From a virus (lineage: Duplodnaviria > Heunggongvirae > Uroviricota > Caudoviricetes): a stretch of DNA of 64,000 nucleotides. The position numbers and the translations under genes are program-made. Each line of letters starts with the position of its first letter. The first letter of the stretch is position 1. The DNA is taken from positions 31,540-95,539 of the IMG/VR virus record IMGVR_UViG_3300009941_000125, one strand, 5' to 3'. Shown piece after piece: positions 1-64,000 of this stretch. The notes below the pieces were generated by a model. The model had not been told where the DNA came from, made no database searches, and worked only from the letters and a program-made list of their open reading frames with translations.

Positions 1-1100
1 TCTATCGTCGGTGGATAAACAATAGTATATTTATCTTTAACTTTCACTTTACTTTCTTTAACCTCCACAGGTTTTTGTACCCTGTTTATATGTTTTAATA
101 ATAATGTTGCTCGATCATACCAAGTATTGTTTTTTATAAATTTTTCAGCAGATTCTGATATTCCTAAAAGATCATCAAAACTTAACTTTATTGCAAACTC
201 TAAAAATGTAACAAATTCTTCTTTTGTATTAGCAACTGCTACTGAAAAGGTTTTTAACCTCTCTGCGATCATCTCATCTATATTAGTAGAAACAATAGGC
301 TTACCCATAGCTAAATACTCATAAAATTTAACAGGAGAAACAGAATCAGTAACTTTGTTTTTAATAAACGGTATCATACATACATTTGAATATGCTAGAT
401 AATTAGGAAGTTCTCTATAGTCTTTAATACCTAAATAGTGAATATTAGGCTGTTTAAACTTTCTAGAACATCTATTATATTCAAATCCAATAAATACGAA
501 CTGTACTTCTGGTAAAGTCTTTGCTACATAATCAATTAACTCATAATCTAACCATTCAGCAATGCATCCGTAATATAAAACTACAGTTTTGTTTCCTTCT
601 TTGATTTTCTCCAAGTCTGAAGGAATAATAAACTCTTTGAGGTTGAAATCTTCTGCAAAAACTCCATTAGGATTAAGATAAACATCTTTTCTCTTTTCCC
701 TAATAGATTCATATAAGTTTTTAGAAGTTGCTTGTATAATTGTTGCATTTTCTATTAACCACTCATGGTTTTGTACTGTATTACTGTGGACGCCAAATAC
801 TTCGATTTCATCGATTACATCATATACAAATCCAATTATGTTTTTATTATGCTGTAGGTAATCTAAACTTGGCTTTAATATTGGACTACTTATATAAGCA
901 ATAATAGTTTCTGAATCATCTATCCTACCTGTATGAGGATATAACCACAGGTTTTTCTCTATCTCTACACAATTAGGAGTTGTTTGATCAATAAAAATAA
1001 CTTTATGACCTTTCCTAGCCAATGCTTTACACATTTGTTGAGGACGCTGTTGCATCCAATTCCATCTTATTAAACTAGGAAAAACTATTGTAGGCTTCAC
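1..1100 (-). CDS. Partial GT1/GT4-family glycosyltransferase; 3' end truncated by the window start.
   Basis: Manual minus-strand translation from GTG at 1098-1100 (preceded by GGAGAAAG) gives >360 aa without a stop. C-terminal motif KFYEYLAMGKPIVSTNIDE is the E-x7-E signature of retaining GT-B transferases. It is absent from the ORF track because no stop codon lies inside the window. Confidence 0.55.
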   Translation of the reverse strand, partial: MKPTIVFPSLIRWNWMQQRPQQMCKALARKGHKVIFIDQTTPNCVEIEKNLWLYPHTGRIDDSETIIAYISSPILKPSLDYLQHNKNIIGFVYDVIDEIEVFGVHSNTVQNHEWLIENATIIQATSKNLYESIREKRKDVYLNPNGVFAEDFNLKEFIIPSDLEKIKEGNKTVVLYYGCIAEWLDYELIDYVAKTLPEVQFVFIGFEYNRCSRKFKQPNIHYLGIKDYRELPNYLAYSNVCMIPFIKNKVTDSVSPVKFYEYLAMGKPIVSTNIDEMIAERLKTFSVAVANTKEEFVTFLEFAIKLSFDDLLGISESAEKFIKNNTWYDRATLLLKHINRVQKPVEVKESKVKVKDKYTIVYPPTI

Positions 1101-1134
1101 TTTACTTTCTCCATTAAAAATATTTTTTGATTGC

Positions 1135-1491
1135 TTAACTACTTAACTCGTCTTTTTCCCATAACGGAGCGTTTATCCGCTTAAAAACTTTACTATTAAA
1201 TTTAACTTTTATAACAGCTTCAATATCTTCTAAACTATTATCATCTTCATATTTAGTAACTTTATGAACCTCTTCAACAGAAATTCTTTTTATTTCTTCA
1301 ATAACAAAAGTATTTTTATCAAGTAGTTTTCCTTCTCTATCAAAACCTTTATATATCTTAATATCATCAATAGCAGGAATTCTATCTACTCCAAGTTTTA
1401 AATACTCAGAATCATTTGAATTAGAAATTAACTCTCTTTCGCCTTCGCCTGGAACGCTAAAACAATATCCGGAATTAAACACATACCTCAT
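1135..1491 (-). CDS. hypothetical protein
   Basis: 118-aa ORF; AGAGGAG RBS upstream; no recognisable motif. Confidence 0.5.
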   Translation of the reverse strand: MRYVFNSGYCFSVPGEGERELISNSNDSEYLKLGVDRIPAIDDIKIYKGFDREGKLLDKNTFVIEEIKRISVEEVHKVTKYEDDNSLEDIEAVIKVKFNSKVFKRINAPLWEKDELSS

Positions 1492-1574
1492 TTAATCAAC
1501 ACTCCTCTTTGCCTTTTTTAGAAAGACCCCGGTTGCAATTTTTTATTTAGCCGACTGCAACCGGAGCCATTAGA

Positions 1575-1790
1575 CTACTTTTTTTCCTCTACTTTAGGTT
1601 CTACCTTTGGGGCTGGAACCTGTGGAGCTTTGGTTTTTTGAACCAAAAAGTTAATCAAATCACTATACAAAATTTTGAATTCTCGACTGACCTGCATCAA
1701 TGCTGCATTAAACATCTCAGAAATAATCTGATCGTCGGACTTCGGAGCTCCTTGCGGCTGACCTTGACCTACATTCTTTTCATCTACCAC
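1575..1790 (-). CDS. hypothetical protein
   Basis: 71-aa ORF in the minus-strand gene array; Pro/Lys-rich tail. Confidence 0.4.
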   Translation of the reverse strand: MVDEKNVGQGQPQGAPKSDDQIISEMFNAALMQVSREFKILYSDLINFLVQKTKAPQVPAPKVEPKVEEKK

Positions 1791-1808
1791 TTAACTTCAC
1801 CTCCGTTT

Positions 1809-2024
1809 TTATTTAGAATTTTTAAGTAACGCGTTTGCGATTGCACCAATAGTGTCTCCACCTTTCTGGATACCTAAGGCAATTAAAACTGTATTTACTG
1901 CACCAGCAACATCTCCTACAGAACATTGACCAGCAGCCACAATGGCGCCAATCACTAGAACTTTAGGAACATCCATTCCAAAAAATTTCATGTTACCTGC
2001 ATAAACTGTTAAAAAGTTTTTCAT
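1809..2024 (-). CDS. Small hydrophobic Gly/Ala-rich protein; possibly membrane.
   Basis: 71 aa with a long GAIVAAG-type hydrophobic stretch. Confidence 0.4.
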   Translation of the reverse strand: MKNFLTVYAGNMKFFGMDVPKVLVIGAIVAAGQCSVGDVAGAVNTVLIALGIQKGGDTIGAIANALLKNSK

Positions 2025-2077
2025 AATTTCTTCAAACCTCCTTGTTTGCGTATTCGCAAATTGTCGGCATCAGAGTG

Positions 2078-2473
2078 TTAATAAATTAACTCAAGAGAAG
2101 ATATAAACGGAATTTCTAATTGGCAAAGAAGTTTTTTAATTCCTTTTGTTATATCTTTTCTATGGTATAAAACTACAGTTTGATTATCTTTAACAAGTAA
2201 TCTTATGTCTCGTGTTTCATTCGTGTAATCAATATTTATATCGTTTTCGCTATTATAAAACATTTGATGTTCATGTCCACTTTGGTCATATATAACAACA
2301 ATCAACTGTTTTTCATTATGTGTTTCTTTGTATCTAACAATACAAGAGTTTTGTATTTCTTTTCCATCTATCTTTAATTCAGTTTTTAACGGCAACCCGT
2401 TTTTAGAAAATAATTCTATTCTTGTGTTCTTTCTTCTTACCACTTTAATTTTTTTATTTTCGTGAGCTTCCAT
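2078..2473 (-). CDS. hypothetical protein
   Basis: 131-aa ORF; no motif recognised. Confidence 0.5.
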   Translation of the reverse strand: MEAHENKKIKVVRRKNTRIELFSKNGLPLKTELKIDGKEIQNSCIVRYKETHNEKQLIVVIYDQSGHEHQMFYNSENDINIDYTNETRDIRLLVKDNQTVVLYHRKDITKGIKKLLCQLEIPFISSLELIY

Positions 2474-2481
2474 TATTAATC

Positions 2482-2700
2482 CTAATTAAAATTCATTCCT
2501 GTTCCGCCGCCCTTTGGAAGAACTATTCCATTGGCTGCTGCTTGTTTCTTATATGCTTCAATCATTAACTCATTTAATTGAGTCAAACAGCATTGTTGAT
2601 CATAATCAGCTTTTTTATATTCTTCCATCAACTTTGACTTTTTCAATTCAAATTGTCCAACTTTTTCTTGTAATTCTTTTGCGTCAAGCTTTTTCTCCAT
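2482..2700 (-). CDS. hypothetical protein
   Basis: 72-aa ORF; coiled-coil-like. Confidence 0.4.
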   Translation of the reverse strand: MEKKLDAKELQEKVGQFELKKSKLMEEYKKADYDQQCCLTQLNELMIEAYKKQAAANGIVLPKGGGTGMNFN

Positions 2701-2896
2701 TTGTCACTACCTCCTTTACTTTATTGACCTCTTTTTCAAGCTCTAAACAACGAAATCTTAATTTATTTCTTTCTGCGGGGCCTTCTACTTTACTTAACCA
2801 AACTAATCTTCCCTTTAACATTTCTTTTGTTTTCTTTTGCTCTTCTTTTCTTCGCTTTTTATACTCTTCGAAACTTTCCTTTTCTTGTCTTTTCAT
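2684..2896 (-). CDS. Hypothetical basic coiled-coil protein.
   Basis: 70-aa K/E-rich ORF. Confidence 0.35.
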   Translation of the reverse strand: MKRQEKESFEEYKKRRKEEQKKTKEMLKGRLVWLSKVEGPAERNKLRFRCLELEKEVNKVKEVVTNGEKA

Positions 2897-2899
2897 AAC

Positions 2900-3187
2900 T
2901 CACCTCAACTTTTTCATATACTTTTCAAAATCATCTAATTCTATTCTTTTTTTTATAACCCCTTTAGGAACAACAAAGTAATCATGATGCTCTAAAGTTC
3001 TTAATGTTTCTGTCTCCTTAATCGGCATTTCAATGGAATGAGAAAGTTTAACAATCTCATCATCTTCCCAAACAACAAAACCTGCTTGACACATATGGGT
3101 TAACCCACCTTCTTCAAATCCCTTATCACCATGTTCTGTAATATCAGTCCAATAAATAATCTCGAGTCTAGGATTTTTTATAAGCAT
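2900..3187 (-). CDS. hypothetical protein
   Basis: 95-aa ORF. Confidence 0.5.
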   Translation of the reverse strand: MLIKNPRLEIIYWTDITEHGDKGFEEGGLTHMCQAGFVVWEDDEIVKLSHSIEMPIKETETLRTLEHHDYFVVPKGVIKKRIELDDFEKYMKKLR

Positions 3188-3334
3188 TTAACACCTTCAT
3201 TTTTTTTATTTTACGGAACCTTTTAGTTTTTTAAAATCAAGCTTTAACTGTTTTGAGAGAGGAACTTCTTTGGTTTTTACCTTTTTAAATGGTTTAATTT
3301 TCCATTTTTTTAAAGTTTCTTTATTTACCATAAA

Positions 3335-3547
3335 CTATTTAATCTCCTTTTTAAGAGGAGCTTTTTTTACTAACGGTGCTTCAACTTTTTTTATTGGTTG
3401 AGTTTTAACTTCTTTTACATTAGCTTTATTAGAAGCAACAGCTTCTTCTAAACTTTTGATTGCTGTATCAAGAATTCTGCGCTGATCTTTTAGTCTTTCT
3501 AAAATTCTTCCTTGTTCCATGTTAATCTTTCTCCTTTTTGATAGCAT
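3335..3547 (-). CDS. Hypothetical protein; true start probably the internal Met at about 3520.
   Basis: 70-aa ORF. AAGGAG precedes the internal ATG (MEQGRIL...), which sits just after the stop of the upstream NrdD C-terminal ORF. Confidence 0.4.
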   Translation of the reverse strand: MLSKRRKINMEQGRILERLKDQRRILDTAIKSLEEAVASNKANVKEVKTQPIKKVEAPLVKKAPLKKEIK

Positions 3548-3683
3548 AACTGCCTTTTTGTCTATCTTTTAATTCTTCTTGTTTTGAAGGAGACCAATTT
3601 TTAATTTTACTAAAATAGCCTACAATCCTACTCATTCCTTCTACATTGGTTGACCCGCAATGGGGACATTTAACTTGTTTCAT
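3522..3683 (-). CDS. nrdD: Anaerobic ribonucleotide reductase NrdD C-terminal fragment with the second zinc-ribbon CxxC and the glycyl-radical motif; a stand-alone 53-aa ORF.
   Basis: Manual translation gives MKQVKCPHCGSTNVEGMSRIVGYFSKIKNWSPSKQEELKDRQKGSYAIKKEKD with strong RBS AAGAAGGAGATAA. CPHC followed by RIVGY...N..KQEEL..R matches the NrdD C-terminus, where E. coli NrdD ends RVCGYLG...NAGKQEEVKRR. Too short for the ORF track. Confidence 0.75.
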   Translation of the reverse strand: MKQVKCPHCGSTNVEGMSRIVGYFSKIKNWSPSKQEELKDRQKGSYAIKKEKD

Positions 3684-3694
3684 TTATCTCCTTC

Positions 3695-4066
3695 TTATTT
3701 ATAATCAATAATATCTATCTGTTCATGATTCCGTGTTATCTCAATCTCGTCATTCAATTCTGTATTTATATACATATACATTCCTAAATAATCGTTATTT
3801 TTAATACTTGTTTCATCTAATATTTGACATATATTCATAAACCAAATAATAGGGGGAAATGCAATGTTAATTTGGTTGTTCTCTTTAACATCTTTTCCTT
3901 CTGGGCTCTTACAAAACTGAATTAAACACATAAATAAAAACGCTAACGTAAAACTTCCTTTTAATTCAAACTTCACTTTAACACCCCTTTTTTTAAATAG
4001 CAGAGATGGGATTCGAACCCATGACCTGTTGGGTTTTAATAAACTTATTAAATTCTTTTTGAACAT
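3695..4066 (-). CDS. Hypothetical protein; the 5' end is doubtful because it overlaps the tRNA 3' half.
   Basis: 123-aa ORF. The first 23 codons run through the tRNA 3' exon and the endonuclease 3' end, so the real start may be the internal Met near 3931. Confidence 0.3.
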   Translation of the reverse strand: MFKKNLISLLKPNRSWVRIPSLLFKKRGVKVKFELKGSFTLAFLFMCLIQFCKSPEGKDVKENNQINIAFPPIIWFMNICQILDETSIKNNDYLGMYMYINTELNDEIEITRNHEQIDIIDYK

Positions 4067-4607
4067 ATTCTTTATCGTTTCCTCTACTTATATCTTTAAT
4101 TGAATAAGGAATATACTCGCTCTTTTTTATTTCTTTAATTTTTATTCTATCTCTATTTTGAACCTGTTTTACAGAATGTGATTTTGTGATCTTTTTATAA
4201 TGCCAAGGACCGTTCCATAAAATTGCTACTTTTTTATTTAAAATAATAACGTCAGCATCCCATCCATTAAACATATTTTTATTAGTCAAAATATTATCTT
4301 TTCCAAAATGCTTGATACACAAATTTGCAAAATGAATCTCATTCTTACTTCTCTTTATATTAACTTTAGATTTTTTTAAAAATAACTCACGAGCAAATCC
4401 ATTTTTCAACCTAAAGGACATGGAACAACTAAGAGAACAGTATGTGTAATGTTTTCTTTTAGCCAAAAATTCTTTTTTACAATTAGGACAAATCTTTTTA
4501 TAACATTTACATAATTTACATTTTACTTTCTTAGGATCTGATCTTTTATTAACTTTAACTAAAATACCACAAATTATACAAGCTACAATTTTATTATTTG
4601 ATTTCAT
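3993..4607 (-). CDS. Free-standing homing endonuclease with an N-terminal Cys-rich zinc ribbon and a C-terminal Vsr/DUF559-like nuclease domain (commonly annotated as HNH-type).
   Basis: 204 aa with RBS AAGGGAG. N-terminus carries CIICG...CKLCKC...CPNC. C-terminus WDADVIILNKKVAILWNGPWH resembles the (A/V)IE(V)DG..H core of Vsr/DUF559 endonucleases. Its last 12 codons read through the tRNA 3' half. Confidence 0.6.
   Translation of the reverse strand: MKSNNKIVACIICGILVKVNKRSDPKKVKCKLCKCYKKICPNCKKEFLAKRKHYTYCSLSCSMSFRLKNGFARELFLKKSKVNIKRSKNEIHFANLCIKHFGKDNILTNKNMFNGWDADVIILNKKVAILWNGPWHYKKITKSHSVKQVQNRDRIKIKEIKKSEYIPYSIKDISRGNDKEYVQKEFNKFIKTQQVMGSNPISAI
3998..4033 (-). tRNA. tRNA(CAU) 3' half: position 38, anticodon-stem 3' strand, variable loop, T-arm and acceptor.
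   Basis: Minus strand reads C-CCAAC-AGGTC-ATGGG-TTCGAAT-CCCAT-CTCTGCT-A, with a canonical T-loop and a 5-nt AGGTC variable loop. It pairs with the 5' half at 4696..4730 in the anticodon stem (GTTGG/CCAAC) and in 6 of 7 acceptor pairs. Confidence 0.5.
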
Positions 4608-4695
4608 CTTAATTCTCCCTTAAGGAATTGTGGGGCTTGGTGTTAAGGCACCATTGAAAGAGTAATTAATTCTTTCTTAGCCCCAATTATATTTT
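4034..4695 (-). mobile_element. Insertion splitting the tRNA(CAU) gene in the anticodon loop; it carries the homing-endonuclease ORF.
   Basis: 662 bp lie between tRNA positions 36/37 and 38. They contain the endonuclease gene and an 88-nt structured leader (TGGGGCT...AGCCCCA inverted repeat). No guanosine directly precedes the 3' exon and there is no room for a group I core. Confidence 0.5.
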
Positions 4696-4730
4696 ATGAA
4701 CCAACTGAGCTGCCACTGCTCCACCCTGCG
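4696..4730 (-). tRNA. tRNA(CAU) 5' half: acceptor 5' strand, D-arm, anticodon-stem 5' strand and UUCAU of the loop.
   Basis: Minus strand reads CGCAGGG-TG-GAGC-AGTGGCA-GCTC-A-GTTGG-TTCAT, with U8, a 4-bp D-stem and a 7-nt D-loop containing GG. It begins at the nucleotide right after the TGA stop of the methyltransferase gene. Confidence 0.5.
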
Positions 4731-5354
4731 TCACTTTTTAGCTTTTAAAAATAACCATCGCTTAGTCTCTGCTAAGTCGTCAATAGAACATTTAAAATAT
4801 TTACTAACTTGTTCTATTAATGACTCTTTAGTGTAATGTCTGAAATGAGATGGGAAACAACAATTCCCATTAGGTACACTAATAAGTATTTGACCACCAT
4901 TCGCTAACACTCTATGGCATTCTTCTAACGTTCTAAATGGATCAGCTACATGCTCTAACGTTTCAGCCATAATAATAGTATCAAAAGAATAATTAGAAAA
5001 AGGTAACTCTTCTGACCATGCTTGGAATAAAGATATTTTCTTTTGAATCTCTAATGGTTCTTTATTAACGGCTTCTTTTGCTTTTTCTATACACTCTGCT
5101 ACAATATCAATTCCTACTATTTCAAAACCTTTTCTTGCGGCAAGCAATTCAACAATTCCATCAGCACATCCAATATCTAAAATCTTACCTGCTAATCTAG
5201 TTATAAACCAACTAATCCTTTTTGTTTCAATACCATTAGGATGAGCTTCTATAAACTCTTTAGCTTTGCTTTGGTATTGTGTATTAAGAGTCTCAACGAG
5301 CTCTTTATCTACAATCTCATCACTACTAAAATCTTTTTTCCAAATATGCTTCAT
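4731..5354 (-). CDS. Class I SAM-dependent methyltransferase.
   Basis: 207 aa with motif I LDIGCADG and post-I EIVGIDI; IIMAETLEHV and GGQILISVPN follow. Confidence 0.75.
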   Translation of the reverse strand: MKHIWKKDFSSDEIVDKELVETLNTQYQSKAKEFIEAHPNGIETKRISWFITRLAGKILDIGCADGIVELLAARKGFEIVGIDIVAECIEKAKEAVNKEPLEIQKKISLFQAWSEELPFSNYSFDTIIMAETLEHVADPFRTLEECHRVLANGGQILISVPNGNCCFPSHFRHYTKESLIEQVSKYFKCSIDDLAETKRWLFLKAKK

Positions 5355-5584
5355 AATAGTTCTTTTTCTGCTATCTTCATAATTGAATACTTTTTATCCC
5401 CAACTACAATTGCTGGCGGATACTGAAAATTATGAAATGTAAATTCCATTAAGCCTTCTGGTTCATCTATTGATAACCATTTGACTGTATATTTATCAGT
5501 CATTTTCTCAAGCTTCTTTCCAATCTCTTTAGCAAGCTTACATTTCTCACAACCAGCTTTAGTAAATATTAAGACGTTTTGCAT
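5351..5584 (-). CDS. Glutaredoxin/NrdH-like thioredoxin-fold protein.
   Basis: 77 aa with CxxC (CEKC) at the N-terminus of a short alpha/beta protein. It sits near nrdG and nrdD. Confidence 0.55.
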   Translation of the reverse strand: MQNVLIFTKAGCEKCKLAKEIGKKLEKMTDKYTVKWLSIDEPEGLMEFTFHNFQYPPAIVVGDKKYSIMKIAEKELL

Positions 5585-5757
5585 AATTCTTTCTCCAAAC
5601 TACTTAAACTTTTTATTGTTTTTCTATAAATAGATCTCAATTCAGGGGTCAATTCATTCATCATTAATCCAATTTCAAACTTTTCTTGTAAATACCAAAT
5701 ATCAGCTATATCAAATTCTCCATTATCAAAAGATTGAGTATACATTGTCGACTTCAC
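5569..5757 (-). CDS. hypothetical protein
   Basis: 62-aa ORF. Confidence 0.3.
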   Translation of the reverse strand: MKSTMYTQSFDNGEFDIADIWYLQEKFEIGLMMNELTPELRSIYRKTIKSLSSLEKELCKTS

Positions 5758-7172
5758 TTCCTTTTATTAACTTGTCCAACTTTACCACTTGAATATCTTC
5801 TAGGCCATTGATCTTTAACCTCTTTTTGAGTCTCTAGTCTTTCGCCCATCTGTTTTAACTTTTCTTTATCTTCTTTTGAAATCTTACCTTGTTTAATATT
5901 GTCATATAAAGATTTATCTATATCTTTTTTTATTTCAACTTTATAGCCAGCTTTCTTTAAAGCACTTTCCACTTTTTTAATATTTTCTATAGTAGGAGTA
6001 AACGTTAAATGAGAAGATCCCCCTCCCTCTCTAAAGTGAACACCTAATTTCTTTCCTAATTCATTAGGATCGGCAAATCCTCTACTATTATCATGAAAAA
6101 TTGTAGCATCATACCAACCATTATTAGCTTTCCAAAAATCGATATCCCCATAAAACCCAATCGGTTTGCCATATAAATCTCTTTTTTCTTCTACAGAAAT
6201 AATAACTGGATATAATTGTTTAGAAACTTCTTTCTTTCTTTTAACAATATTTGTTAATTTATCACTTGAGGCTCTCTCTTTTATTAATCTATGGTGCTCT
6301 TCTTCTAGTTGCTTTAGTTTCTTTTTCAAATCTTCTTTACCTGTTTTGGCAGAAGATTTACGAACAAATACAGGTATTTTTGTAAACCCTAATTCCTTTT
6401 GAGCAATAAACCTATGAATTCCATCCATAATTTCACCATTTTCATCAATTACTATACCTGGTATGTCTCTATCTTGTCCATAAGATTCCATTAAACTAGA
6501 AATTATAGTAATATCTTCATCAAGATTCTTGTAATCACCAATATTATATTCAAAATCTATCATTTCTATTGGAACAATTTTTTGTACAAACTTATCATCT
6601 TTTTTCATATCAAAAATTACATCACTTGATGCTTCTGGTTCTGATTGAATATCTTGAATTTCTTCTGCAGAAAATGTTAAAGAATTATTATCTTCATCGT
6701 TTTTAGCTTCAGAGCCAGCCCAATAAGGTTTGCCTAATTTACTAACTCTTTGGTGTCTCTTTTGAGCTTTCTCAAAGTCATCTCTTTTCTCTATAACCTC
6801 TAAACTCTCTTTGTTTATACCATAATCCTCTGCGAGGGCTCTACGAACAAACTCTGGAACATTTTTAAGATCACCATCAAAATAAAATACTGGTACCATT
6901 TCAGCTTCCAATTCTTTGAGTGCTGCGTATCTGTGATGACCATCTACAAGTCCTCCTTTATCCATAAACAAAGGTTTGATCTCTCCAGTCTCTTGAATTT
7001 CTTTCTTAATCGCGGCTACCTTGCCCGCATCTAAATCTCTATTCACCGAAAAATTAGGCTTAATGTCATCAAGCTTAGACAATCTTTCTTCTATAGTAGG
7101 GTAAAACACCCTACTATTTAAGATTTTATCCTCTAGCGGATTTGTCGATTTAGATATAACTTTTAAAGTCAT
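5754..7172 (-). CDS. Protein with tandem ParB/Srx-like nuclease domains and a HicA-like C-terminal region.
   Basis: 472 aa with two ParB N-domain motifs (GLVDGHHRYAALKEL and IMDGIHRFIAQKELG). The C-terminal GGGSSHLTFTPT...IKK resembles the HicA fold. Confidence 0.6.
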   Translation of the reverse strand: MTLKVISKSTNPLEDKILNSRVFYPTIEERLSKLDDIKPNFSVNRDLDAGKVAAIKKEIQETGEIKPLFMDKGGLVDGHHRYAALKELEAEMVPVFYFDGDLKNVPEFVRRALAEDYGINKESLEVIEKRDDFEKAQKRHQRVSKLGKPYWAGSEAKNDEDNNSLTFSAEEIQDIQSEPEASSDVIFDMKKDDKFVQKIVPIEMIDFEYNIGDYKNLDEDITIISSLMESYGQDRDIPGIVIDENGEIMDGIHRFIAQKELGFTKIPVFVRKSSAKTGKEDLKKKLKQLEEEHHRLIKERASSDKLTNIVKRKKEVSKQLYPVIISVEEKRDLYGKPIGFYGDIDFWKANNGWYDATIFHDNSRGFADPNELGKKLGVHFREGGGSSHLTFTPTIENIKKVESALKKAGYKVEIKKDIDKSLYDNIKQGKISKEDKEKLKQMGERLETQKEVKDQWPRRYSSGKVGQVNKRK

Positions 7173-7173
7173 T

Positions 7174-7527
7174 TTAGTTTACTGTTTGTACCTGTTCTTC
7201 TGATTTTTCTTTCTTAGGATTAGCCGATCTAACAGTAATTACTCTACCTTCGAAATCTTTTTCATTAGCAGCAGCAATAACTTCAGCTTCTTTTCCAAGT
7301 TCAATATCAATAAAACCAAAGCCCCTTGATCTAGCAGTCCCTTTATCTCTTATAATTCTTGTTGAATAAACTTCACAAAACTGTTCGAAAAATTTACCCA
7401 ATTTATATTCGTTAATCTTCCAAGGAATGTTTCCTACATAAACTGTATCACAAGGTTGACTGGTCTCTCCAACCTCCCCATCATAACTTCTTTCAACTTG
7501 ATCTAATTTCATTTTTTCATTTTCCAT
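7174..7527 (-). CDS. RRM-domain RNA-binding protein.
   Basis: 117 aa with RNP-2 VYVGNI and RNP-1 RGFGFIDI at canonical spacing. Confidence 0.75.
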   Translation of the reverse strand: MENEKMKLDQVERSYDGEVGETSQPCDTVYVGNIPWKINEYKLGKFFEQFCEVYSTRIIRDKGTARSRGFGFIDIELGKEAEVIAAANEKDFEGRVITVRSANPKKEKSEEQVQTVN

Positions 7528-7565
7528 TCTTTTATTTTCCCCTTTTTTTTATTTAATAACTCTCA

Positions 7566-8045
7566 TTAAATAGAGATGTTATCTTCATCGGTGGAATCAG
7601 TCTCGGTGCTATTAGGTCCCGATACGGATTCTTCTTTTTCTTCTGAAGCGACTTGATCAACCGTATCTTCAACGGGTGTATTTGTTGCTTCTTCAACTTC
7701 TTGATTTTCCTCTTCTGCTGGACTTTCTTCTTCTGTACTCTCAATCTCAACCGTTTCTTCTTCCGGCGTAATGATCTTTTCTGCTTCCTCAACATTACTT
7801 TCGTCAATATATTCAACAGCTTTTTCTTTAAACGGCTCTGGAACTTCATATTGTTCTGTAGGTTTACATTGCACACTAGTTGATACCTCCTCGACTTGTT
7901 CATCAAAACTTTCAATTGCAGTTAATAAAATTCTAACTAAAGTATCTGTAGGAAATTTTCTGATGCATTTTCTTTTACCATTCTCTTTCTTTTCCCATAA
8001 TTTTAAGAACCCTTTTGATTTGCTATAAGAAACTTCGTAACTCAT
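7566..8045 (-). CDS. Hypothetical protein with a highly acidic C-terminal tail.
   Basis: 159 aa with a basic N-terminus and an E/D-rich C-terminus. The overlapping K/R-rich 120-aa ORF at 7553..7915 in another frame is treated as an artefact. Confidence 0.45.
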   Translation of the reverse strand: MSYEVSYSKSKGFLKLWEKKENGKRKCIRKFPTDTLVRILLTAIESFDEQVEEVSTSVQCKPTEQYEVPEPFKEKAVEYIDESNVEEAEKIITPEEETVEIESTEEESPAEEENQEVEEATNTPVEDTVDQVASEEKEESVSGPNSTETDSTDEDNISI

Positions 8046-8476
8046 TCACTATCCTCCTCTTTTTCAAGTTGAATATACACTCCAATTTCTTGCTTAACTG
8101 GTTTATCCTTACTTATATCAACTATCTTTGTTGGATTATCAATTCTAATTCCATGCATAGATATTGTTTCACCAACACAACCACCAACACTATAGTGATA
8201 ATAAAAAATTTCGTTTAAATATTTTTCAATTTTATTAATCCAATTTTTAATTATCTTAGGTAGGAATAATAAAACCTCTAGACATTTAACTTTAAAATCC
8301 AACCAAATTAAACTTGCAGCATCCTCAATTGGTCGTTTTCTTTCAATTTTTTCAGATGAAATATCCTTTTCTTTTGTTTCAAATACTAAAAAATATTTAA
8401 GTGGTTTTTTATTTTCTTTTTCCCACTCATCATCTATTATAACCGCAATACCATTTTCGACATTAACTCTCATCAT
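8042..8476 (-). CDS. hypothetical protein
   Basis: 144-aa ORF. Confidence 0.45.
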   Translation of the reverse strand: MMRVNVENGIAVIIDDEWEKENKKPLKYFLVFETKEKDISSEKIERKRPIEDAASLIWLDFKVKCLEVLLFLPKIIKNWINKIEKYLNEIFYYHYSVGGCVGETISMHGIRIDNPTKIVDISKDKPVKQEIGVYIQLEKEEDSE

Positions 8477-8488
8477 GACAACTCCTCT

Positions 8489-8683
8489 TTACTTACTAAC
8501 TGTTTGTGAAAATAACAATCGGCATAATATTAATAAACCTAACGCTTCAAGAAGCGAAATTGCTCTTAATCCAAAAATACTAGGCATTAATCCATTCCAT
8601 AAAAATTGAATCGCGAAAGGAAATAGCAATAAAATAAGAACCATAAGACCTAAACCTAAAATTCCACCAATAACATCATTCAT
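8489..8683 (-). CDS. Small hydrophobic membrane protein.
   Basis: 64 aa with two predicted TM stretches. Confidence 0.35.
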   Translation of the reverse strand: MNDVIGGILGLGLMVLILLLFPFAIQFLWNGLMPSIFGLRAISLLEALGLLILCRLLFSQTVSK

Positions 8684-9257
8684 TTTCCCACTCTCCTTTA
8701 CTTGACTTTCTATACAAAATTTGATTACTTGAACCTCTAAACTTGAGATTCAGATCTTGCCTGGCTTGAACGAAGGGTCCATCTACTATTACATCCACAA
8801 TATCCTTGATGTCTTGCGGTATATCTTTGAAAAGATCGCCCGTATAAAGCCAAATCTTCTTTCCTTTTTCTTTTGCCCATTGGCTTATTGCTTTTACCGC
8901 TTGTGGTTGTAATAATGGTTCACCTCCAGATAAAATTATCCAATCTACCCAATCAATTAATCTTGTTAAATAATCTGTAATAGCTTTATAGTCTAACCAA
9001 AAACCTCTTTCCCATTGTAATTTAGCTACTTCTGGATTATGGCAACCTTTACAATGCTTATCGCAACCTTGAAACCAAATAATTGCTGCTAAGCTTTCTG
9101 CATCTTGCAATGACTCTGTAATTCCTGCTATCCTAAACATAACATTTTCTTCTGTAAAATTTTTATCTTTAGGCTCTGGAACTCTTAACTTTTGTGCGTA
9201 CTCTTTGAAAGAAACTTTCTTTGTCATTGATCGTCGTCCTCTATTAAATGTCTCCAT
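8676..9257 (-). CDS. nrdG: Anaerobic ribonucleotide reductase activating protein, a radical-SAM enzyme.
   Basis: 193 aa with WFQGCDKHCKGCHN (CxxxCxxC) and a GGEPLL glycine-rich SAM motif. Confidence 0.85.
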   Translation of the reverse strand: METFNRGRRSMTKKVSFKEYAQKLRVPEPKDKNFTEENVMFRIAGITESLQDAESLAAIIWFQGCDKHCKGCHNPEVAKLQWERGFWLDYKAITDYLTRLIDWVDWIILSGGEPLLQPQAVKAISQWAKEKGKKIWLYTGDLFKDIPQDIKDIVDVIVDGPFVQARQDLNLKFRGSSNQILYRKSSKGEWENE

Positions 9258-9502
9258 GATTCAATTTTATTGCCGTGAAAAACTTCTTCTACTTGACAAC
9301 TGATAAAATATGCTGATTCTTTTCGTAACATTTCAAAATAATCAATATATTCCTCTATAGTATCAGGAAAATCACTATAATCAATAATATCTTTATAAAT
9401 GAATAAATGCCCGCTGTACTCTGCGACATGAGATATACAAACATTATGATTAATAATGTCGCAAAAAATATCAATGTATGCATCATTTAATCTTGGTTCC
9501 AT
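9224..9502 (-). CDS. hypothetical protein
   Basis: 92-aa ORF. Confidence 0.4.
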   Translation of the reverse strand: MEPRLNDAYIDIFCDIINHNVCISHVAEYSGHLFIYKDIIDYSDFPDTIEEYIDYFEMLRKESAYFISCQVEEVFHGNKIESWRHLIEDDDQ

Positions 9503-9509
9503 ATATAAC

Positions 9510-9689
9510 TCACTTCTCTATAATTACTTCTCTTAATTGATATAAGCCATCATCTTCGTCTCTTTCGCTAAGAATCATTTTAATTTTGTAATCTTCTAAA
9601 TTAAGTTGTCTTAAAACGCCGCCATCTAAATCAACAATCCCTATTATCTTTTTATTGAAGCCTTCTTTTAATGTAAAAAAACATCTCAT
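9510..9689 (-). CDS. Small hypothetical protein.
   Basis: 59-aa ORF from manual translation (MRCFFTLKEGFNKK...); below the track cutoff. Confidence 0.3.
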   Translation of the reverse strand: MRCFFTLKEGFNKKIIGIVDLDGGVLRQLNLEDYKIKMILSERDEDDGLYQLREVIIEK

Positions 9690-9711
9690 TTTTAACTTTC
9701 TTTATATTTTT

Positions 9712-9784
9712 AGCCGAGAGAAGGACTTGAACCCTCAACCGATTGATTACAAATCAATTGCTCTTCCAATTGAGCTATCCCGGC
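9712..9784 (-). tRNA. tRNA-Thr(UGU)
   Basis: 73-nt cloverleaf on the minus strand: GCCGGGA-TA-GCTC-AATTGGAA-GAGC-A-ATTGA-TTTGTAA-TCAAT-CGGTT-GAGGG-TTCAAGT-CCTTC-TCTCGGC-T. All stems pair and the anticodon is TGT. Confidence 0.9.
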
Positions 9785-9867
9785 GTAAGATATAATAACT
9801 ATCATATTTAACACGATAGTGTGTCTGGTGTCACCCGGGTGTTGTCTGAATAACAACCTATAAGACT

Positions 9868-11850
9868 CTAAGAGTCTCTATTCCATCCTCTACTTGTCTT
9901 TTTACAATCATTACAAAAAGTAAACTCAGGACTAATTACTAATTGAGCGCACTGGGTATTATCCCATACCTTCTTTATTATATTTTCAATACCTTTAGGA
10001 TGAGGTTTTTGCTCTCCTAAAAATATATGCGTTATAGCTCCTGATTCTATTAACGGATTAAACCTTGCTTGACCCACAATCCTATCGATTATGGAAATTT
10101 CGGCGTTCGCGGCGTAATGCACAGAATTAGTATAATAAACCACACCACTATCCAAGCTACCTCTGACATAATCCTTAGCCTCCTTAAAAGCATGCAAATC
10201 AACTTTTGCTAATCTATAAGCTGCGCTTTCGGCGGGGCTTTCTTCGAGTGTAACTTTGAGTTTGTTTTCTTTTCCTAATTCTTTAGCTTTAAGATACATG
10301 GAACTAACAAGCTTTAATCCTAATTTATAAGATTCTTCGTCTTCGTGTAATTGCTTACCTGTGATTCTCTGTATACATTCATTTAATCCAATAATACCAA
10401 TAATATAAGTAGCTGCCTCTAAATCAACATAAGGTCTACCATCTTTAGCCTTCATACCAATTTGCCAAAGGGGTAATCCTTCTTCCATTAACCAACCAAT
10501 AAATCTTTTTTTCTGTAAATGAGCTTTCATAGCAATATCCATAGTTCTCATAACTTCTTTTACAGTTTTATCGTAATTTCCTTCAGCTCTATATGCAGCT
10601 TGAGGAAGATTTATTGATACATTTTGAAAGCCACAAAATCTCATTGATTCTGGATGTTCGATCATATAATTATCATCAATAACAGTTCTTAATCTACAAC
10701 ATGCAGCTAAAGTAACTTCATCTCTATCAAATACAAAATAAGGAGATCCATTCTCGGAAGCAATTTCACAAGCAAATGCAAATAATTTATATTGTTCTTT
10801 ATCTGTAAATGTTTCTGCACTTATATGAAAATCACATTTAGGAAAAGAAAAGACTCTTCCATAACAATCACCTTCTCGCCATACTTCTAACATTGCTTTT
10901 GCAAACATTTGAGCTTCTTTTTCAAAATCTCCATATGTTTCTTTTAAATACTTTCCACCAGGACCTATTGCTTTAATATTTTTAAGATAACTGGGAATAC
11001 CAGTGTGAATATTAAAATCTAAAAATAAGGTTTGCCCACCTCTACTAAAAGCATTCTGACTTGCTGAAAAAATTAAATGCTGAGCTTCTTGTTTCATTCT
11101 TTCAAAGGAAAGTCCTCGCACTAATGGTGCATAGAAAATATTAACATAACCAATTCCTAGCGCTCCTGCGTAATAAGCTTGCATAGAAGCTAGAAAAGTA
11201 TTTAAATGCCCTGTCAAAGTTCTTGCGTGACTTGCTGGCTTACTAGCCGAATTAAGATTCTCTAATTCTAAACCATATTTCTTAATATACTCCAAAGAAT
11301 GAGAACTACAATAAACTCTAGTTATATAACCTAAATCGTGTAAATGTACTTTACCTGTTAAATGAGCTTCAGCTACTTCTTTAGAAAATACTCTGCTTAA
11401 TGCATACTGCTTGAATGCTGCTTCAGAAATTGCTAAACTAACTGCTTCAGGGTTATTCGCCGAAATATTACTATTCTCAGATGTCTTACTAAAGATATAT
11501 TGTTCTAAATCATAAGTAGGGATACCTAAGACTTGTTGTTTCCTTAGCTTTCCATTTAATCCTTTTTCAAATAAAACATCATCAATAATACTACGAATTG
11601 TTCCTGTACTAATATTTTTTATTTCAGTCGCAAAGATTCTCGTTTCAACTTCAGTCGCAATAGCTCTAGCCTCTTTCATATCTAATCCAGCTTCTTCCTC
11701 TAATGATTCGATAACTTTCTTTTTATCCCAATCACTAAGCATTCCCTCAGAAAGAGAAGATACTAGTAAACTTAAATCTGTTGTGTCGTTTGAAGAAGCT
11801 TTGTTCTTCTTGAAAACTTTAATTGTCATTCTGCTCCCTTTCCAATCCAA
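9868..11850 (-). CDS. nrdD: Anaerobic (class III) ribonucleoside-triphosphate reductase; the main body lacks the glycyl-radical C-terminus.
   Basis: 660 aa with an ATP-cone-like N-terminus and a large NrdD barrel. It ends ...FTFCNDCKKTSRGWNRDS just after the first CxxC. No second CxxC or RVxGY follows in any frame downstream. Confidence 0.9.
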   Translation of the reverse strand: MDWKGSRMTIKVFKKNKASSNDTTDLSLLVSSLSEGMLSDWDKKKVIESLEEEAGLDMKEARAIATEVETRIFATEIKNISTGTIRSIIDDVLFEKGLNGKLRKQQVLGIPTYDLEQYIFSKTSENSNISANNPEAVSLAISEAAFKQYALSRVFSKEVAEAHLTGKVHLHDLGYITRVYCSSHSLEYIKKYGLELENLNSASKPASHARTLTGHLNTFLASMQAYYAGALGIGYVNIFYAPLVRGLSFERMKQEAQHLIFSASQNAFSRGGQTLFLDFNIHTGIPSYLKNIKAIGPGGKYLKETYGDFEKEAQMFAKAMLEVWREGDCYGRVFSFPKCDFHISAETFTDKEQYKLFAFACEIASENGSPYFVFDRDEVTLAACCRLRTVIDDNYMIEHPESMRFCGFQNVSINLPQAAYRAEGNYDKTVKEVMRTMDIAMKAHLQKKRFIGWLMEEGLPLWQIGMKAKDGRPYVDLEAATYIIGIIGLNECIQRITGKQLHEDEESYKLGLKLVSSMYLKAKELGKENKLKVTLEESPAESAAYRLAKVDLHAFKEAKDYVRGSLDSGVVYYTNSVHYAANAEISIIDRIVGQARFNPLIESGAITHIFLGEQKPHPKGIENIIKKVWDNTQCAQLVISPEFTFCNDCKKTSRGWNRDS

Positions 11851-12081
11851 TGTTATTGTGCTTTTTGTTATAGCAATCTTTACAAACCCAATGTCTGCTA
11901 TCTTTACTTTTCCATATTACCTTTGTAAATCTATTACAAGATGGGTTAGAACACCTATACCCATTTTCGGTTTTTATTAAATACACGTTTCTTTTCATTT
12001 CTTCTCTTTTAAATAAAAAATATTGCCGGTGTTTTAGATAATTAAATACCTAGGCCACCGGCTCACCTAATTAACTTAAAA

Positions 12082-12303
12082 CTAAGCCAATGTTGTACTC
12101 TTCCAAGCGGAACCATTATAGACAGACAAAACATTTGTACCTGGAGTGAAATACATAGAACCAGCGACTGGAGTCCCTGGAATAACGTCAGAAAGAACTA
12201 ACATTGCTTTCCCGTCAGTATCGTAATCACGAATACCTAGTGGAAGACCTTTACCAAAACCGTCATAGTAACATTGATAAGTTGTATCAACTGTTGCACC
12301 CAT
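12082..12303 (-). CDS. Hypothetical protein; Gly/Thr/Ser-rich, with a fibre-tip-like composition.
   Basis: 73-aa ORF followed by a GCCGGTG...CACCGGC hairpin plus T-run. Confidence 0.4.
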   Translation of the reverse strand: MGATVDTTYQCYYDGFGKGLPLGIRDYDTDGKAMLVLSDVIPGTPVAGSMYFTPGTNVLSVYNGSAWKSTTLA

Positions 12304-12365
12304 TTTAAACTCACCTTCCTTTATTGTTTATTACTTAACTATTAAATACTTAAACTAAATTTAAT

Positions 12366-13220
12366 TTATATTGTTGCACTAATATTATCTAAACATTTAA
12401 CTACATTTAACTTTATATCACTTTCCCAAAAACGTAATACTTTCCAACCCATAGTAGTTAAAGCTTTAGTTACTTTTTTATCCTGATTCTTTCCGAATGG
12501 ATAATTATGCCAGTAGTTACCATCTACATAAATAGCTATTTTCTTTTCAGGATTGGCTATATCAATTGAAGTAAACCTTTCTGGATACTCATCTTGAAAA
12601 CCATTCCATAAATTATTATCTTGCATTGCTTTCCGTAATAATCTATGAGGTAAGGTATTAGTTATTTTTAAAAGTTTTCCTTCAGCATGAAGCTTTATCA
12701 TTCTTTCTCTTAATTTAGCAACATCTTTTAAATTTCTTTCTTTAGTTCTTTCAGAAACCCTCATTAAATGTGGATGGTCTTTTTTTGTCATTCCTTTCCA
12801 ATATCCACCACAAAACCAAAGTCGTCCATATTTTTTTATCATCGTCTTCTGTCGCTTTACTTCGCATTCATTAATTTTTCTATCCGTTTCTCTTGTTTTA
12901 TCTTTATTCCATGCACTATGTCCTTTAATCCATAAGTTAGTACGCGATTGTCCTTTATTTGAACATTGTTTACTACAAAAAACCTTTTTACTTGAAATAC
13001 GCACAATAAAAACTTTATTACAAATTAAACATTTTCTTTTTTCTTTTAAAACCGTTTCTCTTTTATCCCAACTTAAAACTGATCTACATTTACAACAACA
13101 AGTTTTTTTATTTGAATTTGATTTCTTTTTAAATGTTTTATCACAAATTACACACTTAGAATCTTTCTCTATTATTGTACTTTTCCCTTTATTCCAAGGA
13201 ACATTTCCTTTCTTAACCAT
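12366..13220 (-). CDS. Free-standing homing endonuclease (Zn ribbons plus Vsr/DUF559-like nuclease domain); paralogue of 3993..4607.
   Basis: 284 aa with several CxxC pairs. C-terminal IAIYVDGNYWH...WKVLRFWESD matches the Vsr/DUF559 core and is organised like the 204-aa ORF. Confidence 0.6.
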   Translation of the reverse strand: MVKKGNVPWNKGKSTIIEKDSKCVICDKTFKKKSNSNKKTCCCKCRSVLSWDKRETVLKEKRKCLICNKVFIVRISSKKVFCSKQCSNKGQSRTNLWIKGHSAWNKDKTRETDRKINECEVKRQKTMIKKYGRLWFCGGYWKGMTKKDHPHLMRVSERTKERNLKDVAKLRERMIKLHAEGKLLKITNTLPHRLLRKAMQDNNLWNGFQDEYPERFTSIDIANPEKKIAIYVDGNYWHNYPFGKNQDKKVTKALTTMGWKVLRFWESDIKLNVVKCLDNISATI

Positions 13221-13284
13221 ACTTATACCTCCTTAATAGGTATATAAGGGCCAATCGATTAAGGCGATCAGCCCATTAATTATA

Positions 13285-14835
13285 TCACCAGTTTCTGCAA
13301 AATGCAGGACTTGCAACTTGTAATGAATCCGCAAAGATCGCTAATGCTGTTGCATCTGCTAAATCCTTACTTCCTCCCATTGGATGGTCGATCTTCTTAT
13401 TAGTAATTAAGCTTAGTGCTAGTAATTCTTCTACTAGCAAATTTGTATATTTACAATTAACGACTTTCAGCTTACCCCTATTTATCAAATCTTTTGCCGT
13501 ATCGTAAACTTTCTTACCTTTATCACAACTATACTTATTCTCTGTAGGGATTTGAGCCTTTGTAAGAACTTGCTTCATATCTGCTGATTGAAAAGAATCA
13601 GTTAAAACCATTCTAATGTTAAACTGTCTCTGCTTCAATAAGTAAATAAGAGCTCTTATATCTTCGAAATCAATCTCTCCACCTTTTGGAGCTTCCCAAG
13701 TTTTTAATAAATCAACAATAATATAATAATCTTTCTTATCTTCTCCAAACTCTCTATGGCACATAGCTAATCCAGCTCTATCATGTTTTAATGCTAAATC
13801 TAAACCAATATAATAATTAAGCCCTTTGCCAAAGAATGAATTTTCTAATCTTTCAACAATACCTTGTGCCCAAGGATTATGTAACTCAGAATCAACAATT
13901 GCTCTTACCCTATTCTCATCAGCAAAATAAGCGTCTTTAGCTTTAGGAGGCATACAACAATACTTAGCTGCCCATTCTTTAGGATCTAATTTTCTTTCAT
14001 CTTCAAAATCTTCTTCGTTTGAATATGGATTAAATTCCCAAGTCTTTGCAAACTCTGTATAGACGTCTGGTCTTCTTAAACCTTCTTCATATTTTTGAAG
14101 GATAAAATCACTCTCAAATCTAGGATAACTAATCATTACAATTTTACCCGTCTTAGGAAACCTTGACTTAACAGAAGATTTAGCCATATTGTACAAGTAA
14201 TCAGCGCTTTGTTTACTTCTTAATGACTTTCCTCTCAATTCTGCATTGGTCTTAAATGCCGCGATTTCATCTAATACACAAGAGAATAAGTTATAACCTT
14301 CCATACCTTCTGCTTCACTATGTCCAGATACAACATTAATATTGTTAGGGAATTGAACTTCTCCTGCTAAAACTTTACACCCTAATCTTTTAAAAATGTT
14401 CTTTCCTACAGTCTTAAAGGTTTCAAAGTAAACCGAGTTAGCTTGCTCTGCGTTTACCGCAACGTTTAAGATTGTAATTGGTAATCCTAAATCTATACCC
14501 GTATAATCAGCTGGCGGACCTTCTAATGCTAATCTGTATGCAAATCTATGATTAGCCAAACTAATCATTAAATCCTTACCTCCACCTTTTCCTACAACAA
14601 CTACATATTCTTTGTAAGGGTTATCTTCAACAGATAAGTTATCTAAAGCTATTAACAACTTTGCTTGCTTTGGGCTGATCTTCTCTAATCCTAAATAGTC
14701 TTTAGAAAAAATAAATGTATCTAAATCTACTGGTTTCTTTTCAAGAAAATTAGCATTAACGGTCTTTATTTTTTCTTCGAACTCTTTTAGTTCTTTGCTT
14801 TTTAGGAGACCGTCGATAAAACTCTCTACATTCAT
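13285..14835 (-). CDS. Terminase large subunit.
   Basis: 516 aa with an N-terminal P-loop-like GKGGGKD and a Walker-B-like VLDEIAAF, plus a C-terminal nuclease-like region with conserved acidic residues. Confidence 0.7.
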   Translation of the reverse strand: MNVESFIDGLLKSKELKEFEEKIKTVNANFLEKKPVDLDTFIFSKDYLGLEKISPKQAKLLIALDNLSVEDNPYKEYVVVVGKGGGKDLMISLANHRFAYRLALEGPPADYTGIDLGLPITILNVAVNAEQANSVYFETFKTVGKNIFKRLGCKVLAGEVQFPNNINVVSGHSEAEGMEGYNLFSCVLDEIAAFKTNAELRGKSLRSKQSADYLYNMAKSSVKSRFPKTGKIVMISYPRFESDFILQKYEEGLRRPDVYTEFAKTWEFNPYSNEEDFEDERKLDPKEWAAKYCCMPPKAKDAYFADENRVRAIVDSELHNPWAQGIVERLENSFFGKGLNYYIGLDLALKHDRAGLAMCHREFGEDKKDYYIIVDLLKTWEAPKGGEIDFEDIRALIYLLKQRQFNIRMVLTDSFQSADMKQVLTKAQIPTENKYSCDKGKKVYDTAKDLINRGKLKVVNCKYTNLLVEELLALSLITNKKIDHPMGGSKDLADATALAIFADSLQVASPAFCRNW

Positions 14836-15106
14836 TTTGTTTTTGTCCTACTACTATAAATATTGCTTCATTAACATCTAAATTCAACGCTGGCAAAACT
14901 TGAATTCCTTCTATTGTAAACTCTTGACAGCTTTCTTTAGAAAAGGTACTAATTACTAAATAATCTAAAAATATATCCTTTACTCTATTAAAGAAACCTT
15001 GTCCACAAAAACAAACAATATGCGGATACTCATATCTTGTTTTTAAATCTAGAAGAGTTTTATGAAATAATTCAAAATTAACTTTATTAAGATTCTTTAC
15101 TTTCAT
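14756..15106 (-). CDS. Hypothetical protein; its 3' end overlaps the terminase start.
   Basis: 116-aa ORF with an 80-nt overlap, so the basic tail may not be translated. Confidence 0.35.
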   Translation of the reverse strand: MKVKNLNKVNFELFHKTLLDLKTRYEYPHIVCFCGQGFFNRVKDIFLDYLVISTFSKESCQEFTIEGIQVLPALNLDVNEAIFIVVGQKQNECREFYRRSPKKQRTKRVRRKNKDR

Positions 15107-15596
15107 CTTTTAACAACTCTTTAACTTTTTTTACACACTCATCAACCGACATTGTATCTGTATGAATCATTAAATCTGGGAATCTTGGTTCTTCATATGG
15201 ATCGCTTATACCTGTAAAATGGGGAATCTCTCCTGTAATTGCTTTTGCATATAAACCTTTAGGGTCTCTTCTCTTACACTCATCAATAGAACACTTAACA
15301 TAAACAATCTTTACATCTTCAACTTTTTTCTGTACTGCTTGTCTTGTTTCTTCATAGGGTGAAATGAAAGAACAAATAATAGTTTCAAAGAATGGTGAAA
15401 GTATCTTAACTAAATAAGCTGCTCTTCCAACATTAGTATCTCTTTCTTTCTTACTAAACCCAATAGGATAAAACATATTACGAATAACATCACCGTCTAA
15501 ATTAATACATGATTCACCTAAATCTTTTTGTAACGCTTTAGCAATGGTCGTTTTTCCTGAAGCGCTTAATCCAGTCATCCATATCACTTTTGCCAT
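15087..15596 (-). CDS. cysC: Adenylylsulfate (APS) kinase.
   Basis: 169 aa with P-loop WMTGLSASGKTTIA, LDGDVIR and FSKKERDTNVGR, which are the canonical CysC motifs. Confidence 0.85.
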   Translation of the reverse strand: MAKVIWMTGLSASGKTTIAKALQKDLGESCINLDGDVIRNMFYPIGFSKKERDTNVGRAAYLVKILSPFFETIICSFISPYEETRQAVQKKVEDVKIVYVKCSIDECKRRDPKGLYAKAITGEIPHFTGISDPYEEPRFPDLMIHTDTMSVDECVKKVKELLKDESKES

Positions 15597-15668
15597 CTTT
15601 TACCTCCAAAACTTTACAAGTATAAAACCCTATAATAAATGAAAGAATTATTATTAATATAATATAAA

Positions 15669-16430
15669 CTATTTGCATAAAAGAATATATAATGTATAAC
15701 TCCCTAATATAAAAGTTCCTATACCAATAGTAAATCTTAAAAATTTATCATTAATTTTTTTAACACTAAGAGCCGCTAAGGGAGTAGCACAAAGTGCCCC
15801 AATTGTTAAATAAGGAGCTAATGTCCAATCAACATTAAAATTAGTCATTAACATATAACAAATAACTCCAATTAAACAAGTCAATCCTTCTGCCCAAGTA
15901 GTAATCCCTATTGCTTGTTTAGCTTTTCCTCCAACTAGCAATTGCCCTGCCGTCATTACCGGCCCATATCCTCCTGCGCTAATTCCTTTGTTAAACGATG
16001 CCAATAGGCCAATACCAATTATTTTTTTAAAAGAATATTTAAATGTTTTGTTAAGTGTTGTTAGTACAAGAATTCCCATTGACAAAACCATTCCACTTAT
16101 ATACAATTTTACAAAAAACTTTGGAATTGATGTTGCTATAAATACAGCTGCTATTGTTCCAATAATTCCACATATTCCCAAAATAGTAGCTAACCTTAAA
16201 TCTTCTTTATCTATATTTCCTACTTTATGATGAAAAAAACCTCCAATTAAACCTGTACACAATTCAGAAACTAATATAGCAGGAACTATTTGTATGACAC
16301 TAAATCCCATTAATAAAAAAATTGGAGCTAAAACTGTTCCATATCCCATTCCTAATGTCGAATCCATATATTCCATTACAAAAGCCCATGCTACTAAAAC
16401 TAATCCTAAACCTAAAGCTAATTCAAACAC
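15669..16430 (-). CDS. TauE/SafE (DUF81) family anion permease.
   Basis: 253 aa and polytopic, with an internally repeated 4-TM architecture and Gly-rich helices typical of sulfite/sulfonate exporter-type permeases. Confidence 0.6.
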   Translation of the reverse strand: MFELALGLGLVLVAWAFVMEYMDSTLGMGYGTVLAPIFLLMGFSVIQIVPAILVSELCTGLIGGFFHHKVGNIDKEDLRLATILGICGIIGTIAAVFIATSIPKFFVKLYISGMVLSMGILVLTTLNKTFKYSFKKIIGIGLLASFNKGISAGGYGPVMTAGQLLVGGKAKQAIGITTWAEGLTCLIGVICYMLMTNFNVDWTLAPYLTIGALCATPLAALSVKKINDKFLRFTIGIGTFILGSYTLYILLCK

Positions 16431-16450
16431 TACTCCTCCTATCTATTTCC

Positions 16451-16645
16451 TTAAACTTTTCTTCTTGGCATTCTGCCTACGGGACCTCTTCCTCTGCCTA
16501 CTCCTAAACCTCTACCATTACCGCCACTTCTAATTTTAGCTCCAGGACATTCAGTTGAATTTCCTTTAGCATCAACACAATTTCCTAATCCTCTTCCTGT
16601 TAAAGGGCCCTTTCCGTCTGGACCTGTTCCATTAAATCTTGGCAT
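16451..16645 (-). CDS. Small Gly/Arg-rich protein of the MPRxxGTGPxGxGPxTGRG type.
   Basis: 64 aa. The N-terminal pattern resembles a conserved uncharacterised small-protein family of anaerobes. Confidence 0.4.
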   Translation of the reverse strand: MPRFNGTGPDGKGPLTGRGLGNCVDAKGNSTECPGAKIRSGGNGRGLGVGRGRGPVGRMPRRKV

Positions 16646-16823
16646 TTTTCTCCCCCTTTCTACACTTTATTATTTTTTCAACTACATCTTTTAAACATGC
16701 TGGAACTTGATTTAATTTTCTATGAAAAGCAATGCAATCACAGCAAATTCCTTTTTTATCACACTCTATTAAACAATTACATTTACTTAAATTTCTTTCA
16801 TAATTCTTACACTTGTTTGTCAT
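16632..16823 (-). CDS. Small Cys-rich protein.
   Basis: 63 aa with about 10 Cys in CxC/CC arrangements. Confidence 0.35.
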   Translation of the reverse strand: MTNKCKNYERNLSKCNCLIECDKKGICCDCIAFHRKLNQVPACLKDVVEKIIKCRKGEKNAKI

Positions 16824-17202
16824 TTAATTTTTCTCGTATCTTAGTTGCTGAAATAGACTCTGTTTCTGCATCTAGTTTAATCTTTTCTGTTGACCAGCCA
16901 ACTTTTCTACCATGGACTACTTTTAAAATATTAGGTAAAAGAATTACCTTAACTCTGTTTTCTTTAATCTCTTTTTCAAAAGCTTTTGCAATCATTACAG
17001 TCCTATCGGAATAATTATGAGGATTATTATCTTTTCCATCTGAAGCTCTTAATCCAATACAAATATTATCTCCTCTATCTAAAACTGTCCTCATTAACTT
17101 AATATGTCCTTCATGTAATGGTTGATAACGACCAATAAATAAAGACCATTCCTTTTCATCAGGTTCATTCAATTCTAACATCATTAATAATTTGTCATCC
17201 AT
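16807..17202 (-). CDS. Cytidylyltransferase-fold nucleotidyltransferase (TagD/PPAT/NMNAT-like).
   Basis: 131 aa with FIGRYQPLHEGHIKLM, which carries the (H/T)xGH signature, and a size typical of glycerol-3-phosphate cytidylyltransferase-like enzymes. Confidence 0.6.
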   Translation of the reverse strand: MDDKLLMMLELNEPDEKEWSLFIGRYQPLHEGHIKLMRTVLDRGDNICIGLRASDGKDNNPHNYSDRTVMIAKAFEKEIKENRVKVILLPNILKVVHGRKVGWSTEKIKLDAETESISATKIREKLNDKQV

Positions 17203-17207
17203 TTACT

Positions 17208-17942
17208 TCACTCCTCATATTTTAATTCTTTTAGTAAATCTATAAACTTTGGTTCTGTTAAACACTCCGCTAAATATTCTTTATTAAAATCATCTAGCTT
17301 CTTTTTGTCTTTCCATTTATATACTGAATTAGCATGTAATGGTTGAACTACTCCATTATATGATAAATCTTTTCTATGGGTTGCATATCTAAACCAATTC
17401 TTTAATTCATCAACAAAATCTTCTTCAATGTGCTCACAAATTTTCTTAACAGTAGACTCATAATTTAAAATTAAATCTTCATATTTAATAGTTAACATTG
17501 TAGGATGGTCTTTATACTCTAATCCATTCCTTACATGTCCTACCCATCTACCCCATTTAGTATAAGGTCTATGATAGGGAACTCTTGGATGAATTGATGT
17601 AACTACATCTCTACCGTCTCTGATAATATGAATTAACTTTAAATTATTCTCGAACTGCTCAAGTATTTCAGGAATATAAGCCACATTGTTTGGAGTCTTT
17701 TCAAGCCAACGTACAGCATTAGGTTTCTTTTTAATCTCTGCCTTACGCTCATTAAGTCTATCCTCATAGTCTTTCTTCATTGTTGTAAAGTTCTGATTCT
17801 TAGCGCAATAGTAAGGAACCCAAACCTCTTTCGGTATAGCAAATATCTTTGGATGAGCAGATAAAATAGAAGATAAAAGAGTAGTCCCTGATCGTTGACA
17901 CCCCATTAATATAATAGGACATTTTTTCCACTCTTTTACCAT
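17208..17942 (-). CDS. PAPS-dependent sulfotransferase.
   Basis: 244 aa with the 5'-PSB motif PIILMGCQRSGTTLL and the 3'-PB motif RDGRDVVTS. Confidence 0.8.
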   Translation of the reverse strand: MVKEWKKCPIILMGCQRSGTTLLSSILSAHPKIFAIPKEVWVPYYCAKNQNFTTMKKDYEDRLNERKAEIKKKPNAVRWLEKTPNNVAYIPEILEQFENNLKLIHIIRDGRDVVTSIHPRVPYHRPYTKWGRWVGHVRNGLEYKDHPTMLTIKYEDLILNYESTVKKICEHIEEDFVDELKNWFRYATHRKDLSYNGVVQPLHANSVYKWKDKKKLDDFNKEYLAECLTEPKFIDLLKELKYEE

Positions 17943-17946
17943 CTAT

Positions 17947-18435
17947 CTATTCTTTCCCTTCCTTTTCAAATAAGTTTAACTGTTCTGCCCCTAATTCTTC
18001 TAAACTAGGTTTGTTATCTGTTAAGCTAACTATTCCAACACCTATTCTTTTTTTAGCAACAATCCAAAATAACCATGTTTGAGGATCGTATACTCCCCTT
18101 AATTGCCAACCTGTTCTTTCTGCTATAACTACCTCTTTACCTTCTTCTTCAATATCATCAATCAACTGCTGGGGAAACTTTTTATCTTGGTTTGGTAAAG
18201 GAGTTCCTTTCATAAAATTAATTTGAGTACCTTCTTCAACTCTATATGGACATGGTTTGTTTAACAATTTTGATTCAATATAACTATTTTCAATTGTTGT
18301 AAATAAATCAACAACCATAGGATCGTTTGTAAATACAGAAGATTTCATTTCATCTGGTGATATAACTACAACTAATTTATCACAAGTTATTGTTGATGCT
18401 TCGTCTTTATCTAATTTTGCTTTATATCTTTTCAT
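17947..18435 (-). CDS. hypothetical protein
   Basis: 162-aa ORF. Confidence 0.5.
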   Translation of the reverse strand: MKRYKAKLDKDEASTITCDKLVVVISPDEMKSSVFTNDPMVVDLFTTIENSYIESKLLNKPCPYRVEEGTQINFMKGTPLPNQDKKFPQQLIDDIEEEGKEVVIAERTGWQLRGVYDPQTWLFWIVAKKRIGVGIVSLTDNKPSLEELGAEQLNLFEKEGKE

Positions 18436-18550
18436 TACTTTTCTCCTCTAATCTCACCTTTTGCAACATTATACCCTGCACTACACCCTAAAAAATAAGA
18501 GCCTAGATTCATAATAAACAATAATAATAAAAATATAGCTACATCCATTT

Positions 18551-18904
18551 TCATTCTCCTAACTGTTTAAGCTCTTCGTTCTCTAAACTACGCTTTCTTC
18601 TTTTATTTATTGCTCGAGTAAATATATCGTGTAATGCCATATCTACTCCAATTTGATTATCATCTTCAATTCGATATTCTATATCTCCATCTTCAAACTC
18701 TATAACGTTTACACCATACTTTGCTAATACATCTCTTTCTGAACCGCTTACTTCAAACTCTGCTACTCCCCAATCTTCAATGTTATGTTCGGCTTTAACT
18801 CTATCATAAATTCTCTTAGCTGTAGCCGCTTCGTGTATAGGAGTATTAGGATGCTCAAATACTGCTTTTAATTTTTGTAACTTTACTTTGATCTTGTTAC
18901 TCAT
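18551..18904 (-). CDS. hypothetical protein
   Basis: 117-aa ORF. Confidence 0.45.
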   Translation of the reverse strand: MSNKIKVKLQKLKAVFEHPNTPIHEAATAKRIYDRVKAEHNIEDWGVAEFEVSGSERDVLAKYGVNVIEFEDGDIEYRIEDDNQIGVDMALHDIFTRAINKRRKRSLENEELKQLGE

Positions 18905-19122
18905 TACTTTACACCTTTAATCTTATCCCATAGAGACCGCTTCTTCTTAAAATCTGGGCAATTGTTCGCTTTATTTATATTCTTTGGATAATCTTTATAT
19001 ACTCTACATTGTCTATCCCAAAAATCTGTTACTACGAGATTATTAGGGCTTGAACAACAAGCATTATAATTACCTCTATGAAAATGATCGCACTTATTAC
19101 AATAAACTTTATCTTTCATCAT
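18904..19122 (-). CDS. Cys/His-rich small protein.
   Basis: 72 aa with CNKCDHFH...CC...C...C. Confidence 0.4.
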   Translation of the reverse strand: MMKDKVYCNKCDHFHRGNYNACCSSPNNLVVTDFWDRQCRVYKDYPKNINKANNCPDFKKKRSLWDKIKGVK

Positions 19123-19345
19123 TCCACTCCATACTTATTTCATATTCACAGCTAGGACACTTGAACCTAGGTAAACTCTCCGAATCATCAATCAATTTCA
19201 TTTTACTTTCTCCACATTTAACACACCAAGGAAGCGACTCTTTATCCATTATAAATATCTTTTTTAGGAATTTCTGTTCCACAATAAATGTAATTAGACT
19301 TGTTAAAATCCGTTCTACCCTCTTTATCTTGGTAAATTCTAGCAT
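19109..19345 (-). CDS. Zinc-ribbon small protein; the likely start is an internal Met near 19249.
   Basis: It has CVKCG...CPSCEY. The 5' third overlaps the upstream phosphoesterase gene. Confidence 0.35.
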   Translation of the reverse strand: MLEFTKIKRVERILTSLITFIVEQKFLKKIFIMDKESLPWCVKCGESKMKLIDDSESLPRFKCPSCEYEISMEWNDER

Positions 19346-20348
19346 ACCCTAATTGTTGGGGCCAAGTTGTTACTCTTCCAGAAATCTGATAATCTAATGG
19401 TTCGCATAAACAACCAGGTTCAATTAATAGTTTTCCATTTGATGATGTTCCTTTACCTTGAAAATGGGTATGAAAATTAACTACTGCATGAAAGTCTTCA
19501 TTTCTTCTAGTAAAATAGGAAGCTGTTTCATCAATCGTCCTTAATATTCCTTTCTTAAAAGTATTAGGATGTGCATAAATACAATCGCCTATTTTAACCC
19601 ACCATGATTCTGAACCACTTTGATAATGAACATTCTTAAACTTTTCTTGAGCAACGATATGGCCTTCCTGATCAAATACCGCTCCTGACGCTAATAGTTC
19701 CATTACATATTTATGAATTAAGAAATGGACCTCCGGAGCTACCTTATCTTCAAAATATCTTGATATTCTTTTCTCATGATTTCCATCAATCAATACAACA
19801 TTATCATAACGCTTAGAAACCATCTTTAAGAATTCATATGCTAATCTATATTCGTGTATTAAAGGGATTGATTTATTCTTAGGATATTTAGATACGCAAT
19901 ATGCATCAAAGAAATCTCCACCTATAAGAAGAGTGCCTGCTTTTTGATTTTCTTTGTCATCGAGAATTTCCCCAATCAAATGTCTTTTCCAAAATGGAAT
20001 GTGTAAATCCCCAATCGCTAATGTTAAATCTGTTGGCTTAATGATTCTATAATGAATTGTTTGACCATGTATTTTTCTAATATACTCTGATAAAACCTTT
20101 TCATAACAGCTCATTGTCATGTTTGATGTCGTCTTTGTTTCTGAACCTTTAATAATAATATTATTATCTATTTTAACCGAATGAGCAGCATGTTGAACTT
20201 TATTATAACCATAACGTCTATAGAGTGTACCAAATTCTTCTTTAAGCTTCTTTGTCAACTCTTCAATATAGTTATTAGGCAAATTAGCAGATAACAAATA
20301 TCTTAGAATGAATCGCTTTTCTTCGTCAGTCCACTTTACTACAGTCAT
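19242..20348 (-). CDS. Calcineurin-like metallophosphoesterase.
   Basis: 368 aa with IGDLH, GGDFFD, DGNHE and HTHF motifs in canonical order. Confidence 0.7.
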   Translation of the reverse strand: MTVVKWTDEEKRFILRYLLSANLPNNYIEELTKKLKEEFGTLYRRYGYNKVQHAAHSVKIDNNIIIKGSETKTTSNMTMSCYEKVLSEYIRKIHGQTIHYRIIKPTDLTLAIGDLHIPFWKRHLIGEILDDKENQKAGTLLIGGDFFDAYCVSKYPKNKSIPLIHEYRLAYEFLKMVSKRYDNVVLIDGNHEKRISRYFEDKVAPEVHFLIHKYVMELLASGAVFDQEGHIVAQEKFKNVHYQSGSESWWVKIGDCIYAHPNTFKKGILRTIDETASYFTRRNEDFHAVVNFHTHFQGKGTSSNGKLLIEPGCLCEPLDYQISGRVTTWPQQLGYARIYQDKEGRTDFNKSNYIYCGTEIPKKDIYNG

Positions 20349-20356
20349 ACTTCCCC

Positions 20357-20551
20357 CTATTGATTATTAATATCAGCCGCACTAGGGTCTTTAGGAAATT
20401 TCCAATCTACATATATAATTGTTTTACAGTTATAACATTGAAATCCAAATATTTGCTTTGATCTAATATTATTCAGATGTGGAAATATATCTGGAACCAT
20501 TGGATTGCCGCATTTAGGACACTTTTGATTCTTCACAATTACTTTCTCCAA
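20357..20551 (-). CDS. Zinc-ribbon small protein.
   Basis: 64 aa with CPKCG...CYNC. Confidence 0.4.
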   Translation of the reverse strand: MEKVIVKNQKCPKCGNPMVPDIFPHLNNIRSKQIFGFQCYNCKTIIYVDWKFPKDPSAADINNQ

Positions 20552-21024
20552 AATCTATCAAATTCAATGTCTTTATTTCTGTGTAAGTCTTTTTCTAAAA
20601 TTACAAAGAAGCCATCTTTCTCTTTATCAATAAAGCTATTAGCTAATTGGACGTAATCCTCTTCAACTAATATTGCATATACATTCCATTTATAGGTTTT
20701 CATAAGCTTTATGAATTTCTTTTTATCAGCAAAGTGAATATTTACTCCGCCTGGAAATAAAAAGCTTTGATTATCTGTGCTTCTAAAAAATGTAGGGATT
20801 TTCTCACTATCACTCATTCTCTTATTCAAAGCTGAATAAAAATGCTCTACTTCGTGAATATCTTTAAAGCCCATAAGCACCAAAATATCTAAAGAGTCAG
20901 CAATTGGTATTCCTTGTTGCCCCTTTAGATATTTTATATATGAATAATCTGATAGCTTTTCTATCAAATTTACTAGAAACTTATTAATTTGTTCTTCGCT
21001 ATACTTTGTTATTATTTGTTTCAT
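20539..21024 (-). CDS. hypothetical protein
   Basis: 161-aa ORF. Confidence 0.5.
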   Translation of the reverse strand: MKQIITKYSEEQINKFLVNLIEKLSDYSYIKYLKGQQGIPIADSLDILVLMGFKDIHEVEHFYSALNKRMSDSEKIPTFFRSTDNQSFLFPGGVNIHFADKKKFIKLMKTYKWNVYAILVEEDYVQLANSFIDKEKDGFFVILEKDLHRNKDIEFDRFWRK

Positions 21025-21027
21025 TTT

Positions 21028-21171
21028 TACTTTACTATTCCAACGCTTTTAATTTCAGCGTCATCTATAACAATAATTCCATTTTCTTTATATGCATTCT
21101 TTACAATATACTTTATACTTAATTTTTTACCTATAATACACTCTTTTAAACATATACTTTTAAACTTCATT
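21028..21171 (-). CDS. Small hypothetical ORF.
   Basis: 47 aa (MKFKSICLKECIIGKK...) with RBS AGGTAGGA; below the track cutoff. Confidence 0.25.
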
Positions 21172-21494
21172 TAACATCCTACCTTTACTTTATAAAAGGA
21201 AGATTAGAGAAAAAGGAATGAACCACTGTAAGAACCGTACCTCGTATCTGCTCTTCAGCCTCAACAAGGAACAACAATCCAGCCTGTCTCATTCAACTTG
21301 GCAGCCGTCCGCAATAGTTTTTTAATTCAATGTCTATAATAACATGTAAATATCTATTTTAATGGCCGCGGAACCTGTCTGTTTACCCTCAGCATTTGCC
21401 ATCAGGTAGATAGCTCATCACTATCCCAGCCAGTACCTTACGCTTGCGTAGCGCGTTATTCAGTCACAATTTATCTCTAATCTATCAAGGATCT

Positions 21495-21722
21495 CTACCA
21501 ATCTTGGTAATCTATAATTTCCCAATTTCTACTTTCTAACTCTTTCTTCGTTAACTTATACTTTTCCCAATAAGGAATAGTACCAATCATTTTAAACAAA
21601 TATAATTCTTCTTCATTATCTTTAAAGGAATAAAAAATTCTTATTCTTTTTTTATTCTTCCACCCTTTTATTCTAGCTGCTTTACCTTCTATTAGTAAGG
21701 GAACTACTTCTTTATATCTCAT
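21495..21722 (-). CDS. hypothetical protein
   Basis: 75-aa ORF. Confidence 0.4.
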   Translation of the reverse strand: MRYKEVVPLLIEGKAARIKGWKNKKRIRIFYSFKDNEEELYLFKMIGTIPYWEKYKLTKKELESRNWEIIDYQDW

Positions 21723-21897
21723 CTATATGTCTTATCCGCTTTTATCATAAAAAATGTAACAACTTTACCAATTATCTGATTAACCATCTTCTCTCTATCA
21801 TCTTCATCTTTCATATCAAGCTTCTGATATTCTTCAAGAACCTGATTCAACATCTTTGCTAAATAATCTAAATCTAAATAGGGTTCTCTTTTATTCA

Positions 21898-22197
21898 TTA
21901 TTTCCTGTTTTTAGCCTTTTTTCTATACTTTCTCATTTTAATAGGAACATTAATAGGAGCAATCTTCTTTTCTTCTTCTCTTGGATTCAACTTATCTCTT
22001 AATTCTTTATTGCCACATTCCCACATATAATTGTTAGGATTTAGCGGATTCTCATTCTTTCTTATCCCTGGTCTAATATACTTTAATATATTATGAAAAA
22101 ACATTGGGTTTTTCTTTTCTAATTCTCTCGGTCTCATTCCCTCATCTTCCATATATTGAATCTTTTCTACAACACTCATTTCTTTTTGCATATTCAC
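21898..22197 (-). CDS. Hypothetical basic protein.
   Basis: 99-aa ORF. Confidence 0.4.
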   Translation of the reverse strand: MNMQKEMSVVEKIQYMEDEGMRPRELEKKNPMFFHNILKYIRPGIRKNENPLNPNNYMWECGNKELRDKLNPREEEKKIAPINVPIKMRKYRKKAKNRK

Positions 22198-22673
22198 TCC
22201 ATAATTGCTAGACGTTTTTCTTTATACTGATTCAATCTGTCTATTATTCTTTGAGCTATTTCTGGGGATTCTTGTTCTACTACTTCTAAAAATGCTTCTC
22301 TTAACTCTTTCTGTTCTTTATGGGTTACAAGTTTCTCATATATTCCTGCATAATCTTTAAGAGTTTGTCTCAATTGATCTACAGCCATGAACCATCCCTT
22401 TGCTAATAATGGATCATCATTCCAATCTTCTACTTTCTTATCTAGTTTCTTTATAATACTCTTTAAACTCTTAAATACATCTACTCCTAACTTCTCTTCA
22501 ACATGCTCAAATACAGCTGGCTTATTCTTTCTTGCCCATGCTATATATCTTAGAACATTAAACGTATTTAGATTATATTTCCTAGCCACTAAGCTTGCGT
22601 TCCAATGGATTAGATAATCTTTGATTACTTCTTTCTCTAGGTTCTTTTCTATTACTTCAAATTGTTTTGACAT
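22194..22673 (-). CDS. Hypothetical protein; possible DNA-binding.
   Basis: 159-aa ORF with a helix-turn-helix-like N-terminal segment. Confidence 0.45.
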   Translation of the reverse strand: MSKQFEVIEKNLEKEVIKDYLIHWNASLVARKYNLNTFNVLRYIAWARKNKPAVFEHVEEKLGVDVFKSLKSIIKKLDKKVEDWNDDPLLAKGWFMAVDQLRQTLKDYAGIYEKLVTHKEQKELREAFLEVVEQESPEIAQRIIDRLNQYKEKRLAIME

Positions 22674-22682
22674 ACTTTTACT

Positions 22683-22877
22683 TTATTTTCTTTTATTACT
22701 TTCGTGAAAAACTTCATTTTTTTGTTTATTTAATAGCAAAAACTCACTTCTCATGAGCGTTTGTAAAATGCCCAATGTTAAGATTTGTTTTGTGTTTAAT
22801 ATTGCCTCAGCGGCGAGCTTAAATCTGTTATTGAGCATATACATAATTTTCTTATTTATAGTAACCAAAACTAGCAA
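22683..22877 (-). CDS. hypothetical protein
   Basis: 64-aa ORF with weak support. Confidence 0.25.
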   Translation of the reverse strand: MLVLVTINKKIMYMLNNRFKLAAEAILNTKQILTLGILQTLMRSEFLLLNKQKNEVFHESNKRK

Positions 22878-22923
22878 TCTCTCTCTATATATATATACCA
22901 GATGTTAAAGTGTGCAATTCGTT

Positions 22924-23460
22924 TTATAAACAAAAGTCCAATTCTCCCATATTATCTTTAATAAATTGTTGAATTTTATTAATTCTAATAAAAAAACTAC
23001 GATAAGGTATGTTTAATAATTCCATAGTTTCTTTTGCAGTATATGATTGTTCATACGGATATAACCCATATCTCATTCTTATTATCTGCTGATCAGTTTT
23101 ATCTAAATAATCTATTAAATCTAATATAATATCTAATTCTTTTTCTGCTTTATTAAAAGATTCATCTATATAACAGCATTCATTCTCTATGTAAGGACTC
23201 TTAAATAAAGCCTTATTTGAATTAATATCGCTAAAATAATGCATTGAACCTCCTCTATAGTTATTTTGGGGACTGTTTATTACTGGGGGAAGAATCTCGT
23301 GGTCTACATATTTCTCAATAGTCTTATCACTCGCATTTGAATAGTAACTTTTAAATTTATCCCTAATCTCTTGAGTCTTTTCTGGGTTTTCTTCTTTGAA
23401 CCTTTTAATAATCTCTCCATCATAAGATAATCTAAAATCGCCTTGTGTATTATTTTTCAT
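22924..23460 (-). CDS. Sigma-70 region-4-like transcription factor; possible phage sigma factor.
   Basis: 178 aa. C-terminal QQIIRMRYGLYPYEQSYTAKETMELLNIPYRSFFIRINKIQQFIKD matches the sigma-70 region 4 HTH pattern (..L..R.GL....T..E........T..R.I...AL..L). Confidence 0.5.
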   Translation of the reverse strand: MKNNTQGDFRLSYDGEIIKRFKEENPEKTQEIRDKFKSYYSNASDKTIEKYVDHEILPPVINSPQNNYRGGSMHYFSDINSNKALFKSPYIENECCYIDESFNKAEKELDIILDLIDYLDKTDQQIIRMRYGLYPYEQSYTAKETMELLNIPYRSFFIRINKIQQFIKDNMGELDFCL

Positions 23461-23480
23461 ATTTTACCTCTCCTTTATAT

Positions 23481-23546
23481 TAAAATAAAAAAAGGCTAAG
23501 TTCAATATAGAGCCACTATGTGCGCTCACTATACTAAACTTAGCCT
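23481..23546 (-). terminator. Rho-independent terminator.
   Basis: On the minus strand: AGGCTAAGTT...AACTTAGCCT outer stem, an inner TATAG-GAGC/GCTCTATA stem, then TTTTTTTATTTT. It lies between ORFs 23637..23858 and 22924..23460. Confidence 0.5.
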
Positions 23547-23636
23547 GAAGTTATTCCTCTCAGCTAACTTGTTTATTATATTTAATTATAATCTATTTAT
23601 TTCTAAAGTACAATGTTATTTATAAACAAAAATCTT

Positions 23637-23858
23637 TTAATTCATTTCGCCTATTGTATAAAAATCTACATGAACATTTTTTCCTATAAGATTCTCTACC
23701 GGCCAATTAACTTCTTTAGTTAATATCCCTTCCCATTCAAATACTTTCTTTTTATTGTTTACTGCATCTCTTTTTTCTACGCAAGGTCCGCATAACATTG
23801 CTTCCATATCTGCTTTCTCACCAAGTTGCCCTCCACAAGCAACACATCCTAAATTCAT
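23637..23858 (-). CDS. Cys-rich small protein.
   Basis: 73 aa with CVACGG...CGPC. Confidence 0.4.
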   Translation of the reverse strand: MNLGCVACGGQLGEKADMEAMLCGPCVEKRDAVNNKKKVFEWEGILTKEVNWPVENLIGKNVHVDFYTIGEMN

Positions 23859-23877
23859 AATACCACTCCTTATTTAT

Positions 23878-24075
23878 TTAATTGATTTCAACTACAGTGT
23901 CAAGACACATATCACATAAATAATCTTCAGTCTTAAGAAGTTTTTCTGCTTTCTTTTTTGCATCTTTTAAACTTTTGGCCTCTATTGTTACACATTTCTC
24001 TTCATCATAAGGAACGTAATAAGCATCAAATTCTTTTAATGTCTTTTTCTTTACTTTCTTAATTTTTCTTATCAT
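23878..24075 (-). CDS. hypothetical protein
   Basis: 65-aa ORF. Confidence 0.35.
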   Translation of the reverse strand: MIRKIKKVKKKTLKEFDAYYVPYDEEKCVTIEAKSLKDAKKKAEKLLKTEDYLCDMCLDTVVEIN

Positions 24076-25174
24076 CTTTTACCTCCTTTATAATCTTTAT
24101 AATTCTTTTAGCAGCTTTCCCATCTCCGTAAGGATTGTTTTTATTACTTATTTTATCATATTCTTCTTTATTAGTTAATAACAATGTTGTCATATCAACA
24201 ATCTTAAAAATATCAGTTCCTACTAATTTACATGTTCCGGCTTCTATTCCTTCTGGCCTTTCTGTAGTTTCTCTTATTACTAAAACTGGTTTACCTAAAG
24301 ATGGAGCTTCTTCCTGAACCCCTCCTGAATCAGTAATTATTAAATACGATTGATTCATCAAATTAACAAAGTCAATATAATTATATGGCTCAACAAGTTT
24401 TATATTTTTAATCTCACTTAATTCTTTTAAAAGCATATTTCTTACTTTTGGATTTTTATGCATAGGAAGAACTATTAAATCCTCTTTAAATCTACTTGCT
24501 ATTTCTTTTAAAGCAAAACAAGTTTGTTTCATTGGTTTCCCTAAGCTTTCTCTTCTATGAGTTGTTACTAAAATAATTCTTTTATTTTTAGGAAAACCTA
24601 AATCTTTTTTATATTTCTTAAGAATATAAAATAAAGCATCAATTACTGTATTACCAACTAAATATATAGTATTTGTAGTAACTTCGGAATTTAAAAGATT
24701 ATTTAATGCTTCCTTAGTAGGAACAAAATTAACATCTGCTATTTGTGTTATTAATCTTCTATTAATTTCTTCAGGAAAAGGATTATACTTATTATCTGTT
24801 CTTAATCCTGCTTCAACGTGAACTACTTTTATCTTTAAATAAAAACAAGTTAATGCTGTTATAAATGCTGTTGTTGTATCTCCTTGAACAAACACATAAT
24901 CTGGTTTTTCTTGTTCAAGAATTGGTTTTAGTCTATGTAAGCATCTCTCAGAAATATCAAATAATGTTTGATTAGACTTCATAATATCTAAATCTAAATC
25001 AACATTAATACCAAATGATTTTAATACTTGATATACCATTTCTTTATGCTGCCCAGTTGATATTACTTTAACCTCTAATTTTTTATCTTTTCTTGCTTCA
25101 AGAATAATTGGAGCCATTTTAATTGCTTCTGGCCTAGTACCAAATATAAATACTAATTTATTTTTATTATTCAC
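24059..25174 (-). CDS. wecB: UDP-N-acetylglucosamine 2-epimerase (non-hydrolysing).
   Basis: 371 aa with FGTRPEAIKMAP, PDYVFVQGDTTT, HVEAGLRT and PFPEEINRRL, in close collinearity with WecB/MnaA. Confidence 0.9.
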   Translation of the reverse strand: MNNKNKLVFIFGTRPEAIKMAPIILEARKDKKLEVKVISTGQHKEMVYQVLKSFGINVDLDLDIMKSNQTLFDISERCLHRLKPILEQEKPDYVFVQGDTTTAFITALTCFYLKIKVVHVEAGLRTDNKYNPFPEEINRRLITQIADVNFVPTKEALNNLLNSEVTTNTIYLVGNTVIDALFYILKKYKKDLGFPKNKRIILVTTHRRESLGKPMKQTCFALKEIASRFKEDLIVLPMHKNPKVRNMLLKELSEIKNIKLVEPYNYIDFVNLMNQSYLIITDSGGVQEEAPSLGKPVLVIRETTERPEGIEAGTCKLVGTDIFKIVDMTTLLLTNKEEYDKISNKNNPYGDGKAAKRIIKIIKEVKDDKKN

Positions 25175-25424
25175 TTTTGATTAATCCCTTATAAACATTC
25201 GTACCTAATCTTTTAACTTTATTTTTAACTTTAATTTTAACTTTAATTTTATTTTTAACTTTCTTTTTTTGAGCACTTTCTTGTCTATCTAGTTCCATTA
25301 AAAACTCTTCTTCATTGTCAATTAAAAAATCTAAAGTTTCTTCATACATATCACAATCTATCCATCTTGTTTTTTCTACATCCTTACAAAAATATTTTTT
25401 TGAACAGTTTCTACAATATACCAT
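25167..25424 (-). CDS. Hypothetical protein with a Lys/Val repeat tail.
   Basis: 85 aa. The C-terminal KVKNKIKVKIKVKNKVK is encoded by about 12-nt tandem repeats at 25205..25262. Confidence 0.35.
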   Translation of the reverse strand: MVYCRNCSKKYFCKDVEKTRWIDCDMYEETLDFLIDNEEEFLMELDRQESAQKKKVKNKIKVKIKVKNKVKRLGTNVYKGLIKSE

Positions 25425-25425
25425 T

Positions 25426-25614
25426 TTATTTCATTAATACTCCAATAATTAAAAAAACAATACAAACCATCATCCACAACAATAGTGGAACATAATTACT
25501 GCCAACAATATAAATAATAGGAATATTTAAAAGACACCCGCCAATACCCCCTAATCCTCCATAAATAAAAAAATATTTCATTATTTTCCTCCTTAATACT
25601 TTCCTTTTGCCCAA
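25426..25614 (-). CDS. Small membrane protein.
   Basis: 62 aa with two hydrophobic helices. Confidence 0.3.
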   Translation of the reverse strand: MGKRKVLRRKIMKYFFIYGGLGGIGGCLLNIPIIYIVGSNYVPLLLWMMVCIVFLIIGVLMK

Positions 25615-26372
25615 AAATTATTATGTAATTCTATTAAAAGCTTATTTGCTTTATCTTTATCAGGATTATCTTTTAATTTACTTCTAACATAAGATTCTTC
25701 TGCTAAAGCAAAAAGCCTCTTAGCTTCAAATTTTACTTCTTCTAACTTCCATTCACCTAATTTAATAGCTAATAATTGTTGTTTATCTGATTTTCTAAAA
25801 ACATTTAATTCCCCTGTTGTTAAAAATTCTATCCCCATTTTTAATAACCTAATTAAATGTGCTGCATTTTTACAATCATACCCAAACTTTTTAACAAGCT
25901 CCATTCTTTTTTTGCCCATGTAGCCTTCTTTATTAAATTTTTCCATTTGTCTAAGTTGCCCCCAAGCATACCCTACAAAGCTATGGTAACAACTTCTTGC
26001 AGTAAACATATCTCTATTATCGATTAAGATTTGCCCTTCTTCTCCTATATCCGTATAATCATTTTTTCTTAGCCAGAGCAAGCACAAAACATTGGGATTT
26101 CCTTTTAGCGCTAGATGAACAAACTTTTTAAGTGAGTAATATAAGACATCCCACTCGTCTTTTTGTTTTTCATAATGATCTTTTTGCTTTAACCCAATAA
26201 TATATTCAGGGGGAGGAATATAAACTCCAAATATATCTTTATCGTCAATATGGTCTTTTACATAAACTCCATGAGAAATAGATCCTCTATAACCTTCTAA
26301 AATAATATTATTTTTAAATTGAAAGTCTTTAAATAAATTATAAGGTACGCTCATCATTAATTTCCTCCTCAA
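25593..26372 (-). CDS. Pol-beta-superfamily nucleotidyltransferase; possibly an RNA-repair-associated type.
   Basis: 259 aa. GYRGSISHGVYVKDHIDDKDIFGVYI gives the GS...D.D signature of minimal nucleotidyltransferases, and a helical C-terminal domain follows. It lies 4 kb from rtcB. Confidence 0.55.
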   Translation of the reverse strand: MRRKLMMSVPYNLFKDFQFKNNIILEGYRGSISHGVYVKDHIDDKDIFGVYIPPPEYIIGLKQKDHYEKQKDEWDVLYYSLKKFVHLALKGNPNVLCLLWLRKNDYTDIGEEGQILIDNRDMFTARSCYHSFVGYAWGQLRQMEKFNKEGYMGKKRMELVKKFGYDCKNAAHLIRLLKMGIEFLTTGELNVFRKSDKQQLLAIKLGEWKLEEVKFEAKRLFALAEESYVRSKLKDNPDKDKANKLLIELHNNFWAKGKY

Positions 26373-26528
26373 TAAAATCTAACTCACCTTTAAACCTATA
26401 ACCCATTTGATATAATAAACCTTCAAATACTTCTAACATCTCACTTAATAATATATCTAACTTATCTGTTTCGTATACGTATTTATTGTTTTCTTGTTCT
26501 ATTATTATTTTCATTTAAATTTCTCCTC

Positions 26529-26798
26529 TTATTTTTCTAGTAAAATATCCTCCAGCTCTAAAACAAATTCTTCAAAATTTTCTATTCCAGGATTCCAAGA
26601 ATCTTCATAAATAATTTCTGTACTACACTTTTGACATATTATAGATAAAATAGAACATTCAGTGCCTGCTTCTGTACATGCACAATTCCACGCAACATCT
26701 CCTCGATCTATTTCTTTACCACAATTTGGGCATTTATTTTTATTAATTTTAATTAGAAGATTACTAAATCTTATATCAATATTACATTGTTCAATCAT
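26529..26798 (-). CDS. Zinc-ribbon protein.
   Basis: 89 aa with CPNCG...C.C...C...CQKC. Confidence 0.4.
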   Translation of the reverse strand: MIEQCNIDIRFSNLLIKINKNKCPNCGKEIDRGDVAWNCACTEAGTECSILSIICQKCSTEIIYEDSWNPGIENFEEFVLELEDILLEK

Positions 26799-27606
26799 AT
26801 AATTTAAAACTCCAATCTTCTGTATCTAATATTCCGTACCCATTAATAGCTTCTGGTAATCCAATACATTTTGTTCTACCAATTTTATACTCTTTTTTTT
26901 CGTGCATATGTCCAATAAAAGCATATCTTGGTTGCATAGCTTTTATTAGTTCATTAATAGGACTGCTTCCTGGTTTTTGTTTTATAGCTAAATCACCAGT
27001 ATTATACATTCCTATTGGTGGTTCATGTAATAATAATATATCAGCTTTTTGCTTTTTTAATTTATCAATATCTTTCTTAGTAAATCTTCCTCTAGGGTCT
27101 CTACCCATAACTTGATTTAGATATTCTTCTATATGTGGAGGAGTTTCTGGTTTTACTTTTATTTTTCTTCTTTTTTGATAACCCCCTGTATAAACTTTGT
27201 AAGAATAACAACCATTTAAACCTGCTATTTTTATAGATTTATTTTCTAATGACCAATAAAAACTTCCACTATAATCATTGAGCCAAATGATATGGTTATT
27301 TTTCTCTAATTTATTCCAATCAATAGAATCTCTATAATCAAAATTTTCATGATTACCACTAATAAATATTAAAGTTCTATCAAATTTATAATTATCATTA
27401 ACAACATCTTGAAAAGGAATCATAGTGTCAGTAATGTTCCAATGCCCCGCTTTATCTACTAAGTACCCCCAATTAAGAAAATCTTGAGTTTTCCATATAC
27501 CTAAATCTCCAAGTTGAAAAACTACATCAATTTCAGGGTGTTGTTTTATAATAATATTTATTATCTTTAAATGGGCGTGTGTATCACCTAATATTAAAGC
27601 TTTCAT
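26791..27606 (-). CDS. Calcineurin-like metallophosphoesterase.
   Basis: 271 aa with ILGDTHAH, QLGDLG, SGNHE, LLLHEPP and GHMHE motifs. Confidence 0.75.
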   Translation of the reverse strand: MKALILGDTHAHLKIINIIIKQHPEIDVVFQLGDLGIWKTQDFLNWGYLVDKAGHWNITDTMIPFQDVVNDNYKFDRTLIFISGNHENFDYRDSIDWNKLEKNNHIIWLNDYSGSFYWSLENKSIKIAGLNGCYSYKVYTGGYQKRRKIKVKPETPPHIEEYLNQVMGRDPRGRFTKKDIDKLKKQKADILLLHEPPIGMYNTGDLAIKQKPGSSPINELIKAMQPRYAFIGHMHEKKEYKIGRTKCIGLPEAINGYGILDTEDWSFKLYD

Positions 27607-27608
27607 TT

Positions 27609-28073
27609 TTACTCCTCACTCATTAATTGCTTATAAGCAGAAACATGTTTCTTATTTAACCTATCAACTAAATCTTGATCTAAATTAATCATTCTTGTTA
27701 AATCCATATTATGTTGTAAATCTGCTATCTTAACTTTAGTTGCTAATTTATTATTTTTTACTCTTTTAATATACTCTTCATTAGATTCATTTTTTATATG
27801 AGTAATAGCGTATATAGCTTTACTAATATAGATTGGAAGATTTAATTCAGTTGCTAATTTTAAATCAGATATCTCTGTGTCTTCTATAATATCATGTAAT
27901 ATCGCTACTATTTTTTCATCAACTGTATCTACTCCATTCATAACAGAAACTAAATGGACTATATAAGGAATCCCTGAATAATCTTTTTGCTCTTTATGAG
28001 CCTCTATTGCATAATTAATACACTTAGCTAATTTTTTATTATTTATGATTTTTTCTTTTTGCATTTTCCGCAT
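27609..28073 (-). CDS. HD-domain (p)ppGpp hydrolase of the small alarmone hydrolase type, SpoT/RelA hydrolase-like.
   Basis: 154 aa with AIEAHKEQKDYSGIPYIVHLVSV...VAILHDIIEDT, matching the RelA/SpoT hydrolase HD motif (H...H..V......AALLHDVIEDT). Confidence 0.75.
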   Translation of the reverse strand: MRKMQKEKIINNKKLAKCINYAIEAHKEQKDYSGIPYIVHLVSVMNGVDTVDEKIVAILHDIIEDTEISDLKLATELNLPIYISKAIYAITHIKNESNEEYIKRVKNNKLATKVKIADLQHNMDLTRMINLDQDLVDRLNKKHVSAYKQLMSEE

Positions 28074-28273
28074 TTTCCTTTAATAGTTTTAGTCATACAA
28101 TAACAACTTTTACATAAAGAAATCTCATTTTTAGATGAAATCTTATATTTACTTGTTGCATTTAATAACTGTACTAAAACTTCTTGAACAGGAAGACTTT
28201 TGGTTTTCTTAAGAGTCTTATCTATTATTTTTTCGTATTTTTCTGCAGGTATAGAAATTCTTTTTTTATTCAT
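28043..28273 (-). CDS. Hypothetical Lys-rich protein.
   Basis: 76-aa ORF. Confidence 0.3.
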   Translation of the reverse strand: MNKKRISIPAEKYEKIIDKTLKKTKSLPVQEVLVQLLNATSKYKISSKNEISLCKSCYCMTKTIKGKCGKCKKKKS

Positions 28274-28605
28274 TATTCTTTCTCTGTAATTTTAATAACA
28301 CAATTATGTTTTTTATGTTTAGAATAATATAATCCAAAATATTCTCTAATATTACGTAATAATAATTGAATCATATTTGATTCATAAAAACTTTCGTCTT
28401 CTAATCCTTCACCTTGCTCTACAACTAAACTATTAAAATTATCTATATTATCATTATATGGATTTTCTAATAAGAAACCATTATCTGTTTTAGTAATAAG
28501 AAGTTGCCATTTATGTTTTTCTTCTATAACATTACTATCTATTTTAACTAACAATTCATTTAATTTCCTTAATAACTCTTTTTTTTCTTCTTCTTTAAAT
28601 ATCAT
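28273..28605 (-). CDS. hypothetical protein
   Basis: 110-aa ORF. Confidence 0.45.
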   Translation of the reverse strand: MIFKEEEKKELLRKLNELLVKIDSNVIEEKHKWQLLITKTDNGFLLENPYNDNIDNFNSLVVEQGEGLEDESFYESNMIQLLLRNIREYFGLYYSKHKKHNCVIKITEKE

Positions 28606-28765
28606 TTTTAAACTCCTTTATTAATTATATAATAATTGGCTAAATTTGTTCTTTCTAATATGGGTTTATTTTGTTGTAAAATTAATTGCCATATAGCAAA
28701 AGAAAGCATAATTAATGTTATTATTATTAAAACTATTTCTATCCAATTTTTTTCTATAAATTCTT

Positions 28766-29689
28766 TCATTTTACTAAATAATACTCACTAAATTTATTCA
28801 TAATAGTATCTACTACTTCTTTTTTGATATGTCTATTGTCTTCTTGATATGCATCTGTAAAATATTCTTTTACAATCTCATAAGATGGAAAATAAAATAG
28901 ATTTTTATCCTCTTTATTTTCTCTAACTAACTCATCGACTGCAACTCTTAATATAGATTTAGAAACACAATTAGCAGTAATACATGAAACTGGTCTAAAT
29001 GTTGCTATTAATGGAACTGGAGATAGCGTAAATACTATTTTAGCATTTGATTTGAATCTTCTTATAATACTATAAATTCTTTTTAAATTATCTAAATTTT
29101 CTTGATAAGTACTTATTCTAAATCCGTGTTTTTTAGGATCAAACATATTCTTTGGAATTGCTCTCCAAAATACATCATTAGTTTCTTTATTATACCAAAT
29201 TTCTGATAAACCTAATGTCATAATAAAGACGTCTGTCTTTTTAAATAATTCATATGTATCTAATCTTATTTCTTCTAAAGGCTTATTTTCTCTTTTTTCA
29301 TCATCGAACCAAATAGCATCTTTAAACTTTCTATTTAAAAACGCCCATTCAAATTGTTGTCTCATTACAAATGTATTATTAATCCCTGCCCCTTGAGTAA
29401 CAATATAAGAACCTAATTTTTTATCCTTTCCTAAAACATTATACCTTTTTCTAGATAAATATTTTCTTATTTCCATAGCAAAACAACTACCAAATGCTGT
29501 AATAGATGTTTGTTTATCAATAAAAGGTTTATCTGGCATCCACCCATAAAGTACATATTGATCTAATGCTTCTTCTTCTTTTAAATTAACTTTATGGGCA
29601 ATAAAATTACAAGTTTCTCCCCTATACCATGTTTCGTTTGCTCCTCTACTTCTATCTTTTCCTTGTTTATACCAAATATTTTTACTCAT
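28766..29689 (-). CDS. GSCFA-family protein (uncharacterised; SGNH/GDSL-like fold suspected).
   Basis: 307 aa carrying the family-defining motif TAFGSCFA near the N-terminus. Confidence 0.5.
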   Translation of the reverse strand: MSKNIWYKQGKDRSRGANETWYRGETCNFIAHKVNLKEEEALDQYVLYGWMPDKPFIDKQTSITAFGSCFAMEIRKYLSRKRYNVLGKDKKLGSYIVTQGAGINNTFVMRQQFEWAFLNRKFKDAIWFDDEKRENKPLEEIRLDTYELFKKTDVFIMTLGLSEIWYNKETNDVFWRAIPKNMFDPKKHGFRISTYQENLDNLKRIYSIIRRFKSNAKIVFTLSPVPLIATFRPVSCITANCVSKSILRVAVDELVRENKEDKNLFYFPSYEIVKEYFTDAYQEDNRHIKKEVVDTIMNKFSEYYLVK

Positions 29690-29857
29690 TATTTATATCC
29701 TCTTCTAAAGCTTCAGCTATTATTTTCTTAGAATTTAATCTTCTTTTCTTCTTAGCTACTATCTTTATCTCCTCTGTTCCTGTCCAATGAGTCATATTAC
29801 TATGACCAAGTTTACCGCCTTGTCCCCCTGATTCTTTTATGTCCTTACTATAACTCA

Positions 29858-30277
29858 TCACTTCTCTTCCTTATCTAGTAATGTTTCCTCTAAATTATTT
29901 TTGACTAATAAATATTCACTTTCGTTGGGTAATAATCTAAGAAATAATTCCCATTTTTTATCCATTAAGTTAACAAATGCTTCATTGTTTCCTCTGTTTT
30001 TGTATCTTTTGATATATTCAAGCCTGTCTAATTGTGCTGGTTTTGCTATGATGTAACCATCATGTAATTCTTCTCGTAACTCTTTATGACAAGACACAAG
30101 AACTATATATCCATTTTTTGCCATATACCTAGCTACTTTTGCATATCTTTTCCAGTCCCTCTCAAAAGGAGTACTTTCTAAATCAACTACATTAGGATAT
30201 TTCTTTGCAAGCATTGATTTTCCAATTCCAGCAAAACCACAAATAATTGTTCCATTCCATTTCATAGCTATCCCCAT
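29858..30277 (-). CDS. P-loop NTPase/kinase; possible polynucleotide or nucleoside kinase.
   Basis: 139 aa with Walker A GFAGIGKS at the N-terminus. Its start is 5 nt after the rtcB stop, so it is probably co-transcribed. Confidence 0.5.
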   Translation of the reverse strand: MGIAMKWNGTIICGFAGIGKSMLAKKYPNVVDLESTPFERDWKRYAKVARYMAKNGYIVLVSCHKELREELHDGYIIAKPAQLDRLEYIKRYKNRGNNEAFVNLMDKKWELFLRLLPNESEYLLVKNNLEETLLDKEEK

Positions 30278-30282
30278 AATTA

Positions 30283-31482
30283 TTAACCCTTTATAACAGC
30301 AATCGGTTCTAATTTAACTAAAATATCAACCAAATCTTCTTGTTGCTTCATTACCTCATCAATATTTTTATATGAGCTCGGTGCTTCATCTAAATCTTTC
30401 TGAGTTCTTACCCCATGAATAATTCCTTTGTTATTTAGCTTTTTAAGTTCCTCTTTAAGACTTAGCTCTCTAACAGCTTGCTTTCTCCCCATACACCTAC
30501 CAGCTCCATGAGAACAACTCATAAAACTAAGAGATTCCCCTTTTCCTTTAACTATATAAGAAGCTGTTCCCATTGATCCAGGAATAATACCAATAGTGTT
30601 TTCTCTTGCTAGAGTCGCCCCCTTTCTATGTACCATAACGTTCTCTCCAAAATGACTTTCCATTGTAACGTAATTATGAGCAATATTTATAACATCTACA
30701 GAATATTCATAAGAAGTTATATTAGAAAATAAACTCATATTTTCTTCAAAAATGTCTAGTATTCTGCACATCATTAGATGCCTATTAGCCAAAGCAAAAT
30801 CAACACAATATTGCATTTCTCTTAAATAAGTTTTAGCCTCTTCAGTTTCTAAAGGAAGAAAAGCTAATTCCCATTCTTTAGGAACTTTTGAATGCCACCT
30901 CTCATTTAATTTTATCGCAATATCATTATGATGTTTAGCTACTCTATATCCTAGATTTCTACTCCCTGAGTGAAGCATAATCCAAATATGACCATCTGAT
31001 CCTTTAAGAATATCTATAAAATGATTCCCTCCTCCGAGGGTTCCTAATTGCTTTAAAGCTGAATTATACTGCTCCGAAATAACGGGAAAATCGTGAGAAC
31101 AAAAATCATGCTTAATTGGTGCTTCTGGCATTAAACTTTCATCTTGTTTTTCCTTTTGGTGGTTCCCTCCGACAGGTATAACTTTTCTAATTCCTTTCAT
31201 TATCTTTTTAAGTGTTTCAGTATCTATCTCAGTTAAAGATGTCTTAACTGCACACATCCCACACCCAATATCAACGCCAACTGCATTAGGAATTACTACC
31301 CTTTTCGTAGCAATAACTCCACCAATTGGCATTCCATAACCTTGATGAGCATCTGGCATTAAAGCTACGTGCTTATGAATAAAAGGTAGATTAGCCAAGT
31401 TTTTGGCTTGCTTTAAAGCGCCTTCTTCAATATCTTTAACCCATGATTTTATTGGTTTATTTTCTGTTGTTATTACTTCCAT
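30283..31482 (-). CDS. rtcB: RNA 3'-phosphate/2',3'-cyclic phosphate ligase RtcB.
   Basis: 399 aa with NAVGVDIGCGM, HQGYGMPIGGV, GGGNHFIDIL, HSGSRNLG and SCSHGAGR, which are the hallmark RtcB metal and GMP-His motifs. RBS is AAAGGAGGGGAAA. Confidence 0.9.
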   Translation of the reverse strand: MEVITTENKPIKSWVKDIEEGALKQAKNLANLPFIHKHVALMPDAHQGYGMPIGGVIATKRVVIPNAVGVDIGCGMCAVKTSLTEIDTETLKKIMKGIRKVIPVGGNHQKEKQDESLMPEAPIKHDFCSHDFPVISEQYNSALKQLGTLGGGNHFIDILKGSDGHIWIMLHSGSRNLGYRVAKHHNDIAIKLNERWHSKVPKEWELAFLPLETEEAKTYLREMQYCVDFALANRHLMMCRILDIFEENMSLFSNITSYEYSVDVINIAHNYVTMESHFGENVMVHRKGATLARENTIGIIPGSMGTASYIVKGKGESLSFMSCSHGAGRCMGRKQAVRELSLKEELKKLNNKGIIHGVRTQKDLDEAPSSYKNIDEVMKQQEDLVDILVKLEPIAVIKG

Positions 31483-31550
31483 TTTCCCCTCCTTTATTTA
31501 ATTTATTAATAATACAGAGCAGGAAAACGGTTTATTTGGCGTTTTTTATG

Positions 31551-31564
31551 CTAGTTGCAACTAG
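31551..31564. promoter_or_regulatory. 14-bp perfect palindrome CTAGTTGCAACTAG in the rtcB 5' region.
   Basis: Seen directly, 69 bp upstream of the rtcB start codon; candidate operator. Confidence 0.3.
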
Positions 31565-31606
31565 GCTTACCAAACCTGCCCCATATTAAATTATCTAAGT
31601 CTTACA

Positions 31607-32380
31607 TTACTTTATCTGCAATAGCGCCGAAGCATTATTACCCATTATTGTAGTAGGTAATTGCCCGTCCCATCTTTCAATCCATTTCTGTCTTAAAACT
31701 AAATCTGTTACAGTAGTTCTAATAAGCGTGTTGCTTTGAGCTACCCCTTCTGCTTCTCTAATTTTAGCTTGTTTACTAAATTCAGCTTCTTGAGCTTTTT
31801 GTTGCGCAACTAGTTTCTTTTCTACCGCTTTATTATAATCATCTGAATAATCTACATTGTAAATACTTACATTTTCAACAATAATATAATATTTAGCAGC
31901 TGATTCTTTTAATCTAGTTTCAAGTTCTTTCTTTAAGTCTTCACGATTTCTTGCTATCTCTTCAATCTTAAACTTACCTAAAGAAGTTTTAGCTATCTCA
32001 TAAACCATATTATCGAATACAGTAAATCTAATATCTCCTTGAATTTTTTCATAAATATCATTTAACTTATCGGCAGGTAATCTATAGTTAATTACAAGAT
32101 CAAGCCAAATAATTTGGTTATCTGATGACATTCCTTCAACCTTTTTCCAGTCTTCTTTTTGTAATTTAATATCAAACTTTTTAACTTTAGCTGTAATAGG
32201 ATTAACAAAGTTTATACCTGCTGAAAGCTGTCTTTTCATTACGCCTGTAAATCTATTAAAAACTGTTGCTTTCTCTCCAACCGATAGAAACTTAACACTA
32301 GAAAAAAAGAATGTTAAAATGCACGCAATAATAACAACGCCCGTACCAACTTTTATCACTAACTTAGTATCTTCATCCAT
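31607..32380 (-). CDS. SPFH/Band-7 (prohibitin/stomatin-like) membrane protein.
   Basis: 257 aa with an N-terminal TM helix, an SPFH core and a C-terminal coiled coil (QQKAQEAEF...). Confidence 0.7.
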   Translation of the reverse strand: MDEDTKLVIKVGTGVVIIACILTFFFSSVKFLSVGEKATVFNRFTGVMKRQLSAGINFVNPITAKVKKFDIKLQKEDWKKVEGMSSDNQIIWLDLVINYRLPADKLNDIYEKIQGDIRFTVFDNMVYEIAKTSLGKFKIEEIARNREDLKKELETRLKESAAKYYIIVENVSIYNVDYSDDYNKAVEKKLVAQQKAQEAEFSKQAKIREAEGVAQSNTLIRTTVTDLVLRQKWIERWDGQLPTTIMGNNASALLQIK

Positions 32381-32431
32381 TTTGAATCCTCCTTATACAA
32401 TATATTATAACGACCTTTTTCAAGAAAGCTA

Positions 32432-32698
32432 CTACTTTCTTACCTGTTCCTCCTTTTTCTTTAGTATTGTGTACCCTAAACCTTTTATATTCTTTTCAAA
32501 CTCTCGTATCATTACTCTATCTAATTCTTTAACAGAATCAATAAGTTTATTATACGGTTTCATTTGTTCATGACACTTCATACATCCTTTTCTTTCTAGA
32601 GGACATTTACTTGGATGGTGATAACCTTGTTTTCTTTTTTCTTTCATCCAACCATCATGAACTTTTTCTGCCATTTTTTCTAATAATTTTTTATCCAT
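32432..32698 (-). CDS. hypothetical protein
   Basis: 88-aa ORF containing CxxC...C..H. Confidence 0.4.
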   Translation of the reverse strand: MDKKLLEKMAEKVHDGWMKEKRKQGYHHPSKCPLERKGCMKCHEQMKPYNKLIDSVKELDRVMIREFEKNIKGLGYTILKKKEEQVRK

Positions 32699-32700
32699 TT

Positions 32701-33918
32701 TTAACTCCTTGCCAAAACTAATTCTTTTTTATACACATTGCTTCTTTCGTACAGCCCTGACTCATTATTCTTAGCAAACATTGCTTTCATGATAACTTCA
32801 TCAGTTTGTGGTCCTCTTGGATTATGAAGATTAACACACAGCTCTTCTTTTAGAAATGTTTTTTGTTTAGTTAATACTTTAATATGCCCACTTCTATTAA
32901 TTCTGTATACCTTATCTCCTTTTATTGAAGGAATATCAATATATTTATCTTTTATATATCTCTTAAATTCTTCATCTACTACTAATCTTTTTAATAACGT
33001 TAAGGCCTTTAATTCCTTTTGTACCTCTTCCTCTGAGAAGTTTCCTAAAAACTTATCTTTAATCCCCCAATAGTTATACATATCTTCGAGCTTCATTGAT
33101 GAAGCGCTTATAATATTTCTAATATTAACTGATTTATATTTAGCTATTTTCTTTTTAGCTTTATCTGCTTTTATAATATTACGAACTTCATTAAAATCGA
33201 AAGTAAGTTTTTCACCTTCTCCTATATGTTTTCTTACTAAATTTCCAATAGGTACTATAATAATTCCGTCTTTTGTTGGTAACTCAATCTCATATTCATT
33301 TAATATTTGTCTTAGTTGCTCTTTGCCACGCAGACGTTGCAAGCTTTCAGGTCTAATTGTATTATGAGTTATCTCTCTTGCTAGCTCTCTTCCAACCTCT
33401 CTTGCCCCTTGTTTTATCCATTCTTCAATTAATTTAGGTTGTGGAACATTCTCTCTATCAATAGCTTCTAATGATAAAAATCCCAATTTAGATACGCGTC
33501 TTCTTTTAGAAATTGTTCTTTCTTGCGTCATAACCCTAAAAGGAGGATCAGGAAAACATCTCGCTTCCATTGCATTAGGCGCCACAGGTGCAAATGCAAC
33601 TTCCATTCGATATTCTATACCGTCTCTATTAGGGTCTCTTACAAAACTTAAATCAACTTTTACTTCTTTTAATATTTTTATATTGTCAGTAATTATAGAT
33701 GCACCATCTCCATCAATAACCACATCGTTATTAATAGTAAAACTTCCTGCATTCCCGTATATTCCAACATTCGCATTAGGTGTTGTAGCCCAATCCTGGG
33801 TACAACTATTTATATCTTCTAATGTTAAAGCATTCGCCGTTGTAGTTTCTCCTGCACAGCAAGTAGTTCCATCATAAAAATTACTAGTACTATAATACGG
33901 CATTTTGTACATCTCCAA
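32701..33918 (-). CDS. Hypothetical protein; possibly virion-associated.
   Basis: 405-aa ORF adjacent to the SPFH gene; no catalytic motif recognised. Confidence 0.45.
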   Translation of the reverse strand: MEMYKMPYYSTSNFYDGTTCCAGETTTANALTLEDINSCTQDWATTPNANVGIYGNAGSFTINNDVVIDGDGASIITDNIKILKEVKVDLSFVRDPNRDGIEYRMEVAFAPVAPNAMEARCFPDPPFRVMTQERTISKRRRVSKLGFLSLEAIDRENVPQPKLIEEWIKQGAREVGRELAREITHNTIRPESLQRLRGKEQLRQILNEYEIELPTKDGIIIVPIGNLVRKHIGEGEKLTFDFNEVRNIIKADKAKKKIAKYKSVNIRNIISASSMKLEDMYNYWGIKDKFLGNFSEEEVQKELKALTLLKRLVVDEEFKRYIKDKYIDIPSIKGDKVYRINRSGHIKVLTKQKTFLKEELCVNLHNPRGPQTDEVIMKAMFAKNNESGLYERSNVYKKELVLARS

Positions 33919-34147
33919 GCTTTAATCTTTTTAATACTTCTAACAGCTTTACTGTGCTTTTATCTTCAATTATTGGCATAGTAACATCATTTACTAACCA
34001 TTCTTTTTGTTTTCTACAAAAATAATCTTCTTTCCAAAATCGACCTTTAAATTGTCTTGCTAAGTGACTCTTCTTTTGCTCTAAACCGAAGTCTTCGCCC
34101 ATAATTCGCTCAGAAACTGATTCTTCTCCCATGTTTCTTCCCTCCAT
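33890..34147 (-). CDS. hypothetical protein
   Basis: 85-aa ORF. It overlaps the next ORF by about 67 nt, so the start is probably internal. Confidence 0.3.
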   Translation of the reverse strand: MEGRNMGEESVSERIMGEDFGLEQKKSHLARQFKGRFWKEDYFCRKQKEWLVNDVTMPIIEDKSTVKLLEVLKRLKLGDVQNAVL

Positions 34148-34353
34148 TTTCCGTAATAGGTGAAAGTTTGCAATAAACTTTTTTCTAAAACTTTCTCTGG
34201 AAATCGCAAATCGGTCATTATCCCTTTCTTAATAGCTCTATAATGTTTATGATTACAAAACCCACATATAATAATATGTAAACCATCTACATCTTCAGGT
34301 ATTTCTATAGTATTATATTTTTTACACTCTGAACAATAGATTTCAGTTATCAT
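34081..34353 (-). CDS. Zinc-ribbon protein.
   Basis: 90 aa with CSEC...CGFCNHKH. Confidence 0.4.
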   Translation of the reverse strand: MITEIYCSECKKYNTIEIPEDVDGLHIIICGFCNHKHYRAIKKGIMTDLRFPEKVLEKSLLQTFTYYGKWREETWEKNQFLSELWAKTSV

Positions 34354-34354
34354 T

Positions 34355-34609
34355 TTATCCTTTTCTTGTCGTTGGTACTGCTAAAATTAAACCAGCATTT
34401 TGATCAAAATCTTTTATCTCTCCCTTTTGATTCCCTTCAACGTCTGCATAGAAAAAAGAATAGCCGTCTTTCTTTAGTTTATTAAACTCTTTTTTAGCCT
34501 TTTCTGTATCTTTTTTACTATCGATATTCCAAGTTATCTTATCATCACCATTTTCACTTAAAATTGCCATTTCTCCCATTATTTCACCTCCTTTTACACA
34601 TAATTCCAC
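34355..34609 (-). CDS. hypothetical protein
   Basis: 84-aa ORF. Confidence 0.4.
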   Translation of the reverse strand: MELCVKGGEIMGEMAILSENGDDKITWNIDSKKDTEKAKKEFNKLKKDGYSFFYADVEGNQKGEIKDFDQNAGLILAVPTTRKG

Positions 34610-34853
34610 AAGCTATCAACGCTAATAAAGCCGAAAACGCAGCTAAACCAGAAACAATAACTGTTTGATAAAAATAATAATTACTTATTACTGAAATTGA
34701 TTCAACCGATACTCCTTGTAATGCTAATACCTCTAAATTTCCCATTTTTACCTCCTTTTATTTTCTAACATTCTATCTTCAATATATACGCCTAAACACT
34801 GAGCACAAATAATAATAAAAATAACTAATGATTTTACAAAAGCTTCTAACATT

Positions 34854-35252
34854 TTATTTCTCCATTATTTCTTTTTTTAACCTTTCTAACCAATCTGAAT
34901 CCATTTTATTAATAGCACAATTACACCCTAACTCTAATAGTCTTTGATTATTAATGGGAACACAAGATATAGCAATCATTTTACCATCATACGTTCCACT
35001 TCTTATAGTTCCTGTAACTTCAAAATTCATAAACCACTCATTTAATATTCTACCTGAATTCCCTCTATTAGGTAAATCATGGTCTAATAAAATATAATCA
35101 AATAACCCTGGATCTAATTGTTTAGGAATATCTTCACAAGTACAAATAGTTAAATCATAATCAGGAGATTCACCTATTTCATCTGGAATAAATAAATCTA
35201 TTAATTCTTTTAACGTTCTAGGATTATCTTCTACTATTAATACTTTTTTCAT
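34854..35252 (-). CDS. Stand-alone CheY-like receiver (REC) domain protein.
   Basis: 132 aa. MKKVLIVEDNPRTLKEL...ILLDHDLP matches the REC-domain N-terminus (VLIVEDN) and the phospho-acceptor region (hLLDhxLP). Confidence 0.55.
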   Translation of the reverse strand: MKKVLIVEDNPRTLKELIDLFIPDEIGESPDYDLTICTCEDIPKQLDPGLFDYILLDHDLPNRGNSGRILNEWFMNFEVTGTIRSGTYDGKMIAISCVPINNQRLLELGCNCAINKMDSDWLERLKKEIMEK

Positions 35253-35403
35253 TTATCACCTTTATAGTTTCATTCAATTTTTTGTGTATCTTTCTTAATA
35301 CTACTTCTATATGTCGATCTGTTTTTTCACTATCAAAATCAAATACTTTATCAATTACTTTTAAATTTTTTAATTTAGATATTTTTTTGATTTTTTTCAT
35401 GGT

Positions 35404-35586
35404 TTAACTATTTTTAATTAACTCAGTTCCTGCAATCACACAAAAGATTATTACAAATGCAATAACAATTGCTATTATAGAAGAGATAACTGCATTCATA
35501 AAACTGCTTATAAAGCATAAAAGAACAAAAAGTATGATCCAAGGTAAAAGACATAAAAATACGCCTAATAAAAATTTTAAATTCAT
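35404..35586 (-). CDS. Small membrane protein.
   Basis: 60 aa, almost entirely hydrophobic, with two TM helices. Confidence 0.3.
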   Translation of the reverse strand: MNLKFLLGVFLCLLPWIILFVLLCFISSFMNAVISSIIAIVIAFVIIFCVIAGTELIKNS

Positions 35587-35588
35587 CT

Positions 35589-36062
35589 TTATTTTTCCTC
35601 CTTTACAACTTTATATCCATCTATTCCCCCAATTAACTTAACCTTTTGTACTGTCTCGTAAGGTCTTACGGGTCCAAGAAGTTTAATTATTACATCAACA
35701 TTACCAACTTTTAATTTTTTAGCCTTTACAACTTCTTTAATACTAGACTGAAATTTAGCTTCCCCTTCATCCTTTGCAATAACATTCTCTTCTAATATAA
35801 CTTCCCCATCTTCATTAGGATTCACCACGATAACCTTATATAAACTTCTTCCGTCATCTCTTTCTGAATCTGTCATTTTGTTTTCCTCCTTTATTAATAT
35901 CAAACTATTCTCATCACAATATCTTTCTCCAATGCCCTTAAACAATACTTTTATAGCGCCCTCGCCAAAACCAATAATTGTACCAATAGCTCCGTAAGGA
36001 ACAGCATCTCTATTATCGTATTTTCTATTTTGCATAACCTTATCATTAATCTTAAACCTCAT
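35589..36062 (-). CDS. hypothetical protein
   Basis: 157-aa ORF. Confidence 0.45.
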   Translation of the reverse strand: MRFKINDKVMQNRKYDNRDAVPYGAIGTIIGFGEGAIKVLFKGIGERYCDENSLILIKEENKMTDSERDDGRSLYKVIVVNPNEDGEVILEENVIAKDEGEAKFQSSIKEVVKAKKLKVGNVDVIIKLLGPVRPYETVQKVKLIGGIDGYKVVKEEK

Positions 36063-36074
36063 TATTCACCTCCA

Positions 36075-36773
36075 TTATTCTAAAGCAGTAATTGTGCCAA
36101 CAACATCTTCAATACATCCTGTACCGTGATTACAAGATATAACAGTATAAGTATAAGATTGGCCGCCGACAATAGCTGAATCATTAAAGTTAATATCTGT
36201 TAATGACCCTGGATTTGGTAAACCACTAGCATATACTGTATGTCTAATTCCGTAATCAGTTCTAATAATTTGATATAAGTAAGCTTGAGGCTCTCCTGAA
36301 TATACAGCAAACGATACTTTAATAATAGGATAGCCATAAGTGGGATGAGCTGTAGCAACTAAACAAGGATATAAAATATGAGATGGAAGAGGCTCAACAA
36401 TTATTGTAGTTGTAGTAGTACTAGTTGTAGTAGTTGTGATTATACTAGTAGTTGTAGTTGAGGTAGTCGTTGTTGTGGTTGTAGAAACAATGGTCGTAGT
36501 TGTTGTGGGTAGCGTCGTAATAGTTGTGCTAGTAGAACTAGTTGTTGATGTTGAAATAGAAATATTCGTCGTTGACGTTGTAGTTGATGTGCTAGTTGAT
36601 GTATTTACTGTAGTAGTTGTAGAAAATAACGTCGTTGTGGTTGTACTTGTTGTAGAGATAGACGTTGTAGTCGTACTTGTTGTAGTTGTTAAACTTTCAG
36701 AAACTGTTTGACCACACCCAATAATAAAACTTGTTAATACAATTAAAATTAATATAAAAAATAATTTTTTCAT
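36075..36773 (-). CDS. Lipoprotein with a Thr/Ser-rich mucin-like linker and a C-terminal beta-rich domain.
   Basis: 232 aa with a signal peptide and lipobox (FIIGC), then about 110 residues of STTTT repeats, then a globular C-terminus. Confidence 0.65.
   Translation of the reverse strand: MKKLFFILILIVLTSFIIGCGQTVSESLTTTTSTTTTSISTTSTTTTTLFSTTTTVNTSTSTSTTTSTTNISISTSTTSSTSTTITTLPTTTTTIVSTTTTTTTSTTTTSIITTTTTSTTTTTIIVEPLPSHILYPCLVATAHPTYGYPIIKVSFAVYSGEPQAYLYQIIRTDYGIRHTVYASGLPNPGSLTDINFNDSAIVGGQSYTYTVISCNHGTGCIEDVVGTITALE
36410..36720. repeat. Imperfect tandem 9-15-nt repeats (ACTACAACT/AGTAGTTGT units) encoding the poly-Thr linker.
   Basis: Seen directly; the plus-strand poly-Val ORF 36436..36711 is its mirror artefact. 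Confidence 0.6.
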
Positions 36774-37126
36774 AATAGCTTTTGAAGCTTTTTTATTTCC
36801 TCTTCAATTTTTTGTCTTTTTCCATACTCTGGACATTCTTTTACTTTACCTACTGGAAAAACTTTACAAGATTTAGGTCGTTCATTATATATTTTACACT
36901 TACCATTTTCATCAAGATGTTTACATGGAATTTCAAATCTTAAAGCAGGCCATGGCGTATTAAAGCTTTCAACCAAAGTAATACCATGAAATTCTAACCA
37001 CTCTTTATGATCGTCATAAGGAATAGAGGGAGCAACAATCATAAATTTGCAACATTTACCACATTGTTTACATTCTACTTTTTCCATTTTTCCTCCTTTA
37101 TATGGACGAGGATGGATTTGAACCAC
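36770..37126 (-). CDS. YkgJ-family (UPF0153) CxxCxxCC metal-binding protein.
   Basis: 118 aa with CKQCGKCCK...CKHL..NGKCKIYNERPKSCKVFP, the putative zinc/iron-chelating domain pattern. Confidence 0.6.
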   Translation of the reverse strand: MVQIHPRPYKGGKMEKVECKQCGKCCKFMIVAPSIPYDDHKEWLEFHGITLVESFNTPWPALRFEIPCKHLDENGKCKIYNERPKSCKVFPVGKVKECPEYGKRQKIEEEIKKLQKLL

Positions 37127-37185
37127 CGAACCCCGAAGGGACCTGATTTACAGTCAGGCGCGTTTAGCCACTTCGCTACTCATCC
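37103..37185 (-). tRNA. tRNA-Tyr(GUA), class II with a long variable arm.
   Basis: 83 nt on the minus strand: GGATGAG-TA-GCGA-AGTGGCTAA-ACGC-G-CCTGA-CTGTAAA-TCAGG-TCCCTTCGGGGTTC-GGTGG-TTCAAAT-CCATC-CTCGTCC-A. All stems pair and the anticodon is GTA. Confidence 0.9.
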
Positions 37186-37577
37186 TTAATCTTATCTAAA
37201 ATTTTTCTTATTACTTTAGCCCACCCTGTTCTCTCGGAAAATTCTACTGCTTTATCATCTATATAAAAATCAGCTATTACTTTACCATTTTCCCCATCAT
37301 CTATTTCATCAAATATTATATTATTCTTAATTAAATAGTTTTCAATAATATTTTTTTGTTCTTTGTAAATATTAGGATTTATTTTTTTATTAGTTCTACA
37401 ACTACTAATAATAATTCTAAACCCTAACTCTCTAAATATCTTCATTGCTGATTTTACTCCTGGCAGAGGTTTACCTTCTGCTGGATATTTCCATTCGCAA
37501 ATAGTCCCATCAAAATCAACACAAATTGTTTTCTTATAATTAGGATATATTTTTTTTATAACATCAGCATCTATCAC
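37176..37577 (-). CDS. HAD-superfamily phosphatase.
   Basis: 133 aa with motif I ICVDFDGTI (DxDGT) at the N-terminus. Its stop codon overlaps the tRNA-Tyr 5' end by about 10 nt. Confidence 0.6.
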   Translation of the reverse strand: MIDADVIKKIYPNYKKTICVDFDGTICEWKYPAEGKPLPGVKSAMKIFRELGFRIIISSCRTNKKINPNIYKEQKNIIENYLIKNNIIFDEIDDGENGKVIADFYIDDKAVEFSERTGWAKVIRKILDKIKDE

Positions 37578-37884
37578 AAAACGCTCTCCTACATATCTCT
37601 GGCTTTATATTATGAATTGCACATTTATTATCTATTGTTAAATAATTACATTTAAACCTACAATTACCATCATCATCAATTCTTATAAGACTTATTGCTC
37701 TACCAAAAACAGGATCTAATTTACCTTTTCTAATCATAGTATCTAAAAACTCTCTACACGTTATTGGATCAGACAAATCTATTTGCTTATTATTAACCTC
37801 TGTTTTAGCCTTAAGTTTACCTAAATTAGTATTTAAAGTAAAATCTTTACAACATTTTCCACATTGTTTACATTCTTTTTTCAT
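37564..37884 (-). CDS. YkgJ-family CxxCxxCC metal-binding protein; paralogue of 36770..37126.
   Basis: 106 aa with CKQCGKCCK...CNYL..DNKCAIHNIKPEICRRFC. Confidence 0.6.
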   Translation of the reverse strand: MKKECKQCGKCCKDFTLNTNLGKLKAKTEVNNKQIDLSDPITCREFLDTMIRKGKLDPVFGRAISLIRIDDDGNCRFKCNYLTIDNKCAIHNIKPEICRRAFCDRC

Positions 37885-37887
37885 TCA

Positions 37888-38103
37888 TTAGCCTCTTATT
37901 GGTTTTATTTTTTGTTCGCATTTTTTAACCATTATTATTTTACCATCTTGAATTTGAACACTTGATAGTTCTCCATATTGCGTTTTTCTTATAAAATCTA
38001 TAAACCATATATCTGATATAGTTATTTCAACTTTTTCTCCATTATATTCAACAACTCCAATTGTATCATCTTTAAAACTTTTATTTGTTGTTTTTGTACT
38101 CAT
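37888..38103 (-). CDS. hypothetical protein
   Basis: 71-aa ORF. Confidence 0.4.
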   Translation of the reverse strand: MSTKTTNKSFKDDTIGVVEYNGEKVEITISDIWFIDFIRKTQYGELSSVQIQDGKIIMVKKCEQKIKPIRG

Positions 38104-38594
38104 TGTTGGTGCCTCGATAATATTTTTTCTTGAACCAAATCATCATGTTTTCTATTATATGAATTAATAATTTTCTCAATACTTCTATAATAATATCTAG
38201 TTTTTTCTAATAACCATTTAGCTATTCTTTTACTTTTTCTTATTTCTTGAGTAACAACTAAATCAGATAACTTATTACAATAAGCCGCGGTATTTTCTTC
38301 ATCACTTAGTCTTTTCCATTCAGATAAAACATCAAAATCTACTATATCAACTATTTTAGTATATTCATATTCAAAATCTGCTATAATAGTTCCTATTCTT
38401 GAATAAATTACAGATATTTCACCTAAACATTCAGCAACACCAAATGGATGATTAAACTCTTTTATTAATTTTATTTGATCTTGAACAGATTTAATACAAA
38501 AATTTATTTCTTTAGCAGCATCTATTTGATTAGCCGTTAAATCTTCTGTTTTTAAATCTAATTGTTTTAATTTAATATTAGCTTTATAACTCAT
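38100..38594 (-). CDS. hypothetical protein
   Basis: 164-aa ORF. Confidence 0.45.
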   Translation of the reverse strand: MSYKANIKLKQLDLKTEDLTANQIDAAKEINFCIKSVQDQIKLIKEFNHPFGVAECLGEISVIYSRIGTIIADFEYEYTKIVDIVDFDVLSEWKRLSDEENTAAYCNKLSDLVVTQEIRKSKRIAKWLLEKTRYYYRSIEKIINSYNRKHDDLVQEKILSRHQQ

Positions 38595-39402
38595 CTTTTT
38601 TATCTATCCTTTCTTTTTCTTTTTTCCTTAAATTTTCCATTATATCATCGCCCCAACATATTTTATTATAATCACACCATCTACATTCTTGACTATCTTT
38701 ATCAAAACCTCTTTGCGGCAATTTATTATTATCTACATATGAAAAAAGCTTTTTAATAGTTTTTAATATAGATTGCATAAGTTCTTCATCATATTTTATA
38801 GAAAATTCTTCAACAAATTGATTATTTTTATTTTCTACAACAATTATCGATTTTGTTATAGGAAAATAATCTTTATATTTATCGAATATCCACTTATCTT
38901 CTTCTAAATAATTTTTATTTATAAATAATTCATTTATTAACCACATATACATTTGTAACTGTTGTCTATGAGCATCAAGCGGTCTTCCCATTAATTTATT
39001 AAACTTATCATTATTCATGCTTTTTAATTCTATAATTAATAGTTTATTATCAATCAAAACTAATTGATCTAAATAAGACCTTACTCTATATTCTTCATGT
39101 ATTAATCTCATATCTTTTGCTATAAGAATGCCAGCTTCTTGCGCATAATGATTATATCTCTCATGCATTGAAGTACCATTATCTAAAATTTTAATTATTC
39201 TTGGATCTTTAGGTTTACGTGGCATTCTATGAAAACTATAATATAAACTTTTTAAGCATGGATGACTAATTCCACTAGGATGAACTCCTTTCTTTTTCTT
39301 ATCTGTAATCGCTTCTCTTTGCCTTTTTAATAAAAAATCATCAATAGCCTGTAAATAAATCATCCCTCTTTTACCCATTGTTAAAAAATCTCTTAAACTC
39401 AT
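38584..39402 (-). CDS. PD-(D/E)XK nuclease with a C-terminal Cys cluster (Cas4/RecB-exonuclease-like).
   Basis: 272 aa with an acidic D...ELK core and a C-terminal CRWCDYNKIC (CxxCx5C) typical of Fe-S-bearing Cas4/AddB-type nucleases. Confidence 0.55.
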   Translation of the reverse strand: MSLRDFLTMGKRGMIYLQAIDDFLLKRQREAITDKKKKGVHPSGISHPCLKSLYYSFHRMPRKPKDPRIIKILDNGTSMHERYNHYAQEAGILIAKDMRLIHEEYRVRSYLDQLVLIDNKLLIIELKSMNNDKFNKLMGRPLDAHRQQLQMYMWLINELFINKNYLEEDKWIFDKYKDYFPITKSIIVVENKNNQFVEEFSIKYDEELMQSILKTIKKLFSYVDNNKLPQRGFDKDSQECRWCDYNKICWGDDIMENLRKKEKERIDKKDEL

Positions 39403-39899
39403 ATTTGTTCAATTATCTCCTTTTCATAACTTAATAATTTCTTTCTATTTTCGTAAGACCAAGATATTCTAGCAAGTCCATAAGCATCAGCCAAGTTATT
39501 ATCATTAAAATCTATACCCCACTTCTTATATACCTCCTTAAGTAATAATTCTTTTTTTGAATTTCCTTTACCGGTCACAAACTTCTTTAATCTTGTTGGA
39601 GCAATTATTTTATATAATACAGGAAACTTTGTTAAACATATCTTAAATATACCACATAATTCCCCTATACTAAACGCTTGACCTAATCTACTGCCAAATG
39701 AATAACCTTCTATACAAACACCACTAATTTTACCTCTATACGTCTGTAAACTATCTCGTAATTCATCAGATAATTCAATTAAACGTTCTACATCTTTTAG
39801 TTTACTTTTAATGATTTTTTTCTCTTGAAGATTACCTTTTTCATCTAACACAACAAATCCGGTAGCAGTAAGACTAGGGTCGACTCCAATGTAATACAT
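39399..39899 (-). CDS. RuvC-like Holliday-junction resolvase.
   Basis: 166 aa with N-terminal YYIGVDPSLTATGFVVLD, matching the RuvC/YqgF catalytic Asp motif. Confidence 0.7.
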   Translation of the reverse strand: MYYIGVDPSLTATGFVVLDEKGNLQEKKIIKSKLKDVERLIELSDELRDSLQTYRGKISGVCIEGYSFGSRLGQAFSIGELCGIFKICLTKFPVLYKIIAPTRLKKFVTGKGNSKKELLLKEVYKKWGIDFNDNNLADAYGLARISWSYENRKKLLSYEKEIIEQI

Positions 39900-39907
39900 T
39901 TTTCCCC

Positions 39908-40423
39908 CTAAATAAAAGTTTTTTTAAATGCTTTTAAAAAATCAATTTCATTCATAATAATTAATGCTTCTGGGTTTTTACTACAAAAATGAACTGCTGA
40001 TACTTTATCATTTAACCAATCATTACTTAAATCATCTTCTTTTAATTTAACTTGTTTAGCATTTTCTTTTGACATAATGCAAGTACCTACTTTATATTTC
40101 AAAAAATCTTTAGACATCTTAGTTAATAATTTGAGTGGGATTAATACAAAAACAGTTTCATCAAAACTTTCTGCATTAAAACAAATTACAAAAGCCCAAT
40201 TACGATTAGTTTTTTCTGCATTAGTTTTTAATTTTTGAATATCAACAAGTTGAAGGCCATAATAAGATTTTTTAGTTGCTTTATTTTGAAATAACCAATT
40301 TGGATTTTTACCGTCCTCTTTATCAAACCAAAGGTTTCCAGACCCAATAGTACCTTGCGATTTGGTTTTTTTATTCCATTTTTTTTCAAATTTTCTGCCT
40401 ATGCATGAGACTTTTTTATTCAT
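39908..40423 (-). CDS. hypothetical protein
   Basis: 171-aa ORF. Confidence 0.45.
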   Translation of the reverse strand: MNKKVSCIGRKFEKKWNKKTKSQGTIGSGNLWFDKEDGKNPNWLFQNKATKKSYYGLQLVDIQKLKTNAEKTNRNWAFVICFNAESFDETVFVLIPLKLLTKMSKDFLKYKVGTCIMSKENAKQVKLKEDDLSNDWLNDKVSAVHFCSKNPEALIIMNEIDFLKAFKKTFI

Positions 40424-40425
40424 TT

Positions 40426-41313
40426 TTAGTCTTCTTCTTTTATTTCTTCTTTAGTAATTGTTTTCTTTAACTCTTTAGCCTCTTCCCAAGTAATTATCTT
40501 CCCTGTTTCATTAAGAAAAACAAATCTAGCTTCTTTATAAGGCATCGCTGTTTTATTTTTTTCCGCCCTACAAATCATCTCAAAACCAATTCTTTCTTTT
40601 CTATTAGGAAACCATTCACCTCTTCTAATACTTACTCTAATTGCTGCAAAAAACGCCATTCCTCTTCCACCCGGTGTCGTATCAGGGTTACCAAATACCA
40701 TACCAACTTTACTTCTTAATTGATTTATAAATATGATTTCGCTTCCTTTACGTTCATTCATTGTATTAACAACACGTAAGCCTTTATTAACGGTTCTAGC
40801 TAATAAAGCCATTTGTTTTTTATTCATATCATCTTCTATTTCTTTTCTAGGCGTAAGTGCTGCAACACTATCTACTACAATAACATCTACACCTTTGCTA
40901 ATAAGAAGTTGTTTTAAAATATCAAAAACGTTATCTGCATCGGTAATCCTTGTGTGAATAAGACTATCAATATCAACACCAAGTTTTTTTGACCATTCTA
41001 AATCTAACGCTTTTTCTGCATCAATATAAGCGCAAATTAATCCATTTTTTTGTGCCTTAGCAATATGTTTAAGAAGAAGCGTGCTTTTTCCTCCACTTTC
41101 AGGGCCATAAAGCTCCATTATCATTCCTCTAGGAAAACCGCCACCTAACATCTCATCAAATTCTTTTATACCACTACTGTTTCTTTTAATAACAAGATCT
41201 TCAGAATTACCACGAATTATTGTATCTTTACCAAATTTTTTCTCAATTATTTTTAATGCTTTTGATAGCTTTTTAGATATATTAGGGGTTTTTTCTTTTT
41301 TATCTTTTACCAT
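40426..41313 (-). CDS. recA: RecA-family recombinase.
   Basis: 295 aa with GGGFPRGMIMELYGPESGGKSTLLL, DAEKALD, VIVVDSVAALTP, IFINQLRSKVGMVFGNPDTTPGG and IRVSIRR, collinear with RecA. Confidence 0.85.
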   Translation of the reverse strand: MVKDKKEKTPNISKKLSKALKIIEKKFGKDTIIRGNSEDLVIKRNSSGIKEFDEMLGGGFPRGMIMELYGPESGGKSTLLLKHIAKAQKNGLICAYIDAEKALDLEWSKKLGVDIDSLIHTRITDADNVFDILKQLLISKGVDVIVVDSVAALTPRKEIEDDMNKKQMALLARTVNKGLRVVNTMNERKGSEIIFINQLRSKVGMVFGNPDTTPGGRGMAFFAAIRVSIRRGEWFPNRKERIGFEMICRAEKNKTAMPYKEARFVFLNETGKIITWEEAKELKKTITKEEIKEED

Positions 41314-41364
41314 TACAATATTTCTCTCCTTCTATTCATCTATAATACATTATAATGCATTTTT

Positions 41365-44300
41365 TTAATTTGTACACTGTTGTTTTACCTTTTTTAAATA
41401 TTTAGACTCATCATAATCATTAAAACACTTAAAGGCACCAGCTTTATTTAAAGATTCTATAACTCTCTTATTAACAACCCTTCTATTAACTTTATCTAAA
41501 AAATCATCAAAACTATCGTAAGGAGCCATTTTAACTATATCCGTTGAAGCCTTTAATCCTATATTTTTAATAAAAGATAATCCATAACGTATTCCTCCGC
41601 TATCAATAGAAAAATAATCTGAACTTTTATTAACATTAGGGTTTAATAGTTCATACCCCATTCTTTTTACTTCTCTTTTATAATCGTTTAATGTTTCTTC
41701 TTTACTAGCATTATTTAAAATAGAAATTAAAAATTCTAATGGATAATATTTTTTTAAATATAAACATTGATAACTAATAATACTATAAGCAACTGCATGA
41801 GCTCTATTAAATGCATAATCCATAAAAGATTCTATAAACTTAAATATTTCACTAGCTTGATCTTTATCTACTCCATTATCAATACATTTTTTTACAAATA
41901 TCTCTTTTGCCTCATCAAACAAATATCCTTTTCCAGAAGCAACTAACTTGGCACCTTTAGATGTTATTTTCCTCAAATCATCAGCTTCTTCATATGTATA
42001 TCCTGCAACTTCTTTTGCTATTCTCATAGAATCTTCTTGAAAAACAACAAGACCATAAGTTCTTTTTAATGGCTTTTTAAGACTAGGATGAAGATAATCT
42101 ATTTTTTCCATTCCATTTTTTCTTTTAGCATATTTTTTAGCATAACCAGACTTTAATGCAGCAGGTCTATGTAATGCATTAACCGCAACTAAATGCTCAA
42201 ACGTTTCAACCCCTATTTCTCTCAACCAATCCTTAATAGAGCGACTTTCAAATTGAAATACACCAGTTGTCTTACCTAAATCAGCCATTTTTAAAATTTC
42301 TTTATCGTTAAGTGATAAATCATAAAATAATGTTTTGTATAAATCCTTTTTCTTTCTTTTTTTAATCAATTCAATAGTTTGTCCAATAACGCTTAATGTA
42401 GAAAGGCCTAAACAATCTAATTTCATCATTTTAATAGCAGAAATACATTTTATATTATCACTACCCTCATCCCATCCTGTAACAATTTCATTTTTGTATA
42501 CGCATAAAGGAACGTGGTCGTAAAGTGTCTCATTTGAAATTACAATTCCAGCAGCATGTGTTGAAAAGTGTCTCACTTGCCCTTCTAATCTTAAAGCAAT
42601 TTCCCATATTTCAGGATATTTCTCAATGTACCTTCTCACGTCGGGCATCGCCTGGGCCTCTTTTAAACTAAATTCATATGGAATATATTTAGTTGCAGCA
42701 ATAACCTCAGGAAGAGGCTTTTCATAAACTCTGGCTAAATCCTTTAATAACCCTCTGCATTTAAATGTACCAAAAGCTCCTATTGAAGAAACCCTATCTT
42801 TTCCATATTTACCAACTAAATATTCTTTAATTTTACTTCTATTTTTAGAATCAAAATCTATATCAATATCAGGCATTTCAGTCCTACCAACATTAATAAA
42901 TCTAGCAAATAACAAATCATGTTTTATTGGATCTACTTTGGTAATATCTAATAAATAGCATAATAAACTACCGCAAGCTGAACCCCTTCCAACGCCAACG
43001 ATTATTTTATTATTTTGTGCCCATTTTACAACATCATAAATAATATAAATAAAATCTATCAACCCTTTGTTTTTAATAATATCATATTCATATTTAATTC
43101 TTTCTTTATACGCTTTATGTTCACTTTTATTAATTTTTTTCTTTATCTCATTCCATCTCTCATTAATAACCTTTTTAATTATTATATCCACATTAATATC
43201 TTTAAATTTAGGCATTTTTTGACTTTCTATATCTATTTCAACATTAACACTATTAGCTATCTCTACAGTATTATCTAAAGCCTCATTCACATCATCTGAG
43301 TAATCTTTACCTATAGTATTAATAAAGTCATCATATGTCTCTTTTCTTGTCTTTAAATGAAACCCACTGTTATCTAACCTATCTTCTTCTAACTTGCTAA
43401 TAGTAATTTTTCTATTTAGCATAGTTAATGTTCGTTGTGCAATATTATCTTCTTTATGAATATAATGAACATCGTTAGTGCATACTAATTTTATTTTATA
43501 TTTATGAGCCAATTCTATTATTTTTTTATTAGCTGTAATTTGATCTTCAAATTTATGGGGTTGGATCTCTAAATAGAAATTATCACCAAACATTTTCTTA
43601 TATTTAGTTACTGTATCAATAACATCTTTTTCAGTAGAATGAATTATCTTCTCAGATATTTCACCAAAAATACAAGCGCTTAAAACAATTAATCCCTTTT
43701 TGTATTTATTTATTAAATCCAAATCGACTCTAGGTCTGTAATAAAAACCCTCAATGTTTCCTAAAGAAGATATTTTAAGAAGATTTTTATAACCAATTTC
43801 ATTTTTAGCTAATAAAATTAAATGATTTCTTTTTTTTCTTTCTTTTTTTAATTTGTTTCTCTCTTCAATGTTATCCCCTTCTTTTTTGTCTTCTAATCCT
43901 TTTACGGTCATATCTTTTACAAGATAAACCTCTATTCCGGGAATAAATTTGATATTTAATTCTTTTGATTTTATATAAGCCCTTAGCGTACTATTCATAT
44001 TACCATGTTCAGTTAAAGCGATTGATTTTTGACCTATTTCTTTACAATGTTTTAGTATATCCCTAACCTTTCCCATTCCATCTAATAATGAAAACTCTGA
44101 ATGACAATGTAAATTAACAAAATTATCATCAATAATTTCTGTAGAAGCTTTTGGAAAAACCTTTTTAGATTTTTTATTTATTTCTTTTCTAACAAAATCA
44201 TAAACATCATTAATAGATCCATGTATAAATTCTTCTTTTCTACATTCTAAATCAACAAAACCATCTTTTCTTTTATTATAATCATCATATTTTACATCTA

Positions 44301-44739
44301 ATAACTTATCTCTCTTTATATATTCTTCAAAAACAAAAGAAGCTGGAATTATAAATCCTTTAGCTTGAGAATTATTTAAAGAAACAAAAAACGTATTGTG
44401 CGGACTCTTTTCTGCTTCTTTTCTACGAGATTTGTTATCCATAAATTGAAGTTTATACCTATCTTCTTTAACTAAACACTCAAGCTCAATAAAAAAACTT
44501 TCTCCATTTTCCATTTCTACTAAAAAATCTTGTATATATGCGTTATCTATATTATTATGTTTAATATATTTTTTTAAATCATTAGGGAGATTATCATAAA
44601 AATCACATTCTTGTATTGTACCGTATACGTAAGGATTATTTCCCTTCCAATTAATTTTTCCAATTTTTAACAACCTACGAAGAAGTTTTTTTCTTCTAGG
44701 CTTATCTTCTAAAAGTTTTATTTTATCTTCATTTTTCAT
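41365..44739 (-). CDS. dnaE: DNA polymerase III alpha subunit (DnaE-like) with an N-terminal PHP domain.
   Basis: 1124 aa with the PHP start VNLHCHSEFSLLDG and the palm motifs VGVGRGSACGSLLCYLLDITKVDP and FARFINVGRTEMPDIDIDF. Confidence 0.9.
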   Translation of the reverse strand: MKNEDKIKLLEDKPRRKKLLRRLLKIGKINWKGNNPYVYGTIQECDFYDNLPNDLKKYIKHNNIDNAYIQDFLVEMENGESFFIELECLVKEDRYKLQFMDNKSRRKEAEKSPHNTFFVSLNNSQAKGFIIPASFVFEEYIKRDKLLDVKYDDYNKRKDGFVDLECRKEEFIHGSINDVYDFVRKEINKKSKKVFPKASTEIIDDNFVNLHCHSEFSLLDGMGKVRDILKHCKEIGQKSIALTEHGNMNSTLRAYIKSKELNIKFIPGIEVYLVKDMTVKGLEDKKEGDNIEERNKLKKERKKRNHLILLAKNEIGYKNLLKISSLGNIEGFYYRPRVDLDLINKYKKGLIVLSACIFGEISEKIIHSTEKDVIDTVTKYKKMFGDNFYLEIQPHKFEDQITANKKIIELAHKYKIKLVCTNDVHYIHKEDNIAQRTLTMLNRKITISKLEEDRLDNSGFHLKTRKETYDDFINTIGKDYSDDVNEALDNTVEIANSVNVEIDIESQKMPKFKDINVDIIIKKVINERWNEIKKKINKSEHKAYKERIKYEYDIIKNKGLIDFIYIIYDVVKWAQNNKIIVGVGRGSACGSLLCYLLDITKVDPIKHDLLFARFINVGRTEMPDIDIDFDSKNRSKIKEYLVGKYGKDRVSSIGAFGTFKCRGLLKDLARVYEKPLPEVIAATKYIPYEFSLKEAQAMPDVRRYIEKYPEIWEIALRLEGQVRHFSTHAAGIVISNETLYDHVPLCVYKNEIVTGWDEGSDNIKCISAIKMMKLDCLGLSTLSVIGQTIELIKKRKKKDLYKTLFYDLSLNDKEILKMADLGKTTGVFQFESRSIKDWLREIGVETFEHLVAVNALHRPAALKSGYAKKYAKRKNGMEKIDYLHPSLKKPLKRTYGLVVFQEDSMRIAKEVAGYTYEEADDLRKITSKGAKLVASGKGYLFDEAKEIFVKKCIDNGVDKDQASEIFKFIESFMDYAFNRAHAVAYSIISYQCLYLKKYYPLEFLISILNNASKEETLNDYKREVKRMGYELLNPNVNKSSDYFSIDSGGIRYGLSFIKNIGLKASTDIVKMAPYDSFDDFLDKVNRRVVNKRVIESLNKAGAFKCFNDYDESKYLKKVKQQCTN

Positions 44740-45169
44740 ATTTTCTCACTATTATTTCTGTTTCTTTCAATAAATCTCTAGCTAATTCATCATTATAATA
44801 TTCAATATAAACTATTTCTTTAATTTTAGCATTTATTAACATCTTAGTACACCAACAACATGGATGGGCAGAACAATATACTGTTGCACCCTCTGGATTG
44901 GTATGTTTTAATGCACATTGAATTAAAGCATTCATTTCGGCGTGAGACCCCCTACATAATTCCGATTGAGTACCGCTTTTTATATTTTGCTGTTGCCTTA
45001 AACACCCAACCTCGCTACAATGTCTTAATCCAGATGGAGCACCATTATACCCTGTGGATAATATCATATTGTCCTTAACAATTACAGCGCCAACTTTTCT
45101 TCTTAAACAAGTTGATTGGGTTGCCATTTCATTAACTATATTTATAAATAATTTATCTTTATTTTTCAT
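44729..45169 (-). CDS. dCMP deaminase (CMP/dCMP deaminase zinc-binding family).
   Basis: 146 aa with HAEMNAL and PCCWCTKML, the H(A)E...PCxxC zinc ligands. Confidence 0.85.
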   Translation of the reverse strand: MKNKDKLFINIVNEMATQSTCLRRKVGAVIVKDNMILSTGYNGAPSGLRHCSEVGCLRQQQNIKSGTQSELCRGSHAEMNALIQCALKHTNPEGATVYCSAHPCCWCTKMLINAKIKEIVYIEYYNDELARDLLKETEIIVRKYEK

Positions 45170-45947
45170 TTATCACCACAAGTTCCTCTATATTTTTTTC
45201 ATACCAACTTTGAGGATAATGTAACTCAATTTTTTCTTTTAATTTGACCTGGTATATTCTTTTATTATTACTATTTATCATATTTTTAACTAATTCAAGA
45301 TCATTTTTATAAATATGAACGCTTCCAATATTTATTGATAATCCACCCAATTCTAAATCACCATATTTATCTTTCAAATCAAAAAGTAATTGTTGCTGAA
45401 CTATACTCCAAAAAGGAATATCGAAAGTTAACCCCTTAATCATATCTGACGACCTAATATATATAATGCTATGAAGCTTACCATTTCTTATAAAAAATTG
45501 TTGTAATTGAGTGCAACAAAAATCCTTATTATTATAATAATATAAATCTTTATCATTATATAAAATTACAGCTTTTCTAGAAAATTGATCAATAATTAAC
45601 TGATCCTTAACCCAATTATATTGAGTATTACAATATTTATTTGATTTATAAAAAACTAAATGCCCATAATTTGAATTGACCGTACCATCTTCGTTTTTTA
45701 TCTTATTCCAAAACTTAGAATATTTAGCTATATCATCAACATCTCTAGAGCCAGAAAAATACCACGAAAGCTCTCCAAATAAATATTTCTTTATTAAAGG
45801 GAGCTCTCTAACAGAATCAACAGAATATAAGTTTGTTGTATCAAGCGAAAGCTTCTTTTCTATTAATTCTTTTGTTTCTAATCCTCTACTTATTATTGTT
45901 GGGGCTGTATTGTGCACTTCTGCTAGTAAATCAAAATATCTATACAT
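45159..45947 (-). CDS. Thymidylate-synthase-family pyrimidine C5-modifying enzyme with a dCMP-type specificity residue; candidate dCMP hydroxymethylase or methylase.
   Basis: 262 aa, collinear with ThyA (ELSWYFSG vs ELLWFLQG). The catalytic Cys region is FCCTQLQQFF. RSSDMIKGLTFDIPF aligns with the ThyA block RSGDMGLGVPFNIAS, placing Asp where ThyA has the Asn that selects dUMP. Confidence 0.75.
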   Translation of the reverse strand: MYRYFDLLAEVHNTAPTIISRGLETKELIEKKLSLDTTNLYSVDSVRELPLIKKYLFGELSWYFSGSRDVDDIAKYSKFWNKIKNEDGTVNSNYGHLVFYKSNKYCNTQYNWVKDQLIIDQFSRKAVILYNDKDLYYYNNKDFCCTQLQQFFIRNGKLHSIIYIRSSDMIKGLTFDIPFWSIVQQQLLFDLKDKYGDLELGGLSINIGSVHIYKNDLELVKNMINSNNKRIYQVKLKEKIELHYPQSWYEKNIEELVVINEK

Positions 45948-47034
45948 TTTTTCTCCTTTCTAATAAATCAACAAAATATTTTACATCCATAAACTCTAAC
46001 TTTTCAATTTGTTTTTTATATAAATTAAATTTAGATAGTTTACTCATACTTAATAAATTATTATACTTTTTAATAAAATCTTCTGGCGAATCAACAATTA
46101 ATTCTGGAATTAAATAAAATTCTATCCCGTTAAACTCTCTAAACCCAATAGGTAGACTACCAAAGTATAGTGTCTCTAATATTCTTGCTGTCATGTGGCC
46201 ATATTCTAAATAACTTTTTTTAGCTAATAACGGTGAACAAATTGAATCGCCATAAACTTCCAGAAAACGATCTTTAGCTATTCTGTCATTATAACTTATA
46301 TTAGGCCATTTTTTACTAATTCTATCAAATTCATCAGGATATTTCTTCCAATTACCATAAAATTTAACTTTATTGGAATATTCATTAGAAAGAGGTTTTA
46401 TATATTTATCAATCATTTCTTCTCTTTCATAATTATTCCCAACATATAATACAACGTCGCTATACCTCTCACTTAACCCATAATCCATAATTTTTCTCAT
46501 ATCAAAAGGAACATGTATTCTTTGTCTTTTTTTAGTTATATACCTAGGTGTTGTTGAGGTTTCAACAAAATTAGCTCTTATATATTTTTTCTCGTCATCA
46601 CTAGTAACTTTATGATCTTGATCCCAAATCATTATTTTAGTTTCATTTTTATTATGATAATATTCTAAAATTTCATTTTGCCTTTGAAGATCAGGAGTAT
46701 ACCCTTGAGTTTTTATATCTTTTAATGTATTCCTTCCAGGTATAGGCCATCTCCATTCAACATATAAAATATCTAATTCAGGAAAATTATCCTTCTCAAC
46801 AAAATTTAATAGCTCATAAGCTTCTTTTCTATCTCGAGCCAAAAAGTTTTTAAATATTAACTCTTCGCCCAATTTACCATCCCTATCCTCTTGAAGAGCA
46901 TATATTTTATATCCTCTTTTATGTAATTCAAATATAAGATGCGGTAAATAGAAATTAGCGCCAGAAGGACTGTCGGGAACATTATCGCCCAAATAAGACC
47001 AAAAAGATAAACCTACCGACTTGTTTTTTCCCAT
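45940..47034 (-). CDS. GT-B-fold glycosyltransferase-like protein; possible DNA hydroxymethylpyrimidine glycosyltransferase.
   Basis: 364 aa with a GT-B-like N-terminus. Blocks YVGNNYEREEM, FYGNWKKYP and RILETLYFGS recall, from memory, T4 beta-glucosyltransferase blocks YGGSFRSGQRE, FFGNAREKQFKNPKYPW and RVWETMASDAV. The similarity is weak and unverified. Confidence 0.4.
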   Translation of the reverse strand: MGKNKSVGLSFWSYLGDNVPDSPSGANFYLPHLIFELHKRGYKIYALQEDRDGKLGEELIFKNFLARDRKEAYELLNFVEKDNFPELDILYVEWRWPIPGRNTLKDIKTQGYTPDLQRQNEILEYYHNKNETKIMIWDQDHKVTSDDEKKYIRANFVETSTTPRYITKKRQRIHVPFDMRKIMDYGLSERYSDVVLYVGNNYEREEMIDKYIKPLSNEYSNKVKFYGNWKKYPDEFDRISKKWPNISYNDRIAKDRFLEVYGDSICSPLLAKKSYLEYGHMTARILETLYFGSLPIGFREFNGIEFYLIPELIVDSPEDFIKKYNNLLSMSKLSKFNLYKKQIEKLEFMDVKYFVDLLERRKNV

Positions 47035-47564
47035 TGAATAATCTCCTTTGTTATTTCATTGCTATCTTTCGTTGATGTGTCGATCTTCATTAACGGCAAT
47101 TTAGTCATTTTTAAATATTTTTTATATAAGCTGCAGGCCTTAATTATTTGTTTATCATTAAATCTATCATCACTTCTTTCTTTATAACGTTTTTTAATTA
47201 TATTAGAATTAGCAAAAAGAAAATATATTTTAGCCTCACATAATGCAGCTATCATTTTATCATATTTTTTAATATATTCTAAATCAAATTCTCTATTAAC
47301 TAATTCTGAATAAACTGCGTGACTCCATATAAATCTATCCATAATAATATAAGAATCTTTTGTCTTTCCTAAACTTTCAAATGCTTTGTATGTTTGATAA
47401 AACATATCTAATCTAAATTGAGACCATAAATCCACTTCTTTGTGAGTTAAATTTTTAGGCGGACCACCTGATGTAACAATTCTTGAATTAGACAATGTTT
47501 TTGCCAGCTTATTCGCAACAGTAGTTTTATAGCACAAATCTGGGCCTTCTAAAATTATTATCAT
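47013..47564 (-). CDS. P-loop deoxynucleotide kinase (dNMP/dTMP-kinase-like).
   Basis: 183 aa with N-terminal IIILEGPDLCYKTT (degenerate Walker A) and a DRF motif; the size fits nucleotide monophosphate kinases. Confidence 0.55.
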   Translation of the reverse strand: MIIILEGPDLCYKTTVANKLAKTLSNSRIVTSGGPPKNLTHKEVDLWSQFRLDMFYQTYKAFESLGKTKDSYIIMDRFIWSHAVYSELVNREFDLEYIKKYDKMIAALCEAKIYFLFANSNIIKKRYKERSDDRFNDKQIIKACSLYKKYLKMTKLPLMKIDTSTKDSNEITKEIIQWEKTSR

Positions 47565-48661
47565 ATGCTTTTTAAAATCTCCTTAGATAAATCTATTGCT
47601 TGTTTAATCGCAACATCCATATTTATATATTGAAACCTACCTAATCTTCCTGCAAAAATAACATTAGGCGGAATTAATTTAACATATTTATTATATAACA
47701 TTTTATTTGATTCATCTTGCATAGGATAGCTTTTATTATATCCACTAGCAATACCTGGATATTCTATCGCTTTAACTACAGGACTTCCTATATTATTATA
47801 AAATTGATTCATTTCTGTAATTCTAACGTAATCAATATTCTCATTAGGGTAATTATAAACGGCACATTTTTGATTTATTAAAGCAGATGATTCAAACACA
47901 ATATTTTGACCTCTATATTCTAATCTGCCTAATTGATAATTAAAAAACTCATCTATCGGTGATGTAACAATAAGTAAATCACGTTTTTTATATATATCAT
48001 CAAACGTTTTATATTCCTGCCTTAAAATTAATTCAATATTTTTATTATCTATCATGTTTTTCATCATATCATAATAACCACTAACTGGAATACCTTGATA
48101 TTTATCTACAAAAAATCTATCATCATAATTATATTTAATTGGAATCCTTCCAGCAAAAGAAGGTGTTAATTTAGAAGGATCTTTACCCCATTGCTTTTTT
48201 GTATACCCATTAATAAATTTATCGTATAAAGTCTTTCCGATTTTCTTTATCATAACGTTTTTAAAATTACTATCATCAAAAACGTCTTTAACCTCGTTTA
48301 TTTGTTTATCAATAAACAATTTAGCTTCTTCAGAACTCATGTTTTTATTAAAAACCTTATTTATAGTATTTAAATTTATAGGCCAATCATATTCTTCATT
48401 ACCAATAACAACCTTTACTTTATGAATATAATCATTTAAAGTTGTAAATTTATTTAATAAATCAATAGCCTCTTGATGATTAGTATGAAAAATATGCGGA
48501 CCAAATTCTTGTATTATAACGCCATCATCATTTTTAAAATCATGGCAATGACCCCCAAGACGCTTATTTTTCTCAATAATAGTAATATCTAAACTTGAAC
48601 CTAAAAGATGAGCTAGCGTACAACCTGTTAACCCAGCCCCTATAATTATAACTTTTTTCAT
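47561..48661 (-). CDS. glf: UDP-galactopyranose mutase.
   Basis: 366 aa with GAGLTGCTLA (FAD), FGPHIFHTN, GYTKKQWG, RIPIKYN, DRYQGIPVSGY, LEYR, YVRITEMN and FAGRLGRFQY, in near-complete collinearity with bacterial Glf. Confidence 0.9.
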   Translation of the reverse strand: MKKVIIIGAGLTGCTLAHLLGSSLDITIIEKNKRLGGHCHDFKNDDGVIIQEFGPHIFHTNHQEAIDLLNKFTTLNDYIHKVKVVIGNEEYDWPINLNTINKVFNKNMSSEEAKLFIDKQINEVKDVFDDSNFKNVMIKKIGKTLYDKFINGYTKKQWGKDPSKLTPSFAGRIPIKYNYDDRFFVDKYQGIPVSGYYDMMKNMIDNKNIELILRQEYKTFDDIYKKRDLLIVTSPIDEFFNYQLGRLEYRGQNIVFESSALINQKCAVYNYPNENIDYVRITEMNQFYNNIGSPVVKAIEYPGIASGYNKSYPMQDESNKMLYNKYVKLIPPNVIFAGRLGRFQYINMDVAIKQAIDLSKEILKSI

Positions 48662-48769
48662 ATTGATAATACCCCTTGTAGAACCTTTTTTTGATAAGGA
48701 ACTCCTGGGTTCTGACTAATTATTAATAACTTAACATTAGTTCCACAAAACCCAGGCGATATTACTTTC

Positions 48770-49108
48770 CTAGTAGCCCTTTTGTTGTCTTTCATGATTT
48801 ACTTTGTTCTTTTTTAAATAGCAATTATATAAATCTGAAGCATCCCATTTGTTAATAATAGCTAATTCAATAAAGAAATGCAAAACGTCAATATATTCTT
48901 CAAACAACTTTTCCTTATTAACTGGAGTTAATTTTTTCCAGTGTTTTCTTCGGGGAATTTCTTTTCTCATTTCAATAAGCTCTTCTATACAATGATCGAT
49001 AAATTCTAAACTTAGAACCTCTCTCTCTATATCAGACAAGCCATCAAAATTAATAAATTTTTCCCCGAACGCTCTTTGTAACCTAAAAATTTCTTCTAAT
49101 GTACCCAT
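48770..49108 (-). CDS. MazG-like nucleoside triphosphate pyrophosphohydrolase.
   Basis: 112 aa with the EExxE (CIEELIEMRKE) ... ExxD (FEEYIDV) metal-binding motif pair of the all-alpha NTP-PPase fold. Confidence 0.6.
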   Translation of the reverse strand: MGTLEEIFRLQRAFGEKFINFDGLSDIEREVLSLEFIDHCIEELIEMRKEIPRRKHWKKLTPVNKEKLFEEYIDVLHFFIELAIINKWDASDLYNCYLKKNKVNHERQQKGY

Positions 49109-49117
49109 TACATCTCC

Positions 49118-49867
49118 TTAATCTAAAAGATCATCGTCATCGTCATCGTCGTCTTCTTCTACAGCTTTGGGAGCCACTTTAGCGGCTGATCTTGTAGAAG
49201 TTTCTTTTTTTTCACCTCTTCTAGACTCTTTTACTGGCTCTTCTTTCTTTTTATCACTACCTACACCATCAAAACTTTTCCCATTTCCTTTATCTTTCAA
49301 AAGAGCCTCTATCTCTTCTTTTGTTTTGGTATAAGCAATAACGACTTCGTCTAAATCAATATCATCTTTTTGTGCCAATTCTTTCTCTGTCAAGCCGCGG
49401 ACTGTACTTCTAATATCATGAAGTTCATATTCAATCCAATTATTCTTGTTTCTTTTCTTAGAAAAAGAATAATCAACATCTGTTATGTCTCCATTTTCTT
49501 CATAATCATCTGCAAGCATATTACGTACACCGCGTGTTCCTTCTAATAATTTAGCTTTATTGTCTTCTCTATCAATAACAATTGCTAAAATTTTCTCCAC
49601 AGCTTTACCAACTGGAACTTTAAATCCATCTTCAGCTATTTTACATAGTGGGCAATCAAATTCATCATTTTCTGGATCGTTTAAGCAAAGAACGCTTCCT
49701 TTAAATCCATTTGATAAATTAAGGTAATGCCTTTTCCAAACAACGATGTCTTCTCCACCTGTTAAAAACCTTATAACCTTTGTATCATTTTCCTTTATTT
49801 TGAACCAAGGAAATGAACTGTCTGCACTTGAACTTTGTGAAAAACTACCTAATCCTTTTTTAACCAT
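49118..49867 (-). CDS. Single-stranded DNA-binding protein (gp32-like) with an acidic C-terminal tail.
   Basis: 249 aa with H...C-x10-C-x2-C arranged as in T4 gp32, and an Asp-rich C-terminus. Confidence 0.5.
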   Translation of the reverse strand: MVKKGLGSFSQSSSADSSFPWFKIKENDTKVIRFLTGGEDIVVWKRHYLNLSNGFKGSVLCLNDPENDEFDCPLCKIAEDGFKVPVGKAVEKILAIVIDREDNKAKLLEGTRGVRNMLADDYEENGDITDVDYSFSKKRNKNNWIEYELHDIRSTVRGLTEKELAQKDDIDLDEVVIAYTKTKEEIEALLKDKGNGKSFDGVGSDKKKEEPVKESRRGEKKETSTRSAAKVAPKAVEEDDDDDDDDLLD

Positions 49868-49887
49868 CTTATTTTCCTCCTTTTATT

Positions 49888-50775
49888 TTAAACCGGAACA
49901 CCAAATGACTTTTTATTTGAGTCATCACCCCCTATATTAGAAAAGTTTTCAAATTCTGACCATCTTTTTATAAAAGAAGTAAACTTAAAGTAATCATTAA
50001 ATATTTTTTTAACTAATTTTATTTTTTTATCTCTTTTATCAATAATTATATTTTCAATATTATCCACGATTCTTATTAACCTTCTATTTAATAATAAAAG
50101 CTTTTTATTTTCATTAACTCGTGTTAAACTTTTTTCCATGCTAGAAGACTCTATTAAAGTATCTAAACTTTTATATTTTACTATTAATTTTAACGCACCT
50201 TTTATCCCTATACCTTTAATGCCCTTAATATTGTCTGCTCCATCTCCAGTTATGCAAAAAACATCTTCTAATTTTTCTGGCGAAACGCCATATTCATCCT
50301 CAACCATATCTTTTGTATATAACTTTCTATTACTTCCTTCACGTAAAACCATAATATTTTCTGTTATTAATTGCAAGAAATCATGATCGCCAGAAACTAT
50401 AATAACTTTGTTATTTTTACCATACCTTTTAGCTAACGTTCCAATAATATCATCAGCCTCTTCACCAATCATATATGTTTGCTTCATCCCTAAATCATCT
50501 AATAATTGCCTTAATATTGTTAATTGCTGATAAAACCCATTTACCATATCTGAAGATCTATTTGCTTTATAATCACTACAGATTGCTTTTCGTCTATCAC
50601 TTCCACCATCATAACACAAAATTAAATCTTTTGGATGATAACGTTGTGCTAATGACAACAATATATTTAATGAACCATATATTAACCCAGTTGGTGTACC
50701 ATCTTCCATTGATAAATTTTTAAAAGCCCAATAAGCTCTATGCATAAGGTGGTGCATATCTACCAACATTATCAT
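49888..50775 (-). CDS. 5'-3' exonuclease / flap endonuclease (FEN-family).
   Basis: 295 aa with N-terminal MLVDMHHLMHRAYWA, ITGDGADNIKGIKGIGIKGALKLI (the helix-3-turn-helix) and acidic metal-site residues. Confidence 0.85.
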   Translation of the reverse strand: MIMLVDMHHLMHRAYWAFKNLSMEDGTPTGLIYGSLNILLSLAQRYHPKDLILCYDGGSDRRKAICSDYKANRSSDMVNGFYQQLTILRQLLDDLGMKQTYMIGEEADDIIGTLAKRYGKNNKVIIVSGDHDFLQLITENIMVLREGSNRKLYTKDMVEDEYGVSPEKLEDVFCITGDGADNIKGIKGIGIKGALKLIVKYKSLDTLIESSSMEKSLTRVNENKKLLLLNRRLIRIVDNIENIIIDKRDKKIKLVKKIFNDYFKFTSFIKRWSEFENFSNIGGDDSNKKSFGVPV

Positions 50776-50793
50776 TTTTTTAATACCATAATT

Positions 50794-51714
50794 TTAATAT
50801 ATTAACTCCATTTCATCAATACCTTCATTTATTTGTTCTTCTGTCATATCCCCAATATCTTTAATATCCGCATTTTTATATTTAAAGCTAAAAATCTTAA
50901 TTTTCCCTTTTAGTTTTTTAATAATTTTTTCTTTAGCTAATTTACCGGCTTTATCATTATCTACAGCGATAATAACTCTGTCAAATCTTCTTAATATAGT
51001 TCTTTCATGATATTCAGACAAATTACTACCTTGAATTGCAACAGCACACCTTATTCCAGCTTGAAATGCTTTTAAAACATCAAAATGACCCTCTACAATA
51101 ATTACGTCTTTGCTTATTTTTTCAACCAAATGTAATCCATATAATATTAAATGTTTTTTATATCCATTTTGAGGAATCAATGGATAATATTTTCTTTTTG
51201 AATCAGCAATTGGTCTTGCTAAAACAGCAATTAATTTTCCATTTTCATCTCTAATAGGAATTGTAATATTATTATTATAAAAACCTATTTCAAACTGCTT
51301 TAAAATATTTTCGCTAAACCCTCTTTTTATCATATAATCATAATTGTTATAATCAAAGCCACTTAATATATTTTCATCAATTTCTTCATTTAATTCAATT
51401 TTATGTGTCTTTGAATAATTAATATCATTTAGTTCTTCATTTAATCTATCTAATTGCGTATTTTTATCATCACTATCATTATTAATTAAATCTTCGGCGC
51501 TAGCTCTACCAACGTTTTCAAGTTTTGATATTAAATCAATAAAATCTCCAGCGCCACAACCAGCAAAACAAATATATTTACCTGTTTTTAAATTAATTGA
51601 AAAAGAAGGGTTCTTATCATCATGTAACGGGCAACAACATAATAACTCATCCCCCCTTAATATTCCTTTTTCTAAATTATATTTTTCTAATATTTTATAA
51701 TAATCAACAGACAT
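50794..51714 (-). CDS. dnaG: DNA primase (DnaG-type) with a CHC2 zinc finger and a TOPRIM domain.
   Basis: 306 aa with CCPLHDDKNPSFSIN...CFAGCG and IIVEGHFDVLKAF...AVDNDKAG. Confidence 0.85.
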   Translation of the reverse strand: MSVDYYKILEKYNLEKGILRGDELLCCCPLHDDKNPSFSINLKTGKYICFAGCGAGDFIDLISKLENVGRASAEDLINNDSDDKNTQLDRLNEELNDINYSKTHKIELNEEIDENILSGFDYNNYDYMIKRGFSENILKQFEIGFYNNNITIPIRDENGKLIAVLARPIADSKRKYYPLIPQNGYKKHLILYGLHLVEKISKDVIIVEGHFDVLKAFQAGIRCAVAIQGSNLSEYHERTILRRFDRVIIAVDNDKAGKLAKEKIIKKLKGKIKIFSFKYKNADIKDIGDMTEEQINEGIDEMELIY

Positions 51715-52933
51715 CTTTAGCCTCTTCTATAATAGATTCTCTTAAATTCCAATCAAGAGTTACGTTAACATTCTCATCATCTCTATTTTTAAGAATGCCA
51801 AATAACATTTTATTATCATCCTTTAAATCATCATTTTGATGAAGAGCCATAACTATATCTGAATGTGCAGCTATAGCATATGAATGAGCCACATCTTCTA
51901 GTTTAGGAAGACCTACGCTTTCTCTATTAAAACCTCTATGAACTTGGGCTAAAGCAATAATCGGAATATTAATATCTTTATCTTTAGCAATATTTTTTAA
52001 ATCCCTCATAATATTATCAATTCTAACCCACACATCTTTTGATCTTGCATCATCTTTAATTAATGAAACGTAATCAACAATACAAATATCAGGCTTATGT
52101 TCTATTATTTTAGCAAAAATTGATGTTGTTGTACACCTAGAAGGAGTAGAAACAACAAACTCAGGGTGTCCCTCTCTTATATCCAATAAGTGCTTTTTAT
52201 ATATTTCAAGCTCTTGACTCTCTAATTGAATATGTTTAATTTTACTATGTCTTAAACCAGTAATTAATGAATCAAATCTATTAGAAAGCTGAGTTGAACT
52301 CATCTCTAAAGATATATATAAAGGTTTGAATCCATTTAACCATGCACTTTTAGCTAAAAATACAGCTAAATAACTTTTACCCATACCTGGAAGACCCATA
52401 ATAGCAATTAATTCTCCACCGTGAAAACCATTAGTTAAATTATCAATGGTTTTTAATCCAGTTGGTATTCCAACTAAAGATTTTCCTCCAGCTTTACTTA
52501 ATCTAATATACCTCTTTAACCTTTTTTTAGAATTAGCAATAATGTTAACGTCTTCTCTATTATGAGAAACAGCCTTTAGGTCTAACATTTCATTTCCTAT
52601 AAAATTAAGCACATCGCTAGGTTTATCATTTTTTAACATATTGATACTTCTAGAAAGCATCTCTGTTAATTTAGATTCATATTTTTGTTCTATAATTTCA
52701 TTAATAAAAAAACCAACTTGACCTTTTTCTTCAATATATTCAAATTCAGGAAACTCTTTATTAATTATTGCGATAGATGGAACTTTTTTATACTCAATAT
52801 AATATTTTTTAAGAAATAAATATAGTTCTTTGTTTAATCTAATTTTAAAAAAACCTTCGTTAATTGCTTTTAAAGCAGGAATAATATGACCTTGAGTAAT
52901 AATAGAGTTTAATAATAAATGTTCTGTATTCAT
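51704..52933 (-). CDS. dnaB: Replicative DNA helicase (DnaB-like).
   Basis: 409 aa with GIPTGLKTIDNLTNGFHGGELIAIMGLPGMGKSYLA and the RecA-like motifs H1a, H2 and H4. Confidence 0.85.
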   Translation of the reverse strand: MNTEHLLLNSIITQGHIIPALKAINEGFFKIRLNKELYLFLKKYYIEYKKVPSIAIINKEFPEFEYIEEKGQVGFFINEIIEQKYESKLTEMLSRSINMLKNDKPSDVLNFIGNEMLDLKAVSHNREDVNIIANSKKRLKRYIRLSKAGGKSLVGIPTGLKTIDNLTNGFHGGELIAIMGLPGMGKSYLAVFLAKSAWLNGFKPLYISLEMSSTQLSNRFDSLITGLRHSKIKHIQLESQELEIYKKHLLDIREGHPEFVVSTPSRCTTTSIFAKIIEHKPDICIVDYVSLIKDDARSKDVWVRIDNIMRDLKNIAKDKDINIPIIALAQVHRGFNRESVGLPKLEDVAHSYAIAAHSDIVMALHQNDDLKDDNKMLFGILKNRDDENVNVTLDWNLRESIIEEAKDVC

Positions 52934-53643
52934 TTTATTGTTTTATAATTTCCTTTTTTGACTATTTCTTTTAATTTTGAACTAATATCTTTTCTAAAAT
53001 CACTGCCTAACATATGCATATGAATCATTTTACCATAAATTAAAGACACTAAACTTTCTCCACATCTATGACTATAATCAGTTTTTAGCTCTTCAACATT
53101 TCTGTTTGAAGTAATAATAGTGGGGCTTCTTCTATATCTAATTGTTTTGTCTAAAATACTTTCGGATAAACTTGATTTATTTTCTTTACCAAGATCATCA
53201 ATAATTAAAAAGTCTGAATTTTCAATATTCTTTTCAAACGCCAACTTAGCACTATCACTCTTCCATGAACTTGTAAACATAGAAAGAATCTCAGAATAAG
53301 AAACAAAAAAGCAATTGTACTTTTTCTCTAAAGCAGCTTTAATAATAGTAACAGCCAAAAGAGTTTTTCCAGTTCCATTCTTCCCCCATAAAAAAACCCC
53401 AACAGCATGCTTATAATAATTGTCTATATTGTCAATGTAATCTTTAACTTCTTTTTCATATTCTCTTCTTCCATGGAAATCAGATAAATCTTTAAACCAA
53501 TATTCATATGGTATATTTGATCTAATGTATAGCTTCATCAGCCTTTTTTGTTCTTTACAATCACACGTGAAGTTATCATCGACGAGGTTACTGTCTTGTT
53601 TGAAACTTTTACAAGTGGGGCAAATATTCGAATTTGATAACAT
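52930..53643 (-). CDS. DnaC/IstB-like AAA+ helicase loader with an N-terminal zinc ribbon.
   Basis: 237 aa with CPTCK...CDC, then Walker A LWGKNGTGKTLLA and Walker B FLIIDDLGKE. Confidence 0.7.
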   Translation of the reverse strand: MLSNSNICPTCKSFKQDSNLVDDNFTCDCKEQKRLMKLYIRSNIPYEYWFKDLSDFHGRREYEKEVKDYIDNIDNYYKHAVGVFLWGKNGTGKTLLAVTIIKAALEKKYNCFFVSYSEILSMFTSSWKSDSAKLAFEKNIENSDFLIIDDLGKENKSSLSESILDKTIRYRRSPTIITSNRNVEELKTDYSHRCGESLVSLIYGKMIHMHMLGSDFRKDISSKLKEIVKKGNYKTIK

Positions 53644-53659
53644 TCTCGACCTCTCTTTT

Positions 53660-53697
53660 TTTTAATAAAGAGAGCTGAAGTTTTACCTCACTCCAGC
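53660..53697 (-). terminator. Rho-independent terminator after the HTH gene.
   Basis: On the minus strand: GCTGGAG-tgaggtaaaa-CTTCAGC (7 bp with one G-U) followed by TCTCTTTATT. Confidence 0.45.
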
Positions 53698-53708
53698 CCT
53701 CATTAGTT

Positions 53709-53897
53709 TTATCTAAAGCTGTTTAATTTATTCCTTTTATTCAAAAGACGTGATAAAGACGCCTTAGAGTAAAATGTTCTACACCCTTTCTTTTTCCACT
53801 TAAGATTATCTTTTCTAACCTCGTATAAATAATCTTCACTAATCCCCAAAAACTTAGCGGCGACTGGAGTAGGAACCATTTGTTGTAATTGAGCCAT
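53709..53897 (-). CDS. Helix-turn-helix DNA-binding protein (Xis/AlpA-like).
   Basis: 62 aa with VAAKFLGISEDYLYEVRK. Confidence 0.5.
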   Translation of the reverse strand: MAQLQQMVPTPVAAKFLGISEDYLYEVRKDNLKWKKKGCRTFYSKASLSRLLNKRNKLNSFR

Positions 53898-53913
53898 TTT
53901 TACCCTCCTTCAA

Positions 53914-54147
53914 CTATTCTTCGTCTTTATCAGCATCGTCATCTTCTTCTACACTATCTCCAACTTTATATTCGCTAGTGATTCTCTTTCTTTCACTATC
54001 AGCAATAGCTTTAACTTCTTGCCAAATTTTTCTAGCGATAGGTAAATGAGGCCCTTTTGCTTCTTTGTCCTCTAATTTATCATAATGATATTCTAAACCA
54101 CCAAGAAGAATCTCTAATTTTTCAAAAGCATTATTCATTAATTTCAC
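53914..54147 (-). CDS. Hypothetical acidic protein.
   Basis: 77 aa with a promoter-like motif upstream (54166..54194). Confidence 0.35.
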   Translation of the reverse strand: MKLMNNAFEKLEILLGGLEYHYDKLEDKEAKGPHLPIARKIWQEVKAIADSERKRITSEYKVGDSVEEDDDADKDEE

Positions 54148-54243
54148 CTCCTTTTCTATTACTTAATTATAATACACTTAAATCGGCTTGTACACTGTTA
54201 TTTTTATCTGTCGCTGCGGTTTTCATAAATTCTCTTATTTTTC

Positions 54244-54561
54244 TCATTTTTTACCATTATTAATTTTTACATCAATCCATGATAAATAATCACATTTAGG
54301 ATCAATACATTTAACTCGATAATAAGGTTTATTGGTTTTTGAAGAAAGACCTATTTTAACCGCTAAAACATCAGCTTTTTCACATTTAGGACATTCTTTA
54401 CCAATAATAATAACTTCATCAATATCAGAAGTTGCATTATCATCAATTAAACTACCCATATTAGTTAATTCTTTATCTAAATCTTTATCCTCAACAGTTT
54501 TTTCAATCTCTATATATGAATAAGCTTGTTTTTTAGGAATACGGCATGTTAATTTAACCAT
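54244..54561 (-). CDS. Zinc-ribbon protein.
   Basis: 105 aa with CPKCEK...CIDPKCDY. Confidence 0.4.
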   Translation of the reverse strand: MVKLTCRIPKKQAYSYIEIEKTVEDKDLDKELTNMGSLIDDNATSDIDEVIIIGKECPKCEKADVLAVKIGLSSKTNKPYYRVKCIDPKCDYLSWIDVKINNGKK

Positions 54562-54799
54562 TTTTCACCTCCTTAAATTTTTTATATTGTAATATGTTTT
54601 TATTTTTTTGATCAAATCTAGTTTTTATATCAATCAAAGTTTGCTTTATTCGTGCTTCATTATATTTCTTTACACTATTAAAACATTTTCTACAAAGAAC
54701 AGAGCCTTCGATTGATCTAGAGTTACACCCATTAGCGCATAAACTATCTTTATAGCTTTCTGTATTTTTGCCGAAATAGCTTCTTTCACCTTGTACCAT
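54554..54799 (-). CDS. Cys-rich small protein.
   Basis: 81-aa ORF. Confidence 0.35.
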   Translation of the reverse strand: MVQGERSYFGKNTESYKDSLCANGCNSRSIEGSVLCRKCFNSVKKYNEARIKQTLIDIKTRFDQKNKNILQYKKFKEVKNG

Positions 54800-54803
54800 T
54801 TAT

Positions 54804-55217
54804 TTATTCCTCTTTATGTTTTTTACAACAATTATTCGCATGGTATGGTTGTCCCCACTCTTTCCAACATTTTCTACAAAAACTTAGTCTTCTAGAAGAA
54901 AAACAATAAAACAAACTACCATAATCATCAAGTATTCTGTGCCACGCATAAGAATTTGGATTGGCGTCTTTTAATGCTTTTTTTTCAAATTTTAATGTTT
55001 CTTTTATAACTTCTCTCTCAAATGCTTCTACCCATTTTTTAGTTCGTTGAACATAAAAACCACCATTAGTGAATTCACATCCCTCTTGATGCACCCTAGG
55101 AAATTTCTTATTTATTAAATTAATTGCTTTATGTTGAGCTATATGATTATTGTATTCGTATTCTTTTTCAAAAAGATCTCCACAAAATTCACATTTCCAA
55201 GTAATTATTTTACCCAT
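54804..55217 (-). CDS. C2H2-type zinc-finger protein.
   Basis: 137 aa. CEFCGDLFEKEYEYNNHIAQH has C-x2-C-x12-H-x3-H, and a second Cys cluster sits at the C-terminus. Confidence 0.45.
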   Translation of the reverse strand: MGKIITWKCEFCGDLFEKEYEYNNHIAQHKAINLINKKFPRVHQEGCEFTNGGFYVQRTKKWVEAFEREVIKETLKFEKKALKDANPNSYAWHRILDDYGSLFYCFSSRRLSFCRKCWKEWGQPYHANNCCKKHKEE

Positions 55218-55237
55218 ATCATCTCCTTTGTTATTTC

Positions 55238-55672
55238 TTAACTCATCTTTACTACAAGTAATTCAAAAGATGATAAAGCCACTCCTACTTTTAATTGATG
55301 CCCATCACACCACAATCTAAGTAGGCCACTTTTAGACAAACAATCCATATTCCATCTTTGATTTGTATATACACTCTTCCCTTGATTATAACCACCAATA
55401 CCACACAGATTTATAACATCACTACACCCAGATAGTCTACATAATGGAATCCCATCTTTAACTGCAACAAAATCAATAAGTCTATACCCACTATCATGCA
55501 AGCCATCTTTCAAAGTACATGGTAATATAATTATCTGATCAAATAACTCTATATCTTCATCCCAATTTCTACCCGGTAGGTTTCTAAATTCCTTAATAGT
55601 CATTTCATTTATATCTTTAACTTTTGTCATTTTTTTACCCGCTCCTTCCAAGCGTAATTTTTCTTTACGCAA
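55238..55672 (-). CDS. hypothetical protein
   Basis: 144-aa ORF. Confidence 0.45.
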   Translation of the reverse strand: MRKEKLRLEGAGKKMTKVKDINEMTIKEFRNLPGRNWDEDIELFDQIIILPCTLKDGLHDSGYRLIDFVAVKDGIPLCRLSGCSDVINLCGIGGYNQGKSVYTNQRWNMDCLSKSGLLRLWCDGHQLKVGVALSSFELLVVKMS

Positions 55673-55793
55673 TTATCAATTGATGTTTGTATATTTTTTA
55701 CTCCTTGACCTTTAGGATGACAACAATCTCCGAAGTATTCATCTAAATATTTACATCCCTTACAGTTAGTTTCTTTTTTAACTTTACTCACCT

Positions 55794-56057
55794 TTACGCC
55801 TCCACTAACTCAAAATCTTCGCTTGCATCAGATTCTCCAGTTGTACAAGAAAAACATAACCCGGCTCCTCCATATTTCCATACCTTTTCATCACAATTCA
55901 TACACTTACGATTATCTTTCTGCGCTTTCTTTAGTTCTTTTAAACTAGTTTTATCCCCCATTGCTATTAACTCTTCTGGAGTTACATATTTTCCGTAATT
56001 ATTCATTATTTTAGTCCCAAGTCCTATGTGCCTCAGCAATATGCTCATAACCATCAT
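55794..56057 (-). CDS. Hypothetical Cys-containing protein.
   Basis: 87-aa ORF. Confidence 0.4.
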   Translation of the reverse strand: MMVMSILLRHIGLGTKIMNNYGKYVTPEELIAMGDKTSLKELKKAQKDNRKCMNCDEKVWKYGGAGLCFSCTTGESDASEDFELVEA

Positions 56058-56475
56058 ATTCTTCTATTTGATATTCTATATTATCTGGAATCTCCACTAT
56101 CTTTAATTCAGCACAGCCTCCGTTTGCTTTTTTCTTTAATTTTTTAACAACCTTTATAAGAATAGGGTCATCCCTATCAATGTCTCTTTCATGAAAATAC
56201 CATTCATTTAACTCTTTATAATTACGTCCTTCTTTTTTTATCTTTTTCTCTAAATTGTAATATTTTTTAGGGGGAACTGTAAAATAATGAACACCTAGCC
56301 CCATAATACTTTTTTTAAGAAGTTCTTTTACTGTCCTAACTTTATATATTTTTTTTGAAAATTCATCTAAACCTACATACAACTTTATCCCTTTCAGCTT
56401 AGCATATAACATAATAGCTTCATGGCTTAACCCAAACCCTCCATAGCATGCATTTATTACTACTTCTTTACTCAT
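56011..56475 (-). CDS. hypothetical protein
   Basis: 154-aa ORF. Confidence 0.45.
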   Translation of the reverse strand: MSKEVVINACYGGFGLSHEAIMLYAKLKGIKLYVGLDEFSKKIYKVRTVKELLKKSIMGLGVHYFTVPPKKYYNLEKKIKKEGRNYKELNEWYFHERDIDRDDPILIKVVKKLKKKANGGCAELKIVEIPDNIEYQIEEYDGYEHIAEAHRTWD

Positions 56476-56654
56476 AACTCCTCCTTATTCTCTGCTACTG
56501 GCATTGTACCTTTAAATATTTTTGACCTTACTTTTGTAATTCTTACTACTTCTGCTTCAACGTCTTTCATTTGATTAATATCAAGTTTATAAAATAATTT
56601 TATAATCTTATCTTTCGCCGCTTTGAACTGTGTGTCTTTTACCATTTTTCCTCC

Positions 56655-56882
56655 TTAATTCCATGCTTCTACAAATCCTTTTCTAAAAACTATTTCTATA
56701 AAACGCTTTGTATCTAAATTTTCTTCGTATCTTGTTATTGTATCTTCTAAAATTAGAAGAGCTCTAATCACTTTTTTAGGACTCTTACAATTTTTATAAA
56801 CCATCGGCCAGCAATGTTTACAGTTTCCGCTACAGGTATCCCATTTTTTCAACGATTCGTGCTTTTTTATTTTTACAGTCAT
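56655..56882 (-). CDS. Hypothetical Cys-rich protein.
   Basis: 75 aa with RBS GGGGAGGTCGA. Confidence 0.4.
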   Translation of the reverse strand: MTVKIKKHESLKKWDTCSGNCKHCWPMVYKNCKSPKKVIRALLILEDTITRYEENLDTKRFIEIVFRKGFVEAWN

Positions 56883-57220
56883 TGAAATCGACCTCCCCTA
56901 AAATATTTTAATTATAAAACAAATTCCTCCTTTTTATTGGTAAATTGGCCTCTGGGGCACTTTAATTCATAAATATATAGAATCATATACTTTGACGCAG
57001 AGAGCTCACCAGGGGTGACCTGGGAATCACTGAGAGGTACTCTATAATCACCTTGCATCAGCTTTTGTCTCCTTCTTAATATCTTTAACCTTTAAATCAA
57101 AATCAGCAAACAAATATAAAAATTGCTCATATGCGTCTTTCTCGTCAAAAGCATTAATTTTTACATCTCCTAAATCTGTTTCAAAAACATATTCATTTGT
57201 ATCAATAGTTTTATGCATAT

Positions 57221-57661
57221 TTAAAAATCCATTACTTCGACAAAACTTCTAGTATTATCTTCCTTAAGTTCCTTATTATTAGCATTAACCAATAATCTTT
57301 CCTCATATTTAACATCACATGCTTTATAAAGCTTCTTTCTATCAATTATACCCTCATCTATCTTTTCTCCCATCTTTTTTTCATCTACTGTTGTTTTAAC
57401 CTTTGTAACCTCTTCGTATAAATCATTACCAAGCACTTTCTGTAACGTAGCAAAATCCCATGTAAATTTAGGAACTGCAGACCTAATAACATTATAATCT
57501 CCAACTTCTAATCTAGCACTTCTTGTTTTATCTGGAAAAGTCTTAGTAATTTCTTTTAATAAAACACCCCTTAATGAATTTTTTTTCTCTTTTGTTCTTT
57601 TTTCTTCTTCTCTCAATTCATTCCATTCTTTAACCAATTCTTTCATTTTTGCTGTTGCCAT
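57221..57661 (-). CDS. Hypothetical coiled-coil protein.
   Basis: 146 aa, immediately downstream of the GHKL ATPase gene. Confidence 0.45.
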   Translation of the reverse strand: MATAKMKELVKEWNELREEEKRTKEKKNSLRGVLLKEITKTFPDKTRSARLEVGDYNVIRSAVPKFTWDFATLQKVLGNDLYEEVTKVKTTVDEKKMGEKIDEGIIDRKKLYKACDVKYEERLLVNANNKELKEDNTRSFVEVMDF

Positions 57662-57690
57662 TTTGTTTCCTCCTTTTTTATTTTAAACGT

Positions 57691-58992
57691 TTATAAATAT
57701 TGACCACATTTTTCTTCAATCGTCGTTACAATTATTTCTATAAGATTATTTTGCATGCTTCTAGTCCTATCTCCAGCCTCGCTTTTAGCATGAACATATT
57801 CTTCAACAAGAACCTTTATCACCTCCTTCTTACCTTTAAGAAATAAATCTGGAGAAAGAAAAATAGCCCCATCTTGAACTTCTCCTAAAACATGTTTATC
57901 AAGAATAGCTACTTTAATTGGAAAATCATTTTCTATATTAACAAAATAATAAGATTGTTTCAAAAAATTAGTTGCTTCTTCCAATAAGTCTTTTGCTCTT
58001 TGAGTTATTGGGACCTCTACTATTTTTGTATTATGTTCTAACATTCCTTTAATTAATAATTTATCACCAAAAGCCTTATGCAACTCAAGGCACAATTTAT
58101 GAGGTAGAATTATATGATAATTAGATAAATCATCAGCAAAATATCCTCCATACTCCTGCGGGACTATAACTTTGTTTTCTAAGCACTCAAGCCATGTACT
58201 ACTCATTGGAGTGTGACTAGAAAAACCCCAATCCATTTTAAATTCTAAACTTTCAGGATTGTTAATTAAACTCGCAATCATCTCTCTAGTAGCATGATTT
58301 TTCCAAAAATCAACCATTTCCCATTTTATATTAAAATCCGATGCCTCTCTTGCTTCATTTATCTCTAAATTATAAAAATCATAATCATATAAAGAGCTTC
58401 CAAGATCAAAAACCCGAACACCTCTTCTATAAACCACCATTTCTTTATCTATTCTAGAATAAAGTTTATTTTTTCCAACAAAATATAATGGATTTCTTTT
58501 AGTTGAAAAATATTTATCTTGATTAGAAAAAATATCTCTTATGCTATCTCTTAACCCAATATAAACCTTTGTTTTGTTTTTCATTCCAGTAAGGGTTCTA
58601 GCTATATCTAATGATTCGCCGCCCTCGTCTATAGCATTACAATAAAATTCTCTAAATATAAACCAAGGCTTCCAATCTCTACCCATTTGAGTAGTAATAC
58701 TTGTAGGTGCGCCATTAACACAAATAACACTAAAATTATGCCCTCTCATTTTTGTTTTTCTAAGAGAAATTTTTATTTCTTTCTCTCCTTGAAATATCTT
58801 TATAGGAATATTCATACGAAGTGCTGTAGCCAACGCATATTTAATACCACTACCAAAATACCCTATCTTTGACCCATCTTTTGTAGTAGCACCCATTAAT
58901 CTAAGAGCATTTGTATCAATTTCTCCATTATTTTGAATTTCACAATAAATCATATTATCATTTTTTACTTTTTCTTTTTCAATAGTTTTCAT
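57691..58992 (-). CDS. GHKL-family (HSP90/MORC/MutL-type) ATPase-domain protein.
   Basis: 433 aa. The N-box-like EIQNNGEIDTNALR (compare HSP90 ELISNASDALDK) is followed by the G2-box-like SKIGYFGSGIKYALA (compare GQFGVGFYSAYLVA). Confidence 0.5.
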   Translation of the reverse strand: MKTIEKEKVKNDNMIYCEIQNNGEIDTNALRLMGATTKDGSKIGYFGSGIKYALATALRMNIPIKIFQGEKEIKISLRKTKMRGHNFSVICVNGAPTSITTQMGRDWKPWFIFREFYCNAIDEGGESLDIARTLTGMKNKTKVYIGLRDSIRDIFSNQDKYFSTKRNPLYFVGKNKLYSRIDKEMVVYRRGVRVFDLGSSLYDYDFYNLEINEAREASDFNIKWEMVDFWKNHATREMIASLINNPESLEFKMDWGFSSHTPMSSTWLECLENKVIVPQEYGGYFADDLSNYHIILPHKLCLELHKAFGDKLLIKGMLEHNTKIVEVPITQRAKDLLEEATNFLKQSYYFVNIENDFPIKVAILDKHVLGEVQDGAIFLSPDLFLKGKKEVIKVLVEEYVHAKSEAGDRTRSMQNNLIEIIVTTIEEKCGQYL

Positions 58993-59063
58993 ATTTTTTC
59001 CTTTAATTAGCTGGTGAGGGGAAAGATAGAATTAATCCCCTCCACCAGTCTAATATCTAACCA

Positions 59064-59555
59064 TTAACGATCTCTTAATACCAATGGTGTTCCTTGCTTC
59101 AATAAAGATGCTAAAATTGGAACAATCTTATCGCCTGAAAGTTCAACAATAGCAGGATTTAACTCTTGCCTTGTTGCATTGATTGTTGCAGAAGATAGCT
59201 TTCTTTTTTCATACCGATGTCTCCATATAAAAGATTCAACTGCTTTAGCAGATCTTTTTAATCTCCTGCCAATCCAGCCAACACTTTTTTTACTCATTAA
59301 AGAATTTTCAATAAAAACAATTTCTTGTGGAGTATAAAGTTGACGGGTTCTCTTTTTTCTACGACCGGCATGTTTATGCGGAATATCTCTTAAATATAAT
59401 GGCTGATCCATTCGCTTTAAACCCATTTTATGTCTTCTAATAGCTACTGAATTTTTACTTGCCCCAAGTTCAGCACCTATTTTTCTGTCTGACATTCCAA
59501 GATTATATAATTCCTTAAGACGTGCTTCAGCCTCTAGTGTCCATCTCATATTCAT
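59064..59555 (-). CDS. GcrA-like DNA-binding regulator.
   Basis: 163 aa. N-terminal WTLEAEARLKELYNLGMSDRKIGAELGASKNSVAIRRHKMGL matches the GcrA N-terminal domain pattern (WT.E....L..L...G.S...IA.ELG...NAVIGK.HRLGL). Confidence 0.55.
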   Translation of the reverse strand: MNMRWTLEAEARLKELYNLGMSDRKIGAELGASKNSVAIRRHKMGLKRMDQPLYLRDIPHKHAGRRKKRTRQLYTPQEIVFIENSLMSKKSVGWIGRRLKRSAKAVESFIWRHRYEKRKLSSATINATRQELNPAIVELSGDKIVPILASLLKQGTPLVLRDR

Positions 59556-59576
59556 TTCATTTCACCTCCTATTTTT

Positions 59577-60047
59577 TTATAATTCAACTTGATTAGGTTT
59601 AACAAAATATGCTATTATAATATCTCGTTTTCCAAATTTAATAGCATCTTTGTAACTGCGCATCCAAATATCGACTCGTTTAGTGTATCTTCTGTTCATT
59701 CTATCTCTTACAATATATGGTTTACTTCCATGCCCCTTTATCCATACTTTAGTTCCAAATGGTAAAAAATTACAAGCAATTACTCCCTCTTTACATTTAT
59801 ATCCACTAGCTGTTATCCATGGGGTGCTATCTGTTTGATTTTCTAATGAGTTATATGCAGTCGCTACAACTGATTCAACCACCTTAACCGGATTTTCTCT
59901 AAGAGGCATCTGAGGTTGAGCTTTTGTATCTTTAACAGATGAAAATAGCATAAACATTAAGATAAGTGATCCAACCACAAAAAATGATCTAGAAACTAAT
60001 TTTCGTCTATAATAACGTAATTTAAGCTTGTTTTTTAGACTTATCAT
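59577..60047 (-). CDS. Secreted 3D-domain (MltA/YuiC-like) peptidoglycan-active protein.
   Basis: 156 aa with an N-terminal signal/TM segment and a C-terminal TAYNS...TASGYKC..GVIAC...PFGTKVWIKG...YIVRDR...VDIWM, which carries the conserved 3D-domain Asp pattern. Confidence 0.6.
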   Translation of the reverse strand: MISLKNKLKLRYYRRKLVSRSFFVVGSLILMFMLFSSVKDTKAQPQMPLRENPVKVVESVVATAYNSLENQTDSTPWITASGYKCKEGVIACNFLPFGTKVWIKGHGSKPYIVRDRMNRRYTKRVDIWMRSYKDAIKFGKRDIIIAYFVKPNQVEL

Positions 60048-60286
60048 AATAATGACTCCTTTTTGACTTCTTTTTTATAAAAAACTTTGTTACACTTTGT
60101 GCACTTAACGTTAATAGTATAAGAAGTATACCCACGAAAATTACAGGTCTCGCATCCTTCTGCACTATAAAGATCTTCTAATTCAACATCTAATTTTTCA
60201 TTACAAAAAGGACAAAACAAATTAGAGTCTGTTTTTTCAATCATATCAACACCATTTTCATAATATTTTTTAGTTTTTTTTGTCAT
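60044..60286 (-). CDS. Zinc-ribbon protein.
   Basis: 80 aa with CPFC...CETC...CTKC. Confidence 0.4.
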   Translation of the reverse strand: MTKKTKKYYENGVDMIEKTDSNLFCPFCNEKLDVELEDLYSAEGCETCNFRGYTSYTINVKCTKCNKVFYKKEVKKESLL

Positions 60287-60376
60287 TTTATCTTTCTCCT
60301 TTTACTTCTTTTACAAATATAAAAGTACTTGATAATAATAACCATAGCCTAGAATAATGTTTTAATGTCAATTTAG

Positions 60377-60643
60377 TCATATTTTTATTACTCCTAATTT
60401 TTCTTTAAGATATTTTATCCGGTGTAAATAATGATCTATTTCATTTTGATTATCAAACACTTGTGTTTCATTTTTAGCGATTCCTTTTTTAGCTCTATTG
60501 AGCCCATCAATGCTTCTTTTTAAATCTAATGTCAATATATCTCTATCTATTTTTACTTCTTTATTAACCATTACGCATTGCCTCTTTGTAATAATATCCA
60601 TAAACACATCTCGTTCCGTCTCGTGAACAATCAAAGGTATCAT
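60377..60643 (-). CDS. hypothetical protein
   Basis: 88-aa ORF. Confidence 0.35.
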   Translation of the reverse strand: MIPLIVHETERDVFMDIITKRQCVMVNKEVKIDRDILTLDLKRSIDGLNRAKKGIAKNETQVFDNQNEIDHYLHRIKYLKEKLGVIKI

Positions 60644-61001
60644 TAATCATTCCATCAATAACAGCAACCAAATGCTTTGATACTCTAGCGATTATATTTC
60701 CAGCAGGTAGTTCTTCTTTTTTCAAATGTATCGTACAACCGCTTCCAATTGTCACACATGCTTTCCAACTCCAACCTAAATTTTTAAGATATGTATCATA
60801 TATCTTTCTAGAAACCCCGGTTCTTGAATGAGATCCTCTTATTCGTTTTGTCTGCCTACAACTTTTTATAAGAATGTTCAAATCATCATATACTTTTTGA
60901 TAAGGCAATTCACAAGCAATAGCAATAGACCTGCAAACGCAATCTCCTGTATCCCCTTGCCACCCTGCTTCTCTTCTGCCCCCGTCATTATAATTAAACA
61001 T
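60564..61001 (-). CDS. Hypothetical Cys-containing protein.
   Basis: 145-aa ORF with RBS AAGGAGGGAAAATAA. Confidence 0.45.
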   Translation of the reverse strand: MFNYNDGGRREAGWQGDTGDCVCRSIAIACELPYQKVYDDLNILIKSCRQTKRIRGSHSRTGVSRKIYDTYLKNLGWSWKACVTIGSGCTIHLKKEELPAGNIIARVSKHLVAVIDGMINDTFDCSRDGTRCVYGYYYKEAMRNG

Positions 61002-61015
61002 TTATTTTCCCTCCT

Positions 61016-61089
61016 TAAAAAGAAAAAGGCCCGCACACGGGGTCGATTCGTGTAACGGGCCAGATAAAAAACAAGGATGTATCCTTGGT
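61016..61089 (-). terminator. Tandem intrinsic terminators.
   Basis: On the minus strand: CCAAGGATacATCCTTGG plus TTTTTT, then GGCCCG-TTACACG...CGTGTG-CGGGCC plus TTTTTCTTTTT, immediately upstream of the RBS of 60564..61001. Confidence 0.55.
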
Positions 61090-61205
61090 AAGATATACCC
61101 TAGCCTGTCTATTTTGTCTCTATTTAATTTTTTGGTTCGACCCTTCATTAATCTCGACCTCTCTTATGTTAACATTATAACACGATACTCTGCAGATGTA
61201 CACTG

Positions 61206-61412
61206 TTATTTTACCTCTATGACCTTTCTGCTTCCATCTAGATCTTCTAAGACGATAGAATTGATATTTAGCTTATGAGTTTTAATCATATCTAAAATTT
61301 CACTAATAGTTCCTACTGGTGAACCTGGAATCCCTGATTGCTTGTACTCCTTCATTTCATCAGGGGTATCCTTTTTGCCGTAACTGACTCTTTTAAATTC
61401 TAATTGTCTCAT
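61206..61412 (-). CDS. hypothetical protein
   Basis: 68-aa ORF with RBS AGGAGGTCAAA. Confidence 0.4.
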   Translation of the reverse strand: MRQLEFKRVSYGKKDTPDEMKEYKQSGIPGSPVGTISEILDMIKTHKLNINSIVLEDLDGSRKVIEVK

Positions 61413-61510
61413 TTTGACCTCCTATTTATTTTTTGCCAACAACTCATACAAATACCGTTAATACTGAATTCCGTAGTCTCTATTTTATTTTTACATTTTT
61501 TACACTTCAT
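61413..61510 (-). CDS. Small zinc-ribbon ORF.
   Basis: About 33 aa (MKCKKCKNK...CMSCWQ) with RBS GGAGGTCGAA; below the track cutoff. Confidence 0.3.
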
Positions 61511-61935
61511 TTCGACCTCCATTCCATAAAATAACCTTGGACGTCTTTCCACTTACCGAAAGCTAAGGGTTCTTTGAAGTCGTTTTCTTTTCCATGGACC
61601 TCTGCTTTTCCTGAATGTCCTGATTTAGGTGTTATCGTAAACAACACATCCCCTGTCTTAATATCACAAATTCTAAAATCATCGTATAGTGGACCTTTAC
61701 AGGGACAGTTGTTTTTAAAGAATACATAATTATTATCTAAATCAATTCTAGAGCTTCTAGCAATTGATTTCAATTTAGCCGTTAGTTTTTTAGTTTTATT
61801 AACTAATGAACTATCTTTACAAAACCAATCATACCATCCGGCCTCACATTGAACTTTAACATTAGCACTATCAAATTTTCCTTCATCAAAAGCGTTTAAA
61901 TATTCTCTAACTGACCTTTCTTTATTTTTCATCAT
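61507..61935 (-). CDS. hypothetical protein
   Basis: 142-aa ORF. Confidence 0.45.
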   Translation of the reverse strand: MMKNKERSVREYLNAFDEGKFDSANVKVQCEAGWYDWFCKDSSLVNKTKKLTAKLKSIARSSRIDLDNNYVFFKNNCPCKGPLYDDFRICDIKTGDVLFTITPKSGHSGKAEVHGKENDFKEPLAFGKWKDVQGYFMEWRSK

Positions 61936-62094
61936 TTATGCCCCCTCTTCTTGCACATCAAACTCATCTATTCTATATTCATCTAAATCTGATTTTTTAG
62001 CTATTGCTTCTGCCATCTCCCTAGTATTTCCAACCCCAGCACAACCAACTGACTTTAAAACATTCATTCGCCCTACTACTACATATACTTTCAT
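61936..62094 (-). CDS. Small hypothetical protein; the track's 98-aa ORF trimmed to the RBS-supported start.
   Basis: AAAGGAGGTCGAAGTAAA precedes ATG at 62094 (MKVYVVVGR...). The upstream part of the 98-aa ORF covers a terminator/promoter region. Confidence 0.4.
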   Translation of the reverse strand: MKVYVVVGRMNVLKSVGCAGVGNTREMAEAIAKKSDLDEYRIDEFDVQEEGA

Positions 62095-62217
62095 TTTACT
62101 TCGACCTCCTTTATTAATCATGATGTCATTATAACATAGTACAACTGAAATGTACACATCTGGGCCGAAATAGACGCGATTGGGCCGAACGCGTAATATT
62201 AGATGCCCGGAGACAAA

Positions 62218-62250
62218 AAAAAAGACACCCACTACAGGTGTCTTAAGGCT
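62218..62250 (-). terminator. Rho-independent terminator.
   Basis: On the minus strand: AAGACACC-tgtagtg-GGTGTCTT followed by T9. Confidence 0.6.
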
Positions 62251-62254
62251 TATT

Positions 62255-62400
62255 AATACATATATACTGCTAATAAGCAGTAGCTAATAAGCAGCTATTA
62301 ATATACATATATATATATTATAGCTATAGTTATTTAATTCTTATTTAAATTAATAATATATAAGATAAATTATTATCTATCTATATTATCTATACTTCTC
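62255..62400. repeat. AT-rich repeat region with a GCTAATAAGCAG direct repeat (two copies), (AT)n and CTATCTATATTATCTATA motifs.
   Basis: Seen directly between the terminator and the 3' end of 62373..62864. Confidence 0.5.
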
Positions 62401-62864
62401 ATTATATATTTAATATTAGCTATATAAGGTTTAAAAGGAGGAACTCCTTTATAAATATAAGCTAAATCTTCTATTCTTTTTGTTTTTCTATACTTTTTAT
62501 AATATTTACTTATTGCAATCAATTCATTTGTCTTATAAATATTTTGATAAATTGATTTAAAGCTAGTTATTTTATCTCTATAAATTCCATAACCAGTTAA
62601 ATTTTTTGACCATTTTGGGTATCTTCTACCAAAAGTACTTTCTACTCCTGAAATTGCTACATAAAGTCTATAATCAAGATTAAACTTATCAGCACAATAA
62701 ACCATTTCTTGTTCATGTCCAATAAGAGGACTATCAGAATATTTTTGAGTTAAAAATTTCTTAATTTTTATTGGACGAATATCTGAATTTAAACTTAATC
62801 CTTTACAAGAAATAAAAAGCAATATAATAATTAAACAAAAAAGGATATATTTACTTATCTTCAT
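62373..62864 (-). CDS. Secreted lipoprotein; possible lytic-transglycosylase-like domain.
   Basis: 163 aa with a signal peptide and lipobox (LFISC). AISGVESTFGRR...GYGI weakly resembles the SLT catalytic E-S region. Confidence 0.4.
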   Translation of the reverse strand: MKISKYILFCLIIILLFISCKGLSLNSDIRPIKIKKFLTQKYSDSPLIGHEQEMVYCADKFNLDYRLYVAISGVESTFGRRYPKWSKNLTGYGIYRDKITSFKSIYQNIYKTNELIAISKYYKKYRKTKRIEDLAYIYKGVPPFKPYIANIKYIMRSIDNIDR

Positions 62865-63198
62865 TTTGTTGTTTTACTTCAATTTCTTCTTCTTTTGCAT
62901 CATCTAATATTTCAATGACTTGTCCAAGAATAATAGGAGTAAATTGTTGATCTTCCGTTACGACATCTTTAATTTTTTTAAAATCTGCTTTATCTAAAGA
63001 AACAGAATCTTTTTTATAAAAACTTCTGGCTAATTCTAAAACTTTTAATGAATCTCCACCAAAAATTTTTCCTTTATACCCTTGAAGCATAAAAGCTATG
63101 ACTCTTCCTACGGTTGCTTTATTTTCCGAGTTCCCGTCAAAACTAATCGGTCTATCATCTAAATCAAGTAACACTTTTTTTGTATCAATTTTTTTCAT
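62851..63198 (-). CDS. hypothetical protein
   Basis: 115-aa ORF. Confidence 0.45.
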   Translation of the reverse strand: MKKIDTKKVLLDLDDRPISFDGNSENKATVGRVIAFMLQGYKGKIFGGDSLKVLELARSFYKKDSVSLDKADFKKIKDVVTEDQQFTPIILGQVIEILDDAKEEEIEVKQQNEDK

Positions 63199-63225
63199 CT
63201 TTTCTCTCCTTTTCTTTTAAGCTTT

Positions 63226-64000
63226 TTAGTTATTTGATCTACTAAGTTCTGTCCATCCAAAAGTTATTGGAGAATCAAATGCATCAGCATATATTAAAGT
63301 TAATGTATCTCCAGCGCCTAAAACTACATCAACTCCGCCTGCCAAATTAACACCTGAACCAACGGAATTATCCTTAATAGTCACAGTGTCAGTATCATCA
63401 GAACCACAAATAACTAATATTTGTCCTCTTTTTGCATTTGTTACTGAAATAGCTAAAACACCGTTACCAAGCGTAACTGGCCCACCACCACTAGTCCCTT
63501 TAACACGAATATAAGACATATCAAGAGGAAGAGTATCTCCTGTATTTACTTCAGTACAATACCATTCGGCACCTAAAGACATGGCATATGTAAAATTAGT
63601 AGTAAGATTATCTATAGCGACCATTTCTTTTACAGTACCAGCTGTCTCTGTAACCCCTACAGTAGGAGCTGTTCTAAAAATAATATCTGTTGCTACATCG
63701 GCATTTCCAGTATAACCGCCACCAAAATATAATAAATTTTGAGTTGCATTTGTGTCTCCTCTAAAAATACAAAATGGTTGATTTGAAGTGCTATAAGATT
63801 GTGTAGTAATTAACCCTGTACGATATGGAGTTGGCGCCGTAATAATATCAGATTCTAATAAAATATGATGCATATAAGCAGGAGAAGTAGAAAGTTGAAT
63901 GCGTAATGCTGCAGCAGTAACACCTGAATGAGAAAAAGTAACCCCATGATCAATATATAAACCATCAGCACTTTTAGCAGCAGCCCCAGAAGTTAATGAT
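63226..64000 (-). CDS. Tail-fibre-like protein; 5' partial, continuing beyond the window end.
   Basis: The reading frame is open upstream of the track's Met through 64000 (...SLTSGAAAKSADGLYIDHGVTFSHSGVTAAALRIQLSTSPAYMHH...). Composition is Gly/Thr/Ser/Val-rich. Confidence 0.5.
   Translation of the reverse strand, partial: SLTSGAAAKSADGLYIDHGVTFSHSGVTAAALRIQLSTSPAYMHHILLESDIITAPTPYRTGLITTQSYSTSNQPFCIFRGDTNATQNLLYFGGGYTGNADVATDIIFRTAPTVGVTETAGTVKEMVAIDNLTTNFTYAMSLGAEWYCTEVNTGDTLPLDMSYIRVKGTSGGGPVTLGNGVLAISVTNAKRGQILVICGSDDTDTVTIKDNSVGSGVNLAGGVDVVLGAGDTLTLIYADAFDSPITFGWTELSRSNN

Follow-up and report, generated by a model that had tools for sequence, protein, structure and literature searches.

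Does the phage whose DNA is analysed here glycosylate its cytosine, as T-even phages do, and if so with which sugar? The question arises from six genes in a 64,000-nucleotide stretch (the window), which an earlier note had read as a T4-like cytosine modification cassette with glycosylation. In silico this reading is supported: the analysis shows what the genes are, how their products are predicted to fold, which residues are kept and how the genes are linked across loci. We consider the cassette to be the DNA-modification block of the phage replication module, working like the T-even 5-hydroxymethylcytosine (5hmC) system with UDP-galactofuranose (UDP-Galf) as the leading candidate for the sugar donor, and give this reading a probability of roughly 0.6.

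Gene order and linkage at the locus

The six genes were all found where the earlier note had placed them, all on the minus strand, in an uncultured phage for which no DNA similarity to deposited phages was found. Overlaps of 4-22 nt link the genes for a UDP-galactopyranose mutase homologue (Glf), a kinase, a glycosyltransferase (GT), a ThyA homologue, a dCMP deaminase (dCD) and the DnaE polymerase; the Glf stop and the kinase start overlap by 4 nt, and the dCD gene overlaps both the ThyA-like gene and the DnaE gene by 11 nt. These mutual overlaps suggest that the products, from Glf to DnaE, are co-translated. Chance does not account for this arrangement: the genes are found together again in 82 further loci carrying the GT family. 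Specifically, in 78 of the 82 a member of the kinase family is encoded no more than 6 kb from the GT, nearly always directly adjoining it, and gp42-type ThyA-like genes (68 loci), DnaE (73) and dCD (57) lie within 8 kb. The two closest relatives of the window locus (GT identity 63% and 60%) have the identical order Glf-kinase-GT-ThyA-dCD-DnaE, with Glf conserved in both.

A predicted route to 5-hydroxymethyl-dCMP

The ThyA homologue (45159-45947, minus strand; 262 aa) matches Pfam Thymidylat_synt (PF00303, E 1.6e-21) over profile positions 2-238 of 266 only, and its best match in the Protein Data Bank (PDB) is T4 dCMP hydroxymethylase (gp42; E 4.2e-20), with MilA and all thymidylate synthases ranking behind. 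Against the NCBIfam ThyA equivalogs it scores at most 64.5 bits (cut-offs 108-576), and T4 gp42 likewise falls below. The aligned active site reads E58, W80, Y94, L143D, C146, D169 (kept), G173 and N177D, and thus contains the T4 gp42 signature (L143D, C146, D169, G173, N177D), which is common to 67 of 67 complete ThyA homologues adjoining the GT family. PDB search and residue signature together place the enzyme nearest to T4 dCMP hydroxymethylase and not to the thymidylate synthases. The replacement of the dUMP-selecting Asn by Asp, to which the earlier note had drawn attention, was confirmed in the motif RSSDMIKGLTFD, whose last Asp aligns with Asp179 of T4 gp42 and Asn177 of Escherichia coli ThyA, a correspondence resting on two independent alignments. 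N177D and L143D, with the folate-side residues Trp80, Asp169 and Gly173 retained, argue for 5-hydroxymethyl-dCMP and disfavour dTMP, 5-hydroxymethyl-dUMP and 5-hydroxy-dCMP as products, the L143 rule that separates hydroxymethyl from methyl products being a correlation rather than proof. The experimentally verified 5-hydroxy-dCMP synthases, gp48 of RB69 and gp216 of Rhizobium phage RL38J1, follow residue rules that include D169N (PMC13326640); since the window enzyme is without this change, its predicted product is 5-hydroxymethyl-dCMP. Synthesis of 5hmC by the cassette is highly probable.

The remaining nucleotide enzymes are consistent with such a route. The kinase (47013-47564, minus strand; 183 aa; Pfam Thymidylate_kin, E 1.1e-8; PHROG 761 thymidylate kinase, E 1.8e-17) is a P-loop (d)NMP kinase and a predicted 5-hydroxymethyl-dCMP kinase, whose best solved relative is YorR of the SPbeta prophage (2axp, E 3.4e-15), with which it has in common the unusual P-loop ILEGPD(L/C)C(Y/F)K(T/S)T. 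The deaminase (44729-45169, minus strand; 146 aa) belongs to dCMP_cyt_deam_1 (PF00383, E 1.6e-21) and to PHROG 174, dCMP deaminase (E 1.6e-44). The MazG-like, all-alpha NTP pyrophosphatase (48770-49108, minus strand; 112 aa; Pfam dUTPase_2, PF08761, E 4e-14; PHROG 173, NTP pyrophosphohydrolase) is predicted to clear dCTP and dUTP. The dCTPase-type role proposed for it earlier gains support from T4 gp56 dCTPase, which itself matches PF08761 and can be aligned with the window protein over residues 52-112 of the latter (28% identity, pairwise E 5e-8). The window protein is far shorter than gp56 (112 versus 171 aa), and the phage proteins most closely related to it carry a dUTPase annotation. In 31 related loci the gene immediately upstream of the kinase is MazG-like; the two closest relatives have a trimeric dUTPase (PF00692) in this slot.

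From these genes we infer the enzymatic steps and, further below, the identity of the sugar. The gp56-family pyrophosphatase would hydrolyse dCTP (and dUTP) to the monophosphate, and the gp42-type enzyme, judging by its active-site signature, would convert dCMP and methylene-tetrahydrofolate into 5-hydroxymethyl-dCMP. The YorR-like kinase would phosphorylate this product, leading to incorporation of 5hmC by the phage DnaE, and the deaminase would turn part of the dCMP pool into dUMP, from which the host would make dTMP; the window yielded neither a second ThyA gene nor a ThyX gene.

The glycosyltransferase and its candidate donor

The 364-aa protein encoded at 45940-47034 (minus strand) has no Pfam match, missing even the T4 beta-glucosyltransferase (BGT) model, and no PHROG match. 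Its predicted structure is a confident GT-B fold (pLDDT 93.8), and the profile of its family, searched against the whole PDB, returns T4 BGT as the sole significant match (E 7e-7). In hhalign the family and T4 BGT match at 94.6% over 299 columns, a full-length match in which the UDP-binding positions are conserved and the catalytic base Asp100 corresponds to an invariant Glu (Glu93 in the window protein); the control GT-B proteins RL38J1 gp151, gp215 and gp237 all stay below 1% against the same family. The resemblance to phage hydroxymethylcytosine glucosyltransferases suspected in the earlier note is thereby upheld, despite the lack of a Pfam match: by fold and profile, the protein belongs to an unnamed GT-B family that is a remote homologue of T4 DNA beta-glucosyltransferase. 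The family comprises about 360-620 cluster representatives, most of them acidic (median pI 5.6; window GT 8.46), and includes one natural fusion of the GT to a gp42-type dCMP hydroxymethylase (P0024) and one member with an N-terminal helix-turn-helix (HTH) domain. The window GT probably glycosylates 5hmC in DNA. After replication, the BGT-like enzyme would move the sugar of a UDP-sugar onto the hydroxymethyl group of 5hmC, with Glu93 standing in for Asp100, and the co-translated Glf would convert host UDP-galactopyranose into UDP-Galf, the most likely donor.

Glf (47561-48661, minus strand; 366 aa; Pfam GLF, E 1.6e-52) was rightly named as a UDP-galactopyranose mutase (UGM) homologue: it matches the UGMs in the PDB at E 1e-68 to 5e-53, keeps the catalytic residues (retaining H60, H63, Y155, T156, W160, R174, N270, R280, Y314, R343 and Y349, Klebsiella pneumoniae numbering) and recurs beside the GT family. 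Its substrate could nevertheless differ, because two substrate-contact positions are substituted (N84H and Y185F) and its score of 247.9 bits lies under the TIGR00031 equivalog cut-off of 303.75. Glf is present in 23 of the 82 GT loci, mostly touching the GT; none lies within 8 kb in the other 59, and the GT family as a whole is therefore not tied to galactofuranose. In the window's own GT clade, all 20 loci have either Glf (6) or a homologue of RGP-type UDP-arabinopyranose mutase (14) beside the GT. We rate UDP-Galf as the donor of the window GT tentatively, at even odds or slightly less. The earlier note also held that an adduct made from UDP-Galf would be new; the donor stands as a candidate, but Glf-linked cytosine glycosylation was proposed earlier for RL38J1, on 5-hydroxycytosine, which makes the idea less unprecedented than was assumed.

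Alternative readings and known systems

Could the GT instead use host UDP-glucose or UDP-galactopyranose on 5hmC, as in T4, with Glf serving virion or host-surface glycans built by the phage's other glycosyltransferases? The homology of the GT family to a glucosyltransferase fits this, as do the 59 of 82 loci without nearby Glf, the six loci that have no sugar gene whatever beside the GT, and the many further sugar enzymes elsewhere in the phage, possible users of UDP-Galf: a UDP-GlcNAc 2-epimerase and a sulfotransferase, together with several GT1 enzymes, a pyruvyl transferase and a UDP-glucose dehydrogenase encoded a short way outside the window, past its start. We nonetheless regard it as unlikely. 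Glf overlaps the kinase gene and belongs to the nucleotide block, with tens of kb separating it from these other sugar genes; it touches the GT or the kinase across several unrelated gene orders and GT clades; the corresponding slot in the window's clade always holds Glf or the RGP homologue; and a ThyA-GT-Glf trio also occurs with another GT family, in Lactobacillus phage ATCCB.

That the pathway ends at unglycosylated 5hmC or 5-methylcytosine, the GT and Glf acting on a non-DNA acceptor, is quite improbable given the specific homology to T4 BGT, the fusion to a gp42-type enzyme and the near-universal adjacency to such an enzyme and the kinase; L143D speaks against a methylase. The same fusion, the kinase that almost always adjoins the GT, DnaE within 8 kb and the mostly acidic GT family would suit glycosylation of 5-hydroxymethyl-dCMP, or a later phosphorylated form, before polymerization, with a dedicated kinase and DnaE handling the bulky precursor. 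This is very improbable: the sole detectable solved homologue of the GT acts on 5hmC in duplex DNA, one family member has the HTH domain, T4 combines a like 42/beta-gt/polymerase neighbourhood with post-replicative glucosylation, and we know of no case of pre-replicative nucleotide glycosylation. Scarcely credible, finally, is that the ThyA homologue makes 5-hydroxy-dCMP, like the RB69/DLP3/RL38J1 synthases, and that the sugar is joined straight to C5 by an ether oxygen, the RL38J1 linkage, even though in RL38J1 the genes for a ThyA homologue, a GT and a kinase lie side by side, Glf is encoded elsewhere in the genome and the DNA carries galactose-first hexosylated 5-hydroxycytosine (PMC13326640). 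RB69 gp48 and RL38J1 gp216 have A80, the diagnostic N169 and V173, whereas the window enzyme aligns with T4 gp42 in W80, D169 and G173 and is far closer to gp42 (E 4e-20) than to gp216 (pairwise E 1e-5 over 69 residues); nor is the window GT detectably related to any of the three RL38J1 GTs.

The preferred reading, glycosylated 5hmC, has its nearest counterpart in the T-even system (gp42, gp1 dNMP kinase, gp56 dCTPase, Cd dCMP deaminase and alpha- and beta-glucosyltransferases), whose enzymatic roles are identical to those predicted here. The likeness extends to the gp42 signature, to the beta-GT homology with its catalytic and UDP-binding positions, to the Pfam family of gp56 and to gene order: in T4, genes 42 and beta-gt lie side by side with the polymerase gene as their neighbour, and in the window hydroxymethylase, GT and polymerase are likewise neighbours. 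By contrast, the window GT is too diverged for the Pfam T4 BGT model, the kinase is YorR/TMK-like, the polymerase is of the DnaE type and not family B, Glf is built into the operon, and a phage thymidylate synthase was not found in the window.

Other phages share parts of this logic. For RL38J1 and other Pootjesviridae, whose cytosine adduct is described above, a supply of UDP-Galf has been proposed (Lee et al., NAR 2026, PMC13326640); in both, a ThyA homologue, a GT-B GT and a TMK-like kinase adjoin one another, and a phage Glf would provide a furanose donor for modifying cytosine. In RL38J1 Glf lies far from these three genes; here it is inside the operon. RB69 and DLP3 carry arabinofuranosyl-5-hydroxycytosine, the ThyA homologue making the precursor nucleotide and phage GTs acting on DNA (PMC13326640). 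A furanose on a C5-modified cytosine is likewise predicted for the window, with a different base, sugar and donor pathway (an arabinose-5-phosphate isomerase route in RB69/DLP3); relatives of the window GT adjoin the RGP-family mutase homologue instead. In the cultured phage ATCCB (MK504445), genes 0045-0047 encode, one after another, a ThyA homologue with the gp42 signature, a GT and a Glf (34% identical to the window Glf). Its GT, however, is a regular Pfam T4-Gluco-transf member (E 9e-22) that matches the window family weakly, over the C-terminal 99 columns only, and no kinase, deaminase or DnaE adjoins the trio; the cassette is annotated in the record, and the words glucosyltransferase, galactopyranose, thymidylate, restriction and modif are all absent from the isolation paper. 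Burke et al. (bioRxiv 10.1101/2023.12.21.572611) describe metagenomic GT-B DNA glycosyltransferases that accompany thymidylate-synthase homologues. These too are phage enzymes with T4-BGT-like predicted folds, next to ThyS and partner sugar-nucleotide enzyme genes, and their activity often depended on a partner epimerase; the clusters tested there, unlike the window's, were methyltransferase/TET-linked, and in a word search neither mutase nor furanose nor arabinose turned up in the preprint.

If the reading is correct, cytosine in the DNA of this phage would be replaced by 5-hydroxymethylcytosine carrying an unusual five-membered-ring galactose; an inverting mechanism like that of BGT would make the base beta-galactofuranosyl-5-hydroxymethylcytosine.

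A candidate DNA-modification cassette in a phage replication module

The window belongs to a phage, with a large terminase, an anaerobic ribonucleotide reductase (NrdD), RtcB and two tRNAs among its markers, a single coding strand for all genes and a GC content of 25–33%. An ORF map of the window recovered all six reading frames named in the earlier note, on the minus strand and with the same boundaries. Specifically, in the direction of transcription, a dUTPase_2/MazG-like protein of 112 aa (48770–49108) is followed after a 108-nt gap by a UDP-galactopyranose mutase homologue (Glf; 47561–48661), a P-loop kinase (47013–47564), the 364-aa predicted glycosyltransferase (GT; 45940–47034), a ThyA homologue (45159–45947) and a dCMP deaminase (44729–45169), directly after which comes a DnaE-type polymerase of 1124 aa (41365–44739, minus strand). 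From Glf to DnaE, successive genes overlap by 4–22 nt each. Pfam and PHROG scans agreed with the gene identities proposed earlier for five of the six; the 364-aa protein had no match in either.

The cassette is part of a replication module with the order DnaC-like loader, DnaB, primase, flap endonuclease, Zn-finger/acidic-tail protein, cassette, DnaE, RecA, RuvC and Cas4-like nuclease. The Zn-finger/acidic-tail protein (249 aa; 49118–49867, minus strand) is probably the single-strand DNA-binding protein of the phage. Its gene separates that of the flap endonuclease from that of the pyrophosphatase, and the protein combines a CxxC pair with eight consecutive Asp residues near its C terminus and matches SSB weakly in PHROG (E = 0.0025); in 29 related loci, a similar acidic-tail protein is encoded in the interval from primase to MazG. 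Scanned for promoters and terminators, the 44–50-kb region (27–30% GC) gave 51 promoter-like sites where 38 would be expected and zero minus-strand terminators, an outcome that carries little information at such a base composition. Searching the cassette by blastn against 50,697 phage records returned only a 69-nt match in the deaminase, with no close deposited relative, and a tblastn search of deposited phage genomes with the GT returned zero matches. Because these searches were essentially empty, there is no cultured relative with which to compare the cassette.

A glycosyltransferase family related to T4 beta-glucosyltransferase

Among 5.8 billion proteins, 40 relatives of the 364-aa protein were found, none of them named. 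Four have a weak match to Glyco_trans_1_2, including P0024 (613 aa), in which the GT is fused to a ThyA homologue bearing the signature of T4 dCMP hydroxymethylase (gp42). An exhaustive search with a family profile, run over 1.84 billion cluster representatives, expanded the family to 622 members at E ≤ 1e-3, 363 of them at E ≤ 1e-10. The AlphaFold model, built with an alignment of 36 sequences (pLDDT 93.8, pTM 0.92), has the two Rossmann domains of a GT-B fold, in agreement with Foldseek, and its matches in a library of viral structures are other GT-B proteins of phages. By itself the fold does not point to the T4 enzymes; it is sequence comparison that does so.

A single-sequence search of the PDB with the GT gave noise only, and homology to T4 DNA beta-glucosyltransferase (BGT) became visible only with the family profile. 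When the profile HMM (A1) was run with hmmsearch against 177,635 distinct PDB sequences, T4 BGT was the sole significant match (E = 7.1e-7), followed by a ribosomal protein at E = 0.024. Profile alignment with hhalign linked the family to T4 BGT at 94.6% probability over 299 columns; control comparisons with three further phage GT-B proteins each stayed below 1%. PF09198, the Pfam family of T4 BGT (CAZy GT63), did not match the GT at E 0.1 or better. The comparison with beta-GT families proposed in the earlier note therefore came out in favour of a GT-B fold and profile-level homology to BGT, and against membership of PF09198. Since the relationship emerges at the profile level only, the 364-aa protein is, on this evidence, a distant sister family of T4 BGT outside the curated Pfam family.

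Residue pairing, based on the hhalign alignment together with the 36-sequence family alignment, is consistent with this placement. Glu93 of the window protein pairs with Asp100, the catalytic base of BGT, and Arg204, Ile252, Tyr275, Arg284 and Glu287 pair with Arg195, Ile238, Tyr261, Arg269 and Glu272, respectively, all of them UDP-binding residues in BGT; Arg95 pairs with Arg102. Glu93, Arg204, Tyr275, Arg284 and Glu287 are invariant across the 36 sequences, and an invariant Tyr202 occupies the position of BGT Arg191.

The predicted acceptor is 5-hydroxymethylcytosine (5hmC) in duplex DNA, for which the adjacency and fusion of the GT to a hydroxymethylase and a fusion to a helix–turn–helix domain provide indirect support. 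Overall charge, taken as an indicator of DNA binding, is not supportive: the family is mostly acidic (median pI 5.6), which counts mildly against a duplex-DNA acceptor. Two GT-family fusion proteins, P0152 and P0159, carry, one, a C-terminal SAM-dependent methyltransferase and, the other, the helix–turn–helix domain just mentioned, an N-terminal HTH_58 DNA-binding domain; the methyltransferase fusion possibly reflects methylation of the sugar.

A predicted dCMP hydroxymethylase and its companion enzymes

The ThyA homologue matches PF00303 (E = 1.6e-21), with the match stopping at profile position 238 of 266, and its catalytic Cys aligns with E. coli C146 and T4 C148. Its best solved relative in the PDB search is T4 dCMP hydroxymethylase (E = 4.2e-20), ahead of the CMP hydroxymethylase MilA (1.7e-13) and of every thymidylate synthase (1.8e-11 or weaker). 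Aligned with E. coli ThyA, T4 gp42, RB69 gp48 and gp216 of Rhizobium phage RL38J1, the window protein has (in E. coli ThyA numbering) Glu58, Trp80, Tyr94, Asp at Leu143, Cys146, Asp169, Gly173 and Asp at Asn177. The Asn-to-Asp replacement pointed out in the earlier note was upheld, the final D of RSSDMIKGLTFD aligning with T4 D179 and E. coli N177 in two alignments.

These residues discriminate among the products that such an enzyme might make. N177D, the change that selects dCMP under a rule restated in PMC13326640, argues against a canonical thymidylate synthase, and so do the NCBIfam scores, which for the window protein, as for T4 gp42, fall far under all thymidylate-synthase cut-offs (the best ThyA equivalog gives the window protein 64.5 bits where 327 are required). 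We likewise rejected a deaminase-fed pathway to 5-hydroxymethyluracil because of N177D. With neither ThyX nor a second ThyA detected in the Pfam maps that jointly cover the window, dUMP made by the deaminase would need to be methylated by the host enzyme. Some phage ThyA homologues yield 5-hydroxy-dCMP rather than 5-hydroxymethyl-dCMP, and those have Asn169 (PMC13326640, 2026). The experimentally verified 5-hydroxy enzymes RB69 gp48 and RL38J1 gp216 have Ala80, Asn169 and Val173, all three absent from both the window enzyme and T4 gp42, and the retention of Asp169, without the diagnostic D169N, sets the window enzyme apart from this branch (RB69 gp48, DLP3 gp80 and RL38J1 gp216). A dCMP methylase is disfavoured by L143D: acidic residues at position 143 are correlated with hydroxymethyl, not methyl, products (PMC13326640), and T4 likewise has Asp in this column. 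By these residue rules, we conclude that the ThyA homologue is a predicted gp42-type dCMP hydroxymethylase, as the earlier note had anticipated, and neither a ThyA equivalog nor an enzyme of the 5-hydroxy-dCMP type.

Two further enzymes would act on the nucleotide pool. The best solved relative of the kinase is SPbeta prophage YorR, with which it shares an unusual P-loop, and thymidylate kinase comes second. The 112-aa protein matches PF08761 (E = 4e-14), as does the T4 dCTPase/dUTPase gp56 (25.4 bits, cut-off 22.9), and its own C-terminal 61 residues align with gp56 (pairwise E = 5e-8). No solved relative of this protein was found, and its nearest phage homologues are annotated as dUTPase or NTP pyrophosphohydrolase. 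Membership of the same Pfam family as gp56 makes dCTP hydrolysis a predicted role.

Interchangeable sugar genes and the candidate donor

Neighbouring genes were compared across 82 loci, each encoding a GT relative (80 viral contigs and two Logan contigs). In 78 of these, a member of the kinase family is encoded no more than 6 kb from the GT, nearly always as its immediate neighbour, and within 8 kb are found DnaE (73/82), the ThyA homologue (68/82) and dCMP deaminase (57/82); all 67 complete ThyA homologues at these loci have the gp42 signature. A MazG-like gene is immediately upstream of the kinase in 31 loci. Sugar genes beside the GT–kinase pair are variable: Glf in 23 loci, a member of the plant UDP-arabinopyranose-mutase family (RGP) in 14 and one or two NAD-dependent epimerases in 32, with a radical-SAM protein and a second GT-like protein in some loci and no extra genes in six. 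For most GT-family members, Glf is absent within 8 kb.

When a tree of the GT was built by neighbour joining, the window fell in a clade of 20 loci, which amount to about 15 independent lineages because some contigs are near-duplicates, and all of them have Glf (6) or RGP (14) next to the GT. The two closest relatives (63% and 60% identity) share with the window the order Glf, kinase, GT, ThyA, dCMP deaminase and DnaE, but encode a trimeric dUTPase where the window has an all-alpha pyrophosphatase. The second closest, L092, has a gp42-type ThyA gene split by an intein (4664–5959; 431 aa; PF14890 and PF00303) and a gene of the uracil-DNA-glycosylase family between dUTPase and Glf (1384–1938). 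In another GT clade, a radical-SAM/SPASM protein (PF04055, E = 4e-10) is encoded between kinase and GT (L023, L030, L032–L036, L040–L044 and L078), and in most such loci, L029 and L035 not included, a second GT-like protein of 374 aa follows the ThyA gene; with this combination, the adduct of the phages concerned may be more elaborate.

Glf matches PF03275 (E = 1.6e-52), has an FAD-binding Rossmann N terminus (PF13450, E = 9.6e-15) and aligns over its full length with solved UDP-galactopyranose mutases (E = 1e-68). It keeps R174, R280, W160, Y155, Y314 and Y349 (Klebsiella pneumoniae numbering), which are catalytic or substrate-binding positions in the mutagenesis literature, and 13 of 15 checked active-site positions overall. 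The two exceptions, N84H and Y185F, are common to four of the 27 other phage Glfs compared (L091, L092, L010 and L043), the first three of which are the complete Glfs nearest in the GT clade of the window. Against the NCBIfam equivalog TIGR00031, Glf scores 247.9 bits, below the cut-off of 303.75, so its substrate identity is not guaranteed; it is a diverged member of the family and may have a shifted substrate.

RGP (PF03214, E = 1.3e-36) is encoded directly upstream of the kinase–GT pair in 14 loci without Glf (L003–L006, L008, L009, L011–L017 and L056; for example, L003 6018–7166). Among deposited phage genomes, it matched only one uncultured 595-kb phage, and our literature search retrieved no paper tying UDP-arabinopyranose mutase to phage cytosine modification or phage DNA. 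The argument from RGP is suggestive only, because RGP proteins are also classed as glycosyltransferases. The most likely donor of the GT is predicted to be UDP-galactofuranose (UDP-Galf) from the co-translated Glf, since Glf is embedded in the operon, turns up next to the GT across several clades and under different gene orders, and has its slot filled in sister lineages by a different furanose-forming mutase family.

Many other sugar genes of the phage could consume UDP-Galf. One candidate consumer is a sizeable glycan-building cluster on L090, a JGI contig that runs past the window start; the cluster (L090 6876–12177) takes in window 1–1055 and sequence beyond the window start. It encodes a 676-aa double GT1 protein, a YkvP/CgeB-like GT, a polysaccharide pyruvyl transferase, an acyl-carrier-like protein, a further GT and a UDP-glucose/GDP-mannose dehydrogenase. 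A full-length UDP-N-acetylglucosamine 2-epimerase homologue (24059–25174, minus strand; PF02350, E = 3e-117; PHROG 29538, 'unknown function') is encoded some 21 kb away from the cassette. Beside the terminase, a sulfur-activation run (15087–17942, minus strand) comprises an APS kinase (15087–15596; PF01583, E = 8e-45), a TauE-type membrane transporter (15669–16430; E = 4.5e-27), a small cytidylyltransferase-like nucleotidyltransferase (16807–17202; E = 6e-10) and a sulfotransferase (17208–17942; E = 6e-23), which together could make PAPS and sulfate some acceptor.

Known systems offer several points of comparison. The cassette would operate on the T4 plan, its hydroxymethylase, GT and pyrophosphatase being homologous to those of T4. 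For RL38J1, the proposal is that a 5-hydroxy-dCMP synthase acts with GTs and with a Glf encoded far away to make galactose-first glycans on 5-hydroxycytosine (PMC13326640). That cluster is analogous to the cassette, not orthologous, and we rejected orthology on a different ThyA signature, unrelated GTs and barely similar kinases. A furanose on phage cytosine is already documented, as arabinofuranose on the 5-hydroxycytosine of RB69 and DLP3 (PMC13326640), and an earlier survey covered GT-B enzymes encoded beside ThyS genes together with partner sugar enzymes (bioRxiv 10.1101/2023.12.21.572611). The cultured Lactobacillus phage ATCCB, which adds to the case for a Glf-derived donor, encodes consecutively a gp42-signature ThyA, a GT of the T4 BGT family itself (PF09198, E = 9e-22) and Glf; neither these genes nor DNA modification turned up in word searches of the publication on this phage. 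The T4-like Aeromonas phage 25 (L094, NC_008208; 5998–9269) has a Glf homologue followed by two hypothetical proteins of about 350 aa, both absent from its relative 44RR2.8t and unrelated to the GT family of the window.

A T-even-like pathway is the best-supported reading of the cassette. The canonical dCTP pool would be cleared, dCMP would be hydroxymethylated, the dedicated kinase would phosphorylate the hydroxymethylated nucleotide, and the phage DnaE would incorporate 5hmC, which the BGT-like enzyme would then glycosylate in DNA, most likely with UDP-Galf supplied by Glf. We further propose, tentatively and with a probability of roughly 0.4, that the GT family consists of DNA furanosyltransferases, producing galactofuranosyl-5-hydroxymethylcytosine in the phage of the window and arabinofuranosyl-5-hydroxymethylcytosine in the RGP lineages, with the flanking sugar genes acting as swap-in diversification. 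The literature searched contained no description of this GT family, of its link to T4 BGT or of either furanosyl adduct on 5-hydroxymethylcytosine.

With sugars on their cytosines, phages can evade restriction enzymes and CRISPR nucleases, and these sugars also set which modification-dependent defences detect the phage. Our survey ties to T4 BGT a fairly large uncharacterised GT family (about 360 representatives at E ≤ 1e-10 among 1.8 billion proteins, none in deposited phage genomes) that travels with interchangeable genes for sugar-nucleotide supply, including two unrelated families of pyranose-to-furanose mutases. If the sugar were ordinary glucose, the cassette would amount to a T4-like system that has diverged in an uncultured phage of the DnaE type. 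If the furanosyltransferase reading holds, Glf, RGP, epimerases, and the radical-SAM protein with the second GT would swap around a kinase–GT–hydroxymethylase core; its confirmation would extend the natural DNA bases by one, supply a new enzyme with which to label 5hmC selectively and yield a rule for predicting DNA sugar chemistry from phage genomes.
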